DNA from: Nitrospirales bacterium
GTDB taxonomy: Bacteria > Nitrospirota > Nitrospiria > Nitrospirales > UBA8639
Assembly: GCA_965223675.1 (NCBI GenBank)
Contig: OZ245013.1
Location: 1,569,169 to 1,633,168 of the forward strand
DNA length: 64,000 bases
Direction of reading: 5' to 3'
Both the position numbers and the translations under genes were made by a program. A model generated the notes under the pieces. That model had not been told where the DNA came from. It saw nothing but the letters and a program-made list of their open reading frames with translations, and did no database searches. This document shows positions 1-64,000 of the stretch, in pieces. The number at the start of each line of letters is the position of its first letter. The stretch's first letter is position 1.

Positions 1-1
1 A

Positions 2-559
2 CCTGTTCCCAATATCCCAGCACATATCGCGAACGGGATGTATGGCATGATACTCGTTGAACCTGAAGGCGGTCTTCCCAAAGTTGACCATGAATATGCT
101 ATTGTCCAAAGCGAATTTTTTACGACGCCAAGTCAAGAAAAAGGCATTTATGAACTTTCCATGGAAAAAGGCCTGGCCGAACACCCAGATCACGTGGTGT
201 TTAATGGAAAAGCTGGGGCGCTGATGGGCGATGGTGAACTGAAAGCCGAAGTGGGTGAAAGTGTACGACTCTATTTTGGAAATATCGGTCCGAATAATGT
301 CTCGTCGTTTCATATTATCGGTGAGATTTTTGATACCGTGTATATTGATGGAGCCATCGACGGCACAATCAATCACAACGTGCAAACCACACTGGTCCCT
401 TCGGCAGGATCAGTCATCGTCGAATTTAACGTAGACGTTCCCGGAGCCTACCTCCTCGTAGACCATAGTATCTTTCGTGTCGCAAAAGGCGCGTTGGGAA
501 TTCTCTCGGCTACAGGCAAGGACAACCCACAAATCTTCAATGCACACCAGGCGGAATGA
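2..559 (+). CDS. nirK: copper-containing nitrite reductase NirK, C-terminal part (5' end lies outside the window)
   Basis: The frame is open from nt 2. The translation PVPNIPAHIANGMYGMILVEP...SSFHIIGEIFD...LLVDHS carries the conserved H-x-x-N-G-M copper-ligand loop and the C-terminal cupredoxin domain pattern of NirK. Confidence 0.85.
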   Translation, partial: PVPNIPAHIANGMYGMILVEPEGGLPKVDHEYAIVQSEFFTTPSQEKGIYELSMEKGLAEHPDHVVFNGKAGALMGDGELKAEVGESVRLYFGNIGPNNVSSFHIIGEIFDTVYIDGAIDGTINHNVQTTLVPSAGSVIVEFNVDVPGAYLLVDHSIFRVAKGALGILSATGKDNPQIFNAHQAE

Positions 560-687
560 TGGAGCATTTCGTATAGTCATGTAAGCCACATTCGCCAAAC
601 AGAAAACGAGAAACGTGTGACGAAGAAGACAAGTAGACGTTATTGTTTCTAATCGTTTTACGTCTCGCATTTTACGTTTTTTCGTCT

Positions 688-1008
688 TCAAGAAGGATTC
701 GGCGCCATAAAAACTAACACACGAAGTCGCTTGTCCGTCTGATTCATGACTCCATGCTCTTCACCTGCGGGTGCCATCGTTCCCTGCCCGACCCCCAGGA
801 CCTGGGCCTCTTGTCCGACTCGAAATGTTCCTGTCCCTTCAATAACCAGATAGACTTTATCTTGGTCAGCATGAACATGCCCTTTTTGTTCCTGACCTGA
901 CTCAAGGCAATAGACATCACAAAAAAATCTTTGAGACTGGAAAAGATTATGCTTTTTCATCTTTTCCTTCGAGAACTCTTGAATGTCGTCAAGATTCACT
1001 ACCTTCAT
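688..1008 (-). CDS. cupin-domain protein
   Basis: Cupin motifs are present (GHVHADQDKVYLVIEGTG ... PAGEEHGV). The ATG at 1008 is preceded by AGGAGG 9 nt upstream. The track ORF extends to 1074, but that start has no ribosome-binding site. Confidence 0.7.
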   Translation of the reverse strand: MKVVNLDDIQEFSKEKMKKHNLFQSQRFFCDVYCLESGQEQKGHVHADQDKVYLVIEGTGTFRVGQEAQVLGVGQGTMAPAGEEHGVMNQTDKRLRVLVFMAPNPS

Positions 1009-1204
1009 GTCCCATGACCTCCTTGATCGAAAATGTATAAAATATGCTCGTCTCCATACACTGCCTTGACTCATGACTCGTGAAAGATCGCTCAGGCTTC
1101 TTCAACTTACCGGCTTGAACCCCCCCACTCATCATGGTAGCCTGGTATAGAGAGTTTTTTAGATGTAGGCACTCGAAATACGCTGGTCAATGAAAGGGAT
1201 ATAT

Positions 1205-1840
1205 ATGCAAACCATACGCCTTCTATCTACTTGGTTCATCTGTGTCCTTATGTTATCCATAACTTTTTTCACTCCGGTCTGGGCTGCAAACAATACCATC
1301 CAGGGAGAATATGAGCTACTTGACGAACCTTCTAAGCACGAAAAAGGCAAGGTTATTCTCTTTGAGTTTGCTGATTTCTATTGCCCCCATTGTCACATGT
1401 TTGAACGAATCGTTGTCACAAAGCTTAAAGAAGAATTCGGGGATCAATTAGAAGCACGATTAATTGGGTTTCCGGTTATGCCAGGTAAACTCCCGACGGC
1501 TTTTGAGATGTATGAACAGGCCGTCACAATGGGGAAAGGGCCTGAGATGAAACAGGAACTGTTTGGATCGATACATGGGCAAAAAATAGAAGTATTTGAC
1601 AAGACCATTCGACGCCTCCTGTTGAAAAAACTCAAACTCGATGTGGAGACTTTTGAAAGAGGCTTGGCCAGCGGTGCTCCGTTCCGAACTCTTGAAAAAG
1701 GGAAAGCCTGGGGAGAACGCATCAAGGTCACTCATACCCCCACCGTGGTGATTGATGGAAATATACGGGTTGCGAATTTAACAGAAGAAAATCTTAAGAC
1801 TATCATCCACAGTATTCTTGAACAAGATAAGAATTCTTAA
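1205..1840 (+). CDS. DsbA-family thiol:disulfide oxidoreductase (secreted)
   Basis: N-terminal signal peptide (LSTWFICVLMLSITFFTPVWA) and a CPHC active-site motif in a thioredoxin-fold context. The start is either 1190 or, with a better SD, 1205. Confidence 0.75.
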   Translation: MQTIRLLSTWFICVLMLSITFFTPVWAANNTIQGEYELLDEPSKHEKGKVILFEFADFYCPHCHMFERIVVTKLKEEFGDQLEARLIGFPVMPGKLPTAFEMYEQAVTMGKGPEMKQELFGSIHGQKIEVFDKTIRRLLLKKLKLDVETFERGLASGAPFRTLEKGKAWGERIKVTHTPTVVIDGNIRVANLTEENLKTIIHSILEQDKNS

Positions 1841-1886
1841 GATCGAACCTATTCAAGAATACTCTTAACCAACAAGGAATTCGACC

Positions 1887-2099
1887 ATGGGTAAGAAAAG
1901 TAAATCTGACTCACCATTCCCGGAAATGGATGACATACTCGCAGGCATGGAAGATCTCATGAGGGATGAGCATGGCAATCCATTAACTCCAGACCACCCC
2001 CAGTATCAAAAGCTTGCGACCATTATGGAAAATATGGTCAATACCGTGAACAGTGAAAATGCTGAGCAGTCCTTAGAAGGACCACAAGGGCAAGCATAA
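1887..2099 (+). CDS. small acidic hypothetical protein (70 aa)
   Basis: ORF with AAGGA 8 nt upstream of the ATG. No recognisable motif. Confidence 0.45.
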   Translation: MGKKSKSDSPFPEMDDILAGMEDLMRDEHGNPLTPDHPQYQKLATIMENMVNTVNSENAEQSLEGPQGQA

Positions 2100-2167
2100 T
2101 CTCACAGCAACAGAGTTCATTGTCTCTCGATGCCCTCTTCATTATGAAGTGAGCTTTACATAATAGA

Positions 2168-2196
2168 TTGACAAATGGCCTGTTAATCACTACAAC
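2168..2196 (+). promoter_or_regulatory. sigma-70-like promoter for tRNA-Ser
   Basis: TTGACA (2168-2173), a 17-nt spacer, then TACAAC (2191-2196), about 27 nt upstream of the mature tRNA 5' end. Confidence 0.45.
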
Positions 2197-2222
2197 ATCA
2201 CCATTCAATAGAGAGAACACGC

Positions 2223-2314
2223 GGAGAGGTGGGTGAGTTTGGCTGAAACCAACGGTTTGCTAAACCGTCGTAGGGTAACACCTACCGCGGGTTCAAATCC
2301 CGCCCTCTCCGCCA
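2223..2314 (+). tRNA. tRNA-Ser (anticodon GCU), class II with long variable arm, CCA encoded
   Basis: Acceptor stem GGAGAGG/CCTCTCC. Anticodon arm ACGGT-TTGCTAA-ACCGT, giving anticodon GCT. Variable arm CGTAGGGTAACACCTACCG. T arm GCGGG-TTCAAAT-CCCGC. Discriminator G followed by CCA. Confidence 0.93.
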
Positions 2315-2427
2315 GTTTATTTCTCTAGACGTCATACTCGCAAACCAATTGCTCTTCCCGTTCGTTCCCTGCCACAATCTGAATCTGACCATCAGAGAAC
2401 ATTTCATTAACTGGTATCTAAATTATT

Positions 2428-3489
2428 ATGCGTGAACATCGCTGGGTCACACCGTCTCCCTTAACGTTTGATGAAATTCTTCTTACGGCAGATCAACTCG
2501 GCAAGGCAGGATTAACGCCTGTTCGTTCTGAAAAGGATGTTATTTGCTATATCGAAGAATGGCTGGTATCGGGGCCTCAAGATATTCGAATATTAGATCC
2601 ATGGCCATTAGAAGACGTCACACTCATTCATATTTTAGATAATTGGAACGGAGATTTTTTCTTACTCGCTGGGCACTATCACACCGTAGTGCAGCGCTAC
2701 CAATCTGTGAATACGTATTGTTCGATTTGTCATCCATGGCATATTGAAGAATACATGGTCACGCTACTCCCTGACGCGATGCTTTGGTTGGGATTTCGAC
2801 ATGCACACTCTTTCATCCGGATTCGAGTTCATACCACGGAAATCGTCGCACCCGGCGAGACCTGGGCTGATCATCAACGTCCCATGTGGGTAACAGAGCG
2901 ACAATCAGCCTTCAACATGGCAATCAAAACCCTGGGGTTATCCCTCGAAGCTGTCATTGATCACCGACAAGTCCGGGTACAAACCCCTCGCCCAGATACC
3001 CCTCTATTTTGTTCCTGGCCAGATGCCTTCGGTCCTTGCCAATTTGAGTTAAACTCTCCTGACGCGTTTGAGTTTCTTGTTCCGGCAAGTCAATTAGCGG
3101 CAACTTCTCAAGAACAGTCTCATTCTATACGGGCGTACTTGACCGGTTTTACGGAAGAACAGCTTCATCACTTTGATTCTTTTGATACCCCGAAACGCTC
3201 GGTGTATCGATGCTCCGTTCATAGTGTCATGAACGAACTCCCAGAACTTCTGGCCCTTCTGGGAGAATCTGGCCGTCTGTATTCCACCCTCTGCGAATTT
3301 CAGACATCAACCATCCTCCCCAATCAACACGATTCAGCTGCTATCATCGGAGTCGTCGCGAATAACGGACAATTTCAGATTGAGGCGAGACTCAACCGAT
3401 ACCCAATGAATCCACAAGAAACAACAGAATGGCTAGAAACCCTGATTGGGAAACCAGTCACCTACTCCCCTCTGTCAGCCTTTCCTTAA
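2428..3489 (+). CDS. hypothetical protein (353 aa), no recognisable domain
   Basis: Long ORF in its own orientation between the tRNA and the convergent LPS block. I recognised no motif. Confidence 0.6.
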   Translation: MREHRWVTPSPLTFDEILLTADQLGKAGLTPVRSEKDVICYIEEWLVSGPQDIRILDPWPLEDVTLIHILDNWNGDFFLLAGHYHTVVQRYQSVNTYCSICHPWHIEEYMVTLLPDAMLWLGFRHAHSFIRIRVHTTEIVAPGETWADHQRPMWVTERQSAFNMAIKTLGLSLEAVIDHRQVRVQTPRPDTPLFCSWPDAFGPCQFELNSPDAFEFLVPASQLAATSQEQSHSIRAYLTGFTEEQLHHFDSFDTPKRSVYRCSVHSVMNELPELLALLGESGRLYSTLCEFQTSTILPNQHDSAAIIGVVANNGQFQIEARLNRYPMNPQETTEWLETLIGKPVTYSPLSAFP

Positions 3490-3539
3490 TAGTCACCTGA
3501 CGGTCTGCCGACAACATTCCTGCAATCGTGCTCCCCTCA

Positions 3540-4556
3540 TTACATTTCGACCTTCAAGGGGTCAAGCAACACAAGCGCTGCCGAATAGACTTCATCCACG
3601 GAAATCTGTTTCATGCAGTTGTCATCCCCACGCAAACAACCTGGATGAAAACATGCACGACAATCTAATTCCTTGTAAATCACTTGACTTCTCTTACTCC
3701 GCGGCCCCCACACCAAAGGGTCTGTCGGCCCGAATAGCCCAACCACTGGACATTCAACTGCCGCAGCAATGTGCATAAGCCCTGTATCGTTACCGATAAA
3801 TAATTTGGCATGTTTCATCAGCGCTGCCAATTCCAATACGCTAGTCTGTCCGACTATGGAAATAAATGATTTGTTGGCCAGCTCCTGTATCTTTTCAGCG
3901 ACGATCTCATCTTGGGCATGCCCAGCAAGCACGACAGCAATCCCCTTTTCCGCAAGGCGATCGCTCAACATGGCAAATCGTTCCGCAGGCCACGTCTTAA
4001 ACCAATATCGTGCCGTGGGGTGGATCATCACCCAAGGTTGTCGTGCAAGCCCCAATTCGCTCAGTTTCGCCTCAGCCCATGATTCATAGGTATCTGGAAC
4101 ATACACTTTGGGCTCATGATTCAAGACATTGATCCCTAACAATTTAAGAGCCTGTGCATGATGTTCTACCATATGAACTCTGGCATTTTCAGGTTCAACA
4201 CAATCAGAATAGAGCAGGCCTCGCCAGCGTTTCTCCTCATCGAATCCAATTCGTACAGACGCACCCGAGATCCACGTAAGAAAAGCTGACCGGTCTCCAT
4301 CAGTCAAATCGATAACGCAATCAAATTGTCTTGCACGAAGCTCATAGCACAATTGGATTTGCTCTCTCAGACTTTCTCGAGGAACGACTAAAATTTCATC
4401 GATATACGGATTATGTGTCAGAACTTCTTGAGTGCCAGGATTGACCAGGCAAACCAAATTCACATCAGGGTATTGCTGTCGTAACCCCTGCAGCACCGGC
4501 GTGGTAAGGACAACATCTCCTATATATCGAAGCTTAATCACAAGAATGCGATTCAT
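3540..4556 (-). CDS. GT9 ADP-heptose:LPS heptosyltransferase (WaaQ/heptosyltransferase III-like)
   Basis: N-terminus ILVIKLRYIGDVVLTTPVL resembles the WaaQ-type signature. C-terminal GNDTGLMHIAAA and a Cys cluster (CRACFHPGC...C) are typical of GT9. Confidence 0.85.
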   Translation of the reverse strand: MNRILVIKLRYIGDVVLTTPVLQGLRQQYPDVNLVCLVNPGTQEVLTHNPYIDEILVVPRESLREQIQLCYELRARQFDCVIDLTDGDRSAFLTWISGASVRIGFDEEKRWRGLLYSDCVEPENARVHMVEHHAQALKLLGINVLNHEPKVYVPDTYESWAEAKLSELGLARQPWVMIHPTARYWFKTWPAERFAMLSDRLAEKGIAVVLAGHAQDEIVAEKIQELANKSFISIVGQTSVLELAALMKHAKLFIGNDTGLMHIAAAVECPVVGLFGPTDPLVWGPRSKRSQVIYKELDCRACFHPGCLRGDDNCMKQISVDEVYSAALVLLDPLKVEM

Positions 4557-4674
4557 GATTGAACTTCCTCGAAAAGAAAGGCTGACAAAAGTTTAAGGCC
4601 GCATCATCTCAAGACAACGGCCTCACACTTCACAGTCACTTTTTTACTATTGATTCTTACTCGATAAGCGTCTT

Positions 4675-5775
4675 CTAGCTATCGACGTGTTTTATTTGGG
4701 CTTCATGAAGTTCCGTCTCCCATTCTTCCATGACCTGGGAAGTCATTTGAAGGACATCATCAACCGTAATTTCTAACAATCTCCGATGATCATGTTGATA
4801 ATCGACGTTTTGCCAATACGCCTCTTCTGGTTGTCCTTTGGTCAACATCGTGGCACGTTGTCCCCAGGGAGCATACTGTATAGTATCAGCCGCTCCATAG
4901 AGGCCAATGACTTTCGGCTTGGATAATGCCGATGCAATATGCATGGGTCCCGTCACATTGGAAATCACCAAATCGAGTTCTGCTAACACGGCAATTAACT
5001 CTCGGAGACTCGTTTGTCCAGACAAATCTAAAGGTCTCTGTTGCATCATTTCACGAACTCGCTGACATACTGGCCGATCCTGTTCTCCACCAAGCAAGAC
5101 AACCTTCGCGTGGTATTGGTTGACGATGGCGTCGGCAAGTTCTGCAAATCGTTCCGAAGGCCAAATTCTCCACGGAGAACCAGCACCAGGGACAAGTCCC
5201 ACGATCTTCTGAGCGCCTAATTGCACTTCAGACAGCAACACATGTGCTTTCTGATTTTCCGCAGAAGAGAGACATACCTCTAAGTGAAGGTCCTGGCGGT
5301 TGACGTCTCCTATCAATGGACGAACTAAGTCAAATTTTTGATCAACAAGATGACGTGCGTCGCGAGCTATCGGAACTGAATGATTGTACAGATAACCTCG
5401 AATTCGACTCCGAACGTCCTCGCCATATCGATGTGTAGCCCTAGATAACCAAGCCAACAGAGCACTTCTTGGCCCACTAAATAAATCGATGACTGTATCA
5501 AATTGCTCTCGCCGAATTTCTCCGACAAGCTGTCTCCACTTCACGAATTGGGATAGTCTAGATTGTTGTTTCGCCGCATGTCGATCGCTCCCAATCACTC
5601 GATTAAGGTGTGGATTATGTTGAAGAATGTCGGCACTCGGTCCATCGGCGAGCACGACAAGGTACAAGTCCGGATAAGCCTTTCGAAGTTGCCGAATAAC
5701 TGGAGTAATAAGCACCACATCGCCAATGGCTCTTATGGACACGACGAGCAGGCGGTGTGGGCTATGGTTCAACAT
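4675..5775 (-). CDS. GT9 heptosyltransferase family protein
   Basis: LLVVSIRAIGDVVLITPVI and SNVTGPMHIASA motifs. The track ORF starts at a TTG at 5805; the ATG at 5775 sits just before the conserved N-terminus. Confidence 0.8.
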   Translation of the reverse strand: MLNHSPHRLLVVSIRAIGDVVLITPVIRQLRKAYPDLYLVVLADGPSADILQHNPHLNRVIGSDRHAAKQQSRLSQFVKWRQLVGEIRREQFDTVIDLFSGPRSALLAWLSRATHRYGEDVRSRIRGYLYNHSVPIARDARHLVDQKFDLVRPLIGDVNRQDLHLEVCLSSAENQKAHVLLSEVQLGAQKIVGLVPGAGSPWRIWPSERFAELADAIVNQYHAKVVLLGGEQDRPVCQRVREMMQQRPLDLSGQTSLRELIAVLAELDLVISNVTGPMHIASALSKPKVIGLYGAADTIQYAPWGQRATMLTKGQPEEAYWQNVDYQHDHRRLLEITVDDVLQMTSQVMEEWETELHEAQIKHVDS

Positions 5776-5833
5776 GGAGTGACAACGTTTACCCTTTGGT
5801 CCCAAGATGTCGATTGACCAACCATCCTATACA

Positions 5834-6928
5834 TTAAGAACTCACGATACGTTCATACAATTCTGTCGTCTTTGACGCCGTTTGATCCCAAGAGAACTGC
5901 TTAGATCGTTCAAGCCCAGCTTCCCGCATACGATACCGAAGCATTGAATCTGTCAGAACATGCTGTATGGCTTCTTCCAATGCAGAGACATCCGTGGGGT
6001 TCACCGTTATTGCCGCGTCACCAACGACTTCAGGCAGGGAAGACACGTCGGAACATATGACGGGACAACCGCAAGCCATGGCCTCTAACACAGGAAGGCC
6101 AAAGCCTTCATATAAGGAAGGAAATACAAACACTGAGGCGTTTTGATAATACTGTACCAACTGTTGGTCTGACACAATACCAGGACACACTGTCAACTGC
6201 TCAAGTCCTTTTTGCCTCACTAATCGCTGAAGTTCTCCTTGGCTATCGAGATCTCCAACGAGTATTAATTGGTGATGGCTTCGAACGTGTTCCGGCAACA
6301 TGGAAAAGGCGATGATGAGGGATTGAATATTCTTTGTGGGATCTGCCCCTGCGACACACAGCACGTAGGGAGTCGTCTCTGAATCAAGAGGACATTCAGC
6401 CAATCGAGGGAAAAATTTGTCACCTTCAACGCCCTGGGGGATCACAGTGACCAAATCTTCCGACACGTTTAGATTCTTGATGATATCCCGCCGTGAACAT
6501 TCTGATACCGTGATGATATGATCAATTTTCTGCAAAGGATCGGGAATGAGGGTTTGCTTGACTAACTCGTGAACATTCACGCGTTTTTTAGCTTTTGGAA
6601 ATAGCAACGGTTTGACATCATGAATCGTGGTCACAAGTTTTCCACGTTTGACGGCAAGGCATGAATCATAAGGGAAATGCAGAAGGTCATGGCTCCCCAC
6701 CAACATCGTGGCCATCTGTTCCCAAAATCGTCTCTTGAAAACAGGGAATCGGCAAACTCGATAACGAACATTCGGCCAAAGAGTAAAAGAAGATGCATCG
6801 ACCGGCATCAAGATTTCATATTCATTTTTTCTATCAACTCGACCAAGACCTTCAATCAAATTTCGCGTATACCGACCAAGGCCAACATTAAAATCTTTTA
6901 CATGCCAGGCAGCAATCACGATTTTCAT
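5834..6928 (-). CDS. GT4 (glycosyltransferase family 1 fold) LPS core glycosyltransferase
   Basis: C-terminal FVFPSLYEGFGLPVLEAMACGCPVI motif (the E-x7-E region of GT4). Confidence 0.85.
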   Translation of the reverse strand: MKIVIAAWHVKDFNVGLGRYTRNLIEGLGRVDRKNEYEILMPVDASSFTLWPNVRYRVCRFPVFKRRFWEQMATMLVGSHDLLHFPYDSCLAVKRGKLVTTIHDVKPLLFPKAKKRVNVHELVKQTLIPDPLQKIDHIITVSECSRRDIIKNLNVSEDLVTVIPQGVEGDKFFPRLAECPLDSETTPYVLCVAGADPTKNIQSLIIAFSMLPEHVRSHHQLILVGDLDSQGELQRLVRQKGLEQLTVCPGIVSDQQLVQYYQNASVFVFPSLYEGFGLPVLEAMACGCPVICSDVSSLPEVVGDAAITVNPTDVSALEEAIQHVLTDSMLRYRMREAGLERSKQFSWDQTASKTTELYERIVSS

Positions 6929-7017
6929 GAGTACAAGCTATTTCCCTAGGGCTGCCATGCTCTCAAACTCACCCTCACTTCGTTTCTGACCACCTTACGC
7001 ATCAACGCATCTCAAGG

Positions 7018-7794
7018 TCACTTCTTTCGTTCAGCCACTTCTCCCTCAAAAAGTTTGGTATATTTAACAAAAGTATACATACTCGCAAACACAGCGAATA
7101 TGACGCCCCGCGTGCCATCTCTGTATCCTTTTTTTAACACATAGGTCTTAAAAAATATCACAAATGGATTACAGACGAGATGATACCAAAAGACGGTTTT
7201 CTTAGATTTACTCTTTTCTAAAGCCGCTAAGGTCGTATAGAGATTAAACTTTCGAAAATGATCGGTAATGCGTCTTTCGGTGTAGTGATCGAGATGCTGT
7301 GAGAGGGTCCCGATCGACCCATCGACGAGTAAGTTTTCATGCACGGCGACATCATTGTACCGAGCTTTTCCTCTTTGAAATAGACGAATTTGATAGTCGG
7401 GATATGCCCCACCCCATTGAATCCACTTCCCGTAAAAGTAATTGCGCCGTGGAATACGAAAAGCATGAAAAGTGGTTGGTGAATGTAACGTCAAGATGTT
7501 TTGTATTTCTTCTGCCAGTTCTTCACTCACTCGCTCATCTGCATCAAGGATCAAAATCCAATCAGAGGCGGCATGTTCAATACCAAAATTTTTTTGCGCA
7601 CCGAATCCAGGCCAAGGTCGAACAAAAACTTTCTCGGCAAATTTCTTGGCAATATCCACGGTCTCATCCGTACTTTGAGCATCGACGACAACGACCTCAT
7701 GGACCCAATTCAGACATTGTAAACAATTTGAAATATTTTTAGCTTCGTTTTTCGTAATGACAACAACAGCAATTGTCGCATGTAGACTGGTCAT
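7018..7794 (-). CDS. GT2 glycosyltransferase, WaaE/KdtX-like LPS core enzyme
   Basis: VVVITKNEAKNI...VVVVDAQSTDET...LILDADE (DxD) and a C-terminal membrane-associating helix. Paralogous to the ORF at 9349-10143. Confidence 0.8.
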   Translation of the reverse strand: MTSLHATIAVVVITKNEAKNISNCLQCLNWVHEVVVVDAQSTDETVDIAKKFAEKVFVRPWPGFGAQKNFGIEHAASDWILILDADERVSEELAEEIQNILTLHSPTTFHAFRIPRRNYFYGKWIQWGGAYPDYQIRLFQRGKARYNDVAVHENLLVDGSIGTLSQHLDHYTERRITDHFRKFNLYTTLAALEKSKSKKTVFWYHLVCNPFVIFFKTYVLKKGYRDGTRGVIFAVFASMYTFVKYTKLFEGEVAERKK

Positions 7795-8144
7795 TATTCT
7801 TTACCCCCTAGCTACATCATCTTATGATAAAATCCACGGGGTAGCCAAAATTTCGACGAGGAGTGAAAGGTCTGCTTCCCGTAATTATAGCGAATCCACG
7901 TACGTTCCAGTTGAATCAGGCGTGGACACGATCATGAAGAGCACCACGGGCTCCTCGATCCACATTCGAGATTGAAGCAGCAAACCAACCGACATGGTGA
8001 TCAAAGGTGTCCAAGCTCTCAACGCGGGATCACACGCTTCAAGGGCACGGAAATTGATTGAATTGGCTATAATCCAACACGCTCATGTTTCTTGGGGCCA
8101 GCGTTGCTCCATGATCCCATGATTCAAGTTCGCACTTTTGATTT

Positions 8145-9323
8145 TCACTTTTTCACTTCTTGCGATGAAGGCGAAGATGAGACCCTATCGCGAAAGTCTG
8201 CATAGACAGCTTCTGTGCGTGACAGCATTCCCTCAATATCAAACGAGTGTTGAACCCAAGCACGTGCGGCTTGGCCGAGTTTTTCCCTAAATTTTTCATC
8301 GTGAAGCAACCTACGAATCGCACTGGCTAGAGACACGGCATCCTTTGGTTGCACCAGCAACCCAGTTCGTTCGTGTTTCACCAGTTCCGGAATGCCTCCA
8401 ACATCTGTTGCCACCACGGCTCGTTCCATCGCCATCGCTTGAACCAATGCTTGTGGAACACCCTCACCACCTGTTGACGTCAGCACAAAAGCATCCATAC
8501 AAGCAAGAAGTTCCATAATATCTTCGCGATGGCCTGTCATGACGATGCTATGCAACAGGTTGAGGTCTTGTATTCGAGTCTGAAGCTTTACATATTCAGG
8601 CCCACTACCAACGATCACAAACCGCGCTTGCGGGAATTCCACGGAGACTAACATAGCGGCCTCCAGGAGATACTCCAGTCCTTTATAGTCGCGCAAAAAT
8701 GTAACAGTTCCAATGATTAAATCACCCGGCTGAGCCCCGAGATCTCTTCGCCGCGCGACATCTCCAGGCGTCGGATAGAACTGCTGCATATCAATGCCTG
8801 TGGGAATTGATACGATACGATTAAGTGATACTTTTATTTGACGACTCACGGACTGTCGCACAGCCTCCCCGGTTGTTACGATCGCATGTGGTAGCTTCCC
8901 ATACAACCAACGATGCCGGCATGTATCCGATATTGGCGTCGATTTATGCCGTGTTCGAATGACGAGTGGGCGAAACGTTGATAATCGACCTGCAATCGAC
9001 GCCGTCCAGCTGTCAATGGAACCGTGGGTGTTCACAATCTCGACGGCATGCCTTGATACGAGCCGTAAAAAGACCCACACTAACCAGACCCAACGTATAC
9101 GACCCATTTTTACCAGCTCAGTGACAATCCCGTATTCGTGTGCACGTTGAGCGATCTGACTATTCGGCTGTGCGACAAGCACAACATAATGACCTCGCGC
9201 CCGCATGCCCCGCGCTTCTTGAAGGATACGAAGCTCTTGCCCTCCCAAGCCCATTGAGGATTCCGTATGAAGAATACGGAATCGTTTTTCCTGACAAGAA
9301 GCTTCATGCCTAGTCACAGACAC
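8145..9323 (-). CDS. GT4 glycosyltransferase
   Basis: RILHTESSMGLGGQE N-terminus and a GGEGVPQALVQAMAMERAVVATDVGG C-terminal motif. The track ORF (to 9467) overlaps the upstream gene by 119 nt. GTG codons at 9323 and 9317 lie just before the conserved N-terminus. The start is uncertain. Confidence 0.75.
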   Translation of the reverse strand: MSVTRHEASCQEKRFRILHTESSMGLGGQELRILQEARGMRARGHYVVLVAQPNSQIAQRAHEYGIVTELVKMGRIRWVWLVWVFLRLVSRHAVEIVNTHGSIDSWTASIAGRLSTFRPLVIRTRHKSTPISDTCRHRWLYGKLPHAIVTTGEAVRQSVSRQIKVSLNRIVSIPTGIDMQQFYPTPGDVARRRDLGAQPGDLIIGTVTFLRDYKGLEYLLEAAMLVSVEFPQARFVIVGSGPEYVKLQTRIQDLNLLHSIVMTGHREDIMELLACMDAFVLTSTGGEGVPQALVQAMAMERAVVATDVGGIPELVKHERTGLLVQPKDAVSLASAIRRLLHDEKFREKLGQAARAWVQHSFDIEGMLSRTEAVYADFRDRVSSSPSSQEVKK

Positions 9324-9348
9324 AAGATCATCAACAACTACACCTTCG

Positions 9349-10143
9349 TTATGAAGAGTCAAGGGAAACGTCCCTTTCCAATTCCCACAATTTTGCATAC
9401 TTGACGAATGTATAATAGGCATACAATCCGGATAAAATAAGACCAGGCTTCCCATCAAGAAACCCACGGCGTAACACGTACATCTTAAAAAATGTAAAGA
9501 GTGGATGAGACAGAAGTTGATGCACGTAAAATCGGCGACCTCTTTTTTTCATCTCCTCTGACATCAACGACGAATATCGATCCATTTTCATGAAATACTG
9601 ATTGATATCACGAAATGGATATTGCTTTACATGGCTGGTAAAGTATCCCACAGGACCCGAGACTTCGAAACTCTCATGAACAAGGTCTTCTCGATATCGC
9701 ATGTGTGCTTTATGAAAAAATTGAGGTTGACGATAGTCGGGATACCACCCACAATGGGTAATCCATCGGCCAAGAAAGTAATTCAGGCGGGGAATAAAAT
9801 AGGCATGGACATCAGAAGCATGAGATAGCTTATGACGAATTTCTTCATAGAGTTCAGGCGTCGCTCGTTCATCCGTATCTAAACTCAATACCCAATCGTA
9901 CGTGGCGTGGGCCATGGCTTCATTCCGCAAGCGCCCAAACCCATGAAATTCATGTTGATAGATTTTGTCCGTGTATTCCAGACTAATTTTAGCTGTTTGA
10001 TCAGTACTATAAGAATCAACCACGATAATTTCATCGGCCCAATACAAGCTTTCTAGGCATGCACGCATGTTTGCTTCATCATTATAGGCAATGACAACAG
10101 CAGACACCCTATGAGATTCCGATGACATCGATCGCGTTTTCAA
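9349..10143 (-). CDS. GT2 glycosyltransferase, WaaE/KdtX-like (paralog of 7018-7794)
   Basis: VSAVVIAYNDEANM...IIVVDSYSTDQT...SLDTDE. It has the same length and architecture as 7018-7794. Confidence 0.8.
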   Translation of the reverse strand: MKTRSMSSESHRVSAVVIAYNDEANMRACLESLYWADEIIVVDSYSTDQTAKISLEYTDKIYQHEFHGFGRLRNEAMAHATYDWVLSLDTDERATPELYEEIRHKLSHASDVHAYFIPRLNYFLGRWITHCGWYPDYRQPQFFHKAHMRYREDLVHESFEVSGPVGYFTSHVKQYPFRDINQYFMKMDRYSSLMSEEMKKRGRRFYVHQLLSHPLFTFFKMYVLRRGFLDGKPGLILSGLYAYYTFVKYAKLWELERDVSLDSS

Positions 10144-10164
10144 CAGGAGTCGTTGGCTTCAATC

Positions 10165-11250
10165 TCATGCTTGGGTTGAGAAAACATTCGACTGTTCCAG
10201 CATTTCTTTCGCATGACTCAATACGTCCTGAACCGAAGTGGCCGTGAGACATTCCTTCTGATTGACATGATGGCAGACAGTTTTTCCACATGGACGACAA
10301 GGAAGCACAACATTCAGCACACGATGACCTGCAGATCCATAGGGCCCGGTCGCGACAGCATGAGTTGGACCAAAAATACCAAGAACCGGAACCCCCACCC
10401 CTGCCGCAATATGAATCGGAGCTGAATCGTTCGCGATTAACAAATTGGTAAGACGCAAAAGCGTTCCTAGCTGACGAAGGCGAAGCCTTCCTACCATATC
10501 GATGACCTTCTTTCCTCCAATGTGCGAAAACTTTTCCATCATCCACCTTTGAGACAGAGACCCCAATATCACCACTTTACAATTGGGCCAGTGACAAATT
10601 TCTTGAGCTGTGCTCACAAAACGATCGAGAGGCCAACACTTGACTTCTTCGCGGGATAATGGGGCCATGGCAATGAGTCGATCATGAGGTTGCACCTCAG
10701 CCTCTCGAAAACGTCGTGCGATATCTATTTGATCAGATTTTAAATCCGGAATAGTAAACGTCGGATCAGAAATATCCGCTCCAAGATACCCTGCAACAGA
10801 GAGGTTTCGATCAACGGCGTGCATGTCTAATAAACGCCAAGGACGATTCCGTGAAAGAGGCAACTCGACTCGCCTGGTATAAAACCATGGACTGCCTTCT
10901 CTTGCTGCTGCAAAACCAACTCGTTCGGTCGCGCCCGATAGCCGCGCTAACAGACCCGTTCGAAATAGACCTTGAAGATCCACGACCAAGTCGAATTTTC
11001 CCTTTCGCACCCGCCGAATTAAAGTCAGCCAATGACGGGGGCCAAAGCTTACAGGGATGACTTCATCAAGATCAGGATTCTCTTCCAGCATTTCTGCCCA
11101 TTCATGTTTAATGAGCCAGGCAATCCTTGCAGAAGGATAAAGCCGTCGTAATGCCGAAAGAGTTGGGAGCGCATGTACAACATCGCCCAATGAACTTGGC
11201 TTCAGGATAAGGATTCGTTTAGATGTGGAACTCATGTATCTGTCATGCAA
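10165..11250 (-). CDS. waaC: GT9 heptosyltransferase, WaaC (heptosyltransferase I)-like
   Basis: N-terminus RILILKPSSLGDVVHALPTLSAL resembles the WaaC signature (SSMGDVLHTLPAL). ANDSAPIHIAAG and a CRPCGKTVC...C cluster are present. The symbol is tentative. Confidence 0.7.
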   Translation of the reverse strand: MHDRYMSSTSKRILILKPSSLGDVVHALPTLSALRRLYPSARIAWLIKHEWAEMLEENPDLDEVIPVSFGPRHWLTLIRRVRKGKFDLVVDLQGLFRTGLLARLSGATERVGFAAAREGSPWFYTRRVELPLSRNRPWRLLDMHAVDRNLSVAGYLGADISDPTFTIPDLKSDQIDIARRFREAEVQPHDRLIAMAPLSREEVKCWPLDRFVSTAQEICHWPNCKVVILGSLSQRWMMEKFSHIGGKKVIDMVGRLRLRQLGTLLRLTNLLIANDSAPIHIAAGVGVPVLGIFGPTHAVATGPYGSAGHRVLNVVLPCRPCGKTVCHHVNQKECLTATSVQDVLSHAKEMLEQSNVFSTQA

Positions 11251-11346
11251 ATGTCGGCTTCAATTCGCATGCAACAAATTCTTCTTAAGAAAGGCAGAGT
11301 CAAAACCTCACAAGGGCTTACGACGAGGAACACAATATCTCTACTC

Positions 11347-11925
11347 TCACATCGTCCACTCTCTTTTTGGTGCATCTTGAAGAATCCATTCGACAGCCTG
11401 GCCGAAACTTAATGTAAAACATTCAATATTCAGGACTCCTTCTTTATGAGCTTGAACGGCTTCTTCGCTTATTGCACTACTCGAAACGAGCACGCCAATT
11501 GCTCCAATATTTTTGGCTAATTCCATATCGCTCCGTTTATCACCAACCACGTAACTGCGTGATACTCGAACCCCTAATGTCTCAACGGCTTGATGAACAA
11601 GTCCGGGGCTTGGCTTTCGACATGCACATCCCTCTTCAGGGAGATGAGGACAGAAAAATATACCATCCAACATTCCGCCACCCTGTCGTAACAACACTTG
11701 AAGTTTATCATGAATAGCGTGCAAGTCAGTTCTGGTAAAATAGGATCGACCGATCCCGGACTGATTCGTCACCAACACCACACAACAACCAGCTCGCTTG
11801 AGTTTGGCGACAGCCTCTACCACTCCAGGAAACAATACCAACATATCGGGACTTGCTAAATAGCCGGGATCGTCATTCAACGTTCCATCCCGATCAACAA
11901 ATACGGTAATGCCATCAAGAAGCAT
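11347..11925 (-). CDS. gmhB: D-glycero-D-manno-heptose 1,7-bisphosphate phosphatase
   Basis: HAD motif DRDGTLN, a Zn-binding CPHLPEEGCACRKP loop and a VGDKRSD motif. Confidence 0.85.
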   Translation of the reverse strand: MLLDGITVFVDRDGTLNDDPGYLASPDMLVLFPGVVEAVAKLKRAGCCVVLVTNQSGIGRSYFTRTDLHAIHDKLQVLLRQGGGMLDGIFFCPHLPEEGCACRKPSPGLVHQAVETLGVRVSRSYVVGDKRSDMELAKNIGAIGVLVSSSAISEEAVQAHKEGVLNIECFTLSFGQAVEWILQDAPKREWTM

Positions 11926-11926
11926 C

Positions 11927-12997
11927 TTAACCCGCTCCCTTTACTTGAAATTGACGCATTGCCATATCAAATGCTTGCTGGACCGAAACTTGCGACATAC
12001 AGCGATGATCAATGGGGCAGGAACGCAGAAAACATGGAGCACATCTCACGGAATGCTGAACGACGGCGTCTTCCATACCAAAGGGTGCGGTCTCTCGTGG
12101 ATTCGTTGATCCGAAAATGGCCACAAGAGGAACCTTAAAGGCCGCAGCGATATGCATAGGTCCCGTGTCATTCGTGACGAAGAGGGAACATCGCTTGATG
12201 ATCACCATGAGTTCTCGAAGAGTTGTTTTCCCAGAAAGGATGATGGGGTGCACGTTCATCCGCGAAGCAATCGCATATGCGAGAGACTCTTCATCCTTCC
12301 CTCCTACAATGACACATTTTATTTTCGCATTAAAGCCGACGAACTCTGGAACATGTTCCATGATACGATCTGCCAGCTCAGCAAATCGATCAGGCAACCA
12401 CCTCTTTGACGACCCATACACGGCTCCAGGATTCAGGCCGATGATATATTCATCTTCTCGTGAAACGAGTTCAGGAAATCGTTCATTCACATTTGTCTCA
12501 TCTTCATGTAAAATCTTAAGTTGCAGCCCACGAGATCTACTTCGTCCTACAACCCGGTGAATCAAAGACTGATAATACTGAACCTGATGCACGTCATGTT
12601 GTTTAGATGAAACCGTCACGGCATTGGAAAGCAAAAAACTCCTTCCATCCGTTCCATATCCCCAGCGATGTGGAATTCCTGCGAAAAAGGTAAGAATGGC
12701 CGCTTCAAACGCATTCTGAAATAGAATAGCAATTTGAAAACGATGGCGGCGCAATTGCTCAATAAGCTTGAACTTCCCGAAGAGTCCAGCATGAGCCTGT
12801 TGATATTGATAGACGAGAACGCTATCGATTCCTGGGTGATCTCTTAACAAATCTGCAATCGCTGGCCGTGCCCACAACGTTATGTTGGCTTTCGGATAGG
12901 ACTCTCGTAGGTCCATCAAGGCCGGCGTACACATCACAGCATCACCGATCCAATTGGGAGCCCTGACAACAATTTCTGAAATCTCTTGGTCATCCAT
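11927..12997 (-). CDS. waaF: GT9 heptosyltransferase, WaaF (heptosyltransferase II)-like
   Basis: N-terminus VVRAPNWIGDAVMCTPAL resembles the WaaF signature (GPSWVGDMMMS). TNDTGPMHIAAA and a CAPCFLRSC...C cluster are present. The symbol is tentative. Confidence 0.75.
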   Translation of the reverse strand: MDDQEISEIVVRAPNWIGDAVMCTPALMDLRESYPKANITLWARPAIADLLRDHPGIDSVLVYQYQQAHAGLFGKFKLIEQLRRHRFQIAILFQNAFEAAILTFFAGIPHRWGYGTDGRSFLLSNAVTVSSKQHDVHQVQYYQSLIHRVVGRSRSRGLQLKILHEDETNVNERFPELVSREDEYIIGLNPGAVYGSSKRWLPDRFAELADRIMEHVPEFVGFNAKIKCVIVGGKDEESLAYAIASRMNVHPIILSGKTTLRELMVIIKRCSLFVTNDTGPMHIAAAFKVPLVAIFGSTNPRETAPFGMEDAVVQHSVRCAPCFLRSCPIDHRCMSQVSVQQAFDMAMRQFQVKGAG

Positions 12998-13069
12998 TTC
13001 ACTACGACACTCAACACAAACACTCTCGGTCAGACCGAACCATAAACACCATACATGGTTCCGCGCAGT

Positions 13070-14176
13070 TTACGAACCCATCGAAATACGTCCTAACATT
13101 GTTAACAGCTGCTCTTCACCCTTTTGAATGTTGGTCTCTAAACGAATGGCCCACCAATCTTTATCTTCCTTGAGGAGCGGAGTAAGTTTCACACTGTCTT
13201 TTTCAGTCGTCACAATAATTTCAGCCTTCCGTCGTTGAGCCTGGCGCCTTATCGCGTCAAGACTATCATCCGAGTAGGAAAAATGATCAGGAAACGCAAA
13301 CGTCTCTAAAATGGTCACCCCCATTTGTTGAACGGTTTGCCGAAAGGACAGAGCATTCCCGATTCCACTCACAATGACGGCATGTTTCCCAGAAAACCAA
13401 TCTCCAGATTGAACCTGACCCGTTCTCACATTTATCACTTCACATGGAAAAAATTGGACATGAATGGGAGAAATGCTCTTTCCAAGCCCAGATTGCAAGG
13501 TATTCAGCACGGCGGACGGCCTTGATGCCTGGTCCATTCGAGTCAAAAGAATAGCCGTGGCTCGTCGTGCCTCACAGATCGGCTCTCTCAGCCGGCCGAC
13601 CGGCAACATCCCGGCTAATCCTCGTTCATCTAAAGCATCAACAAGCAGAAGATTGCAATCGCGATGGAGTCGTAAATGTTGAAATCCATCGTCTAACACG
13701 AAACAGTCTACATCGACTTGATTGAGTACCCATAGGCCTAATTCGTAACGTTTTTTCCCCACAGCTATCACAACCTCTGGACAGCGTTGTGCCATTAAAA
13801 ATGGTTCATCACCACCTTCAGCAGGACTCGTGAGGCACTTCTGGCCATCTGAGACAAGCAGAAATTCACTGGCATGTTTTCGACGGTATCCTCTGCTCAA
13901 TATCGCAACACGTTTCCCACGACCCCGTAACCAATTGGCTACCCACATGACAATCGGTGTCTTTCCAGTTCCTCCTACCGTAAGATTTCCAACACTGATG
14001 ACCGGACGTGGAAGACGATGCTGTGTTAACCACCCGTGTTCATACAATTGGTTTCGGCCTCGAATGAGTAAACCATACGGAACGGTGAGAGCATTGAGCA
14101 GGAATGGGCAATAACTCTGACACCAGGAAAGATCTTTATCTGTTGAAGATTCAACGTCTGTCACCATGATAGACAA
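13070..14176 (-). CDS. lpxK: tetraacyldisaccharide 4'-kinase
   Basis: P-loop VGNLTVGGTGKTP and DDGFQH motif. Confidence 0.9.
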   Translation of the reverse strand: MSIMVTDVESSTDKDLSWCQSYCPFLLNALTVPYGLLIRGRNQLYEHGWLTQHRLPRPVISVGNLTVGGTGKTPIVMWVANWLRGRGKRVAILSRGYRRKHASEFLLVSDGQKCLTSPAEGGDEPFLMAQRCPEVVIAVGKKRYELGLWVLNQVDVDCFVLDDGFQHLRLHRDCNLLLVDALDERGLAGMLPVGRLREPICEARRATAILLTRMDQASRPSAVLNTLQSGLGKSISPIHVQFFPCEVINVRTGQVQSGDWFSGKHAVIVSGIGNALSFRQTVQQMGVTILETFAFPDHFSYSDDSLDAIRRQAQRRKAEIIVTTEKDSVKLTPLLKEDKDWWAIRLETNIQKGEEQLLTMLGRISMGS

Positions 14177-14196
14177 CTCATATCACCAAGAACTGG

Positions 14197-15615
14197 CTAT
14201 GGAGAAGCGATTGACGTACGGCACGTTGATGTTCCAACAGGGTTAGGCTTACCAGACTCTAGCACAGAACAAATTCGTTCAAAATTTTTTTCCACCGCCC
14301 CCCGGTGCGAAAGGAGAACCTTTTTGGCTGCCTGACCAGCCTGTTGGGTCCAGGAACGATCATGATACGCCTGCATGATTCGTTCATAGAGTTCTTGTTC
14401 GTTTTTGACGGCTATCCCTCCACCAGCATCACACAAGAGTGTAGCGACCTCAGCACAATGGTCAGTATATGGACCAAAGAGAACAGGGATCCCCCAACGG
14501 GCGGGCTCCAACAGATTGTGCCCACCGACTGGCGTTAAGGTCCCCCCCACAAAGGCCAACCACCCTAACGCATACATGGAGGCCAACTCTCCCCTGGTAT
14601 CAAGGATAATGACGCAGCCTCTCTCTCTGTGCTTGTTGATATCTTGAGAGAGCTGCAGTTGACTTTTACGCGAACAGGATAATCCATAATTCCGTATTTT
14701 CTCTTCGACTTTCTGAACGCGTTCAATATGTCGAGGGGCAATCAGAAGAACAAGATTGGAGATTTTTTCACGTAAGCGTTTGTAGCAACGTAAGAGTTGA
14801 TCTTCTTCATCTGAATGGGTACTACCCGCCACAAGCAACTCTTCATCGTCCGCTAAATCAATTATCGCACGCGAGACCATGGTTGTATCGACGACAGTTT
14901 CATCGCTCACTTGATCAAATTTCATATTTCCGCTGCAAGATACGATCTCAGGATTCGCTCCAAGCTCTATGATTCGCTGCGCATCACGCTCAGACTGCAT
15001 GAGAAACATCGTCACGGAAGAGAGCACGTGCTTCATAAATCCTCGAATATAACGATAACGCTTAAACGAATTTGACGAAAGACGACCATTCACGAGAATG
15101 ATCGGTGTGCGGAGACGACTAAGTGCCTTGAAAAGATTCGGCCATATCTCTGTTTCAACTACAAGGAGAAGACTGGGTTGCAAACACCGCACATACGCAC
15201 GAACAGCCCAAGGAAAATCTAATGGGAAATAGCAGTGAGTCGCAAAGCCCGCCAATCGTTGCTCGACAGCTTCTCGCCCGGTTTCAGTCACGGTAGAGAC
15301 CACAAGAGAACAATGAGGATACTGCTTAGATAAGGCTTTCACGAGGGGATCAACAGCCACAACTTCGCCAAGCGAAACAGCATGGACCCAGATGACTGGA
15401 GACTCAAGATTTCGAAGGTGGGCTGGAAGCAAACCAAGACGTTGCAGAACGCCGCGACGGCACCGGGGTTTCGCGATAAGTATCAACACAATCAATGGAG
15501 AGGCGATCATGAGAATCCCATTGTACAAGATGTGCCACACTATGCCCCTCACATATTGAACGAAATTGTCGCGTGACGCCTCATTCACTGAGAAAACAAA
15601 ATATAAAAATGTCAC
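14197..15615 (-). CDS. waaA: 3-deoxy-D-manno-octulosonic acid (Kdo) transferase
   Basis: N-terminal membrane helix, WVHAVSLGE motif and ETEIWPN motif of the GT30 Kdo transferases. The exact start is uncertain. Confidence 0.9.
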   Translation of the reverse strand: MTFLYFVFSVNEASRDNFVQYVRGIVWHILYNGILMIASPLIVLILIAKPRCRRGVLQRLGLLPAHLRNLESPVIWVHAVSLGEVVAVDPLVKALSKQYPHCSLVVSTVTETGREAVEQRLAGFATHCYFPLDFPWAVRAYVRCLQPSLLLVVETEIWPNLFKALSRLRTPIILVNGRLSSNSFKRYRYIRGFMKHVLSSVTMFLMQSERDAQRIIELGANPEIVSCSGNMKFDQVSDETVVDTTMVSRAIIDLADDEELLVAGSTHSDEEDQLLRCYKRLREKISNLVLLIAPRHIERVQKVEEKIRNYGLSCSRKSQLQLSQDINKHRERGCVIILDTRGELASMYALGWLAFVGGTLTPVGGHNLLEPARWGIPVLFGPYTDHCAEVATLLCDAGGGIAVKNEQELYERIMQAYHDRSWTQQAGQAAKKVLLSHRGAVEKNFERICSVLESGKPNPVGTSTCRTSIASP

Positions 15616-15640
15616 ATGCCATTAACCAATAAGCTCATGG

Positions 15641-16305
15641 TCATATGTTCTCTTGAGAAACAGTTTCATCAGCTGTCCGAGTGATCTGATTCAATGACTG
15701 TTCAAGTTCAAGCCGTTTCCTCTCAAGGGTGTCACGAGAAGAATCAGCTTCGACCCAAATAGGCGCCCCCCAGATATACAAAGCCTTCGCATAGGGATAT
15801 GGGATCATAAACTGATCCCAGCTAGAGAAAAGTTTTTTTTTGAGTAGGCCACGGTGACAGGAACAACTGGCAATCCCGTTAATTTCGCGAGATGAATCAC
15901 ACCTTCTTGGACTTTCCATTTTGGTCCCTTCGGACCATCTGGCGTCACCACAAGATCAGCTCCTTGTCGCCCATATCGAACTAACTGTCGAAGGGCCAGT
16001 CCTCCGCCCCTTGTGGTTGACCCCCTCACCGATTGAAAACCAAATTGACGAATCACTCGATGAATCATCTCACCATCCCTGTGTTGACTAATTAAAATAT
16101 AGGCTCGTTTTCCTCGATAGACGAAAGGCATCATGAGTTGCCGACCATGCCAGAACGCAAAAATGATAGACGTGCCTTTTTGGTACAGCATCTGAACAAC
16201 CTCTTCCCCGATTTTCGATATCGTTAACGAACGATTGAGGCATCGAAGCATTCCTGACCCTAAAACAGGAACGATTTGGACCTTGACCCATTGACGAATT
16301 GTCAT
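15641..16305 (-). pseudogene. DUF374-family (lysophospholipid acyltransferase-like) gene split by a frameshift in an A9 tract
   Basis: Two overlapping ORFs (15805-16305 and 15641-15919) together give one continuous DUF374-like sequence (...VTVAYSKK|KLFSSWDQFMIPYPYAK...). The break lies exactly at the T9 (plus strand) / A9 (coding strand) run at 15833-15841. Confidence 0.8.
15833..15841 (-). repeat. A9 homopolymer (coding strand) at the DUF374 frameshift site
   Basis: Counted directly: plus strand ...agTTTTTTTTTgag.... Confidence 0.95.
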
Positions 16306-16309
16306 CGAT

Positions 16310-18067
16310 TCAAACCGTATTTGGTTCCAACGTGTCCATCAGAGTGTGCTCGAATTGCGTATGATAGAGTCGCGTATACACACCATCGCGTTTAAGCAAC
16401 TGAGCATGGGTTCCTTCCTCAACAATCCGGCCATGTTCTAACACGACGATTCGATCCGCATGTTGGACCGTAGACAGTCGGTGTGCAATCACTAAGGTCG
16501 TTCGATGACTCATCAAATTTGATAGTGCTGCTTGTACGAGTTTTTCAGACTCTGAGTCTAACGCTGAAGTCGCTTCATCAAGGATTAAAATAGGGGGATC
16601 TCGCAAAAGAGCTCGCGCAATCGCCAGACGTTGCCGCTGACCGCCAGAAAGTTTTACACCATCTTCGCCCACAAGCGTATGGAGCTGATTTGGCAATCGC
16701 TCAATGAACTCCCAGGCAAAGGCGGCTTTTGCAGCATGAATGACATCTTGCTCACGAGCTTCAGGACGTCCATACGCAATATTGTTTCGTATGGTATCAT
16801 CAAATAAGATGGTCTCTTGTGTCACAATTCCGATTTGTCTTCGCAACGAAGCTCGACTGGCCTCTCGAATATCGCGACCATCAATTAATATCATCCCACC
16901 TGACGGTCGATAAAATCGTGGAACTAAACTGACCAATGTTGACTTACCACTCCCACTGCTTCCGACTAAAGCCACGACCTCTCCCACTTGAACGGTGAGT
17001 GAGATATGTTCGACTGCCGGCGGCTCGCTGCTTTCGTACGAAAATGTCACATCACGAAATTCTAACGATTGCGCAATTGCGGGTAGAGTGAATTTTCCCT
17101 GCTCTCTATCAAATTCATTCTCCAAATCCAAGACATCAAATACTCGTTTTGATGCTGCTAGAGCTCGTTGAATCGCTAGATTGGCTCCAGAAAGACGCCG
17201 AATCGGGGCATAGGCCATAAACATGGCCGCGAAGAATGAGGAGAACTCTCCAGGCGTCATGGCTCCTATACCAATGAGATATCCTCCATACCATGTGATG
17301 ACAACCGTACCACTCACTCCAATAATTTCCATTAAAGGAGAAGATAAGGCTGAAACCTGGGCTGACTTTTGACTTGCTGATCGGTAGGCACGATTGGTCT
17401 TTTCAAATCTCTGAGTTTCTGACTCCTCTCGCCCGTAAGCTTTGACCAGACGAATTCCAGTAAATGCCTCTTTGAGAACCGTCGCCATATCACCCATGCT
17501 CTCTTGGCCACGAGTGGCTAATTTTCTCAATCGCCTTCCAATTCGAACTATCACCAAAGCCGAAGCTGGGATGATGATGAGCAAGATCGTCGCCAGCTTC
17601 CAATTCTGATAAAACACCACACCTAAGAGCGCGACAAACGTCAAGCCCTGTTGAAAAAGATCTTTCATGACACTTGGAATGGCATTTGCCATTTCATTGA
17701 CATCATTGATCACGCGGGCCACTAATCGTCCCGAGGCATTGGTATCATGAAACCTCACGGGTAACCGCAGGACTTGCACGAAAAGCTGGTGTCGAACATC
17801 TGCAACAATCCAGTTGCCGACATAACTCATATAGTACGCTTGACCGTAAGCAAAACTGGCTTTCAACACAGCCACTCCCAAAATAATGGCAGGCAGAATG
17901 CGGAATAGATACTCATCCTGGGCGATAAAAATATCGTCCATCAGCGGCTGCACCAGCCACGCATACACAGCTTGTAAGCCTGCCACCCCCATAGAACAGA
18001 TTAATGCCACCAAAAGCCGAAATCTATACACATGAACATATTGGAGTAATCGTAGAAAAATCTTCAC
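16310..18067 (-). CDS. msbA: lipid A export ABC transporter (fused permease/ATPase)
   Basis: Six-helix TMD followed by Walker A GSSGSGKST, signature LSGGQRQR and Walker B ILILDEATS. It sits between lpxB and waaA. Confidence 0.9.
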   Translation of the reverse strand: MKIFLRLLQYVHVYRFRLLVALICSMGVAGLQAVYAWLVQPLMDDIFIAQDEYLFRILPAIILGVAVLKASFAYGQAYYMSYVGNWIVADVRHQLFVQVLRLPVRFHDTNASGRLVARVINDVNEMANAIPSVMKDLFQQGLTFVALLGVVFYQNWKLATILLIIIPASALVIVRIGRRLRKLATRGQESMGDMATVLKEAFTGIRLVKAYGREESETQRFEKTNRAYRSASQKSAQVSALSSPLMEIIGVSGTVVITWYGGYLIGIGAMTPGEFSSFFAAMFMAYAPIRRLSGANLAIQRALAASKRVFDVLDLENEFDREQGKFTLPAIAQSLEFRDVTFSYESSEPPAVEHISLTVQVGEVVALVGSSGSGKSTLVSLVPRFYRPSGGMILIDGRDIREASRASLRRQIGIVTQETILFDDTIRNNIAYGRPEAREQDVIHAAKAAFAWEFIERLPNQLHTLVGEDGVKLSGGQRQRLAIARALLRDPPILILDEATSALDSESEKLVQAALSNLMSHRTTLVIAHRLSTVQHADRIVVLEHGRIVEEGTHAQLLKRDGVYTRLYHTQFEHTLMDTLEPNTV

Positions 18068-19206
18068 CGCTGAACCTCTGCCAACACTTGTTCGGCAGCA
18101 CGCCGAGAAGCCCCTGGAGTCCCAAGAGCTGTTCGAACCTCTCCAAACCGAACGGCCATTTCATCAAGAAACTGGGGATTGTGTAAGAGCCTTAGAGCCT
18201 CGGGAACCAATCGTTTGACCGTCATTTCATGTTGAATCAATTCCGGGACAATGAGGCGACCTGCCACGATATTCACCAATCCAATATAAGGAATTTTGAT
18301 GACACTCCGGGCTATGGCGTACGTTAACCAGGAAACTCGATACAAGATAAGCATAGGCGTTCCAATAATAGCCGCTTGAAGTGTCGCAGTTCCGGAAGCC
18401 ACAAATAACAGATCAGACGCCGCCATCACTTCGTTCGGCTGACCGTCGATAACAGAGACCCGTAAACTCTTGTAAGCATTCACCATACCATGAATAGCCG
18501 CTTCTGACACCGAGGGTGATTTAGCAATGATGATATGCATTTTGGGAAACGCCTTCTTCACTTCCCAAGCTGATTCGAGCATCGTCGGAAGACAACGCTC
18601 CACCTCATGTTCTCGACTCCCTGGAAGAAGACCTAACACACGGGAATCCTCTGGCACATCTAATCGCTTGCGAACCGTCGACTTGTCATACGCAGGCTGC
18701 ATTGCATCTAGAAGTGGATGACCAACGAAATTGCATGGGATTCCAGCTTGACGATATATGGGTTCTTCGAACCGAAAAATCACAATTACGCGACTAACTG
18801 TTCGCCTGATCACATTGAGACGTCGTTTTCCCCATGCCCAAATTTGGGGAGCAATGTAATAAATGACATGCTGGCCTGCTTTAGCAGCTGTTTTGGCCAA
18901 ACGAAGATTCATGCCAGGACTATCGATGAAGACAACAGCATCATAGCGTTCATGTCTCAGGACTTTCTTTAAACGCTGCAATATTTGTAATCCCTGACAT
19001 AATTGCTGAAAACCTGGCACTCCAATCGCATCGACGCGCTCTATCCCCGGAATTAACCGGACACCTTCCGCCATCATCTGTTGCCCCCCAACACCATCAA
19101 TATGAATCTGAGGGTGTAAGCCATGAAGCTCCTTCGCCAAATTTGCGCCATGCAAATCACCTGAGGCCTCTCCGGTCACGATGAGAATTCGTGGTGTAGG
19201 TGTCAC
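18064..19206 (-). CDS. lpxB: lipid-A-disaccharide synthase
   Basis: ILIVTGEASGDLHGANL N-terminal motif of GT19. A 4-nt overlap couples it to msbA. Confidence 0.9.
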   Translation of the reverse strand: MTPTPRILIVTGEASGDLHGANLAKELHGLHPQIHIDGVGGQQMMAEGVRLIPGIERVDAIGVPGFQQLCQGLQILQRLKKVLRHERYDAVVFIDSPGMNLRLAKTAAKAGQHVIYYIAPQIWAWGKRRLNVIRRTVSRVIVIFRFEEPIYRQAGIPCNFVGHPLLDAMQPAYDKSTVRKRLDVPEDSRVLGLLPGSREHEVERCLPTMLESAWEVKKAFPKMHIIIAKSPSVSEAAIHGMVNAYKSLRVSVIDGQPNEVMAASDLLFVASGTATLQAAIIGTPMLILYRVSWLTYAIARSVIKIPYIGLVNIVAGRLIVPELIQHEMTVKRLVPEALRLLHNPQFLDEMAVRFGEVRTALGTPGASRRAAEQVLAEVQR

Positions 19207-19245
19207 AGATATTAACTCAGGTTACCACTGTGTCAGGCAACACAA

Positions 19246-20190
19246 TCATGAAGTCGTCACTGTCGAATGGATTTTCGTGAGTATTCGATGAGCCAAATCT
19301 AATGAAGCCACCCCGTCCTCTCCCGACACAAGTGGTGTCGTACCCCTATTGACTGCATCGATAAATGAGAGTAGTTCACGTTGAAGGGGTTCATCTTCAG
19401 ACCCAATCAGTTGATCGGTCTGAACATTTGAACCGTTTCCTCCCCTTCCGTTTCGACGATGAATCACTGCCTGTCGATCCTGATAATTGATGGAAAGATA
19501 AGATTGCGGTTGAAAAATTCGGCATTTCCGTAGCCGTCCTGTCGAGATTCTACTCGCCGTAAACGTTGCCACACTGCCGTTGATAAACTCTATTCGTGCG
19601 TTGGCAATATCGACTTGGTCAGTTAAGACGGCTAACCCTGAAGCTTCGACCGAGACAATCGAACCAAGGTTAAACGATAACACCATATCAAGATCATGAA
19701 TCATCAAATCCAACACAACATCGACATCAATGCCTCTTGCTTGAAAAGGGCTCAATCGATGACATTCAAAAAATCCAGGATTATGAATCAAGGGTCGCAC
19801 AAGCTCGACGATAGGATTAAAACGCTCAACATGACCCACTTGAAGAATACAGTTTCGGTCCTTAGCCAACTTCACGAGGAAATGTCCATCCTCCACGAGA
19901 GATGTAATGGGTTTTTCGACGAGGACATGGACTCCTGCTTCCAAGCAAGCACACACAATAGAGAAATGTTGAGAAGTCGGTACCGCTACGCTAACCGCGT
20001 CTACCATCGACAATAATCTACCAATTTGCTCGCAGTAGTGCGCATGATATTGAGAAGCGATAGATTCTCCACGGAACTGGTCGATATCCGAGACAGCAAC
20101 CAGTGTGGATTCTGAAAGAGCAGAATAAATACGAGCGTGATGTTGACCGAGATGACCAACTCCAATCACGCCGACCCTGAGTGACCCCAT
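19246..20190 (-). CDS. Gfo/Idh/MocA-family NAD-dependent oxidoreductase, GnnA-like
   Basis: Rossmann motif VGVIGVGHLGQHH and an EKP motif (VLVEKPIT). It is 314 aa and embedded between lpxI and lpxB. Confidence 0.75.
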   Translation of the reverse strand: MGSLRVGVIGVGHLGQHHARIYSALSESTLVAVSDIDQFRGESIASQYHAHYCEQIGRLLSMVDAVSVAVPTSQHFSIVCACLEAGVHVLVEKPITSLVEDGHFLVKLAKDRNCILQVGHVERFNPIVELVRPLIHNPGFFECHRLSPFQARGIDVDVVLDLMIHDLDMVLSFNLGSIVSVEASGLAVLTDQVDIANARIEFINGSVATFTASRISTGRLRKCRIFQPQSYLSINYQDRQAVIHRRNGRGGNGSNVQTDQLIGSEDEPLQRELLSFIDAVNRGTTPLVSGEDGVASLDLAHRILTKIHSTVTTS

Positions 20191-20278
20191 CCCTTATTGA
20201 TCACTTTCATTAAAACGTGAGAAACGCCAGGATTCGAATGACTGCCTCCTCATTGATTCCACAATCTCTAATCGTGTG

Positions 20279-21139
20279 TCATTCCGGAAGAGGAGGAAGC
20301 CGAGTTGCCGTCATTCCGACGATGGAAATACAACTAGCATTTGCTTGATTAAGCACAAGATCTCGGTCGAGTAAAACCGTACGTCCAGACTCCAACGCGA
20401 GCACAGAGGCTTTGACTCGCTGCATAGTTTCAATCGTGATTGGCCCTATCGCAGGAAGATCAAAACGTAAATCTTGGGTTGACTTGCATCGCTTAATGAC
20501 GATAGCACCTTTTTGCACCAACTGCCCACCACGCCGAATGGTTTCGTCCGTTCCTTCCGCTGCTTCAACGGCGACGACCGCTCGACTCTTCACGACCAGA
20601 CATTGGCCGATATCTAAACGACCAATGTCGTACGCTAGCTCCCAACCAAACTGAATGTCTTCCCATTCCTTCTGAGTAGGCTTTCTATCCGTCAAGACTC
20701 CTTCCTCGACAAGGATTTCATCTAAGCCGAAAGTCGAATCGATAATTTGAATGCCTTCTCGTTCAAGTTCCTCAGCCACAGCGCGTAATATTCCATCATC
20801 CTTCCAATCCTTCAACCGGCTCATGAGCGTCAAGGCTCGAAGATCGGGACGGATCGTGGAAAAGACATGAGTCTTTTTGAAGCCTCCCAGCATAACAGCC
20901 TGTTGGATGTCGTGCTTCCGAAAAGCCTGAACCACTTTATTAAACTGGCCGATTTTTACCCAATGGATCCATTCAACGGAGTGCTCAAGTTCAGGAGATG
21001 TCTCTCCGATATGCGCCACGGCAGACACCTGATAGCCAAGCGTGCGAACCTTTTCCGAAAATATAATGGGAAATCGTCCATTCCCTGCGATTAATCCAAT
21101 TCGTCCATTCTTCAACGTCACATTAGACTTCTTCGGCAT
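20279..21139 (-). CDS. lpxI: UDP-2,3-diacylglucosamine pyrophosphatase LpxI (DUF1009)
   Basis: IGLIAGNGRFP N-terminus and DIGQCLVVKSRAVVAVEAAEGTDETIRRGG motif. It lies between lpxA and lpxB, as in LpxI-type clusters. Confidence 0.85.
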   Translation of the reverse strand: MPKKSNVTLKNGRIGLIAGNGRFPIIFSEKVRTLGYQVSAVAHIGETSPELEHSVEWIHWVKIGQFNKVVQAFRKHDIQQAVMLGGFKKTHVFSTIRPDLRALTLMSRLKDWKDDGILRAVAEELEREGIQIIDSTFGLDEILVEEGVLTDRKPTQKEWEDIQFGWELAYDIGRLDIGQCLVVKSRAVVAVEAAEGTDETIRRGGQLVQKGAIVIKRCKSTQDLRFDLPAIGPITIETMQRVKASVLALESGRTVLLDRDLVLNQANASCISIVGMTATRLPPLPE

Positions 21140-21932
21140 CTAATTCTCTCGATGCAATTCGGCAAGTTCCTCGACGAGTACTTTCAATAAATGTCACGAG
21201 CTTCAACACGTCGGCACTATGCTCATATTGAGTGCGAACTAACTTTGTGGCTTCACTGATAGGATGTTTCTGTCGAAACAGCACATCAAATGCACCTTTG
21301 AGGGTCGCAATGCGTTCGCTACTGAACTTATGGCGTCGAAGAGCAAGCGAGTTTAACCCAAATAGCCGCGCACGATAGCCGCCAGCAGCTCGGAGAAAAG
21401 GTGGAACGTCTCGCCCTAAAGCAGAACAGCCGCCAACCATTGCATAGTCGCCAATTCGGACATACTGATGAACACCAACTAATCCACCAATGACGGAAAA
21501 GTTTCCAATGGAAATATGCCCGGCAAGAGTTGCCGCATTGGCCATCACGATGTGATCACCCAGTTCACAGTCATGCGCAACATGCACATAAGCCATCAAA
21601 AAGTTATGATGACCAAGACGAGTAACTCCTCCACCAAAACTTGTAGCACGATTCACTGTCACATATTCGCGTAAAATATTATCGTCGCCGATCACGACTT
21701 TGGTCGGTTCATCTTTATACTGGAGATGCTGTGGAGGAGACCCTATAGATGAAAAGGGAAACAGTTTGCATCGCTGCCCAATTTCAGTATGACCCTCGAT
21801 ATTGACATGCGAGATCAGCTCTGTACCATGCCGTATTCGGACATGCTCACCGACGATACAATAGGGTCCAATGCGCACATCTTCTTCGATTTCAGCTTTT
21901 GGATGAACGATGGCAGTGTGATGAATATTCAT
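21123..21932 (-). CDS. lpxA: UDP-N-acetylglucosamine acyltransferase
   Basis: Left-handed beta-helix hexapeptide repeats with an LpxA-type C-terminal helical domain. Adjacent to fabZ. Confidence 0.9.
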   Translation of the reverse strand: MNIHHTAIVHPKAEIEEDVRIGPYCIVGEHVRIRHGTELISHVNIEGHTEIGQRCKLFPFSSIGSPPQHLQYKDEPTKVVIGDDNILREYVTVNRATSFGGGVTRLGHHNFLMAYVHVAHDCELGDHIVMANAATLAGHISIGNFSVIGGLVGVHQYVRIGDYAMVGGCSALGRDVPPFLRAAGGYRARLFGLNSLALRRHKFSSERIATLKGAFDVLFRQKHPISEATKLVRTQYEHSADVLKLVTFIESTRRGTCRIASRELDAEEV

Positions 21933-21962
21933 CGTGCTAATTCCAGGGGCAGAATAGCCCAG

Positions 21963-22415
21963 TCATGAAGCCGATTCTTCTGTCACCATAGCTGTCATTT
22001 CCGCCTCACACACGAGAATGGAGTTGACTATAATTTTCCCTTGCATTTTCCAGAATGCAGATTTGTGCTTGAGCACTTCAACTTCAACTCGAAGTTGGTC
22101 ACCAGGAAATACAGGTTTTCGAAATTTCGCCTTGTCAACGCCTGCTAAGTACACAATCGGACGTCCAGGCCCCTCCGCGCCCTTCAACGCAAGCACAGCT
22201 CCAACTTGTGCCATCACTTCTAACTGTAACACTCCAGGCATGACCGGCTGACCAGGAAAATGTCCAGGGAAATATGGTTCGTTGCAAGTGACATTTTTGA
22301 TGCCGACAATTCGGTGACCGGCTTCACATTCAATAACCTTGTCAACCAGAAGAAATGGATACCGGTGAGGTAAAATGGATTGAATGTCCTGACACGTGAT
22401 TTCAAGACCAGCCAC
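21963..22415 (-). CDS. fabZ: 3-hydroxyacyl-ACP dehydratase
   Basis: ILPHRYPFLLVD and FPGHFPGQPVMPGVL motifs. Confidence 0.93.
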   Translation of the reverse strand: MAGLEITCQDIQSILPHRYPFLLVDKVIECEAGHRIVGIKNVTCNEPYFPGHFPGQPVMPGVLQLEVMAQVGAVLALKGAEGPGRPIVYLAGVDKAKFRKPVFPGDQLRVEVEVLKHKSAFWKMQGKIIVNSILVCEAEMTAMVTEESAS

Positions 22416-22532
22416 AATTACTCTCCTTCCGTAAAAGTGGATAGATTAAGATATCGTTTGCGCACTCATGGGCTTACGCTGACGCAGCATGTTCACTTCC
22501 AACATCATCGAACCACGAAAGAAGCCCTAGCA

Positions 22533-23114
22533 CTAGAATTCATCCCCATCCATTCGCTGAATGATATCATCAGAAATATCTAATTGAGGTTGATGAAACA
22601 GTGTCGAGGTACCTTGTCCTCGTTCTATCACCACAGAGAAATCACGATTTTGGGCGATTTCTGATACGATTTGTTTCACCTTTGCTCGAAAATCATTCAT
22701 CAAATCTTGCTGCTTCTGCTGAAGCTCACGAGACAGAGCCGCTTCTTTCAATTGATATTCCCGTACTCGTCGTTGGAATTTTTCTTCTCGTTGCCGTCTC
22801 GCCGCTTCACTTAAGACACTTCCTTGATTCACCAGGTCATTTTGAATCTTCTTAATCTCTTGTTGTTCAAGTTCAAGCAACACCTGCCGATCTTTCATAA
22901 AAGTATCAAAAGACTCTTTTAATGCTTTCCCAGCCTGTGTTTCCTCCAGTATACGTTGAACATCGACGACAGCAATATCATCGGTGTTTTTGATTGATGG
23001 GGCCGTCGCCGTACAACCAAGCATTCCTCCAAATACCACTGACACACTCAGAACCCCTCCCCATACAATGTGAGAACACAAGAATTGACAACTACTGAAT
23101 AGATGACATTTCAT
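22533..23114 (-). CDS. skp: OmpH/Skp-family periplasmic chaperone
   Basis: Signal sequence ending in a possible lipobox (MLGC), followed by a long coiled-coil Q/E/K-rich region. It lies immediately downstream of bamA. Confidence 0.8.
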   Translation of the reverse strand: MKCHLFSSCQFLCSHIVWGGVLSVSVVFGGMLGCTATAPSIKNTDDIAVVDVQRILEETQAGKALKESFDTFMKDRQVLLELEQQEIKKIQNDLVNQGSVLSEAARRQREEKFQRRVREYQLKEAALSRELQQKQQDLMNDFRAKVKQIVSEIAQNRDFSVVIERGQGTSTLFHQPQLDISDDIIQRMDGDEF

Positions 23115-23128
23115 GAATGAGTTCCATT

Positions 23129-25459
23129 CTAAAATACTGATCCAACTGAAAATTCAAATACTCCCCTCTTTTCTCCGCTCCGCCGAGATAAAGGGACACC
23201 ATAGGCAGCACGAAGCGGTCCAAATGGGGAAATCCAGCGTACCTCGAATCCTGTCGCCGGCCGGAGATTACAACAAATGTCAAAAAAGTCTGTTTTCGAA
23301 AACCCTTCACCATAATCAAAAAAGACCACTCCGTTCAGCTTAGCCTCCGCGAGAATAGGAAATATCAAATCTACGTTAAAAATTAACTGTTTGGTGGCTC
23401 CGACCAGCGTTCTGCTCGCCGTCACAGGGCCAGCTCGTCCGAATTTAAATCCTCGGACGGTATTGATACCTCCAACGAAAAACAGTTCTGACAAGGGAAC
23501 GTCATCCCCACCATACCCTTCGGCTAACCCCACTCTCCCACGTGTGGCGATACGGAGATCCCAAATAGGCAATGGTGTATACTTCAACGCATCAAATGCG
23601 AGTGAATAAAAATCATTTGTTCCACCCAACACTTCTGTTCCAAAACTTGCATTAACCCCCACTCGGGTGCCTGATCGTGGGTCAAGGAAATAATCTCGAG
23701 AATCACGGAATAAAGCTCCCCGTACTCCTGTCGTCGTTTGCGTCCCGACCTGGTCTAAGATGAGCTCCGGAGCATCCGACCGAGGATTTGATATTTTGAT
23801 TCGTTCCGCGACGAAGGTCAGACTTCCAGAAATAAATTCCGAAAATGATCGACCAAACGTAACATTGCCACCCGTCTTTTTCTCTTCATAGGTCAAAAAA
23901 TCTGTGTTTGTTTGAAAACCGTCAATCTGCATTGATGTCAAGCCATCATTTAATGCGGGATTCCGAAACGTGACAACCCCCAACGTTCGACGACCTCCTA
24001 CCTGTCCACGAATCCTCCCAGTATACCCCAGTCCAAAAAGATTACCCTCTGTAATATCTGCGATAGCGGTAAACCGATCGAGGGTACTAAATCCCCCTCC
24101 AATACTGAACGAACCTGTTGGTTTCTCTTTGACTTTCACTTCCAGGTCAACTTGGCCTTCATCTATTTCTTGAGGAAGAATTTCCACGGTTTCAAAAAAA
24201 TTCAGATTGTTGAGCCGTTCAAAACTTCGTTTCATGGCGACGGAATCGATCATATCTCTTTCATCGACTCGTAATTCACGACGGATAACATTATCTCGGG
24301 TTTTATCATTGCCGGTAATTCGAATGTTTCGTATTCGAATCAACTCTCCTTCTTTGATGGTAAACACAACCTCCGTACTTCGACTCTCAGGATCAGGTTG
24401 AATTGAAGGAATTGGTTCGGCAAACGCATAGCCTCTTTCACCATACAGATCGGTGAGCCGCGTGACTTCCTCTCTCACTTTCGCACGCTGAAAAACATCT
24501 CCCGGGTGAATCGAGAACCCTTCCTTCAATTCTTTATCCGTAAAGATCGTATTCCCTTTAATGAACACGCGACTGACAATATAGGGTTCGCCCTCGACAA
24601 TCGGAAAATTCACCTCAAACCATTCCTTACTTTCATCGAGGTCAATGGAAGGCATTCCGACCTTCACATCCAAATATCCTCTATTCATGTAAGCTTCTTT
24701 AATTCGTTCGACATCATTAGGAATTTCATCCTGCTTAAGAATCCCAGCATCGGTAAACCACGACCAAGGGAGAGACCATTCACGAGTGGCCATTCCACTC
24801 AGTAGTTCATCACGTTCTAGAACGTTTCGACCTTGAAAGGTGACGTGTTTTACGTGCGCCTGAGGACCTTCTTGAATAAAAAACGTTAAACGATTTCGAT
24901 TCTCTTCGACTTCTTCAATAACAGGAATCACTTGTGCATGGTAATACCCTTCTTCTTGATAGGCTTGTCGAATATTTTCTGCGCTGACATTCACCTGTTC
25001 TTGATCCAAAAACACCTGACTCTGGACCGTAACTTTTTCCTTGAGTTTATCTTCAGATAATTCATCATTTCCATCAAAAATCGTTTCTACATTAAAAGGT
25101 TTTTCACGAACAATAAACACAAGGTCAATCCCATTGCTCACCCTCTTCGTATCGACCTGAACATCTTCAAAAAATCCCATTTCATAAATATTCTGAATTT
25201 CCTTACGAACTGCTTCTTGAAGAAAACGGCTTCCCGGTTTTAACGTAAGCTTTGATTCGATAGCCTGCACTTCGATATGTTGTGTTCCCTGTACATGAAT
25301 CGAACGAATGTGCAGTTCATCTTCCGCTGCAAACACGGGAAGCGTCAAGAATATTAATGCTGTTATAACGCTAAGGCACGACTTCCGAAAAAATCGTTTC
25401 TCTATAGAGTTTCTCCAAATACCATACGAAATCAAAAATCGTTCCTGATCGTCTTTCAT
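23129..25459 (-). CDS. bamA: outer membrane protein assembly factor BamA
   Basis: 776 aa with a signal peptide, POTRA-type repeats and a C-terminal beta-barrel ending in an aromatic residue (...FEFSVGSVF). Confidence 0.92.
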   Translation of the reverse strand: MKDDQERFLISYGIWRNSIEKRFFRKSCLSVITALIFLTLPVFAAEDELHIRSIHVQGTQHIEVQAIESKLTLKPGSRFLQEAVRKEIQNIYEMGFFEDVQVDTKRVSNGIDLVFIVREKPFNVETIFDGNDELSEDKLKEKVTVQSQVFLDQEQVNVSAENIRQAYQEEGYYHAQVIPVIEEVEENRNRLTFFIQEGPQAHVKHVTFQGRNVLERDELLSGMATREWSLPWSWFTDAGILKQDEIPNDVERIKEAYMNRGYLDVKVGMPSIDLDESKEWFEVNFPIVEGEPYIVSRVFIKGNTIFTDKELKEGFSIHPGDVFQRAKVREEVTRLTDLYGERGYAFAEPIPSIQPDPESRSTEVVFTIKEGELIRIRNIRITGNDKTRDNVIRRELRVDERDMIDSVAMKRSFERLNNLNFFETVEILPQEIDEGQVDLEVKVKEKPTGSFSIGGGFSTLDRFTAIADITEGNLFGLGYTGRIRGQVGGRRTLGVVTFRNPALNDGLTSMQIDGFQTNTDFLTYEEKKTGGNVTFGRSFSEFISGSLTFVAERIKISNPRSDAPELILDQVGTQTTTGVRGALFRDSRDYFLDPRSGTRVGVNASFGTEVLGGTNDFYSLAFDALKYTPLPIWDLRIATRGRVGLAEGYGGDDVPLSELFFVGGINTVRGFKFGRAGPVTASRTLVGATKQLIFNVDLIFPILAEAKLNGVVFFDYGEGFSKTDFFDICCNLRPATGFEVRWISPFGPLRAAYGVPLSRRSGEKRGVFEFSVGSVF

Positions 25460-25760
25460 TCACCGTTCCGTTTTTCGGTATTTGGAGTTCGATGAGCACA
25501 CAAACTCCCTTGCGCGGAGTGAATACTCACATGAAAACACTGGATTAAAAAAACAGCTCTAGACAAGAGTTATTGACTGGCCATACCCGACGGAGGAGCA
25601 TTCATGATTCAAGTTGACATGCTCAACGGTAGGATAGGAATTCTACGGTTTGTAAGAATTGAATAATCTCTGGAAGACATTGAATTATATAGTTAAAACG
25701 CGATTATTGTAAAGTGTACGGCTGAATAGACTTTGTACAACATCCCTGTATGAGATTATC

Positions 25761-25790
25761 TTGACATTAATTTTCCCCTTCTCCTAGTAT
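25761..25790 (+). promoter_or_regulatory. candidate sigma-70-like promoter upstream of lon
   Basis: TTGACA (25761-25766), an 18-nt spacer, then TAGTAT (25785-25790), about 130 nt upstream of the lon ATG. Confidence 0.3.
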
Positions 25791-25919
25791 CGTTTCGATG
25801 GTGGACAAATGGCCACAGATTTTCTCTTGACACTCACAGGTCATAGTCAAACGTTTTGCATGCATCACTGCTAGCCCTTTTGATACTCTCGATTCGCTGC
25901 TAAAGTCATATAGAATACT

Positions 25920-28388
25920 ATGGAAGAACGTCCTCAAACCGATATACCCGCTTCCCTTCCGCTTCTACCCGTCCGAGACATTGTGGTGTTTCCATACATG
26001 GTGTTACCGCTTTTTGTGGGTCGTAATGTCTCTATTAAGGCGATTGAATCGGCGCTGGCGGATAATCGAATGATTTTCCTCACAACACAAAAGACACAAG
26101 ATACTGAATTACCACAACCTGACGACTTACATACGGTTGGCACGGTGGGAGTGATCATGCGTATGCTTAAACTCCCAGACGAACGCATCAAAATATTGGT
26201 TCAAGGCCTCGCAAAGGCACGGATTCTCGACTACACGCAATCGGAACCCTTTTATACTGTCAATATCGAGAAAATCGTGGACTCGCAAGTCTCCCCGCCT
26301 CAACTTGAGCATGAAGCGATCATGCGAACCACAAAAGAATCACTCGAACAATTAGTTAGCCTTGGCAAAGTAATCATGCCTGATGTCATCACGGTCATTG
26401 AAAATCTTGATGAACCGGGGCGATTGGCCGACATCATCGCGTCAAACCTCGGCCTCAAGGTCGAGACGACACAGGAAGTATTGGAGATTGAAGACCCAAT
26501 CACGCGACTCAAACGGGTTCAAGACATTCTCGCGAAGGAACATGAAGTCCTGTCAATGCAGCAAAAGATCCAAGCCCAAGCCAAAGGCGAAATGGACAAA
26601 ACCCAGAGAGAATACTTTCTGCGTGAACAACTCAAGGCTATTCAAAAAGAATTAGGAGAGCTAGATGATCGCGCTGAAGAAGCCTCTGAGTTTCGGACAC
26701 GTATTCAAGATGCCAACATGCCAGAAAAAGTTCTCAAAGAATGTGAAAAGCAACTGAAACGTTTAGAAAAGATGCATCCTGATGCTGCCGAATCTGGAAC
26801 AGTCCGGACGTATATAGAATGGATGGTTGATTTACCCTGGAGCCACCGCTCAAAGGATAATTTAAATATCAAAGAAGCCACCAAGGTCCTTCATGAAGAC
26901 CACTATGACTTGGAAAAGGTCAAAGATCGAATCCTTGAATATCTCGCCGTTCGAAAACTCAAAGAAAAAATGAAAGGACCGATCCTCTGTTTTGTTGGTC
27001 CTCCTGGAGTCGGCAAGACTTCACTCGGTAAATCTATCGCCCGCGCTCTCGGTCGAGAATTTGTTCGAATCAGCCTGGGAGGCACAAGGGATGAAGCGGA
27101 AATACGGGGACATCGTCGCACCTATGTCGGGGCGCTGCCCGGGCGGATCATTCAGGGATTAAAGCAAGCCGGAACCAACAACCCGGTATTCATGCTTGAT
27201 GAAATTGACAAAGTCGGAATGGATTTTCGCGGCGATCCATCCGCTGCATTACTCGAAGTATTGGATCCAGAGCAAAACCATGCATTTACCGATCATTACC
27301 TCGCTGTGCCTTTTGACCTTAGTGATGTCATGTTTATTACCACGGCCAATTTAACGGATCCCATCCTTTCCGCTCTACGCGACCGGATGGAAATTATTGA
27401 AATTCCAGGGTATTCTGAAGAAGAAAAGCTTGGCATTGCTCAGCGGTATCTCATCCCGCGTCAGTTAGAGGAACACGGAATTACGGAGAAGCACCTTCGG
27501 CTCACTGAACCAGTCGTGAAGCAAATCGTTTCACAGTACACGCGAGAAGCCGGTGTACGGAATCTTGAACGAGAAATCGCCAATGTGATGCGAAAAATCG
27601 CCAAGCGTGTCGCGGAAGGAAGCTCTCAACGATCTACCGTCAACCCAGAAAACCTTCACAAATACTTGGGTGTACCGAAATTTCTCCCTGACCAAGAGCA
27701 AGAACATGATGAAGTTGGAGTCGTCACAGGATTAGCATGGACTGAAAGTGGAGGAGATGTCTTATATGTGGAGGCCTCCTCTATCAAAGGAAAAGGACAA
27801 CTTACTCTGACAGGGCAATTAGGCGATGTGATGAAAGAATCCGCTCAGGCCGCCCTCAGCTATATCCGGACTCAAGCTAAACCACTAGGCATACAGCAAG
27901 ATATCTTTTCTAAAAAGGACATCCACATTCATGTTCCTGCAGGAGCTATTCCAAAGGACGGTCCTTCGGCAGGCATTACAATGGCTACGGCCTTGGCCTC
28001 GAGTCTGAGCGGTCTCCCAGCTCGTCGCGATATCGCCATGACTGGAGAAATTACCCTACGAGGCCGCATTCTTCCCGTTGGGGGGCTCAAGGAAAAAATT
28101 CTCGCGGCGAAACGCGCTAAGCTCAACTGCATCATTCTTCCCAAACGCAATGAAAAAGATATAGAAGAAATTCCCAAACATCTTCTTAAACATATCGACT
28201 TCGTCTTCGTCGAATCCATGGCAGACGTCTTGAAAGTTTCTCTTCGAAAGAAAGAAAAACCACGAACACTCCATCAGTCTCTAAACGGAAAAACTCCTAC
28301 GTCTCGACGAAAAGTCGCTACGGTCCCTCGAAAGCGAACCTCACAACCAAAAAAAATTATCGCCAGGAAGTCCCCGTCTCGCAAATAA
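25920..28388 (+). CDS. lon: ATP-dependent Lon protease (LonA) with a basic C-terminal tail
   Basis: LON N-domain (LPLLPVRDIVVFPYMVLPLFVGR), Walker A GPPGVGKTS and the protease Ser motif PKDGPSAG. Confidence 0.95.
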   Translation: MEERPQTDIPASLPLLPVRDIVVFPYMVLPLFVGRNVSIKAIESALADNRMIFLTTQKTQDTELPQPDDLHTVGTVGVIMRMLKLPDERIKILVQGLAKARILDYTQSEPFYTVNIEKIVDSQVSPPQLEHEAIMRTTKESLEQLVSLGKVIMPDVITVIENLDEPGRLADIIASNLGLKVETTQEVLEIEDPITRLKRVQDILAKEHEVLSMQQKIQAQAKGEMDKTQREYFLREQLKAIQKELGELDDRAEEASEFRTRIQDANMPEKVLKECEKQLKRLEKMHPDAAESGTVRTYIEWMVDLPWSHRSKDNLNIKEATKVLHEDHYDLEKVKDRILEYLAVRKLKEKMKGPILCFVGPPGVGKTSLGKSIARALGREFVRISLGGTRDEAEIRGHRRTYVGALPGRIIQGLKQAGTNNPVFMLDEIDKVGMDFRGDPSAALLEVLDPEQNHAFTDHYLAVPFDLSDVMFITTANLTDPILSALRDRMEIIEIPGYSEEEKLGIAQRYLIPRQLEEHGITEKHLRLTEPVVKQIVSQYTREAGVRNLEREIANVMRKIAKRVAEGSSQRSTVNPENLHKYLGVPKFLPDQEQEHDEVGVVTGLAWTESGGDVLYVEASSIKGKGQLTLTGQLGDVMKESAQAALSYIRTQAKPLGIQQDIFSKKDIHIHVPAGAIPKDGPSAGITMATALASSLSGLPARRDIAMTGEITLRGRILPVGGLKEKILAAKRAKLNCIILPKRNEKDIEEIPKHLLKHIDFVFVESMADVLKVSLRKKEKPRTLHQSLNGKTPTSRRKVATVPRKRTSQPKKIIARKSPSRK

Positions 28389-28389
28389 C

Positions 28390-29442
28390 ATGGCTCGTGC
28401 TCCCTCACGGAGATCTGTTTCTCATCTGGGTGAATTTGAGTTGATCACCCTGATAAAAAATACTTTATCTGATTGTCATCTTCCCTCTCCACGCGGCATT
28501 GGGGACGATGCGGCCATTGTTCGACCGGCTCCAAACCATGAATGGCTTGTGTCCAAAGATCTGTTCATTGAAGACATTCACTTTGACCCGAAATTCTCAT
28601 CTTATCGAGAAATTGGGTATAAGGCCGCTGCGGTCAATATCAGCGATATTGCGGCCATGGGTGGAATTCCCACATTCCTTTTGGTGGGCATTGCGGTCCC
28701 TAAATCGACGCTTCTCTCGCAGATTCGATCGATCTACCGTGGCCTGAATGCCGTCTGTAAGGAATTTAACGTGAAATTAATCGGTGGGGACACATCAGTA
28801 TCGCGGACAAACATGTTTATCAGCCTGACCATTATTGGGAAGGTTAAACGCGGGAAAGCACTCTGTCGAGAAGGAGCCAAGGTTGGAGATCATATCTATG
28901 TCACAGGGACGCTAGGAGATTCCGGGGCAGGGCTTCGACTCCTGCAGAACCCTATTCATACGACTGTTGGACAACTTCCTAAGTCTGTCGTACGATTTCT
29001 TATAAAACGTCATCTTCAACCTACACCGCGAGTTCAACTCGGTAGTCTGCTTTCTGAACGACAGATCGCTACGGCTGCCATTGATCTTTCTGACGGTTTA
29101 TCAGGGGATCTTCACCATCTATGTCATGCAAATCGAGTGGGGGCCAGTATTGCTGAATACAACATTCCAGTTTCACGCCAGTGTGCACGCTATGCGAAAT
29201 ATACCAAGGAATCTGTCATGAACTTGTCACTGCATAGTGGCGAAGACTACGAGCTCCTCTTTACGACGTCACCACACACACAAAAGCTTCTTGAGCGAAT
29301 GGCCAGTCGTTTTAATCAGAAGATCACACACATTGGATTCATCCAAAGTCATAAGCACGGCATTCAAATCAAGAAAATTGATGGATCCTGCCAACCGATA
29401 GCCCAACACAGTTACGATCATTTTTCTCCATACGAGCACTAA
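28390..29442 (+). CDS. thiL: thiamine-monophosphate kinase
   Basis: GEFELI...IGDDAAIV N-terminal motif and AIR-synthase-like fold motifs (GGDTS, DLSDGL). Confidence 0.88.
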   Translation: MARAPSRRSVSHLGEFELITLIKNTLSDCHLPSPRGIGDDAAIVRPAPNHEWLVSKDLFIEDIHFDPKFSSYREIGYKAAAVNISDIAAMGGIPTFLLVGIAVPKSTLLSQIRSIYRGLNAVCKEFNVKLIGGDTSVSRTNMFISLTIIGKVKRGKALCREGAKVGDHIYVTGTLGDSGAGLRLLQNPIHTTVGQLPKSVVRFLIKRHLQPTPRVQLGSLLSERQIATAAIDLSDGLSGDLHHLCHANRVGASIAEYNIPVSRQCARYAKYTKESVMNLSLHSGEDYELLFTTSPHTQKLLERMASRFNQKITHIGFIQSHKHGIQIKKIDGSCQPIAQHSYDHFSPYEH

Positions 29443-29451
29443 AGCCGTCGC

Positions 29452-29901
29452 GTGTTATCCTTACACACTATCCGCAACCAACTCGTTCAAATTCTTCATC
29501 TTCAAGAATCACCACAACGAACCGCCCTCGCTTTTGCTCTTGGTGTTTTTATTGCTTTTGCTCCTCATTATGGATTTCATACGGTCAGTGTGGTGTTTTG
29601 TGCCTGGGCCTTTCGGTTAAACTATTTGGCAGTGTTCATGGGAGCCTTACTTAATAATCCCTGGACCTTCGCTCCAATCTTAGGCCTCACACTCTACACA
29701 GGATTTACTTTCTTTGGGACATCACCAGTGCCAACATTCGAGGTATCCAACCTTCACCTCGATAATCTCTTTGAATCCCTCACGCCTTATTTAGTTCCGT
29801 TTATGCTTGGTGGATGTATCTTAGGGTTGATCGGAGCTTTGCTGGCCTATCCCACCATGTTGTTCATTATTTATCGTTATCGATCAACAAGAAATCCCTG
29901 A
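29452..29901 (+). CDS. DUF2062-family membrane protein
   Basis: GTG start. SPQRTALAFALGVFIAFAPHYGFHT motif and three or four hydrophobic helices. Confidence 0.65.
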   Translation: MLSLHTIRNQLVQILHLQESPQRTALAFALGVFIAFAPHYGFHTVSVVFCAWAFRLNYLAVFMGALLNNPWTFAPILGLTLYTGFTFFGTSPVPTFEVSNLHLDNLFESLTPYLVPFMLGGCILGLIGALLAYPTMLFIIYRYRSTRNP

Positions 29902-30003
29902 CACGAAGACCAATGATATTTCCGAAAAAAACACCTCATTAGCAAGTAAGCTTCAGAACAAGCGTGCCCTGGACTAACCGTCAGCTATAGGTTTCATTGA
30001 CCC

Positions 30004-31395
30004 ATGAGTAGCGACCCACGACTCCCCCATGATGGGACCTCTCTTATTGCCGACCCAATTCATGGGTACATTACATTTACCGTCCCATTGTCTCTCGGCC
30101 AATCAAGGGAACAAACTGAAAAAGATCTCATCGATTCCCCATGGGTACAACGATTACGCTACATTTACCAACTTCAAAGTGCACATTGGGTGTATCCATC
30201 AGCCGAGCATACTCGATTTCAGCATTCATTGGGTGCCATGCACCTCGCTGGGCAATTTGCCAATCAACTCTACCCAACACTCTCTAAAACCCTTCAGAAT
30301 GTTCCCTCCCAACCCTATATCGAAGAATTACTTCGTGTCACCGCACTTCTCCATGACATCGGGCACGGACCATTTTGTCACTTCTTCGATCATCATTTCC
30401 TGAATCGATATCATCTTACTCATGAACAAATCGGACAAACGATTGTTCGGACACAACTCGCCTCAATCATCAAGAATATCGGTCGGAGCCCATCAGGCAC
30501 TTTTGAATCAGGTGAACAACTGAATCCCGACCATATTGCATTTCTCATTCTGAAAGATCCACATAAACCGACTCAAGGATACCCACAATGGCTGACAGCC
30601 TTACAGCCCATATTGGGTGGCGTCTTTACGGCGGATAACTGCGACTACGTGCTTCGCGACTCCTACATGTGCGGTGTCGCCATAGGCCCAGTAGACATCG
30701 AGCGCCTAAAACACTACACATTTTTTACTCCAAAAGGTCTCACGATCCACAAATCAGGTCTACCAGCCCTTCAAATGTTCTTGAATGCCCGACATTATTT
30801 ATACTCCAACGTGTACTATCACCGGACGACCAGGGCGATTGATATTCATTTGCAGGAAATCTTCTCACAAACAATGCGGTATCTCTATCCGTACAATCCG
30901 CTTGATCAACTTGACACATACCTCCACCTAACTGACTGGAGTGTTATTGAATCCGTACGAAAATGGATAAAAGAAAACAACCGCACGAAGAAGCGGCTCG
31001 GAAAAGAATGGGCCTGTATCTTGAACCGAAATATTAAGTGGAAAATGGCGTATAATACGATATTACCGATTGTTCCGACACCACATGCGCAAAGCCGATT
31101 TCAATCGTCTCAACTGGAAACTCAAATTCGCCACGTGCTACCGAAACATCTCAAGAAACTCGAGTTTCGAATCGATATGGCTCATCAAGATACTCGTCCC
31201 ATCAATCTCCTCAATATGGGAGGATTCCAGATTTTCGTGTACGAACCCTCAACTCAACATGTCGCGAAGGAAAGTTTGAATACGTTTTTAGAACATCTTC
31301 CTGCCAGGATGGTACAGTTCCGCATCTACACGCATACCCATCAAGCAGATGCCGAGCTTACCCACGCGGCAAAGCTCGTGCTCAGGGAAAAATAA
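30004..31395 (+). CDS. HD-domain phosphohydrolase, dGTPase/SAMHD1-like
   Basis: RFQHSLG...ALLHDIGHGPFCH...DNCDYVLRD motifs of the HD dNTP triphosphohydrolase-like family. Confidence 0.75.
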   Translation: MSSDPRLPHDGTSLIADPIHGYITFTVPLSLGQSREQTEKDLIDSPWVQRLRYIYQLQSAHWVYPSAEHTRFQHSLGAMHLAGQFANQLYPTLSKTLQNVPSQPYIEELLRVTALLHDIGHGPFCHFFDHHFLNRYHLTHEQIGQTIVRTQLASIIKNIGRSPSGTFESGEQLNPDHIAFLILKDPHKPTQGYPQWLTALQPILGGVFTADNCDYVLRDSYMCGVAIGPVDIERLKHYTFFTPKGLTIHKSGLPALQMFLNARHYLYSNVYYHRTTRAIDIHLQEIFSQTMRYLYPYNPLDQLDTYLHLTDWSVIESVRKWIKENNRTKKRLGKEWACILNRNIKWKMAYNTILPIVPTPHAQSRFQSSQLETQIRHVLPKHLKKLEFRIDMAHQDTRPINLLNMGGFQIFVYEPSTQHVAKESLNTFLEHLPARMVQFRIYTHTHQADAELTHAAKLVLREK

Positions 31396-31396
31396 T

Positions 31397-31415
31397 GGGC
31401 AGACCACAAATGCCC
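31397..31415. terminator. weak bidirectional hairpin between convergent genes
   Basis: GGGCA-gaccacaaa-TGCCC, flanked by A-rich and T-rich sequence, between the HD gene stop (31395) and the lipoprotein gene stop (31460). Confidence 0.3.
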
Positions 31416-31459
31416 GAATAAAAAGTCTTCTCCCTAAGATTACAGTGGTATATTTGGTC

Positions 31460-33160
31460 TTATTTGGTTACTTTTGCCCCCAGACCAACATGCTGAAGGT
31501 CTTTGCTTAAATCCAGTTGGACGCGCATGTGAAACACATCCTTGTCTTCAGAATTTTCTTTTGCTATTGCTTCACATTCGCCGAAACATTGACCAATCAA
31601 TCGTCGAACCAATTGCTCCCCGCCTACACCTAACATTTCCTCATCAGGTCGCTGTATCATCTCAGCTCCATCCACGGTACCGCCTCGTCCGGCTATTCGC
31701 ATTTGAAGAGTTCGTCGATTCCCCGGAAGGTATCCATGGACAGGCAGAGACTCCGCAATGTATGGCTCCCAATTATCCGACAACCAGTGTTTCACCTGAT
31801 CGAGGATCTGGGCTTGTAACCCTGGCAACCTTGAAATCGAACTGGCTTGTTCCTCTGCAGGCTCTATCATTTCGACCGAGATCATACGATGTTCACCTGG
31901 AACCGAAACAACCACAGCATCAAAATGGCTAATGTTTTGATAATGAGCAAGCATCTTTGCTGAGAACGCTACATCACCTACAATCATCGGAGTCGGCCAG
32001 ACTGGAATTTCCGTGACTCTGTTTTCAGACGAATCAAGAGCGTGATCAGTCCGCCAAGACCATGGAGAAGCGACTCCAATAACCTCACCGGAGCTAGAAA
32101 TGGCCCGTACAAACACACGCCGAGGAGTACGAAATCGTTCCACGAATAACTGACTCGTGTTTACATTATCGTCTTGCCATCTCATGATCCCGCGATCGTC
32201 GTCATTATTCTGATTTTCCAGCAAAGAAAATTTCACCAATCGATGAATATTGCGAAGACGTTCGGGCACAAAGTACGACGTTACTGGGACCCACACGAAG
32301 TCCTGCTTATGTCCCCAGACATCAGAAATCGACGTCCCACTAAAACTTGGGGCTCCAAGCTCAATAGTGAACCCTTGCTGCCACACCTCATCGGCAACAT
32401 GCCAGGCTTCTTCTCGTCTCCGTTGGGTTTGCAGAAGACGCAAAGGCATGTCGGCAGGATGGATGTGCGATTGGGGAGAGGATTGTTTGTTAATCGTCGG
32501 GGCAAATGGCAATATTCGTTGACGCACCATGTCCTGCGAAGGTTGGGAGGCATCAGAAGATCTCAAGGTATCATTTGCTATCGGCTGTCTAGGCTTTTCT
32601 GATAGTGGACCAAAGAACCCTCCAATATGATTGGCCAATTGATGTGTGAGGGCAGGAAGAGCTTCGAGAGCATCAGAGAGTCTTGTCGCTCGTACGACAA
32701 ATCCGTGTTCTACATCAAGCACATGAACATCGACGGTTAATCGATGCCCAATGACAAAAAAACTCCCTTTTAATAAATATCGAGCCCCACTCAATTGCCC
32801 AAGCCTGACTGAAGATCCTGGATCAGACGTTCCTCGATGCTGAAGCCATTGTTCACGCAGGACGGCCCCCAACGATTGACGAGAGACGATATCTATCCCG
32901 GGCCACACGGCTAAATCTGTCACGAGCATATCAGAAAGGCCTTGCCGCAACCATTCCCACCCTGAATACTCTCCATGATAATCAAACGGCAACACGCCTA
33001 AAGAATGTGGTACAGGCAAAGGGTCTTGTTCTTGTGCGATGGAAGAGATGGGAAGAGTCGAAGGTTGAAAAGAGGAAGGCGCGGAACAACTGAGCAAGCA
33101 CAACATGGCCATACTCAGAAGACCACATTGAAGGATCAAACTTTTGTTAGCCAAGCACAC
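31460..33160 (-). CDS. putative lipoprotein with an N-terminal CsgG/LpoB-like domain and a large uncharacterised C-terminal region
   Basis: Lipobox LLSC. GVLPFDY...WEWLRQGLSDMLVTDL...IVSRQ pattern and a RYLLKGSF motif. The track start (33250) overlaps the PilZ gene. GTG 33160 or TTG 33154 would give a plausible signal peptide. The start is uncertain. Confidence 0.65.
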   Translation of the reverse strand: MCLANKSLILQCGLLSMAMLCLLSCSAPSSFQPSTLPISSIAQEQDPLPVPHSLGVLPFDYHGEYSGWEWLRQGLSDMLVTDLAVWPGIDIVSRQSLGAVLREQWLQHRGTSDPGSSVRLGQLSGARYLLKGSFFVIGHRLTVDVHVLDVEHGFVVRATRLSDALEALPALTHQLANHIGGFFGPLSEKPRQPIANDTLRSSDASQPSQDMVRQRILPFAPTINKQSSPQSHIHPADMPLRLLQTQRRREEAWHVADEVWQQGFTIELGAPSFSGTSISDVWGHKQDFVWVPVTSYFVPERLRNIHRLVKFSLLENQNNDDDRGIMRWQDDNVNTSQLFVERFRTPRRVFVRAISSSGEVIGVASPWSWRTDHALDSSENRVTEIPVWPTPMIVGDVAFSAKMLAHYQNISHFDAVVVSVPGEHRMISVEMIEPAEEQASSISRLPGLQAQILDQVKHWLSDNWEPYIAESLPVHGYLPGNRRTLQMRIAGRGGTVDGAEMIQRPDEEMLGVGGEQLVRRLIGQCFGECEAIAKENSEDKDVFHMRVQLDLSKDLQHVGLGAKVTK

Positions 33161-33755
33161 AGCTTTGAGATTGACTCTGGCGATGACGCTGCATGATCGC
33201 TTGCGACCGTATAATATGGCGAATGATGGCTTCACGGTCATCGTCCGCAATCTTAGTGAACTCTACAGCTATCTCAAATTTAGGGACATCGCTTGGCGTT
33301 TTCGATGGGGAGGTACGCAGTACTTTTCCAATAGCTTGTATGGGAATGAAAGGACGAAGAATCAATCGCAGCACAAGCACAGCATCAACCGGAAATTCTT
33401 TTTCCGAGGCAAACCGAATACCCGAACCACTCAAATTCACATTCATAAACTGCGGGATCGATTCTGACAAACGCTTATCTTTTGCGAGTGTCTTTAAGAC
33501 AGATGTGAGCAGCCAATCAATACGAGTCAACATTTGAAGCATTAATGGATCTTTAATGGTGAGGTCTTTTTCATCAACCATGGCCCGAACCAGATCAGGA
33601 GATATGGCTAATTCATCCCATTGCCATGGAGACATTTGCGTCCCATCAGCACCGACAGTTTCACACGAAAGCGCAAGGGGAACGTCTACAGAGACAGACG
33701 CATGAACTGATCCGCGAACGTCTTTTCGACGCTCATCACTATCAAGAACGCTCAT
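33147..33755 (-). CDS. PilZ-domain (c-di-GMP receptor-like) protein
   Basis: RRKDVR (RxxxR) at aa 9-14 and NLSGSG (D/NxSxxG) at aa 107-112, separated by an unusually long (about 90 aa) partly helical segment. Confidence 0.75.
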   Translation of the reverse strand: MSVLDSDERRKDVRGSVHASVSVDVPLALSCETVGADGTQMSPWQWDELAISPDLVRAMVDEKDLTIKDPLMLQMLTRIDWLLTSVLKTLAKDKRLSESIPQFMNVNLSGSGIRFASEKEFPVDAVLVLRLILRPFIPIQAIGKVLRTSPSKTPSDVPKFEIAVEFTKIADDDREAIIRHIIRSQAIMQRHRQSQSQSCVLG

Positions 33756-33790
33756 ACGTTACCTTGTACAACTGAAAATCCAGGCGTATA

Positions 33791-34132
33791 TCATATCGTT
33801 GACGTTGGTGAGGACTCATCCGATACGGATTCCACGACCGAAGAAGAAACATCAGCCTGCACTAAGTGTTGGAGCTCAGCCACAAGCAATCTCGCTTCTT
33901 CTGCCGAATGCTGAATCTTCTCTAAATGTTTAAGGATTTGAGGCTCGGTACATTGTCGAACAGCCAGTTGGGCAAACACGGTAATGGGCAACAACTTATT
34001 TGCTAGCATATGCATTCGCGGTCGAATTTCATCCTGATCACGATAAAGTATAGATCGTTCCTGAAGGTCGTCAGAATTTGATGGAAGAAAACTCTTTTGC
34101 ATAAGCCTTCTCAGTTCGTCATCGTCAAACAA
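33791..34132 (-). CDS. hypothetical protein (113 aa) with an H-box-like helix
   Basis: TTG start preceded by AGAGGA. The segment RMHMLANKLLPITVFAQLA resembles a histidine-kinase DHp H-box, but this is a weak call. Confidence 0.5.
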   Translation of the reverse strand: MFDDDELRRLMQKSFLPSNSDDLQERSILYRDQDEIRPRMHMLANKLLPITVFAQLAVRQCTEPQILKHLEKIQHSAEEARLLVAELQHLVQADVSSSVVESVSDESSPTSTI

Positions 34133-34319
34133 TTTTCCTCTTTAAGCATCTAGACAGCAATTGTTATACCAATCGCGTAATCCTTGAAATACAACAGAAC
34201 TACAAACTCATATGAGACTAAGTGAGAGACAGTTATTGAAAATAACAAGAAGAGGCGTTGATTCTACTGACCAGAAATGTCATTTTATTGACAGGAGTTT
34301 TACTTTTCGCACGAATATA

Positions 34320-34637
34320 TCAGACAGCTTTTATAAGACGCCCGCCTCGAGAAAGCGAGTGTTTCCACTGTTGTTGCCACTGACGTAGCTTCCGGCGTTG
34401 TTCTTGCGCGTCATTCAGGCTCTGCTGCGTCGCGGCTTGAACCACTCTTGCACGTTCTTGGACAACCTGATCAATATGGATAAGTCGTTTGGCAACTGCG
34501 GGCGATACTTTATCCAAATCAAACTGAGAGGTTCGACGTTCATACAAAAGGGCAACATGCCCCCAATGTCCCGCCTCAGCTGCGGCCAGCGCTTGTTGAG
34601 TTAAAGTTTCGATCGGATGTTTGGCAGGGAATGTCAT
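34320..34637 (-). CDS. FliT-like flagellar chaperone (tentative)
   Basis: 105-aa helical protein directly downstream of fliS. LTQQALAAAEAGHWGHVALLYERR resembles the FliT N-terminal pattern. Confidence 0.5.
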   Translation of the reverse strand: MTFPAKHPIETLTQQALAAAEAGHWGHVALLYERRTSQFDLDKVSPAVAKRLIHIDQVVQERARVVQAATQQSLNDAQEQRRKLRQWQQQWKHSLSRGGRLIKAV

Positions 34638-34646
34638 AGAGACCCA

Positions 34647-35039
34647 TCAGACTCCAACGGCTTCGGCCATTGACCCTTGATTTGCCAATTCCACCCAGGC
34701 CTCGCGAACAATGCCTAAACACTTAATGGGGCTGTTTAATCGTGTCGAGTCATGATGAAGATTAGACTGTGTAATTTCATGTTGAACGTATTCATACAAA
34801 CGGCGTAAATCATTCGCAATCGTCCCACCTTGTTCCATATTGAGTGAAGCCGATAACTCATTGACAACCGTCAGCGCTCGATCAAGAAATCGAGCCTTAT
34901 CTTGCATATTGTTCGTTAGCATGCCTTCTTGCGCGAGTTTCAGTGACTGGATCACGCCGTCGTACAGCAATACCACAACTTGCACAGACGAAGCTGTTTG
35001 AACTTCAGTTTTGGCGTACAGTTGCGCACCTTGCATCAT
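34647..35039 (-). CDS. fliS: flagellin-specific export chaperone
   Basis: YAKTEVQTASSVQVVVLLYDGVIQSL, typical of FliS, and a position downstream of fliD. Confidence 0.9.
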   Translation of the reverse strand: MMQGAQLYAKTEVQTASSVQVVVLLYDGVIQSLKLAQEGMLTNNMQDKARFLDRALTVVNELSASLNMEQGGTIANDLRRLYEYVQHEITQSNLHHDSTRLNSPIKCLGIVREAWVELANQGSMAEAVGV

Positions 35040-35065
35040 ACCACCTACCCTTCCCTAGGTTGTGT

Positions 35066-36454
35066 TTATATTAAGGAGTTCAAACTATCTAATTGCGACT
35101 GCAAACTCGCCAACAATCCATCCAGATTAGCAAATTTAATTCGCTGTTGCTCTTCAAATTGTTCCAAACGAGTTTCTAGCACATCAATTTGGTCGTCGAA
35201 ATCATCTATTTCATCTGTAAGCGAATCTTGCCTGAGAGCAAGGGCCCCAAACTCAATATCGTCTAGATCATCAACAGCATCCACCAAACGTTCAGCAATC
35301 CCACTTGTCCCATTTGTCGGATTATCGATAAAGAGCTCTCGAACTTCGTCGAATGAATCACTTAAACGTGCATCAAGATCGGCTTCCTCAAGGACAATGG
35401 TTCCATCATTGGCTTGCGTTTGAAACCCAATTTGCCCCGCGGCTGTGATAGTTGACAGTCCGCTCACTTGCTCAGACAATGCACGACGTATTTTATCGAG
35501 GACCGTGCGAACGACAGATTCACCGACAAAAATGCCACGCTCCTCTGTTTCAACATTAAAAACCGTCCGTTCATCAATGAAGGACACTACATCATTGTAA
35601 GCTTCAACAAGAGCGGTAATACCTTCTTTCACTGCTGCAACATCTTGCGTCACAGCAATCGTGACGGGATTGCTCGCATCGACTCCTTGAAGATTCAGAC
35701 TGACGCCTGTAATCACATCGGAAAGTGTATTAGACGAACGCTGAAGGGTTACCTGATCACTTCCGGCCGCCCCGAGAACCACCTCTGAATCTTGTGCAGC
35801 TTGCAGTGTATCCACTCCTGATGTCACCGTATCGAGCGTCGTATCGTCAGCAGTAATCGCGATAGTATTAGCGGCCCCCGTATCGTTGGATGTCAGCACC
35901 AACCGATAGGCAGGAGTTGTTTCACTGCCAGTATTGAGAGTCGAGGCACTTACGCCAGCACCCAGATCGTTAATCGCAGCTTTTAAATCGTCAAGTGTCG
36001 CATCACTCGATAAGTTGACGGTTTGAGTCGCGCCTCCTGCAACCGTAAACGAAAACGTCGCGGATGAACCGCTGACGATATCGGTTGTCGTTGACGCCAC
36101 AGTTGTCGTTGATTTAGAAGCCACTTGATGGGCGGTGGCCAATTGATTGACCGTCACGGTGTGGGTGCCCGCGGTAGCCGTGGAAGATGACGTCGCCGTC
36201 AATACGTTTTGAGTGCTCGCCGTGCTGACATCGACTTTGGTCTTGTCAAAGCTAATTCGAGTTCGAAGACTATTGGCAGCACTTTGTAGACTCAGCAACT
36301 TGGTTCCAACTGACCCAAAATCGGTGAGCTTTTCTTGAGAGGCAAGCTTTTTTTCAGTCAATCGATCAATGGGAATTCGTTCTGCTTGGACAAGGAACTC
36401 AACGATTTGTCCAAAATCGACACCATTCCCAAGTCCACCAAAACTGATATTCAT
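35066..36454 (-). CDS. fliD: flagellar filament cap protein (hook-associated protein 2)
   Basis: MNISFGGLGNGVDFGQIVEFLVQAERIPI N-terminus and a conserved C-terminal coiled coil. The ATG at 36454 has GGGAG 8 nt upstream; the track GTG at 36463 overlaps that SD. Confidence 0.9.
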   Translation of the reverse strand: MNISFGGLGNGVDFGQIVEFLVQAERIPIDRLTEKKLASQEKLTDFGSVGTKLLSLQSAANSLRTRISFDKTKVDVSTASTQNVLTATSSSTATAGTHTVTVNQLATAHQVASKSTTTVASTTTDIVSGSSATFSFTVAGGATQTVNLSSDATLDDLKAAINDLGAGVSASTLNTGSETTPAYRLVLTSNDTGAANTIAITADDTTLDTVTSGVDTLQAAQDSEVVLGAAGSDQVTLQRSSNTLSDVITGVSLNLQGVDASNPVTIAVTQDVAAVKEGITALVEAYNDVVSFIDERTVFNVETEERGIFVGESVVRTVLDKIRRALSEQVSGLSTITAAGQIGFQTQANDGTIVLEEADLDARLSDSFDEVRELFIDNPTNGTSGIAERLVDAVDDLDDIEFGALALRQDSLTDEIDDFDDQIDVLETRLEQFEEQQRIKFANLDGLLASLQSQLDSLNSLI

Positions 36455-36578
36455 CTCAAACACTCCCTGTTAGTTAGACGCATCCTGCCTGTTGCGGAAA
36501 CTTGCACTAACAATCGACTCCTGACTCACACACAAATCGCTTCATCTTTACTCATTTGGGCGATGAAGTTTCTTTTGA

Positions 36579-36965
36579 TTACGCCTCTTCCTTTAGAAGA
36601 ATTCCTGGTTGTTCCTCAAAAAACCGTTGAACACGAAGGACCTCCTCTGGAGGAAACTGCCGAATGAGCTCACCAGAATCACGCTCAACCACCTTAACCA
36701 CGACTTGATTCAAGTCTTCTTCAACAGAAAACTGAATCTGAGAGTCGATCTGGTTCACGGTATCCTGGATTCGTGCCACTGTTTCTTCGAGAACCTTTGG
36801 ATCTGAAGCATCACTGCGATCTTCTGACGGAGCAGATAACCGAGATGGAGTTTTTTTCTCCTGAACATCATGAGTTTCAGAAGTCGCCTTGGCTCCAGAA
36901 CGTTCGCGCACTCCTTGCCCGACGGACAAAGCCAGCGTTGATGATTCTGGAACGCCTTGTATCAT
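36579..36965 (-). CDS. flaG: flagellar protein FlaG
   Basis: C-terminal LNQVVVKVVERDSGELIRQFPPEEVL motif of the FlaG family. It lies between fliC and fliD. Confidence 0.85.
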   Translation of the reverse strand: MIQGVPESSTLALSVGQGVRERSGAKATSETHDVQEKKTPSRLSAPSEDRSDASDPKVLEETVARIQDTVNQIDSQIQFSVEEDLNQVVVKVVERDSGELIRQFPPEEVLRVQRFFEEQPGILLKEEA

Positions 36966-36996
36966 AGTATCCTCCCTCCGTTAATGTACGGAGCAG

Positions 36997-37031
36997 GAAT
37001 GGGCAAGACCTTCAACTGACCTTGCCCATTC
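36997..37031 (-). terminator. stem-loop immediately downstream of fliC (terminator or attenuator)
   Basis: Perfect 11-bp inverted repeat GAATGGGCAAG-N13-CTTGCCCATTC, 10 nt after the fliC stop. There is no clear U tract, so termination may be partial. Confidence 0.5.
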
Positions 37032-37041
37032 TTTACATCGT

Positions 37042-37869
37042 TTACTGCAGTAACGCCAACGCTTGCTGAGGCAAGGTGTTGGCCTGAGCTAAAATCGATG
37101 TCCCGGCTTGCACCAAGATTTGATTTCGCACGAATTGTGACGTTTCAAAAGCAATATCCGCGTCACGAATCCGTGATTCTGCAGCGGTGATATTTTCGTT
37201 TGCGACTTGCAAATTCTGAACGGCAGCATCGATACGATTCTGCAATGAACCTATTGTGGCTCGAGCACTCGCCACCGCGCTAATTGCACTATCAATATTG
37301 GACAGCGCACTCAAAGCTCCGGAAGACGTCGATACATTGACAGAGCTCAAACTAAGATCACTCGTCGTCAAATCATTAAGGGCGATCGACAAGGTATCAT
37401 TCGCGGAACTTCTGAATCCGATTTGAATCGAAAGACTGTTATTGTCCGCACCACTGAGTAATTTAACGTTGTTAAACTCAGTCACCGAGGCAATACGATC
37501 AATTTCAGATCGCAATGCAACGAATTCTTGATCTAGGTAAGACCGTTCCGTCGCACCAAGAATTCCACTTGCTGATTGTTCAGCCAACTCTCGAAGTCGG
37601 CCTAATAGATTACCAATATTGGCAGCACCACCGTCAGCGATCTGCAACAAGCTGATACCATCGTTGGCGTTTCGAGCGGCCTGATTAATACTTCTGATTT
37701 GAGCACGAAGAGTTTCCGAAATACCCAGACCGGCAGCGTCGTCAGCCGCTCGAGTAATTCGAAGTCCTGAGGAAAGACGCGCGACTGATCCATTCAACGA
37801 ATTTGTATTAACTTCAAGATTCCGTTGAGCGTTAAGCGACGCGATGTTGGTGTTTACGACAAGTGCCAT
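37042..37869 (-). CDS. fliC: flagellin (short, 275 aa)
   Basis: MALVVNTNIASLNAQRNL...LSSGLRI N-terminus and a LSLLQ-type C-terminus (QQALALLQ). AGGAGG SD. Ser/Thr-rich central segment. Confidence 0.93.
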   Translation of the reverse strand: MALVVNTNIASLNAQRNLEVNTNSLNGSVARLSSGLRITRAADDAAGLGISETLRAQIRSINQAARNANDGISLLQIADGGAANIGNLLGRLRELAEQSASGILGATERSYLDQEFVALRSEIDRIASVTEFNNVKLLSGADNNSLSIQIGFRSSANDTLSIALNDLTTSDLSLSSVNVSTSSGALSALSNIDSAISAVASARATIGSLQNRIDAAVQNLQVANENITAAESRIRDADIAFETSQFVRNQILVQAGTSILAQANTLPQQALALLQ

Positions 37870-37891
37870 AAAATCCTCCTTGATGTTGGTA

Positions 37892-37915
37892 CTTCAGAGT
37901 ATCCGTACTCTGAAG
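37892..37915 (-). promoter_or_regulatory. 5'-UTR hairpin presenting GGA in the loop (candidate CsrA-type site)
   Basis: The mRNA reads CUUCAGAGUA-CGGA-UACUCUGAAG (perfect 10-bp stem, 4-nt loop), 11 nt upstream of the AAGGAGGA Shine-Dalgarno. Confidence 0.45.
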
Positions 37916-37989
37916 AATGATTAGTGGTGAACTTGGCCCAAAGCCCCCTTTCCAAAACATGGATAATCGACTTCGGATTTCGCTCATAT

Positions 37990-38016
37990 CTATCGGAGGA
38001 ATACACAAAGACTTGA
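37990..38016 (-). promoter_or_regulatory. sigma-28 (FliA)-type promoter of fliC
   Basis: The minus strand reads TCAAGTCT-N11-TCCGATAG against the consensus TAAAGTTT-N11-GCCGATAA (6/8 and 6/8 matches, exact spacing). It lies about 120 nt upstream of the fliC ATG. Confidence 0.6.
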
Positions 38017-38121
38017 GGACAAATTACAGCTGATAAAATAACCAACAGTAACGAATGAAAACCTCTAAAAAGATCATAGGACATCTCTCTGGATTATCTG
38101 TTCAGCAATTGTCAGTGCTCT

Positions 38122-38655
38122 CTACCCACGCGATGGCAGGCGCGGAACAATTTCAAATTCCAAGAGGTCTGCGACTTCGACTATATCAACTCGTTCTCGC
38201 GCCGCAATGACCCTTTGCAGCCAATTCACCATTGAATCAGGCGGGGGTTGAGAGGTTCCAACTGTCCTGGCGAGTTCAGCCCATTCGACATAATCAGCCA
38301 GCCTCCCAAACCAATCGTCGAGTTGACGCAGACGTTTTTCTCCACGACGAAAGGCACGAGCCAAATTTTCTGCGTCTTCCTTAAGCGCTGCACCAAATTC
38401 TTGAGCACTCGGTGCCCCACTTTCGACGATCGACTGAAGCGGTCGACTGGTTGCGACTACATTGCCCATTTGACCAGCTTCCTGGGAAAGAATTGAAGGC
38501 ACGAGATCACGATCCGTAAAACATCGCTGGCCTACCTTCAAGTTGGTGACTAAACAGCCTCTTGCATGAGCCGTATCACTCAAGCGCGCAATCACTTCTT
38601 CGAGTTTCACGGTGTCCTCCATCTCCCAAGTCTCTTCATCGAGTTGAACTTGCAT
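38122..38655 (-). CDS. hypothetical protein (177 aa) between the GT9-like gene and fliC
   Basis: ATG preceded by AGGAGG at 7 nt. It overlaps the stop of the upstream gene by 20 nt. No recognisable motif. Confidence 0.65.
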   Translation of the reverse strand: MQVQLDEETWEMEDTVKLEEVIARLSDTAHARGCLVTNLKVGQRCFTDRDLVPSILSQEAGQMGNVVATSRPLQSIVESGAPSAQEFGAALKEDAENLARAFRRGEKRLRQLDDWFGRLADYVEWAELARTVGTSQPPPDSMVNWLQRVIAARERVDIVEVADLLEFEIVPRLPSRG

Positions 38656-40294
38656 ATTCGACCCTCCTTGTTGGTATATGATCGATTTTCAAATTCCGCA
38701 CCACATTCAATGCGCGACGTTTCCACATTGCGTATGCTTTCGCATGCTCACAGGCCATACCATAAAGATCGGATTGACTCAGGTTGTACGTATCTCGAAA
38801 ACAAGCAGAGGTAATCGGACTAAAAGCTGGCGACATACGTCCCAGTACTCTTGCCTCATGAGCTTTTTGATTTAAACGCTCATGGCAAGCTTTTATCCGG
38901 TGGACTGACAAGGAAGCCTGGGAGGTTAAGTCAACGAACTCGTTTACTGTATCACACAGAAACGTTAACAGAGGATCAAGTTTTGCGAACGTTTCTATCA
39001 CGTGATCCAGATCTGGAGGTTTTCCGTGTGGTCCTGACATGCGACTGATCTGCCCAGTACAGTCTTCATACCAAAACTTCCTCCAGAATTCTCCGTACCA
39101 TTGCTGAAGTGGGTCTTCTACTCCTACACGAAGGCGAAACGTCCCAAGCTGGTCTTCATCAACTCCCGCCTCATACACACGCGTTCCTATCGAAAAACCT
39201 GGCAACTCACCTTTCCCCAAGACATGCAGACACACATCTGCCACTAAGTGTGGCAGGAGTCGTTCCTTGCAGCTCTGGTGAGAACACACTTGGTCAAATC
39301 CACATGGTCCACATTCAATGTCTGGCTGGATGCACCAATGGTTTTTTCCGTAGGGACCTGTCTCTCGAAAATCAACGTGACCGACAGATACATTGACAAC
39401 CGGCAGGTTTACGCCAACGGCCAAGTGCATAGGCCCCGTATCATTCGTGAGCATTAACTGACATTGAGACAACAGTCCTAACAGCTGCTCGAGGTTTGTT
39501 TTTCCAATGGCATTACAAAGCGGACCAACCCCATCAGCATGTTTATAGCTCTGCACCGCTTCCTGTACTGCCTGTTGTTCCTTTTTTGTCCCAATCAACA
39601 CAAATCCAACGTTAAGCCGTTGACTAAGCAAGGCCATCGTCTGACCAAAATAGGTTGGGCGCCATGCTTTCATCACATCACTTGCCCCGACTTGCACCGC
39701 TAACCACGCGGAGGTCTCGCCAGACGACGCGAGTAAATTTCTTGCCCATTCCAGATCGATCGTATGTTGTTTTAACTCAATCGGTGCAAATGGACCCAGA
39801 CGACTCCCTCCCAAAGCATAGACATCAGCAAGATTAAAGCGGTTAAACTTTCGATAGGTATGCATATCGAGAAAATACGTCATCCAGGGGTTTTTGACGA
39901 TGACACTTCCATCCGGCGCGGTCGTGAGTCCTCGGATATCATGAGCTCCCACGTAACCCGTCAAATAGGCACTTCGTCGATTAAACGTGAGATTGATCAC
40001 CCGATCGTATCCATTCTCAACAAGAGGTTTCGCCCACTTTGCAAGATCCTGATACAACGCAACGACGTCTCTAGCCCGCACTCGTGTTTCATCCATGAGT
40101 AGTTGAAAGTCATGAGCCAGAACATGACGAATTCCAGGAAGAAGTTTCGCTATCTCAGAAAATTCCTTATCGACAATCAGGTCGATCTCCACACCTGGCC
40201 ATTCGTATTCCAATCGCTTCAACAATGGCGTCATCTGAACTAAATCACCCATGCGAGTGATATTTAATATGAGGACTTGTTTACTCATTAACAC
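38636..40294 (-). CDS. GT9-like glycosyltransferase with a ~200-aa C-terminal extension
   Basis: VLILNITRMGDLVQMTPLL N-terminus, TNDTGPMHLAVG and a CGPCGFDQVCSHQSC cluster (GT9 hallmarks), followed by a helical extension with no recognisable motif. Confidence 0.8.
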   Translation of the reverse strand: MLMSKQVLILNITRMGDLVQMTPLLKRLEYEWPGVEIDLIVDKEFSEIAKLLPGIRHVLAHDFQLLMDETRVRARDVVALYQDLAKWAKPLVENGYDRVINLTFNRRSAYLTGYVGAHDIRGLTTAPDGSVIVKNPWMTYFLDMHTYRKFNRFNLADVYALGGSRLGPFAPIELKQHTIDLEWARNLLASSGETSAWLAVQVGASDVMKAWRPTYFGQTMALLSQRLNVGFVLIGTKKEQQAVQEAVQSYKHADGVGPLCNAIGKTNLEQLLGLLSQCQLMLTNDTGPMHLAVGVNLPVVNVSVGHVDFRETGPYGKNHWCIQPDIECGPCGFDQVCSHQSCKERLLPHLVADVCLHVLGKGELPGFSIGTRVYEAGVDEDQLGTFRLRVGVEDPLQQWYGEFWRKFWYEDCTGQISRMSGPHGKPPDLDHVIETFAKLDPLLTFLCDTVNEFVDLTSQASLSVHRIKACHERLNQKAHEARVLGRMSPAFSPITSACFRDTYNLSQSDLYGMACEHAKAYAMWKRRALNVVRNLKIDHIPTRRVEYASSTR

Positions 40295-40444
40295 ACCCGA
40301 AAATCGGTAGACGGAAAACGAGAAACGATATAAGAAAATATTGAACGCTTTGGTAGATTGAAATATTTATTTGAGGTGGTCGATTCCTCAAACACGAAGT
40401 TGAGTCTTGAATCAATTCCTCGTCTAGCGTCTTACGTTTCACGA

Positions 40445-42265
40445 TCACACAAAATCCCTAGTTTCTTGCCGATATTCATCCATCATCAAGATAAGCAACT
40501 CATTCCGGCTTAAGACAGCTGTAGGACCCTTAGCCCGAATCTTGGCAGCCACATCTTCCAATTCCACTCGTTCAGTATCTCGGAACGGCTGCAAGAGAGG
40601 TAACAACTCAGGTGATTCCTGACTTTTTTTGACTAACGAAGATGCATTACGTTCACCGCGCAACACAGCACCAACTCGATCTGGCTGATGAAGTCCTATC
40701 TCACTCAATAAGGTCTTCATACGATGAACATAGGTATGATGACGTAATACGTGTTGTCTTGAGGCCTCAGCCATATCATGACGTGCGTCTGAATCTTTCA
40801 CGTACCGATCGACCGTCGAAGTCAGATCTTCGGGGCTATTGATCACACCCATCATTGACTGATCGAAATGCTCGAAGAGAAGCTCTCTCGTATCTGAGAT
40901 TTGAAAAGCTCCGCATGCCGCCAGTTCGAACATTCTTGGATTAAGACTATCACCATGAGGATCAAACCCTTCACCGGTATACGAATGAAGATTGATATTC
41001 ACTTTGGTGCAATTAAAGATCTTGACACTGGTTTCTGCATCAATCCTAGCGCCCTTTCGCTGCAAAACTTGTCCCAACGGACCGGGATCTTCCCATTCAT
41101 TTCCCCAAAGCTTGAATGACCAACTATGATTCAGGAGCGATTGAAGTAAAAGCCGGCGATTGGGATATCCTGCACCGAGGAAAGAAACATCGGCACCGAA
41201 TTCTTGCTGTTCTTCAAACGTACAATTCAGGGGTCGATGAATCTCTGGGTTCGCCGCTAACGGCAAATAGCTTACATGCTTGGCTCCTGCATGGGATAAT
41301 GCATCGATGCAAGCTCGTTGCTGCATGACAAACCAAAAGTCGTATCCCGTTGCCACCTGCTGCCAGTAGGTGAGATGTCTGAAATTTTCCACAAACCACA
41401 TGGCTGTCAGCACTTTCTTTTTGCGTAGTTGTTCCAATACGGGCATGGCTAAAGGCGCCTGTGCCATCGCCAGCACAAGATCAGGTGGATCGTCTGCGAT
41501 ATGTGCAAGGCTGACGATCCCAAGTGTTTCGCCAAAACGGCTCTGCATCGTCAGTCGTAACTGGGGATCACGAAGATTTTCCAAACTTTTATATCCTGGA
41601 TGATGGATGGAATGATCAATCCAACTGACTCGATGCCCAAGATGCTCCAAGGCTGGAACAACGTGGAGTGCTACCGATAAAGAGCCTCCATAGATTGGTC
41701 CCACCACTGCAACATGGAGACGCCCCCCTTGCTTTTGAGACACTCGCTCACGTAGACAGTCTTGAAATTCTCTGATGTACTGTTCGTGAATAGCGGCCGA
41801 GGGGTCGTGGCGAATCATATGAATCCGGGAAGATGACTGGCTGACATAATCGGCGACTTCTTTGCATTCTCCCCAGAGCCATTGAATATGTTCGCCCCAT
41901 CCATCAAGAACCCTCACTGAAAGTGCATCAACTAATTCTCGTAAATCTGGGACTAACACCAAGATTGATTGCGTATCTGGAATCTTCTTTTTCAACGCTT
42001 CAATATGATAGAGGAGTCCTACTCCAATAATCAGAATCGCTTCTCCTGCCTGAGGCTCGTGCATCTCCCTTTCTGCCCAGGTATACGCCTCTTTCATAGG
42101 ATCATAGGCACTATGAAGCCATTGCTCTTGAACACGTGCAGTCGGCATTCCATTCTTTGCATCGAGAATCGTGAAGGCTCCACCCTCTTCATCAAAAAGC
42201 TTTTCCGCAAGACCGGGATTTTGAAGACGAATAACGCGAAGATTTTCCTGAAGTATGCTCATCAA
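40445..42265 (-). CDS. Maf-N-terminal-like / CgeB-like glycosyltransferase family protein (606 aa)
   Basis: The N-terminus (LQENLRVIRLQNPGLAEKL...LHSAYDPMKEA...ILIIGVGLLYHIE) resembles motility-accessory-factor N-termini. The C-terminal half (NPRMFELAACGAFQISD...) resembles the CgeB/Glyco_trans_1_2 family. Confidence 0.65.
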   Translation of the reverse strand: MMSILQENLRVIRLQNPGLAEKLFDEEGGAFTILDAKNGMPTARVQEQWLHSAYDPMKEAYTWAEREMHEPQAGEAILIIGVGLLYHIEALKKKIPDTQSILVLVPDLRELVDALSVRVLDGWGEHIQWLWGECKEVADYVSQSSSRIHMIRHDPSAAIHEQYIREFQDCLRERVSQKQGGRLHVAVVGPIYGGSLSVALHVVPALEHLGHRVSWIDHSIHHPGYKSLENLRDPQLRLTMQSRFGETLGIVSLAHIADDPPDLVLAMAQAPLAMPVLEQLRKKKVLTAMWFVENFRHLTYWQQVATGYDFWFVMQQRACIDALSHAGAKHVSYLPLAANPEIHRPLNCTFEEQQEFGADVSFLGAGYPNRRLLLQSLLNHSWSFKLWGNEWEDPGPLGQVLQRKGARIDAETSVKIFNCTKVNINLHSYTGEGFDPHGDSLNPRMFELAACGAFQISDTRELLFEHFDQSMMGVINSPEDLTSTVDRYVKDSDARHDMAEASRQHVLRHHTYVHRMKTLLSEIGLHQPDRVGAVLRGERNASSLVKKSQESPELLPLLQPFRDTERVELEDVAAKIRAKGPTAVLSRNELLILMMDEYRQETRDFV

Positions 42266-42278
42266 ATACTATTCCTCT

Positions 42279-43370
42279 TCATACACCTAACTCATGATGG
42301 ATCTGATGACTGAGTTCACGAAATTTCCTCCCAACTGCATTGTATTTGCTAGACAAGGAAGCATTCTTGAGAGAACGATGAGCACTGTTCTCATAGCGGG
42401 AGGCAACATATTCATAGACTGGTGCCAGCAGGAAAAGAATTTCTCCTTGCCGATCACTACGTTGGCGAAGAACACTTTGTGAATCAATGGTTTTTAGCGT
42501 ATCGAGAATACTCTGTGCACGATGAACTCCAGTGTGTTTCTTCTCCACCTCCAAACGTCCGCGAGAAGCGATCTCTTCCCGCTCCTCATGATGTGCATCA
42601 TAATATTGTGCGATGTGAAGGACTTCTTCGATATTCCCTTTCGCATACATTACACAATGGGTCTTGTCCTGAAATAGATCCTCTAATCCGTTCCCAACCC
42701 GCTCCATCAACAACATGCCTCCGCAAGCCATGGCTTCAAACGTACGAAAATTCACATCATTGTCTGCACATTGATTCAGTATCATTTTGGATTGCATGAA
42801 CACGGAGAGATAGTCACCGGTTCCAACATAGAGAGGATAAGCCTCTTGTAGAGTTTTTAGAAATGCATACCGCACCGGATTGAGAGTCGGGTTGATGCTG
42901 CCTACAAAACTCAAATCATACGTTCTAGAATGACAATCATCTAAGGATGGAATAGTCGGAGGAAATAAGGGAAGCCACTGTGCAATCTGCCTGGACTGAT
43001 CACGTACATAACCCGAGACAAAATCTCGTTGTGCGACAAATATCACATCGAATATTGCAGCATAGGCTTGATGCCATCGATGATGAATATGCGAATCGAT
43101 CGCATACCAACCAACAGGAATATGTAGTCGCTCCAACCCTAAAAATAGAGGATGAGTACTTTCATCGGTCAACAACACAAAATCAGGATTCCATCCTGTG
43201 GGTAAGTGCTGCCATAGTCGATCAATCGAAATGGGATATTCAGGCATTTTGATATCACCGGTATTATCTGTTGGACAGGTCAAAACATCATGACCTAATT
43301 CCTGAAACCCCGGTTTCAACGCTGGTAACCCAAGGAGTAAAATCTTCATCAACTTCTCATTCTCAAACAC
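42279..43370 (-). CDS. CgeB-like glycosyltransferase family protein (paralog A)
   Basis: FRTFEAMACGGMLLMERV...EEREEIASRGRLEVEKKHTGVHRA, a CgeB/Glyco_trans_1_2-type C-terminus. It aligns along its full length with the next gene. Confidence 0.7.
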   Translation of the reverse strand: MFENEKLMKILLLGLPALKPGFQELGHDVLTCPTDNTGDIKMPEYPISIDRLWQHLPTGWNPDFVLLTDESTHPLFLGLERLHIPVGWYAIDSHIHHRWHQAYAAIFDVIFVAQRDFVSGYVRDQSRQIAQWLPLFPPTIPSLDDCHSRTYDLSFVGSINPTLNPVRYAFLKTLQEAYPLYVGTGDYLSVFMQSKMILNQCADNDVNFRTFEAMACGGMLLMERVGNGLEDLFQDKTHCVMYAKGNIEEVLHIAQYYDAHHEEREEIASRGRLEVEKKHTGVHRAQSILDTLKTIDSQSVLRQRSDRQGEILFLLAPVYEYVASRYENSAHRSLKNASLSSKYNAVGRKFRELSHQIHHELGV

Positions 43371-44443
43371 GGCGCTTCGCCTAAGTTATGAAGAACCTTC
43401 GATCGAGCCTCCTGGAATGCCGCTGACGTACGCACACATTCGTGAAACTGTGAAGGCAAATCCTTATAACGACGACTTGTTACCTCATACACACTGGCAG
43501 CATGCTCGTAGACACGATCTAACTGACGATTGATTTCAATTAGCTTGGATTGTCTACTCTTGACCAACACGTGAGCGTTCGCAGCCCGAACGATATCGAC
43601 GATTGTCCGAACTCGATGCATAGTCGTGTGACATGTGAGAACTCGCTCTCTTCCTTCATGAGCGATCTCTTCACGCTCCTGCTCATGCCTAATATAGTGC
43701 AGAGCTAATTCAACGATCTGATCGATATTGTCTCTTTCATACATCACGAGGTGCGTACGATCCTGGAACAGATCCTCGAAGCCATTTCCTACTCTTTCTG
43801 TCAGCAAAAGACTCCCACAGGCGAGCGCTTCAAACACTCGAAAATTCACGTCATTGGCGGCACATTCATTGAAGACCACCCGTGAGCGATTAAACACGCT
43901 CACATATTCGCCAGTCGTCGTATACATCGGAATTCGTTCCATCACTGCATTGAGTAAGCGACTCCGCTTAGGTTTCCATCTTTCATCAATAACGCCGACA
44001 AAACTCAGATCATATATTTTCGGTAATGGAAAATAGCGATCTCGCTCAGGATTACAAAAGAGCGGCAACCATCTCACAACCTGCCGAGAAGAGTCTTGTT
44101 CATAATCAGGGAGATAATCTCTTTGAGCGACAAACACAAAATCGAACACGGATGTGTAGGATTTATGCCAATCCAAATGGAGATGGGCATCGATGGTGTA
44201 CCATGCCAGCGGGACATCGAGACGCTCTAATCCCAAAAACATGGGTTCCGTACTCTCATCCATCAACATAACAAGATCGGGATTCCAATCACTCGGCAAC
44301 GCTTGAAGAACTTTATTGATAGAGACAGGAAATTCATCGATCCAAATATCTCCACTTTGATCGGTCGTACACGTCAATACGTCATGTCCACATTGGAGAA
44401 AAGCTCCCTTCAGTACAGGAAACCCTAATAAAAGTACGTTCAT
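43349..44443 (-). CDS. CgeB-like glycosyltransferase family protein (paralog B)
   Basis: Collinear with 42279-43370 (for example GHDVLTC.TD..GDI, WNPD, DES..P.FLGLERL, VFVAQRD, WLPLF, FRVFEALACGSLLL). Confidence 0.7.
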   Translation of the reverse strand: MNVLLLGFPVLKGAFLQCGHDVLTCTTDQSGDIWIDEFPVSINKVLQALPSDWNPDLVMLMDESTEPMFLGLERLDVPLAWYTIDAHLHLDWHKSYTSVFDFVFVAQRDYLPDYEQDSSRQVVRWLPLFCNPERDRYFPLPKIYDLSFVGVIDERWKPKRSRLLNAVMERIPMYTTTGEYVSVFNRSRVVFNECAANDVNFRVFEALACGSLLLTERVGNGFEDLFQDRTHLVMYERDNIDQIVELALHYIRHEQEREEIAHEGRERVLTCHTTMHRVRTIVDIVRAANAHVLVKSRQSKLIEINRQLDRVYEHAASVYEVTSRRYKDLPSQFHECVRTSAAFQEARSKVLHNLGEAPCLRMRS

Positions 44444-45801
44444 ATCAACCCCTGCGAGGCGTAAGAAAATTCAGATTCATTCATCAGTTCTACAACTGAG
44501 TCCCAATCAACATTCTCACGACCATGAAGCTTCTCCCATAATTGTTCTCGATAACGACCAGCCCCCATATTGGGGTTACCGTACTGGACGAAATGAGCAC
44601 CGTAATGATCCTGTTGACTCCTCCAGAGGCTCCATCCTTCAGGAATGACCGAACATGTTTCCGTCAACAAAAGCTCCACACTTTCTCTGACCGGCCAATA
44701 CTCCGGCCTAACCCCCTCATTGGCATTTTTCACTTTGCCATTCCCACGTTGAGTTTCATTCCCTTCCTTACCCTTCACCCCTAACTCCTCACGCCTCCCC
44801 CCTACTTCCGCATGTTTCACGTTTAACGTTTCACGTTTCACGCTCCGCTCGGCCTGCCACACCCAATGGCCTTTGCCGTAGGGTCCTGTTTCATGGACGC
44901 GCGCACGAGAAAAATACAAGCCTTGTGTTTTTGCGCCGCATGCCACACCCAAATGGAGAGGTCCCGTATCCGAACCAATAACCCAATCACAATAAGATAA
45001 GAGATGAGCCAATTGGGGAAATGTGGTTTGTCCACACATATTCCAAATCCGCCCCATAAGCAATGATGGGATCCGATCTAAAAGTGAATACGTTAACTCC
45101 CGTTCTCCTGTCCCTCCAATCAGGACGACACGACCTTGAGGGGATGTTGAAAGAAAGGTAGAAATCCATTGTTCCCACGTATGAAGTGGGATTCGTCGAT
45201 CAGCGTCACCCGATCCGATAACAATGCCCACTCGAATGCCATCAGATGTCATAAAATCATCAAGCTCACGGGGCCAATTCATTTCAGACAATTGCAACAT
45301 TGCAACATGACTTGGAGGTTTGACCCCACAAAGGCCACAAAACGCGTCAGCAAGATGCACCCGATTATTTCCTCGATGTGCACCCACAAGATTCAAATAC
45401 TTCACCCAACTGGGAAGCTCTGACGAAAGAGGTCCATAACAACCAGGACCACTCACGTTAGTCGCCATAAGATGTGCGGCGAAGATCGCTCGAGAATGAT
45501 TATTCAAGTTATAGGCCATCTCATACGTGTCTGCCTGATATCTTTCCATGCACTTCGCCGCTCGAGACAACACGTTTTCAGCTTTAAATGACCAACTTTT
45601 CGCCATCTCTCCCCATTCAGTTCCATCCCAAGGAAAGACTCGTTCCACTCCTGGGAAAAGTTTGCCTACTGGAACCAAAGGAGCAGCACACAAAAGGTCA
45701 ATCCGATTATCTGGGGGTAAAGATCTCAGAGCAGTCACTGCCGGTAGGGTTTGAACAAGATCCCCCAACCTAGCCAATTGGATTACAAGACGATTCGACA
45801 T
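44440..45801 (-). CDS. GT9-like glycosyltransferase with the Cys cluster replaced by a low-complexity insert
   Basis: LVIQLARLGDLVQTLPAV N-terminus and GSDTGPLHLGVA motif. After GPYGKGHWVW the usual CxxC...C cluster is replaced by RSVKRETLNVKHAEVGGRREELGVKGKEGNETQRGNGKVKNANEG. Confidence 0.75.
   Translation of the reverse strand: MSNRLVIQLARLGDLVQTLPAVTALRSLPPDNRIDLLCAAPLVPVGKLFPGVERVFPWDGTEWGEMAKSWSFKAENVLSRAAKCMERYQADTYEMAYNLNNHSRAIFAAHLMATNVSGPGCYGPLSSELPSWVKYLNLVGAHRGNNRVHLADAFCGLCGVKPPSHVAMLQLSEMNWPRELDDFMTSDGIRVGIVIGSGDADRRIPLHTWEQWISTFLSTSPQGRVVLIGGTGERELTYSLLDRIPSLLMGRIWNMCGQTTFPQLAHLLSYCDWVIGSDTGPLHLGVACGAKTQGLYFSRARVHETGPYGKGHWVWQAERSVKRETLNVKHAEVGGRREELGVKGKEGNETQRGNGKVKNANEGVRPEYWPVRESVELLLTETCSVIPEGWSLWRSQQDHYGAHFVQYGNPNMGAGRYREQLWEKLHGRENVDWDSVVELMNESEFSYASQGLI
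44814..44841 (-). repeat. 4 tandem heptanucleotide units inside the GT9-like CDS
   Basis: The plus strand reads gtttcac gtttaac gtttcac gtttcac (coding strand GTGAAAC x3 plus GTTAAAC), followed on the coding strand by a purine-rich tract. Confidence 0.9.
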
Positions 45802-45974
45802 ATTCTTCCTCGTTGTCGGCGATTCTTGTTCATTTCTTTAATTTGTTTTGATCAGTGATACAGTCCGTTTGGAACAATGAGGATAATATTCAACTTTGAG
45901 GACAGAGTAGAAACAGGGAAAAACTGATACGTCGAGAAGAGATTGTGAAGAGTAAAGACTGGAATTGATCGAAT

Positions 45975-47015
45975 TCAGCAGGGCTGACAACTCGATAAAA
46001 AATAGGAATTTGTCCGATCCCAAAGCATGTAAAAGTTCATAGACATTTCCGCGCCGCCGATGGTGGGGTATAAGTCCTGTATCTCCGAAACAGCCTTTTT
46101 GACACCCTCGACATTGTAGTCATCAACGAGAATGATCCCATTTTCTTGAAGTTTCGGAACAATGAGTTTAAGACTCGACAAGGTTCCTTGGTATTGATCG
46201 GTATCAACCAATGCAAACGATACATGTTGCTCGTTTGACAATACCCTCGGAAGCGTATCCTGTATGAGTCCCTTCACTAAAGTCGTATGCTGAGCCAAAC
46301 CATGCTCTTGAACATAATGCGTGACTCTCTCTAATGATGTCTCCATAAACGTCCCGGCTTGAAAAACCGTTTCCTGATCAGAGGTTGTTGGGTTGGGCAT
46401 GCCGGAAAAGGTATCAAAAGCATAGACTTGCCTAACATCGCCCCATTCCCTCAAGAGCAGACCCATGAACACCGTCGTACCACCTTTAAATGATCCACAC
46501 TCTAAAATACATCCGTCGTAGGTGGAAAGTAGAGCTTGAGCAACAAGCCCAAGTTTTCTCATGTTCAAACAGGTTTCCAATCGGCTGACTTTCGAAAAGG
46601 CATTTTTTACGCCAGAACGTAACCTTCTTATCAAGAGGACCGGACAAGTTAAACGATTGTCACCAGAAAAATAATCACTCAATTGTTGAAGAAGTAAAGA
46701 TTCTTCAGCTTGTGAATTGGCCCCAACGAGTAGGAGATCGTAATCGGAGCTACTAAGATCTTGAATCGATTGACTTGGATGAAAGATATCATGAGGACGA
46801 CCTGCATAATATCCCTTGATTGATAATCCAAAATCTTGAATGGCTTCGGCGTTCTCGAATACTGAATCATCGACACCAATAGCGGCAACACGCAGTGTAT
46901 CCTGTCGAGAAAAAGTCGATAAGGCGGTACCATAGAGATCATAGAGAATGAGGTCTAACGACTCATTTAAATATCTCTGAAGAACAGGCTCTATTGAGTC
47001 TTCTATTGATATCAT
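45975..47015 (-). CDS. TylF/MycF-family SAM-dependent O-methyltransferase with an N-terminal extension
   Basis: ECGSFKGGTTVFMG, FDTFSGMP and VDTDQYQGT...ILVDDY motifs of the macrocin-O-methyltransferase family. About 130 additional N-terminal residues. Confidence 0.75.
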   Translation of the reverse strand: MISIEDSIEPVLQRYLNESLDLILYDLYGTALSTFSRQDTLRVAAIGVDDSVFENAEAIQDFGLSIKGYYAGRPHDIFHPSQSIQDLSSSDYDLLLVGANSQAEESLLLQQLSDYFSGDNRLTCPVLLIRRLRSGVKNAFSKVSRLETCLNMRKLGLVAQALLSTYDGCILECGSFKGGTTVFMGLLLREWGDVRQVYAFDTFSGMPNPTTSDQETVFQAGTFMETSLERVTHYVQEHGLAQHTTLVKGLIQDTLPRVLSNEQHVSFALVDTDQYQGTLSSLKLIVPKLQENGIILVDDYNVEGVKKAVSEIQDLYPTIGGAEMSMNFYMLWDRTNSYFLSSCQPC

Positions 47016-47025
47016 CGGCTTTACG

Positions 47026-50000
47026 CTAAGAATTTGCGACAGCCTTGAGATCTACTTCGCCATTCTCAATGGCACGCTCCAAATCTTGAAGTCCCTCATA
47101 GTCTGGGCTGAGAAGTTGTAGAGTTTGTAAATGTGATTGGGCCTCGTAAATATTTCCTCGACGAACCTGAACCCCCGCCAATGCATATCGCATGTCACAA
47201 TTCGCTGGATTCCGCTCTACAAAGTTCGTGAGGCATGTCACTAACGCATTCCAATCAGCTAATTCAGTACCGACTTGAATTAACCAGTTCATGATTTCCA
47301 CATCATCAGGATTTTGATTCCAGGCTATCTTAAGCGTGTTCCACGCTTGTTTCGTTTTCCCTAAACCTACGTACGCCATTCCTAATCCCATTTGGGATTT
47401 TGTGGAATTGTCACCATCTTGAATAGCACGCTGAAATGCTGTAACGGCATCGACAAACCTTTGACATTGGATATGACAAACACCTTGAATATTCCATAAA
47501 TCTCCGTCATCGTTTTTATAGACAAATGCCTTGTCGAGGTGGCTCTGTGCACAGTGTATGTCACCCCGACTCAATGCCAATTTTGCGAGTACTTTCCGCA
47601 CATCAAGATCCTCTCTTGATTGAAGAACACGTTGAAAGAAGCTTTCACTTTCTCGGCCCAGGTTCATACTCGCACAGGTCTCACCTAACCATTTCAGAAT
47701 TTCAGAGTCGTCCGGCCACTCCCTCTCCCCTCTCAAGAGTTTATCAATTTCGTCTTTTAACCCTGAACTGGCTTCTGCTCCACTCTTTTTCCACCGAAAA
47801 AGAAGACGTTGAAGATCAGCAACGTTCTTGCTTTCCTGCGAATCATTAGTTGTCTGAAGAAGCCTGTAGATATATCTCCCCACCCCCCCCTCACTTGACG
47901 TTTCTAATTTAAGCCCATCTTCAAACGCCATAAAATCTTCATCGACGCAAATCGTGTTCCCCCATCGCTTCAGAAACAGTTCAACATTGTGGCTTTCATG
48001 ATTTTTTCTTCCCGGGCTTTGACTCTCTAAGTGATACATCCAACTTTTAGGCTGATAGACAATCTTCCCTCCTCGTTCTCCAATCCTTAGACAGAGATCG
48101 ATATCTTCAAATCCATTCTTGTAGTGTTCGTCATATCCCTCAGCGCTTTCAAACCAAGGACGCTTCACCAGCATGCAAGCGGCCGTCACCGCCTGAAACT
48201 CTCTTCGACGATTTCCAATTCTTCCATCATTGGGTAACCCACGATAGATGTGATAGGGCGTTAAGAGATTCCGACTAAATACCACCCCTGCATGCTGTAG
48301 AGAGCCATCAGCAAACAGAAGTTTGCTGCCCACAATCGCAATGTCATTGCTGGATTCAGCTTCTGCTACCAAGCACTTTAGCCATCCTTCCTGCGGAATT
48401 GTGTCATTATTCAGAAAGACCAGGTGCTTTCCTCGAGCCGCCTGTGCACCCTGATTGCAGCCCCTGGCAAACCCAAAATTTTCTTCATTCGAGATAATCT
48501 GCACATCCCCCTTGAGGGTTTTTAAGAATTCGTGCGTTCCATCGGTAGAATGATTATCCACGACAATCACTTCATAACTCACACTATCTGTAACCTTCGC
48601 CAGTTGAATAAGACATTGCTGGGTCAATTCTACCTTATTAAAAACTGGAATAATGATTGAACAGTCATATGGAAAGGAGTCAGGATTCTCTTTTTGATTA
48701 ATTACATCTCCAGCCTTTTGTGTAGCATTCGGATGACGCCTATACGTTCGATATTTTTCATGAATAATCTTCTGAGTTTTTAGAAAATCGTCAGGTCGCT
48801 GACTGGTCGTCGATGTGCCATCTGTGCGCCAGGTAAACTCAGCTGTCACAGACTTTATGTGATGCAAAGAAAAACACCGAGAGAGACGAATGATTAAGTC
48901 CCAATCTTCATGGGTGGAAAGTGTCTCATCGAATCCACCTACACGATCCACACACGACTTTGCATGCATGAGACATAATATCGGGATGTAGTTCTGTCGG
49001 AGAATCGCCTCTTTATTGAAATCCACTGAGTAGGGCACATCCCGGTCTTTCCTAATATACTGGCCGTTTTCTTTTATCTGCAGAACTCGATGCGCATCAG
49101 TATACGCCACTTGACAATCTGAGTTTTCTAAGCAGGATACAAGGGTCTCGATATGGTTCTCATAAAATCGATCGTCATCATCAAGATACGCGATATATTT
49201 CCCCTTAGAGAGTTTTATGCCCATATTTCGTGCATGAGACCGTTCTTTGTTTGCACCAAGACGAAGATATACTATCTTTTCTGAACCGGAGAGTGATGAG
49301 AGTTGCGTTTCCACATCACACCCACCATCATTAATCACGATCACTTCTACAGATTCATAGGTCTGGGCAAGAACACTTTTCACGGCTTCGACGAGGCGTT
49401 CTGGACGGTTAAACGTGGGAATAATCACCGAAACCATCGGCTGGTCTTTAGCGGAAACTTCGTCAGGTGATAGATCCGGAGACGCCTGTTCCATAAAAGA
49501 ATACTCCTTCTCCCCAAGACTGTTTTGAAGAGGATTCAAAGAATTGTCCTGATCGTTATCACGAAAATGTTTCATTTCTGACCCTTCCTGATTCAAAAGC
49601 TCCTGATTAGACATCCCTCCTGTGTGACGTTGGGTCAATTGACGAATCTTACCTGCCTCCTCAGACTTGCCATTTCGGGCGAGACAGCTAGACAGTAGCC
49701 AGTATATTTCTTCGCATGTTGGATAATGTTGAACGATTCGGTCATAGACTCCATGAAGTCCTTCAATGTGATTGCACAGATCCAGGGCACTTGCAAGGCC
49801 TAACAGTTCACATTCTTGTTCGGGAATATCAATACCGCGACTATACTGGCTCTGACTATTTATTCGATAGACAAAATAATCTTTCCAAAAATTAATCTGT
49901 TCACACCGAGAAAGCTTCGATTGATGCGCGGCAGAAATTTTGGTCCATTCATCCGCACGTGTTTCAAACGGCGCCACGACAGATTTCGACTCCGCTCGAC

Positions 50001-50619
50001 CTCCTTCCCTTGATTCACCAAGTATATGATCGATGTAATGGAAGACTTTCCCATGTGACGTGATTCTTAACCAGAACTCATAGTCAATTCCATATGGCAA
50101 ATCTTCCCGAAATTCACCCATTTCATCTAACAATGACTTCGAGTAAAACATGGAGGGCTGAAAAAGACCGTGCCCATTAAACCACCGAGCGACAACTGAA
50201 TGTGTGATCGGATATTTAGGAATATGCAGTCGAAGGGCGTCACCATTCTCATTAATAAACAAACCTTTTCCATACAAAACATATGATTCAGATAGTGTTG
50301 CTGCCTTCGAAACAACCTGCTGAAACACTCCTGCGTTCGAATACCGATCATCGGCCCCGATCCAGCCAATGATGTCGCCGGTAGCCATACGAATAGCTTT
50401 ATTGAGTGCCTCTGCCTCTCCATGATCAGGCTCAGAGATCCATTTAAGATGAGAATATTTTTTGAGAACTTCCACTGTTCCGTCCGTTGAGGCACCATCG
50501 ACAATAATATGCTCAAAATCCTGGAAGCTCTGGGCGAGAACACTTTCAATACATTGTGGAAGAAAGTCTGCACAATTGAACGCCGGTGTCACGATAGAAA
50601 TCTTAGGATATGCACTCAT
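47026..50619 (-). CDS. 1197-aa multidomain protein: three GT2 glycosyltransferase domains plus C-terminal TPR repeats
   Basis: GT2 no. 1 at aa ~6-225 (ISIVTPAFN...IIVDGASTDGT). GT2 no. 2 at aa ~396-600 (VSVIIPTFN...VIVINDGG...LDDDD). GT2 no. 3 at aa ~653-870 (CSIIIPVFN...VIVVDNHSTDGT...NFGFARGCNQG). TPR-like helices at aa ~975-1180. Confidence 0.85.
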   Translation of the reverse strand: MSAYPKISIVTPAFNCADFLPQCIESVLAQSFQDFEHIIVDGASTDGTVEVLKKYSHLKWISEPDHGEAEALNKAIRMATGDIIGWIGADDRYSNAGVFQQVVSKAATLSESYVLYGKGLFINENGDALRLHIPKYPITHSVVARWFNGHGLFQPSMFYSKSLLDEMGEFREDLPYGIDYEFWLRITSHGKVFHYIDHILGESREGGRAESKSVVAPFETRADEWTKISAAHQSKLSRCEQINFWKDYFVYRINSQSQYSRGIDIPEQECELLGLASALDLCNHIEGLHGVYDRIVQHYPTCEEIYWLLSSCLARNGKSEEAGKIRQLTQRHTGGMSNQELLNQEGSEMKHFRDNDQDNSLNPLQNSLGEKEYSFMEQASPDLSPDEVSAKDQPMVSVIIPTFNRPERLVEAVKSVLAQTYESVEVIVINDGGCDVETQLSSLSGSEKIVYLRLGANKERSHARNMGIKLSKGKYIAYLDDDDRFYENHIETLVSCLENSDCQVAYTDAHRVLQIKENGQYIRKDRDVPYSVDFNKEAILRQNYIPILCLMHAKSCVDRVGGFDETLSTHEDWDLIIRLSRCFSLHHIKSVTAEFTWRTDGTSTTSQRPDDFLKTQKIIHEKYRTYRRHPNATQKAGDVINQKENPDSFPYDCSIIIPVFNKVELTQQCLIQLAKVTDSVSYEVIVVDNHSTDGTHEFLKTLKGDVQIISNEENFGFARGCNQGAQAARGKHLVFLNNDTIPQEGWLKCLVAEAESSNDIAIVGSKLLFADGSLQHAGVVFSRNLLTPYHIYRGLPNDGRIGNRRREFQAVTAACMLVKRPWFESAEGYDEHYKNGFEDIDLCLRIGERGGKIVYQPKSWMYHLESQSPGRKNHESHNVELFLKRWGNTICVDEDFMAFEDGLKLETSSEGGVGRYIYRLLQTTNDSQESKNVADLQRLLFRWKKSGAEASSGLKDEIDKLLRGEREWPDDSEILKWLGETCASMNLGRESESFFQRVLQSREDLDVRKVLAKLALSRGDIHCAQSHLDKAFVYKNDDGDLWNIQGVCHIQCQRFVDAVTAFQRAIQDGDNSTKSQMGLGMAYVGLGKTKQAWNTLKIAWNQNPDDVEIMNWLIQVGTELADWNALVTCLTNFVERNPANCDMRYALAGVQVRRGNIYEAQSHLQTLQLLSPDYEGLQDLERAIENGEVDLKAVANS
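47883..47890 (-). repeat. G8 homopolymer (coding strand) inside the triple-GT2-TPR gene
   Basis: Counted directly: plus strand c-a-CCCCCCCC-t. The coding strand GAG GGG GGG GTG GGG encodes EGGVG (aa ~909-913), between GT2 no. 3 and the TPR region. Confidence 0.95.
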
Positions 50620-50681
50620 AATGATCTCGCTTCCTTACAAAAAATCACACCCCCTACGTCGTCTTACTGATCAGTTCGCAT

Positions 50682-51791
50682 TTACGAGTAAACATGATTC
50701 ATTTTGATTAATGCTCGCCCGACCTCTCCTGAATCCATAGCACGTACAACCTCATTGATTTCCTCAAGAGGATGTTCGTGAGTAATGAGCTGACCTAAAG
50801 GAAGGTCACCGCTGAGATATTTTTCAACATACAGACAAATATCACGTTCGGGAACCGTTTCCCCTCCCCACGTTCCTATCAGCTGTTTTCCCTTGATCAG
50901 ATCAAATGGATCGATTGCGATGGTCTCTCCATACGACACATTTCCCGCTAGAACACACAGTCCACCATTCGTACGCACCACACTGAATGCGTTCTCCATT
51001 GTTGTACGACTTCCAACCGCTTCAATGGCATAGTCAACCCCGTGGCCATTGGTAATTTCTAATATCTCTTTCGTCACATCTACTAATCGTGCATTCAAAG
51101 TATGAGTGGCTCCAATTGAACGAGCTTGTTCAAGCTTGTGATCGTAGACATCAACTGCGATAATCTTTTGAGTTTTCAGACAGCCCGCAGCCATCACAGC
51201 ACTCAGCCCGATTCCTCCCAGTCCAAAGACAGCCACACTCTTATCCGATTGTACCCGAGCTGTATTGAATACGATGCCAGCTCCGGTTGGAATAGCACAT
51301 CCCAACAATGCTGCCTCACGCAATGGCATGCTTCTAGGAATAGGTGTCACACGATTCTCGCTGGTAACGGTATGGCACATGAATGTACTGATGGCACCTG
51401 AGTTAATCATGCCTTTTTCGCTCTTGTATTGTGTCGCAGGAACTTCTCCCCCTTTCCCTTTGATCCATGATAAGACAACATGGTCGCCAGGCCTTACCTT
51501 CGTAACAGCAGATCCTACTTCCCGTACAATTCCTGACCCTTCATGCCCCAATGTATGAGGCAAAAACGGGTCAGGACCTTTTTGGCCCTGAATCTCCATC
51601 AATTGCGTCCGACAGACCCCACTGTAAGCCACCTCAACGAGGATCTGTTTGGGTTTCAAAGGAGGTAAAGTTACGGTGATGAGAGAAAGTGGTTCACCGG
51701 TTTCAAATAACACGGCGGCTTGAGTCGTTGACACCTTCCTCAAGCCTTCAGATACACGCTCCTTCTTCTGATCAATCAATGACGTTCCCAT
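50682..51791 (-). CDS. zinc-dependent medium-chain alcohol dehydrogenase
   Basis: GVCRTQ...GHEGSGIV Zn-binding pattern and a GLGGIG NAD-binding motif. Confidence 0.85.
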   Translation of the reverse strand: MGTSLIDQKKERVSEGLRKVSTTQAAVLFETGEPLSLITVTLPPLKPKQILVEVAYSGVCRTQLMEIQGQKGPDPFLPHTLGHEGSGIVREVGSAVTKVRPGDHVVLSWIKGKGGEVPATQYKSEKGMINSGAISTFMCHTVTSENRVTPIPRSMPLREAALLGCAIPTGAGIVFNTARVQSDKSVAVFGLGGIGLSAVMAAGCLKTQKIIAVDVYDHKLEQARSIGATHTLNARLVDVTKEILEITNGHGVDYAIEAVGSRTTMENAFSVVRTNGGLCVLAGNVSYGETIAIDPFDLIKGKQLIGTWGGETVPERDICLYVEKYLSGDLPLGQLITHEHPLEEINEVVRAMDSGEVGRALIKMNHVYS

Positions 51792-51805
51792 TCCTCACGG
51801 ACCCA

Positions 51806-52465
51806 TTACGCTGCGAGAAACCAATAATAGTCACCAGTGTATTCAGCTTCTTGAAATACCTTTTTCCAATCCCGTACATCCATGTAGGTCAATGCTGTCA
51901 GATTCCATTTCAATAACTGCTCACGTTCTTCTTCCGTCCTCCAGGCATCCATCGTCACGAACGCTGGGCCTTTCGACACTCGTTGAATTTCTTTCAAGGC
52001 TTGCCTGCAATTTTCAAGATTGAGATTGTGAACCGTATTGATAGAAATCACTAAATTAAAAGAATCGTCTGGAAATGGCAGGTCTTTGGCATTGCCAAGC
52101 TGAAGATACGGTCGAACCGATTCAAGACTGTGCTCAAGGGCATAGTTGGAGATATCTACCCCAGCTACTGTTAAGCCGGGAAGCAATTCTTTAAAATCGT
52201 GGAGCATATACCCTTTTGCACAGCCAACGTCTAGCACACTCGATTCATTCGTCAATCCGTAAAATTCAGCAAACCGCTTGACCGTTTCCTGCCAAAATCG
52301 AGGATGATAGGAGTATCCCCCGTACCCATACAGTCGATCACCATCGAAGTATTCTTTCCCAAACTTTCTCGCGACCTGACGGTGCTTCTCTTTGATAAGA
52401 GCCCCACGCTCATCAATCGGTCTTTTTGATTGAGGATAACGATCTAAAAGATTCACTTCCCCCAT
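51806..52465 (-). CDS. class I SAM-dependent methyltransferase
   Basis: VLDVGCAKGYML motif I and FNLVISINTVHNL. Confidence 0.8.
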   Translation of the reverse strand: MGEVNLLDRYPQSKRPIDERGALIKEKHRQVARKFGKEYFDGDRLYGYGGYSYHPRFWQETVKRFAEFYGLTNESSVLDVGCAKGYMLHDFKELLPGLTVAGVDISNYALEHSLESVRPYLQLGNAKDLPFPDDSFNLVISINTVHNLNLENCRQALKEIQRVSKGPAFVTMDAWRTEEEREQLLKWNLTALTYMDVRDWKKVFQEAEYTGDYYWFLAA

Positions 52466-52572
52466 TGATAGCCTCCTTCACGCCAACAATTCTGTCTATG
52501 CATATGTCTATGCTGCAGTCACGGTTCGTTATGAACCCATTTGAAAATGAGGTGACAGACGCAGACCTGTGC

Positions 52573-53823
52573 TTACGCCGTCTTTTTTAAGGTGTCTACC
52601 GCTACCGTTGCAGCATTCGAATCGGCACCTTGACGATCTTTCACGATCTTCTTATCGCCGATTTGATAAAACTCCTTCTCCATCCCGTTGATCGATTTAC
52701 CTGTAATCTTAGTAAAAATATCGAAAACCTGCGCAATCGTTTGTTCAATCGTTGAATAACGATATGTGCCCAGACGTCCTGTGGTATACACACCATCAGG
52801 AAGGGATTCCGTATACTGTTTTGCCCGATCAAGATATTTATTTATCATATAGGGATACAGTTTCCCGTTTTTTGATGGAATCTCCATAACCAGCAAAGTA
52901 TCTGGCGATTCGTAATTCGTGAGTTTTTTGTACTCGACAATTCGAGTATAGGCTTCTTTTTGAGTGTAGTGGAGAAAGCGGATATTATCCGGACACACTT
53001 CTTTGCAGGGGAGCACAAACGGGATGAAATCACGCCCAGCATAAGGAAGTTCTCCAAAGCGGTGTTGACAGACTTCTTCAATAGGAATCGAACTGACGAT
53101 AATATCTCCTTCGAGTCTGGTGCCATCTTGGAGGATGACGGCCTTATGATCGAGGTCAAAGTTCCTGACGGTTTCACCTAAAATAACCTCAAGACCAGTT
53201 GTCGTTTTATTGAAGTATGAATTGTAGCCATCGTAAGCCGTAGGATAGGCCAAGTGCGAACCTTTATAGGCAATTCGTGATCCAGTATTGATCGGATTAT
53301 CTTTCGCAGACCACGCGAATGTGTCCAATTCTTTATTACTACTGATCATCCACATCTTTTCTGAATAGTCTTTCACGAACATTTCATAGAGAGTCTTTCC
53401 AACATTTCCAATCCAATAATCTTCAAAGTTACTGTGAACTTTTTCGAGGTCACGAGCCGCCAGTTCCTCTCGAATCTGTTTTTCTTTGCGCATCCGTGGA
53501 AGATCGTCTTCATGAATTGGATAAGAGAAAAATCTTTGCTCACTTTCAACATAACTATTGAGCTCAAAATCAAGTTGCTTCAATTCAATGAATTTGTTGA
53601 CCCATTCAAAGATCTTGTCACTATAGCCATAGTACACTCGAGGACCATTCATGTAGGGATGACCGCCGTAGAAAAACGTACGACATCCACCTCCAAGATA
53701 CTTCTCTTTTTCGACAATGGTGCAATCCCAGCCTTCTTGTTTCAGCAAGTATCCGATCGTGCATCCTGAGAATCCACCACCAAGAATTATTGCTTTTTTA
53801 CTCATGAGCAGCCTCCGTAACAA
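52573..53823 (-). CDS. UDP-galactopyranose mutase-like FAD-dependent enzyme
   Basis: AIILGGGFSGCTIGYLL...VEKEKYLGGGCRT...GHPYMNGPRVY... resembles the Glf N-terminal dinucleotide-binding and GG motif pattern. Confidence 0.65.
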   Translation of the reverse strand: MLRRLLMSKKAIILGGGFSGCTIGYLLKQEGWDCTIVEKEKYLGGGCRTFFYGGHPYMNGPRVYYGYSDKIFEWVNKFIELKQLDFELNSYVESEQRFFSYPIHEDDLPRMRKEKQIREELAARDLEKVHSNFEDYWIGNVGKTLYEMFVKDYSEKMWMISSNKELDTFAWSAKDNPINTGSRIAYKGSHLAYPTAYDGYNSYFNKTTTGLEVILGETVRNFDLDHKAVILQDGTRLEGDIIVSSIPIEEVCQHRFGELPYAGRDFIPFVLPCKEVCPDNIRFLHYTQKEAYTRIVEYKKLTNYESPDTLLVMEIPSKNGKLYPYMINKYLDRAKQYTESLPDGVYTTGRLGTYRYSTIEQTIAQVFDIFTKITGKSINGMEKEFYQIGDKKIVKDRQGADSNAATVAVDTLKKTA

Positions 53824-54854
53824 TCTTTACAGTAATCACGAACTTCAACGTTTGGATCTTTCATTGCATCCCGAAAGGATGTGTACTTATTGAACCAAAT
53901 ATTCTGAAAATCATCGTAGTGTCCGAAGTCAACTACCTCTTGATTCGCAATGTAGCAGCAAGGCACGATGTGCATATCAGTCGTAAGATAGACTCGTTGG
54001 AAGGGAATTTGACAGAAACGCTCTTTGGTGAAAGAAGGATGCTGCCACCAAAACACGTCGATTCCCAGCTCTTGGCCAATCTCCATAGCCCGCTGAAGAT
54101 CTTCACTCGAAAAATCAAAAGGTGTCGACTCTGAGTTCTCGTCCTCACGCCCATAGTTGTGCATAGCAAAGCTGTAACACATTTCCTTGAAGCCAAGGTC
54201 TGCAAACACTTTTGGGAAATCATAAAATTCGTGTTTGTTCCCCTCTTGAATGACAACCCAGGCCCGCGTTTTCGTGCCATGGCCGAATTGAGTGTTATAG
54301 TCATTCAAGATCTTGGCGTTCCGCAAAAAGAGTTCCCATTCACCCCCTTGCCGGATATCTTCAAACGTTTCTTTCGATGCCCCGTCACAAGAAAGATTGA
54401 TGTCATGAATCCCCATGTCGATAAGATGCTTATAGGCATCCTCCTTATGAAGAAACGACCCGTTGAGTGTGGTGCGCACCCAAAGCTTTTTGCTAAGGGC
54501 ATATTCGCACATTCTCAGAAAGTCCTTATTCATGAGTGGCTCACCCACTCCTTGGATCTTCACTTCAATCAGCCCATACTGTTCGTCGATAAAACGCTTG
54601 AAATGCTCGAAAGACATTTGCTTTCGTTTCACGGAAAACAAGGCTGAAGGATCACACATCTTACATTTAAAGTTACAGACTTGATTAGGTTCGATATCAC
54701 AGAGCAGGGGCAAATACTTTACGTGGGAGCTAAATCGCGATGACTTGAACTTTAGATAGTTCCACAATCGCTTAGGATGCTGTAAACAGCCTAACGTTCG
54801 ATAGAAGTTGTAATGAAACCTACTTGGCACCGGCGTTCGATTAGGCATCTTCAT
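53802..54854 (-). CDS. radical SAM enzyme with a SPASM/twitch-like C-terminal Cys cluster
   Basis: CNFKCKMC (CX3CX2C), a GGEP-like GVGEPLM motif, and C-terminal cysteines (VPCCY...CKDCYGGC). Confidence 0.8.
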   Translation of the reverse strand: MKMPNRTPVPSRFHYNFYRTLGCLQHPKRLWNYLKFKSSRFSSHVKYLPLLCDIEPNQVCNFKCKMCDPSALFSVKRKQMSFEHFKRFIDEQYGLIEVKIQGVGEPLMNKDFLRMCEYALSKKLWVRTTLNGSFLHKEDAYKHLIDMGIHDINLSCDGASKETFEDIRQGGEWELFLRNAKILNDYNTQFGHGTKTRAWVVIQEGNKHEFYDFPKVFADLGFKEMCYSFAMHNYGREDENSESTPFDFSSEDLQRAMEIGQELGIDVFWWQHPSFTKERFCQIPFQRVYLTTDMHIVPCCYIANQEVVDFGHYDDFQNIWFNKYTSFRDAMKDPNVEVRDYCKDCYGGCS

Positions 54855-55642
54855 AGGTATTCTGCGTTACACCCAAAAACGTCAGTGAGGGTCTGTTGGA
54901 CACAATAACGAAACTCTTTCTCGCCTGATGGAGTATCAAATACATCCATATTTGGACGACAAGAAGGTTTGGGGAAAATGAGAGATCGATCTAATCCACG
55001 GATGTCCGCGATGAGGTCAATGGCATCAAAATACGTGAGCTGTGAATTCGCCGATACGAGAATGTTGGTACTGGTCTTCAATAATTCAGGATCGCCAAGA
55101 ACACCAAGAACATGTTTCATACTGACAGGAGCAAAGTAGTAATCGTTGAACGGTTCAATTGTCTGACCCGCTTCCAGTTCATTGACCCATTTTGCTAATC
55201 TACCGGTTTCTTTATTGATGACTTTCCCCAGCCTAACAACAGTAGCCCGTCTACCATGAAGATACTCTTCTACTTCCTTTTTTTGTGATCCATACTCGGC
55301 ACCAGAATCGTTAACTAAATCACTTGAAAGAAATACAACGTGGATATCTTGTTTTAAGAGTCTGTCAATGAGACGTTGTGTTCGTTCGACATTGATATAC
55401 CAAGTTCTCTCACGTTCTCTTTCACAGATTTTGGTGCTAGTAATGGCTATGCATACGTAGGCAATTGACACAAAATCTGGAATCTTCCATCGCCCTAACT
55501 CTGTGTCTAGATCTAATAGTTGATGCTGAGTCCCCTTGCGTCTCGTCGTTCCAACAACCTGAGTAGCACGCGCCTTAAAAAGCTCGAAAAGAGCGCTGCC
55601 AATAACGCTATGGCATCCAATAATCAGCGGCGTATCGCGCAT
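54851..55642 (-). CDS. short NAD(P)-dependent SDR, RmlD/sugar-reductase-like
   Basis: IIGCHSVIGSAL glycine-rich N-terminus and a YGSQK (YxxxK) motif. ATGA overlap with the downstream gene. Confidence 0.6.
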   Translation of the reverse strand: MRDTPLIIGCHSVIGSALFELFKARATQVVGTTRRKGTQHQLLDLDTELGRWKIPDFVSIAYVCIAITSTKICERERERTWYINVERTQRLIDRLLKQDIHVVFLSSDLVNDSGAEYGSQKKEVEEYLHGRRATVVRLGKVINKETGRLAKWVNELEAGQTIEPFNDYYFAPVSMKHVLGVLGDPELLKTSTNILVSANSQLTYFDAIDLIADIRGLDRSLIFPKPSCRPNMDVFDTPSGEKEFRYCVQQTLTDVFGCNAEYL

Positions 55643-56310
55643 GCCAGAGCTAAAAAATAATTGGCCATCTTAGAAAATCCAGTATGAACGACCTCGTCAT
55701 TCATTGAAAAAATAAAGACGTTATAGAAATATTCCTCTAACAAACTTTTCATACCCTCATAATCTTTGCAATTCACATGACCGGCTCGACTTGGTGGAGA
55801 CGCATAGGGTTGAGAATGAATAGTGGGAGATCCGAGAATCAAGACTCCGTATGGATCCAATGAGTGTTGAATGTTTCGTATGAAGGCATGTTCATTCTCA
55901 GGATCGATATGTTCGAGTAGGTCTAACGAGTAGGCGGCATCAAATGTTTGATCGAAAGGGCTCTCCAAGATGTCGTGCTCAATGGCCGTCAACTTCCAAT
56001 CGTGATTCATTCGTGCTCTCACATCTTCGACAAAAACTGGATCAACGTCGGCAGCCGTCACATGCCCGACATGCTGCTGCACAATGCGAGTTCCAAATGC
56101 ATCGGCTGAGCCAACTTCAACAACACGTTTCCGACCTTGAAGCATCTTGGCAACGAACTTATAGCGCGCAAGCAAAAACACCAGTCGCTTGGGATCGTCA
56201 TGCCAGGTCTGGTTACTCATAATTCCGAGCTGTGTCAAACCATACTGCTCCTGAACGTCTATACAACGACTGTACTGTGGCTCTACTGTTTTTAGTGTCA
56301 CTTTACTCAT
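55624..56310 (-). CDS. class I SAM-dependent methyltransferase
   Basis: VVEVGSADAFGTRIV motif I and a FDAAYSLDLLEHI motif. Confidence 0.8.
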   Translation of the reverse strand: MSKVTLKTVEPQYSRCIDVQEQYGLTQLGIMSNQTWHDDPKRLVFLLARYKFVAKMLQGRKRVVEVGSADAFGTRIVQQHVGHVTAADVDPVFVEDVRARMNHDWKLTAIEHDILESPFDQTFDAAYSLDLLEHIDPENEHAFIRNIQHSLDPYGVLILGSPTIHSQPYASPPSRAGHVNCKDYEGMKSLLEEYFYNVFIFSMNDEVVHTGFSKMANYFLALACAIRR

Positions 56311-56317
56311 AATCGCT

Positions 56318-57223
56318 CTACGTATTCACAAGAGAATACGATCCACTTACGTTAAATTTTGGAATAATCTGCTGAACAAGCATAAAGTTTTTCTGGCTCC
56401 ACAGATCTGGGTTCTGAAGAATAACGAGTACTGCTTCATGTTGAAAATGATTCATGATGTTTCCCCAGATGAAAGACGGAACAATATCCTGAAATTCAGG
56501 CGAGTTAAGAAGATTAAAAATATTTTTCAACACGATGGACTGCTGCTTCCAATTTTTTCGGCCTACTTCGGAATGAGAGGTATCGCGAACTCTAAGGGTG
56601 ACAAGACATTCAGGAATAAAACACACCCCATAGCGCATCGCAACGACAAGCCACCCAAACCAATCGCTGTGCCAGAGCAATTCTGGGCGATAACCACCCA
56701 AATCCATGAACGGTTGTTTTTTGACCACGACCGTCGTTCCAGAAATCCAGTGCCCATTCACAACATGTGCGAACTCTCTTCCAGAAAAAAAACACGAGTT
56801 CTCTGACCAATGACTTCGTGATTCTGTCATAACACCCGAAGAGTGCAGGTAATACAGATCGCTACAGCAGATCCCTGCCTCAGGGTGTCGTTCTAGCATA
56901 GCCATAGATTTTTCGAGCCAGCTCGGGTCATTCGAGTCATCCATCGAGACAAACGCCACATATTCGGAATGGATCTCTTTAAGTGCACGATTAAAAGCAT
57001 AAACGACGCCTTGATTTCGTTCGCTGATTAATACACGGACGTGAGGATACTGAGCAGCAACGGCTTTGATCACCTCCAGACTATTGTCCGTAGATCCATC
57101 ATCTATGATGATCAGTTCGTTCGGTTGCCGAGTTTGTTTTAAAACACCCTCTACAGCCTGAGGGATCATTTCAGCATCATTGTAATTTGGCATAATGACA
57201 GCCAATGTTATCGCGTTAGCCAT
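56318..57223 (-). CDS. GT2 glycosyltransferase
   Basis: LAVIMPNYNDAEMI...LIIIDDGSTDNS...VSMDD (DxD). Confidence 0.85.
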   Translation of the reverse strand: MANAITLAVIMPNYNDAEMIPQAVEGVLKQTRQPNELIIIDDGSTDNSLEVIKAVAAQYPHVRVLISERNQGVVYAFNRALKEIHSEYVAFVSMDDSNDPSWLEKSMAMLERHPEAGICCSDLYYLHSSGVMTESRSHWSENSCFFSGREFAHVVNGHWISGTTVVVKKQPFMDLGGYRPELLWHSDWFGWLVVAMRYGVCFIPECLVTLRVRDTSHSEVGRKNWKQQSIVLKNIFNLLNSPEFQDIVPSFIWGNIMNHFQHEAVLVILQNPDLWSQKNFMLVQQIIPKFNVSGSYSLVNT

Positions 57224-57427
57224 AATGTCTTTCTAGGAAGAAAGCAATCTTTTCACATAGTCACAGAAATCAATTATCAGGACTCTGAACACTTACCTTA
57301 TCCAACTGAATCTTCGAACATACGTTTAGCATCTTCATTCTGGAGAAAATATGCGACTGAGTCAGAAGTCTTTGTCATCATTGCCTGAGTCTCATCAGCC
57401 AGTGAGTAGCTTCATCCACTATTACGC

Positions 57428-58453
57428 TCACGCCGCGTGTTGGTATTCTAAAGAAGAGTTAGATATCACCTGCCAGTTCTTGTCGATCCAGCTTGCAGTT
57501 TGTCGTAAGCCTTCATCAAGCGAAATTTGCGTGGACCATCCAAGCTCAGACCGACTTCGACTTGAGTCGATTTTATACGCCGCGTCCTGTCCTAGTCGTT
57601 CTTCAACGGTAACGGTTGACTCCGAAAAGTCTCTTCCGAACAAGAGACACAGTTGTTTCACGACATCTCTTACGGCAATTCCACGTTCTGGAGAGAAATG
57701 ATAAATCTTTCCAGAACTCCCGTGCTCCATAGCCAACAACTCACCTCTCGAGACATCACGAATGTGAATATAGGACTTCACGGCTTTCCCGCCGCCATGT
57801 AGATGAATCTTCTGTCTTGTTTTTAGTGAAATAATCGTTCGAGGAATAATCTTGAAAAGCTGTTGATGCGGACCATACACATTGGTTGCCCGAATCATCA
57901 CCAGTGGGAAATTGTAGTTTTTGACTAATGTAAAGAGATAAAGATCGGCTGCCGCTTTAGAGGCGGCATAGGGAGTACTAGGATTCAGTGGAGCCGACTC
58001 GGTCACACGGCCTTCACACGTTCCGTATACTTCTGGAGACGAGATGTGGACATATCGCTTGAGATATTCTCGTTCTTTGAGGGCATTCGTGAGTTTTGCC
58101 AGTGCCACAGCATTGGTTTGAAACCAATGCTCTGGATGCTGCCAACTTGGTGCGACTTCACTTTGCGCAGCAAAATTGACGATGTAGTCTGGTTTGACTG
58201 AATCCAAGAGTCGAATGATTCGATCACCATCAATATTGAGATCCATTTGATAAAAGGTAAATTTTGATCGGTCATGCCGCTTATACGGAAGAAAGGTCCC
58301 ATTTTTCTCTGCCGACCGACTCACGCCAACGACCGTATTGCGAGGGTCTTCCAAGAGTAGATCGATAAAATCACTTCCTGAAAAAGAATTACTTCCAATG
58401 ACGACAATCTTTCGTAACGTATTCGAACTAGTGATTAGTCCTCCGATATTCAT
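57428..58453 (-). CDS. NDP-hexose 4,6-dehydratase (RmlB-like extended SDR)
   Basis: VVIGSNSFSGSDF, NFAAQSEV, SSPEVYG and YAASKAAADL (YxxxK) motifs. Confidence 0.8.
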   Translation of the reverse strand: MNIGGLITSSNTLRKIVVIGSNSFSGSDFIDLLLEDPRNTVVGVSRSAEKNGTFLPYKRHDRSKFTFYQMDLNIDGDRIIRLLDSVKPDYIVNFAAQSEVAPSWQHPEHWFQTNAVALAKLTNALKEREYLKRYVHISSPEVYGTCEGRVTESAPLNPSTPYAASKAAADLYLFTLVKNYNFPLVMIRATNVYGPHQQLFKIIPRTIISLKTRQKIHLHGGGKAVKSYIHIRDVSRGELLAMEHGSSGKIYHFSPERGIAVRDVVKQLCLLFGRDFSESTVTVEERLGQDAAYKIDSSRSRSELGWSTQISLDEGLRQTASWIDKNWQVISNSSLEYQHAA

Positions 58454-58464
58454 GAAGTTCCTTT

Positions 58465-59523
58465 CTAAAATGGACCGACAAAGCTTCGATCTGGAACATC
58501 GAGCGGGTGAGAAGAGTGCTCCAAATCGATTTCTGTTATCTCTTTTTTATTCATTAAAGACCGGACGACATTCATGATTTGGATTGCGCGTGGGTAATAA
58601 TGCTCCGTTAACGCATGAGAAGTCGGCGTAGGACAATCCGGCAACCCGATTCGCTTCGGAGAACATTTAAGCTCGAAAAATGCATGTTCCACGACCAGAG
58701 AAACAATCTCTGCCGAGACACCAAACGAGGTCCACCCAGTATCCGCCACCACGAGACGTCCGGTCTTACAGACTGATTTCACGATGAGCGAGTCATCTAA
58801 AGGACGCAGACTCCGAACATCCACAACTTCAGCCCCAATCCCATCTTCTGCCAGCATGTTTGCCGCTCTCATGGCTTCGAGTGTCATATAAGAAGTCGCC
58901 ACGATCGTCACATCAGAACCTTGTCTGAGCACTCGACTCGTCCCTAAAGGAACTCGATAGAGACCGTCTGGCACATGATCAATCGTGTCATGCAGCCAGC
59001 GATGTTCGAGAAACACCACAGGGTTAGGATCTTCGATACTCGCGATCAGTAATCCCTTAGCATCATAGGCCGTTGTCGGCATGACTACCTTGAGCCCTGG
59101 AATATGCGAAAACCAGGCTTGTAAGCTTTGGGAATGTTGAGGGCCCTGTCCCCACCCCCTTCCGATCATTAATCGGATAACTAAGGGAACACTGTGCTGG
59201 CCACCGAACATGTACTGCCAATTCGCCGCTTGATTCACCATTTGTTCTACAGCTAATAAAGCAAAATCCATACGTTGGTGAGTCATAACGGGCTTCATGC
59301 CCATTAACGCGGAACCAATAGCCACGCCGGTCATTGCATTTTCCGAGGTGGGCATATCCATAACTCGATTTTCACCATAATCTTCTTCTAACCCTCGCGT
59401 ACTCCCGAATATCCCTTTGGGATCCGGAACGCCCAACCCCATCACATACACAGCGGGGTCTTTTTCCAGGCAAAGATCCAAAGCTTCTCTGATGGCTTCA
59501 ACGTATGTTCGTTGTCGAGTCAT
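58465..59523 (-). CDS. TPP-dependent 2-oxoacid dehydrogenase E1 component, beta subunit-like
   Basis: MTRQRTYVEAIREAL...DVMGLGVPDP...MPTSENAMTGVAIG, typical of an E1-beta/transketolase pyrimidine-binding domain. The ATG at 59523 overlaps the alpha stop (ATGA). The track ORF start at 59667 is an artefact. Confidence 0.85.
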   Translation of the reverse strand: MTRQRTYVEAIREALDLCLEKDPAVYVMGLGVPDPKGIFGSTRGLEEDYGENRVMDMPTSENAMTGVAIGSALMGMKPVMTHQRMDFALLAVEQMVNQAANWQYMFGGQHSVPLVIRLMIGRGWGQGPQHSQSLQAWFSHIPGLKVVMPTTAYDAKGLLIASIEDPNPVVFLEHRWLHDTIDHVPDGLYRVPLGTSRVLRQGSDVTIVATSYMTLEAMRAANMLAEDGIGAEVVDVRSLRPLDDSLIVKSVCKTGRLVVADTGWTSFGVSAEIVSLVVEHAFFELKCSPKRIGLPDCPTPTSHALTEHYYPRAIQIMNVVRSLMNKKEITEIDLEHSSHPLDVPDRSFVGPF

Positions 59524-60557
59524 GCGGCTTTTTCTCTGGATGGTACGGAATGCACAGCATACACATGTTGAAATAACTGCTCCTTCGGTGGAAACTGACT
59601 TTTTTGGGCGTATCGTACGGCGGCCTCTATCTCCGACGAGAGACGTTCCACATGACCACGTTCCCAAGACGCATCAAACCCGCCTCGCTGAGACAAAACA
59701 TGTTTTGTCTTTTCGATTGGGCACCTTGTGTGCCATTCTTCAAACTCCGACAGCGTTCGATATCCTAAGTGATGATCAAAGTTTGGCCCGCAATGTTCTC
59801 GCCATCGATAGGTTTCAAATTCGAGAAATGTTGGGCCACCACTGTTCCGTGCTTTGTGTACCGCCTGTGAAGCTGATTCATAGACGGCACGCACATCATT
59901 GCCATCTAGTCGCTTACCCTCACATCCATGCGCTTCCGCAATGAGCATGACATCACGCGTATGAGGTTGCCGAACTGATAAAGGGGAATACACCGAATAC
60001 AAATTGTTTTCACAGACGAATATGATTGGCAGGTTTTTCAGCACGGCAAAGTTCACACTTTCGTGAAATGTCCCTTCTTCGGTAGCTCCTTCTCCAAAGT
60101 ACACGACGGTGACGATAGGCTGTCCTTTCAACAGAGCACCAAATGCCGCGCCGACAGCAATTGGAATTGAACTCGCGACGATTGGGGTCGCGCCTAAAAA
60201 TCCAGCGGACAGGTCAACCAAGTGCATCGACCCACCTTTTCCCTTGGCGCATCCGCTTTCCTTTCCATAAATCTCAGCGAGCATCCGACTGAGATCTCCC
60301 CCTTTGGCTAAATAATGTCCGTGAGAGCGATGACCGCTCAAGACCACATCATTTTTCCTTAATGTTGCGCTGACTCCAACCGGAATCGCTTCTTGCCCAA
60401 TACACAAATGTACCGGGCAACGCATCTCCTTGTCGGTATACAGGTCAGCAATTCGCTCTTCGACCATCCTGATTCGAAGCATTTCAAGATAAAGATATCG
60501 CAGCAGATCAGAAGAAAGAGATCGATCGATGCGTGTCATGTGATCAGTAGTTTTCAT
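59520..60557 (-). CDS. TPP-dependent 2-oxoacid dehydrogenase E1 component, alpha subunit-like
   Basis: The TPP-binding motif region (YFGEGATEEGTFHESVNFA...PIIFVCENNLY) matches the GDG-X-N pattern of E1-alpha. Confidence 0.85.
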   Translation of the reverse strand: MKTTDHMTRIDRSLSSDLLRYLYLEMLRIRMVEERIADLYTDKEMRCPVHLCIGQEAIPVGVSATLRKNDVVLSGHRSHGHYLAKGGDLSRMLAEIYGKESGCAKGKGGSMHLVDLSAGFLGATPIVASSIPIAVGAAFGALLKGQPIVTVVYFGEGATEEGTFHESVNFAVLKNLPIIFVCENNLYSVYSPLSVRQPHTRDVMLIAEAHGCEGKRLDGNDVRAVYESASQAVHKARNSGGPTFLEFETYRWREHCGPNFDHHLGYRTLSEFEEWHTRCPIEKTKHVLSQRGGFDASWERGHVERLSSEIEAAVRYAQKSQFPPKEQLFQHVYAVHSVPSREKAA

Positions 60558-60594
60558 CGTCTTCTACACAGAACGTAGGGCTTCAATTTCTTGC

Positions 60595-61599
60595 TTAAAT
60601 CAGTTCGACTTCTTTCATACGCTTGATATTGAAATACCGACTGTCATCGAAGGAATTTGGAATTTTCCCTTCTTGAAAAGCCGTGATGAGATCCCCAATA
60701 GCATCTCGAACCGAATGGTTAGGAGTGAACCCTAATACGCGGGCAATCTTTTCTGACGAGATATGATAGGAACGATGATCATCGGTCTCCGTATGGATAA
60801 TCTCGACATCCTGCCCAACTTTACTCTGAACCATTTCTGCAATGTCTGACACGCGATGATTATGATATCCGGCATTAAAAATTTCCCCATTTATTTTTTC
60901 AGACGGCCAATTTAAGCATTGCGTATAGACTTCCACCATGTCCTGAATATGGATGTTTGGCCGTTTCTGCTGCCCGCCAAACACAGTAATCCTTCGATTA
61001 TTGACTGCATGATTCGTCAAAATATTCACCGTCAGATCCAACCTCAGTCGCGGAGAATAGCCGCAGACCGTGGCAGGGCGAATGACCACCACTTCAAATC
61101 CCGCACGTTGTTTTTTCAATAAGATCTCCTCACAGAGCGCTTTGTACTTGGAATAATCCGTCAAAGGGGTCAGTGGAAGATCTTCTGTTACATTTTCCTC
61201 TTTCTTCACACCGTACACAGAAGATGACGAAGCATAGATAAAACGTTTCACGCCAAGCTCGCAAGCTCGGTCTACTAAACCGGAAAAAGCATCATAGTTG
61301 ATCGAACGACCCAAAGATGGGTTCAGTTCAAAACTTGGATCGTTTGAAATGCAAGCTAAATGTATCATGACATCGCATCCGGGAATTATCTGCTCTACTA
61401 GTCTATGGTCCCTAATGTCTCCGCGAACTTCCTCGAGATTATGATGCCCTCGTACCGATTCAAGGACTGACTCTCCATAGAGATAGAGATCCAGAACCTT
61501 CACTCGATAGCCTTCGTCCAGTAATCGAGGCACTAACGCTGAGCCAACATATCCAGCTCCTCCAGTTACCAACACCGTCTTGCAACCTTGAGCACTCAT
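60595..61599 (-). CDS. NAD-dependent nucleotide-sugar epimerase/dehydratase (extended SDR)
   Basis: VLVTGGAGYVGS Rossmann motif and YSKYK (YxxxK). Confidence 0.8.
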   Translation of the reverse strand: MSAQGCKTVLVTGGAGYVGSALVPRLLDEGYRVKVLDLYLYGESVLESVRGHHNLEEVRGDIRDHRLVEQIIPGCDVMIHLACISNDPSFELNPSLGRSINYDAFSGLVDRACELGVKRFIYASSSSVYGVKKEENVTEDLPLTPLTDYSKYKALCEEILLKKQRAGFEVVVIRPATVCGYSPRLRLDLTVNILTNHAVNNRRITVFGGQQKRPNIHIQDMVEVYTQCLNWPSEKINGEIFNAGYHNHRVSDIAEMVQSKVGQDVEIIHTETDDHRSYHISSEKIARVLGFTPNHSVRDAIGDLITAFQEGKIPNSFDDSRYFNIKRMKEVELI

Positions 61600-61703
61600 G
61601 AAGTCCTATCTCCTCGTGACATACTGTGAAAAGTTAAAAGTAAGAAGATTGAAGTAGGTCACAACATTCTCCTCAATACATTTCACTTGTTACTCCTTAC
61701 CGT

Positions 61704-63239
61704 TCACTTCAACAGTGATTCAACACTTCGTTGCAGTTGAACTCGATCAAGAGAAGCACGATTTCCCACAGTCATCACAGCTTGAGCCCCTGCTAAATTT
61801 CCGATTAATCCAACGACATCTGAAGGAACCCCCATCGCCACACACGGAGCAGTTAAGGCAAACAACGCATCTCCTGCTCCAATTCGATCAACAACTTTGA
61901 CCGCTAAAGAGGGAGTTTCAAAGAACCCATCATGCTGGTGATAAAGCAACGTTCCCTTATTCCCCTGGGTAACCATGACGGACGGACATCTCAAATCCTT
62001 CGACAGACTTTTTACGATAGACTTCAAGTTTCCACGAGCATCTCGCCGATCCACCCGTATCTCTTTTTCTTGTATGGAGATGTAGTCAGCCTTCCTATAT
62101 TTTGAGATTGTGTGAAACCCCATATTCGCAGCATTAATTTGAGTATTCACCGCTAAAAACGGGGCATGTTCCCCCACAAGATGAATTGCGGCTGGCGACA
62201 GTAACCCATGCCCGAAGTCTGCTACAATCGCCAGATCGCAATGTGCGAGTTTTTCCTTCAGCGTGTCACGCAGTTCCATATCTTCTCGATCGGTAAGAAC
62301 CGTATCGTTCATCTCATACACTTCCAAGAGTTTGGAAAATTGATATTGCTCAATGAATCGACGTTTAACGATGGTGGGAGAGCCAGACTTAAAGATAAAG
62401 GTCGGTTCGATATTGGTTTTTAGATTTTCTCGGATGAATCGTTCGTGCGGGTGCATCGTCCCCAAGTACGACACGAGCTCCACGCGATCACAGAAGCTTG
62501 CAAGATGGTTCGCAACCGCCAAACTACCACCTAACTGTTTTTCTTTTGAGGCATACTGCATAGCGAGGATAGGTTCTTTAGAGGATTTCCCTAACGCATG
62601 GCAATACACGTATTCATCGATGATCGCTTCTCCAATCACCAACACTCTGAGAGAACGCATGCGCTCAAGGTATTCAATAATGTTTTCTGCTCTATACTGT
62701 TCTCGAAATTTTGTCAGCCACCCATTCAAGTCTGGCGGAAACAAGGGAACATAACGGTTCAATAAACTCGTGGAGCTAAACTGCACGTCATTGGTGATTT
62801 CAAGACGTCCGCCAACGGATTGTACGGCAGCCTGCTCCCGTGCAAGTCCACCGGTTAAATCGGGGCGATCCTGGCTATAGTCCGGCCCTTTCACGTAGAC
62901 ATCTGGTTTTAAGGCTTTGATCGCATTCTCGGCTGTCTCCCAGCGATTAATGGCGACGTAGTCCACCGCATCCAAGGCCGCAATACCTTCAACTCTCAAA
63001 TCTTGCTGAAATGCAGGTCGATGAGGACCTTTATTCACATAACGATCGGGCGTAACCGTCACGACCAGCACATCTCCCAGCGCTTTGGCTTCTTCCAAAT
63101 GACGAATATGACCGACATGAAGTAAATCAAAGACTCCATGACAGTGCACAATGGTCTTTCCCCGACAACGAGCGTCTTGAAGAAGCAATTCTAACTCTTC
63201 AAGGGATTGTGCTTTTCTCAGGACGGCTACACTTGCCAT
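61704..63239 (-). CDS. bifunctional cytidylyltransferase-fold nucleotidyltransferase / PfkB-family sugar kinase (domain order reversed relative to HldE)
   Basis: N-terminal HCHGVFDLLHVGHIRHLEEA (HxGH nucleotidyltransferase motif). The C-terminal ribokinase-like domain ends with VVDRIGAGDALFA (PfkB GAGD motif). Confidence 0.8.
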   Translation of the reverse strand: MASVAVLRKAQSLEELELLLQDARCRGKTIVHCHGVFDLLHVGHIRHLEEAKALGDVLVVTVTPDRYVNKGPHRPAFQQDLRVEGIAALDAVDYVAINRWETAENAIKALKPDVYVKGPDYSQDRPDLTGGLAREQAAVQSVGGRLEITNDVQFSSTSLLNRYVPLFPPDLNGWLTKFREQYRAENIIEYLERMRSLRVLVIGEAIIDEYVYCHALGKSSKEPILAMQYASKEKQLGGSLAVANHLASFCDRVELVSYLGTMHPHERFIRENLKTNIEPTFIFKSGSPTIVKRRFIEQYQFSKLLEVYEMNDTVLTDREDMELRDTLKEKLAHCDLAIVADFGHGLLSPAAIHLVGEHAPFLAVNTQINAANMGFHTISKYRKADYISIQEKEIRVDRRDARGNLKSIVKSLSKDLRCPSVMVTQGNKGTLLYHQHDGFFETPSLAVKVVDRIGAGDALFALTAPCVAMGVPSDVVGLIGNLAGAQAVMTVGNRASLDRVQLQRSVESLLK

Positions 63240-63241
63240 AT

Positions 63242-64000
63242 TTAGGCCTCACACGCCACAGGTTCATCAGAGCCTCGACCCAAATACCGAAACCAATCCG
63301 CAGAAGCTGTCGCAATGGAAACAGGATCCCACACTGGGGCCCCTTCCCAAGCACTGATTTGTTCAAGCATCACATTCACACCATCTTCCAAGGAGATCGT
63401 CGGCATCCACCCAAGAATATTTTGCGCCTTCTTAGTATCTGCGAATGTACAATCGGGCTCTCCCGGACGTTTGGGAATGTAGACGGCTGTTCCACCAAGA
63501 AGTTCCACGAGTTGATTGATACTATAGGTTCCTCCCGAACCTATATTAAACATTTCTTGTGAACAGTCAGATTCGGCTGCCTTCACAAAGGCTTCGACCA
63601 CATCCGTCACAAAGGTGAAGTCGCGAGTTTGCGTACCATCTCCGACAACCGTCAATGGTTTCTGTTGGAGTTTCTGAGCAAGAAATACCCCGAAGACGGC
63701 GCCATAAGTACCTGAGGTTCGCGCACGTGGCCCATAGACATTAAAGAGGCGAAGGGACACCACCGGCAAACGATAGGTCCGCGCCCAATGCATCACCAGT
63801 TGTTCGCCTAGATACTTGGTTAGGGCATAGGGGTATTGGGGTTGAATGGCCGCTGTTTCCGGAGTCGGATAGATATCTGGGATTCCATAACATGACGATG
63901 AAGCGGTATAGATAAATCGTTTGATTCCTGCTTTTCTTGCACCTTCGACCAGCGTGGCGGTCCCCGAAACATTTGCCCGATAATACGCTAAGGGATTGAC
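63242..64000 (-). CDS. NAD-dependent nucleotide-sugar epimerase/dehydratase, C-terminal part (5' end outside the window)
   Basis: The frame stays open to nt 64000. YPYALTKYLGEQL (YxxxK), then FNVYGPR and GDGTQTRDFTFV motifs of the GalE/UXS-like extended SDRs. Confidence 0.8.
   Translation of the reverse strand, partial: VNPLAYYRANVSGTATLVEGARKAGIKRFIYTASSSCYGIPDIYPTPETAAIQPQYPYALTKYLGEQLVMHWARTYRLPVVSLRLFNVYGPRARTSGTYGAVFGVFLAQKLQQKPLTVVGDGTQTRDFTFVTDVVEAFVKAAESDCSQEMFNIGSGGTYSINQLVELLGGTAVYIPKRPGEPDCTFADTKKAQNILGWMPTISLEDGVNVMLEQISAWEGAPVWDPVSIATASADWFRYLGRGSDEPVACEA

Follow-up and report, generated by a model that had tools for sequence, protein, structure and literature searches.

What does a ThDP-dependent E1α/E1β pair do when it is encoded among sugar-modifying genes close to flagellin? 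The question is raised by a 64-kb stretch of DNA from a marine Nitrospira-like bacterium (hereafter the window, 64,000 nucleotides at full length), for which the original prediction had proposed a stand-alone E1 pair transferring a two-carbon (C2) unit from pyruvate onto a keto sugar. Our preferred reading, to which we assign a probability of about 55%, is that the E1 pair of this island adds a C2 unit from pyruvate to a sugar nucleotide, probably heptose-derived, which would then be tailored and transferred to a surface acceptor.

All genes named in the original prediction were recovered in place, on the minus strand, and the gaps between island genes are at most about 200 bp. The ATGA overlap between the E1α stop and the E1β start was read directly from the sequence. 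Two points of the layout had to be revised: the genes are transcribed towards lower coordinates, which places the pair upstream of the RmlB-like gene that was said to be followed by it, and the cluster, taken to start at 60557, extends further, to the window end. In the direction of transcription, it begins with the 3′ two-thirds of SDR350 (63242–64000), a GalE/LegB-like extended SDR (best NCBIfam matches GalE and LegB, below cutoff) whose gene continues beyond the window and which has 85% identity to a Nitrospira sp. M1 orthologue over residues 99–349, up to base 64000 (tblastn). This is followed by an HldE-like protein with an N-terminal NTase and a C-terminal PfkB kinase (NTase+PfkB, 61704–63239; Pfam CTP_transf_like and PfkB), SDR334 (60595–61599; GalE-like extended SDR, Pfam Epimerase, 'SSSSVYG' motif), E1α (59520–60557; PF00676, 203 bits), E1β (58465–59523; PF02779 and PF02780), SDR341 (57428–58453; RmlB/GMD-like extended SDR), a GT2 glycosyltransferase (56318–57223; PF00535, 112 bits) and the class I SAM methyltransferase MT228 (55624–56310; Pfam Methyltransf_25/11). 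Further downstream are a short RmlD/epimerase-like Rossmann protein of 263 aa (54851–55642), matched weakly (E about 1e-7; PF01370 3.7e-8, PF04321 1.2e-7) and in its N-terminal half only, a radical SAM/SPASM enzyme (53802–54854; PF04055 and PF13186), a GLF (UDP-galactopyranose mutase)-like flavoprotein (52573–53823; PF03275, 82 bits; TIGR00031, 91 bits vs. a cutoff of 304), a second class I SAM methyltransferase (MT219, 51806–52465; 219 aa, Pfam) and the Zn-dependent alcohol dehydrogenase ADH369 (Zn-ADH, 50682–51791; PF08240 and PF00107). The series continues with a 1197-aa protein carrying three GT2 domains and C-terminal TPR repeats (47026–50619; Pfam), a TylF-type methyltransferase (45975–47015; PF05711, 82 bits) and five glycosyltransferase-like genes called by Pfam, two of them GT9-like (38636–40294 and 44440–45801) and three Glyco_trans_1_2/DUF3880 (40445–42265, 42279–43370 and 43349–44443).

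The flagellar context proposed for these sugar genes was borne out, as the island abuts a set of filament genes on the same strand (34647–37869): fliS-like (34647–35039), fliD (35066–36463), flaG-like (36579–36965) and flagellin (37042–37869), of which fliD and flagellin were called by Pfam, while the fliS and flaG labels were given by eye from the translations, without a profile. From 38.6 kb to the window end at 64.0 kb and further, the DNA forms a glycosylation island adjoining flagellin, flaG, fliD and fliS. Just one other locus (L060) has the E1 cassette near flagellar genes.

A search of six-frame ORFs across the whole window gave no homologue of E2 or E3, and none turned up within ±10 kb in any of 83 related loci, drawn from at least 15 phyla; the same method recovered E2 in all six E2-linked control loci. 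The pair could still be an ordinary pyruvate or acetoin dehydrogenase E1 with E2/E3 encoded elsewhere and an incidental location among sugar genes, and its best HMM matches are indeed the PDH E1α and E1β models. However, neither subunit reaches the curated cutoffs (E1α, TIGR03182, 294 bits vs. 394; E1β, 312 bits vs. 321), the linkage with sugar-nucleotide genes is kept across the same phyla, and a neighbor-joining analysis of E1α separated the E2-less from the E2-linked sequences in 90 of 100 bootstraps. PdhAB/AcoAB E1 proteins have the same fold, domain families and ThDP motif (G(E/D)G…NN, intact in E1α) and about 40% identity, but differ in E1α motifs (GFxHLYxGEEA and YRFRAHSM vs. CPVHLxIGQEA and YRWREHCGP in the clade) and lack a C-terminal extension of E1β. 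In the window this extension comprises residues 326–352 (…LDVPDRSFVGPF; 58465–58548 with the stop codon), and in the E2-less clade it is a tail of roughly 27 residues ending in …DVPDxxFxGPF. The terminal GP[FY] is present in 77 of 78 cassette E1β and the full tail motif in 71 of 78, as opposed to none of six E2-linked references; the tail was also found in 120/120 of the top 90%-identity clusters and in 64/150 of the top 50%-identity representatives. All solved E1β chains stop at the residue aligned to position 325, short of the tail, which extends from what we take to be the E2 docking region, as in the E1-PSBD complex 1W85; this likewise speaks against an ordinary E1. On these results that explanation is disfavoured, and we regard it as extremely improbable. 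Judged by gene content, the pair is not a component of a 2-oxoacid dehydrogenase complex; by its sequence, it is a member of a large, uncharacterised E2-independent clade of heterotetramer-type ThDP enzymes. Members of the clade occur in glycan clusters for the cell surface or the flagellum in at least 15 phyla, archaeal MAGs included, and a cultured carrier of the cassette is Azospirillum oryzae KACC 14407, on a plasmid.

Neighbours were tallied in the 45 well-flanked loci among the 83. E1β adjoins E1α in all of them, followed in frequency by SDR341 (31/45; directly downstream of E1β in 15 loci), SDR334 (30/45; immediately upstream of E1α in 20, the commonest gene there), NTase+PfkB (30/45), MT219 (29/45; 45–86% identity, often directly beside E1α or E1β), SDR350 (19/45), a GmhA-like SIS isomerase (16/45), Zn-ADH (14/45; 39–61% identity), MT228 (14/45; sometimes beside an RmlD-like gene) and DegT aminotransferases (12/45). 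Just four loci had none of seven tested partners (NTase+PfkB, SIS, the three SDRs, MT219 and Zn-ADH). That the pair recurs beside the same set of sugar-nucleotide genes, in dozens of loci and many phyla, means that the association is not due to chance; together with the lack of E2/E3 and the separate clade, it upholds the view of a stand-alone pair dedicated to glycan biosynthesis. The tailoring set put forward earlier held in part: Zn-ADH and MT219 co-occur with E1, while orthologues of the radical SAM, GLF-like, TylF and triple-GT2 genes were found in none of the 83 loci, a distribution by which they are lineage-specific candidates for local tailoring outside the E1-linked core. A YerE-like ThDP enzyme of the ALS family, a type known for branching sugars of Gram-negative LPS, is encoded in 12 of 45 related loci, where the role of the E1 pair may be different; no such gene is present in the window.

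Which sugar is modified? The hexose precursor and the label "NDP-hexose 4,6-dehydratase" given to SDR341 found no support. SDR341 scores 206 bits against the RmlB model TIGR01181 (cutoff 365), all 36 orthologues have S/T-P-E instead of the catalytic T-D-E, and 14 of them YxxxR instead of YxxxK. It is a putative 4-oxidase or 4,6-dehydratase and no canonical RmlB, and the missing catalytic Asp of RmlB makes it uncertain where the acceptor carbonyl would come from. GT9 is the family of heptosyltransferases that use ADP-heptose. As in the ADP-heptose pathway (GmhA, HldE, GmhB), an SIS isomerase (best match GmhA-like), a PfkB+NTase-like protein (best match HldE-like) and, in about 10 loci, a GmhB-like HAD-IIIA phosphatase co-occur with E1, and GT9 genes of the island lie beside flagellin; on these grounds the precursor is probably of heptose type rather than a hexose. 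The domain order of NTase+PfkB is, however, opposite to that of HldE, and matches of the GmhA-like and HldE-like proteins stay far short of the equivalog cutoffs of these families (in the window, NCBIfam HldE 180 bits, rfaE_dom_I 125 and rfaE_dom_II 111, all below cutoff), which leaves room for a sugar other than a heptose. Elsewhere in the window, at 10.2–13.0 kb, two GT9 genes and a GmhB-like gene form a canonical LPS-core set, which, given the divergent partners, indicates that the island encodes a second, divergent system.

The same activation genes would also suit an earlier action of the pair, with sugar phosphates as substrates and a reaction like that of DXP synthase or transketolase: a C2 unit (from pyruvate or hydroxypyruvate) and an aldose phosphate would give an unusual ketose phosphate, which the SIS isomerase, PfkB kinase and NTase would then turn into a nucleotide sugar. 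The two E1β domains are common to transketolase and DXS, NTase+PfkB lies immediately upstream of E1α in 13 loci, split transketolases co-occur in 10–12 loci, and five loci (L030, L042, L043, L057 and L071) combine SDR350, NTase+PfkB and E1 without SDR334/SDR341, four of them with a GmhA-like SIS gene. Nevertheless, we consider this unlikely: by its established mechanism a GmhA-type aldose-ketose isomerase could not isomerise a pyruvate-derived 1-deoxy-ketose, the commonest immediate neighbours are SDRs acting on nucleotide sugars, and the E2-less E1 precedents use NDP-keto sugars (PMC12247030).

These precedents are the actinomycete 'αKADH2' pairs AlmDI/AlmDII (aldgarose), KbDH-α/β (kibdelomycin), AviB1/AviB2 (eurekanate) and Pau11/Pau12 (paulomycose), for which the documented or proposed reaction moves a C2 unit from pyruvate to a keto sugar (PMC12247030, PMC4753412). 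The AviB1/AviB2 and YerE cases invoked in the original prediction are genuine (PMC4753412, PMC9306805), and the analogy is strengthened by knockout and feeding evidence for aldgamycin, where the C2 branch comes from pyruvate via an E2-less E1 pair, and by in-vitro evidence for KbDH-α/β (PMC12247030 section 2.2); the same role, followed by reduction, methylation or transamination, was proposed for AviB1/B2 and Pau11/12 (PMC12247030, PMC4753412). Like these, the present pair is encoded by two genes, one for E1α and one for E1β, that stand among NDP-sugar SDRs with no E2/E3 and are followed by ketoreduction, methylation or transamination genes; the likeness is one of gene organisation and described reaction. 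The αKADH2 pairs belong to secondary-metabolite clusters of Actinomycetota with dTDP-6-deoxyhexose-type intermediates, whereas the present clade is found in surface/flagellar glycan clusters together with heptose-type activation genes (GmhA-like and HldE-like). YerE/YerF (yersiniose) and the YerE-like ErwE and MygE follow the same logic, with ThDP-dependent addition of an acyl anion equivalent to an NDP-4-keto sugar and NAD(P)H reduction thereafter, and YerE-type enzymes work in Gram-negative surface glycans (PMC9306805), but YerE is a single-chain flavoprotein-type ThDP enzyme of the ALS/POX family, unrelated in architecture to E1αβ.

Two further uses of the ThDP chemistry were weighed. The pair might provide an activated acetyl or acyl group (as acetyl-ThDP or on a carrier) for O- or N-acylation of a sugar, without C–C bond formation. 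A close E1 relative in Streptomyces (the 53%-identical E2-less pair of Streptomyces griseofuscus pSGRIFU1) has as neighbours not sugar genes but a condensation-domain protein, which follows it, and an ACP, with a PPTase nearby; this counts against the preferred reading, and plasmid-borne E2-linked relatives carry an ACP gene right after E2. The island in the window, on the other hand, encodes no ACP, condensation domain or acyltransferase, a redox partner to oxidise hydroxyethyl-ThDP is not evident, and such acylations usually proceed through acetyl-CoA-dependent acetyltransferases, making this quite unlikely. The pair might instead cleave a C–C bond beside a sugar carbonyl, in the style of acetoin cleavage, shortening or remodelling a heptose-derived chain. 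AcoAB, which cleaves acetoin, is a member of the same superfamily (PMC12247030 section 2.2.1), and the flanking SDRs could make the necessary α-hydroxyketone, but cleavage would leave hydroxyethyl- or acyl-ThDP, which normally needs E2/lipoamide or another acceptor, none being encoded, and it is without precedent in sugar-nucleotide pathways; we regard it as very unlikely.

For the preferred reading, C2 addition to a sugar nucleotide, we infer carboligation of a pyruvate-derived C2 unit on a keto sugar nucleotide by analogy with AlmDI/II, KbDH and AviB1/B2, and likewise the pyruvate donor, the acceptor position and the order of steps. The conserved core (SDR350, NTase+PfkB, SDR334, E1α, E1β and SDR341, with MT219 and Zn-ADH downstream) would build a modified sugar nucleotide. 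The E1 pair would decarboxylate pyruvate to hydroxyethyl-ThDP and join the C2 unit to a sugar-nucleotide carbonyl created by the flanking SDRs, giving an acetyl-branched or C2-extended sugar, of which the new ketone would be reduced by Zn-ADH and the product methylated by the methyltransferases; the co-occurrence of Zn-ADH and MT219 with the pair fits reduction and methylation after branching. The GT9, GT2 and GT1_2 enzymes encoded downstream would finally transfer the finished sugar to a cell-surface acceptor, which in this bacterium would most plausibly be flagellin.

The E1 pair lies in an uninterrupted array of minus-strand genes that runs from base 64000 down to the flagellin (37042-37869), flaG, fliD and fliS genes, and the gene content is that of a flagellin glycosylation island, in which the genes for glycan synthesis and transfer directly adjoin those of the filament. 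In transcription order the array begins with an extended SDR (SDR350), whose 5' end falls beyond base 64000 and which shares 85% identity with a 350-aa orthologue from Nitrospira sp. M1, followed by a 511-aa protein in which a cytidylyl/adenylyl-transferase-like domain at the N-terminus precedes a C-terminal PfkB kinase (NTase+PfkB, 61704-63239), a GalE-like SDR (SDR334, 60595-61599), E1α (59520-60557), E1β (58465-59523), the start codon of which shares an ATGA with the stop of E1α, and an RmlB-like SDR (SDR341, 57428-58453), which starts 11 nt past the E1β stop. These are followed by a GT2 protein, a methyltransferase, a short RmlD-like protein, a radical SAM/SPASM protein, a GLF-like flavoprotein, a second methyltransferase and a Zn-ADH, then by a triple-GT2/TPR protein, a TylF methyltransferase, two GT9-like and three Glyco_trans_1_2 proteins, and finally by the filament genes. 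This content bears out the gene calls of the original prediction, but not its layout: the E1 pair is located upstream of the RmlB-like gene in transcription, and the cluster continues beyond the right-hand limit that had been set for it, with SDR334, NTase+PfkB and SDR350. E1α shares 82% identity with Nitrospira sp. M1 and E1β 88% with Ca. Nitrospira salsa, and the host organism is a marine Nitrospira relative.

The flagellin itself has only 275 aa and consists essentially of the conserved helical regions at the N- and C-terminus, with a short, Ser/Thr-rich central stretch that may offer plausible O-glycosylation sites. The triple-GT2 protein of the same island (47026-50619, 1197 aa) carries its three GT2 domains ahead of TPR repeats. 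Among 83 related loci, the sole other flagellar gene within 10 kb of an E1 pair was a fliD in a Ca. Methylobacter oryzae MAG (L060, 19174-20940), in which a radical SAM gene, and not SDRs, comes after the pair.

By its domains, the pair belongs to the heterotetramer-type 2-oxoacid dehydrogenase E1 superfamily (E1α PF00676, 203 bits; E1β PF02779, 118 bits, and PF02780, 117 bits; all above the Pfam cutoffs), and the ThDP/Mg motif G-D-G…N-N is retained, as GEG…ENN in the window E1α (middle residue across the clade: D in 55, E in 28, and R in 2 sequences). Phosphonopyruvate and sulfopyruvate decarboxylases, which are coenzyme-type split ThDP enzymes, were dismissed as candidates, given their POX/ALS fold versus the E1_dh domain found here. 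The reading of the pair as an ordinary dehydrogenase E1 is extremely improbable: the pair scored below the cutoffs of the curated pyruvate dehydrogenase models (TIGR03182, 294 vs. 394; TIGR03181, 220 vs. 411; NF006667, 312 vs. 321; NF008854, 303 vs. 454), and the partners of such a complex were missing from the window and from the flanks of related loci. For test and control loci alike, six-frame ORFs were searched by phmmer, the queries being E. coli Lpd and AceF (the latter as whole protein, as catalytic domain, and as lipoyl domain), and no E2 or E3 match was obtained in the 64-kb window or within the flanks, up to ± 10 kb, of the 83 related loci, whereas E2 was recovered directly past E1β in all six E2-linked controls (Desulfotalea, Enterococcus, Streptomyces fungicidicus, Leisingera, Embleya, and Streptomyces sp. 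BHT-5-2; 1e-31 to 1e-37), together with E3 in the Enterococcus locus. The claim that no lipoyl-E2 or E3 gene is found nearby holds for the 64-kb window.

In a neighbour-joining tree of 94 E1α sequences, the six E2-linked references were placed on one side and every E2-less sequence (the window, the 83 metagenomic/genomic loci, and the plasmid loci of Azospirillum, Solidesulfovibrio and Streptomyces) on the other, with support from 90 of 100 bootstraps. The E1α proteins of the clade carry the motifs CPVHLxIGQEA and YRWREHCGP, the E2-linked counterparts of which are GFxHLYxGEEA and YRFRAHSM, while the E1β proteins have about 27 additional C-terminal residues that end in …(L/H)DVPDxxFxGPF (window residues 326-352, 58465-58548). 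The GP[FY] ending was present in 77 of 78 cassette E1β, in all 120 of the best 90%-identity E1β clusters, and in 64 of the best 150 representatives at 50% identity, including fused α-β proteins (P0242, P0251, and P0256), and the tail was absent from all six E2-linked reference E1β. All solved E1β end where the alignment places window position 325, i.e., before the tail; in the Geobacillus E1-PSBD complex (1W85), the β C-terminus probably forms part of the E2-docking site. An AlphaFold2 model of the E1β monomer (36-sequence alignment) was too poor to place the tail (mean pLDDT 58, tail ~ 30). Two tblastn searches of a plasmid collection returned no actinomycete sugar-cluster member, the only actinomycete relatives being E2-linked or non-sugar ones.

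A scan with one genome per species yielded 80 loci, which were distributed over Nitrospirota, Desulfobacterota, Verrucomicrobiota, Planctomycetota, Elusimicrobiota, Omnitrophota, Nitrospinota, Bacteroidota, Binatota, Chlamydiota, Chloroflexota, Bdellovibrionota, Saccharibacteria and all major proteobacterial classes, as well as Woesearchaeota and Methanomicrobia MAGs among the archaea. Partners were counted over the 45 loci with sufficient flank, all of which contained E1β: SDR341 was present in 31, NTase+PfkB and SDR334 in 30 each, a 219-aa methyltransferase (MT219) in 29, SDR350 in 19, a GmhA-like SIS isomerase in 16, Zn-ADH and the methyltransferase MT228 in 14 each, and DegT aminotransferases and a YerE-like, ALS-family ThDP enzyme in 12 each. 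In 36 of these loci, one or more of the three SDR families occurred, and only 4 were devoid of all seven core partners (NTase+PfkB, SIS, the three SDRs, MT219, and Zn-ADH). Directly upstream of E1α the commonest gene was SDR334 (20 loci), followed by NTase+PfkB (13) and MT219 (10), and directly downstream of E1β it was SDR341 (15), followed by DegT (10). No counterpart of the window's radical SAM, GLF-like, TylF and triple-GT2 genes was found in any of the 83 related loci. This part diverges even among the nearest relatives: in Nitrospira sp. M1 it contains short-chain reductases, a split transketolase and a C-methyltransferase-like protein, and in Nitrospirales NPIRA01 a YerE-like gene is located immediately past SDR341. 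The locus thus consists of a conserved core and, after it, a tailoring section that varies, a layout typical of surface-glycan loci, and the core cassette was also identified on a plasmid of the cultured Azospirillum oryzae KACC 14407. Counted over all 83 loci, the ALS-family enzyme stands beside the E1 pair in 16 (e.g., L004, 13186-14949; L010, 10156-11967), so that two ThDP carboligase types are encoded per sugar cluster; the window has no YerE-like gene.

The sugar processed by this core appears to be of the heptose type. The best models for NTase+PfkB were HldE and its two domain models, all under cutoff (NF008454, 180 vs. 521; rfaE_dom_I, 125 vs. 345; rfaE_dom_II, 111 vs. 181.5); compared with HldE, both domains are present in the window protein, but their order is reversed and the scores are well under the equivalog level. 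Likewise, the best models for the SIS protein were GmhA, well under cutoff, a phosphatase with the GmhB-type DRDG…TNQSG signature was found inside the cassette in about 10 loci, and two proteins of GT9, the family that uses ADP-heptose, flank the transferase block beside the flagellin. On these grounds we infer, with moderate confidence, that the precursor in the island is a heptose-type sugar derived from a ketose phosphate, and not NDP-glucose. As a canonical LPS/outer-membrane cluster is encoded separately in the window (10165-25459, minus strand), with two GT9 heptosyltransferases, a GmhB-like phosphatase (11347-11925), lpxK, waaA, an msbA-like ABC transporter, lpxB, lpxI, lpxA, skp and bamA, the heptose-type system of the island would be a second, divergent one. 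It is unlikely that the E1 pair acts earlier on this route, on sugar phosphates before their activation.

Two enzyme assignments had to be loosened. The gene taken for an NDP-hexose 4,6-dehydratase (SDR341) is RmlB-like but not a canonical RmlB, as it scored 206 against a TIGR01181 cutoff of 365 and all 36 aligned orthologues have S/T-P-E in place of the catalytic T-D-E of E. coli RfbB. GDP-mannose dehydratase works with T-S-E, so SDR341 may still catalyse dehydration, and a simple 4-oxidation would be equally possible. The YxxxK motif is kept in the window protein and replaced by YxxxR in 14 of the 36 orthologues, an arginine that is unusual in an SDR at the position of the catalytic lysine. 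The proposed UDP-galactopyranose-mutase-like flavoenzyme (52573-53823) does contain the Pfam GLF domain (82 bits) but remains below the equivalog cutoff (TIGR00031, 91 vs. 304).

The precedents invoked for sugar branching by an E1 pair were upheld and strengthened by the literature, in which E2-less pairs of the class "αKADH2" attach C2 branches from pyruvate to keto sugars (PMC12247030; PMC4753412). C2 branching by such a pair is supported by knockout and feeding evidence in aldgamycin biosynthesis, pyruvate-ketone carboligation was obtained in vitro with KbDH-α/β of the kibdelomycin pathway (PMC12247030), and the same role was proposed for AviB1/B2 and Pau11/12, with the branch being afterwards reduced, methylated, oxidised or transaminated (PMC12247030; PMC4753412). 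The branching enzymes known from Gram-negative LPS are of the single-chain YerE type (PMC9306805). Like the αKADH2 pairs (AlmDI/II, KbDH, AviB1/2, and Pau11/12), the pair studied here is a stand-alone E1α plus E1β among NDP-sugar oxidoreductase/dehydratase genes, and its neighbourhood parallels their logic (flanking SDRs on either side, methyltransferases, a Zn-ADH or short-chain reductase, and, in other loci, DegT aminotransferases), which points to pyruvate carboligation. The E1 pair would decarboxylate pyruvate to a hydroxyethyl-ThDP carbanion and pass it to a keto or aldehyde group of a sugar nucleotide, the carbonyl being formed by the flanking SDRs; the branched or chain-extended product would then be reduced and methylated, and the GT9, GT2 and GT1_2 enzymes would transfer it to flagellin. 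By this analogy we assign carboligation on a keto sugar a probability of roughly 0.55, a value held there mainly by the unexplained, frequent co-occurrence with the YerE-like enzyme. The opposite direction, in which the pair would cleave an acyloin on the sugar, is highly unlikely.

Outlying relatives bear on one more reading, that the pair provides an acyl group. An E2-less pair with 53% identity and the tail …FAGPY was found on Streptomyces griseofuscus pSGRIFU1 (L086, 13974-19504), where it is followed by a 1100-aa condensation-domain protein, with ACP, PPTase and ketosynthase genes near; this suggests a system for acyl transfer from E1 to a carrier protein that is unrelated to sugars. For the cassette we consider acyl supply quite unlikely. 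Other plasmid operons consist of acsA, pdhA, pdhB, E2 and a small acyl carrier protein gene in Desulfotalea, Streptomyces and Leisingera (L087, 6157-11386; L089, 8057-13543; L090, 8211-13348), with the E1 α and β fused in Leisingera and the ACP, unusually, immediately past E2. Remoter E2-less pairs (~ 43% identity) from Solidesulfovibrio magneticus pDMC1 (L091, 7886-14870) and an Azospirillum ramasamyi plasmid (L092, 7638-12297) belong to other glycan loci, which also encode a kinase and NUDIX, radical SAM, GDP-fucose-synthase-like and DegT proteins, and the S. magneticus E1β is without the tail.

The idea that an E1 pair on its own serves to attach C2 branches to sugars is already known from actinomycete antibiotics, and Krug et al. 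2024 reportedly catalogued about 120 such clusters, which may overlap with these findings. In the literature searched, we found no account of the large tail-bearing clade, its tie to a heptose-type activation module, its spread across the surface-glycan loci of many phyla or the flagellin-linked island, and nothing relevant that ties E1/pyruvate dehydrogenase to O-antigen, virenose, flagellin glycosylation or heptose. Taken as a whole, we tentatively propose, at somewhat less than even odds, a hitherto unrecognised and very widespread pathway, present in at least 15 bacterial phyla and in archaeal MAGs, in which an E2-independent E1αβ ThDP carboligase makes a C2-branched or -extended heptose-class sugar nucleotide, the tail adapts the scaffold to E2-free work, and the product is placed here on the flagellar filament. 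The routine annotation of proteins of the clade is as subunits of a pyruvate, acetoin or α-ketoacid dehydrogenase, while they most likely belong to glycan biosynthesis; this affects how metabolism is reconstructed for Nitrospira, Planctomycetota, Chlamydiota, Omnitrophota and many candidate phyla, and the E1β tail combined with the absence of E2 provides a simple, testable sequence marker. The six-to-eight-gene cassette, for which A. oryzae KACC 14407 is a tractable cultured carrier, predicts surface sugars of a new class, C-branched and higher-carbon, and, if the chemistry proves right, the repertoire of tertiary-alcohol-forming ThDP enzymes, which is of biocatalytic interest, would reach past the actinomycete antibiotics (PMC12247030).
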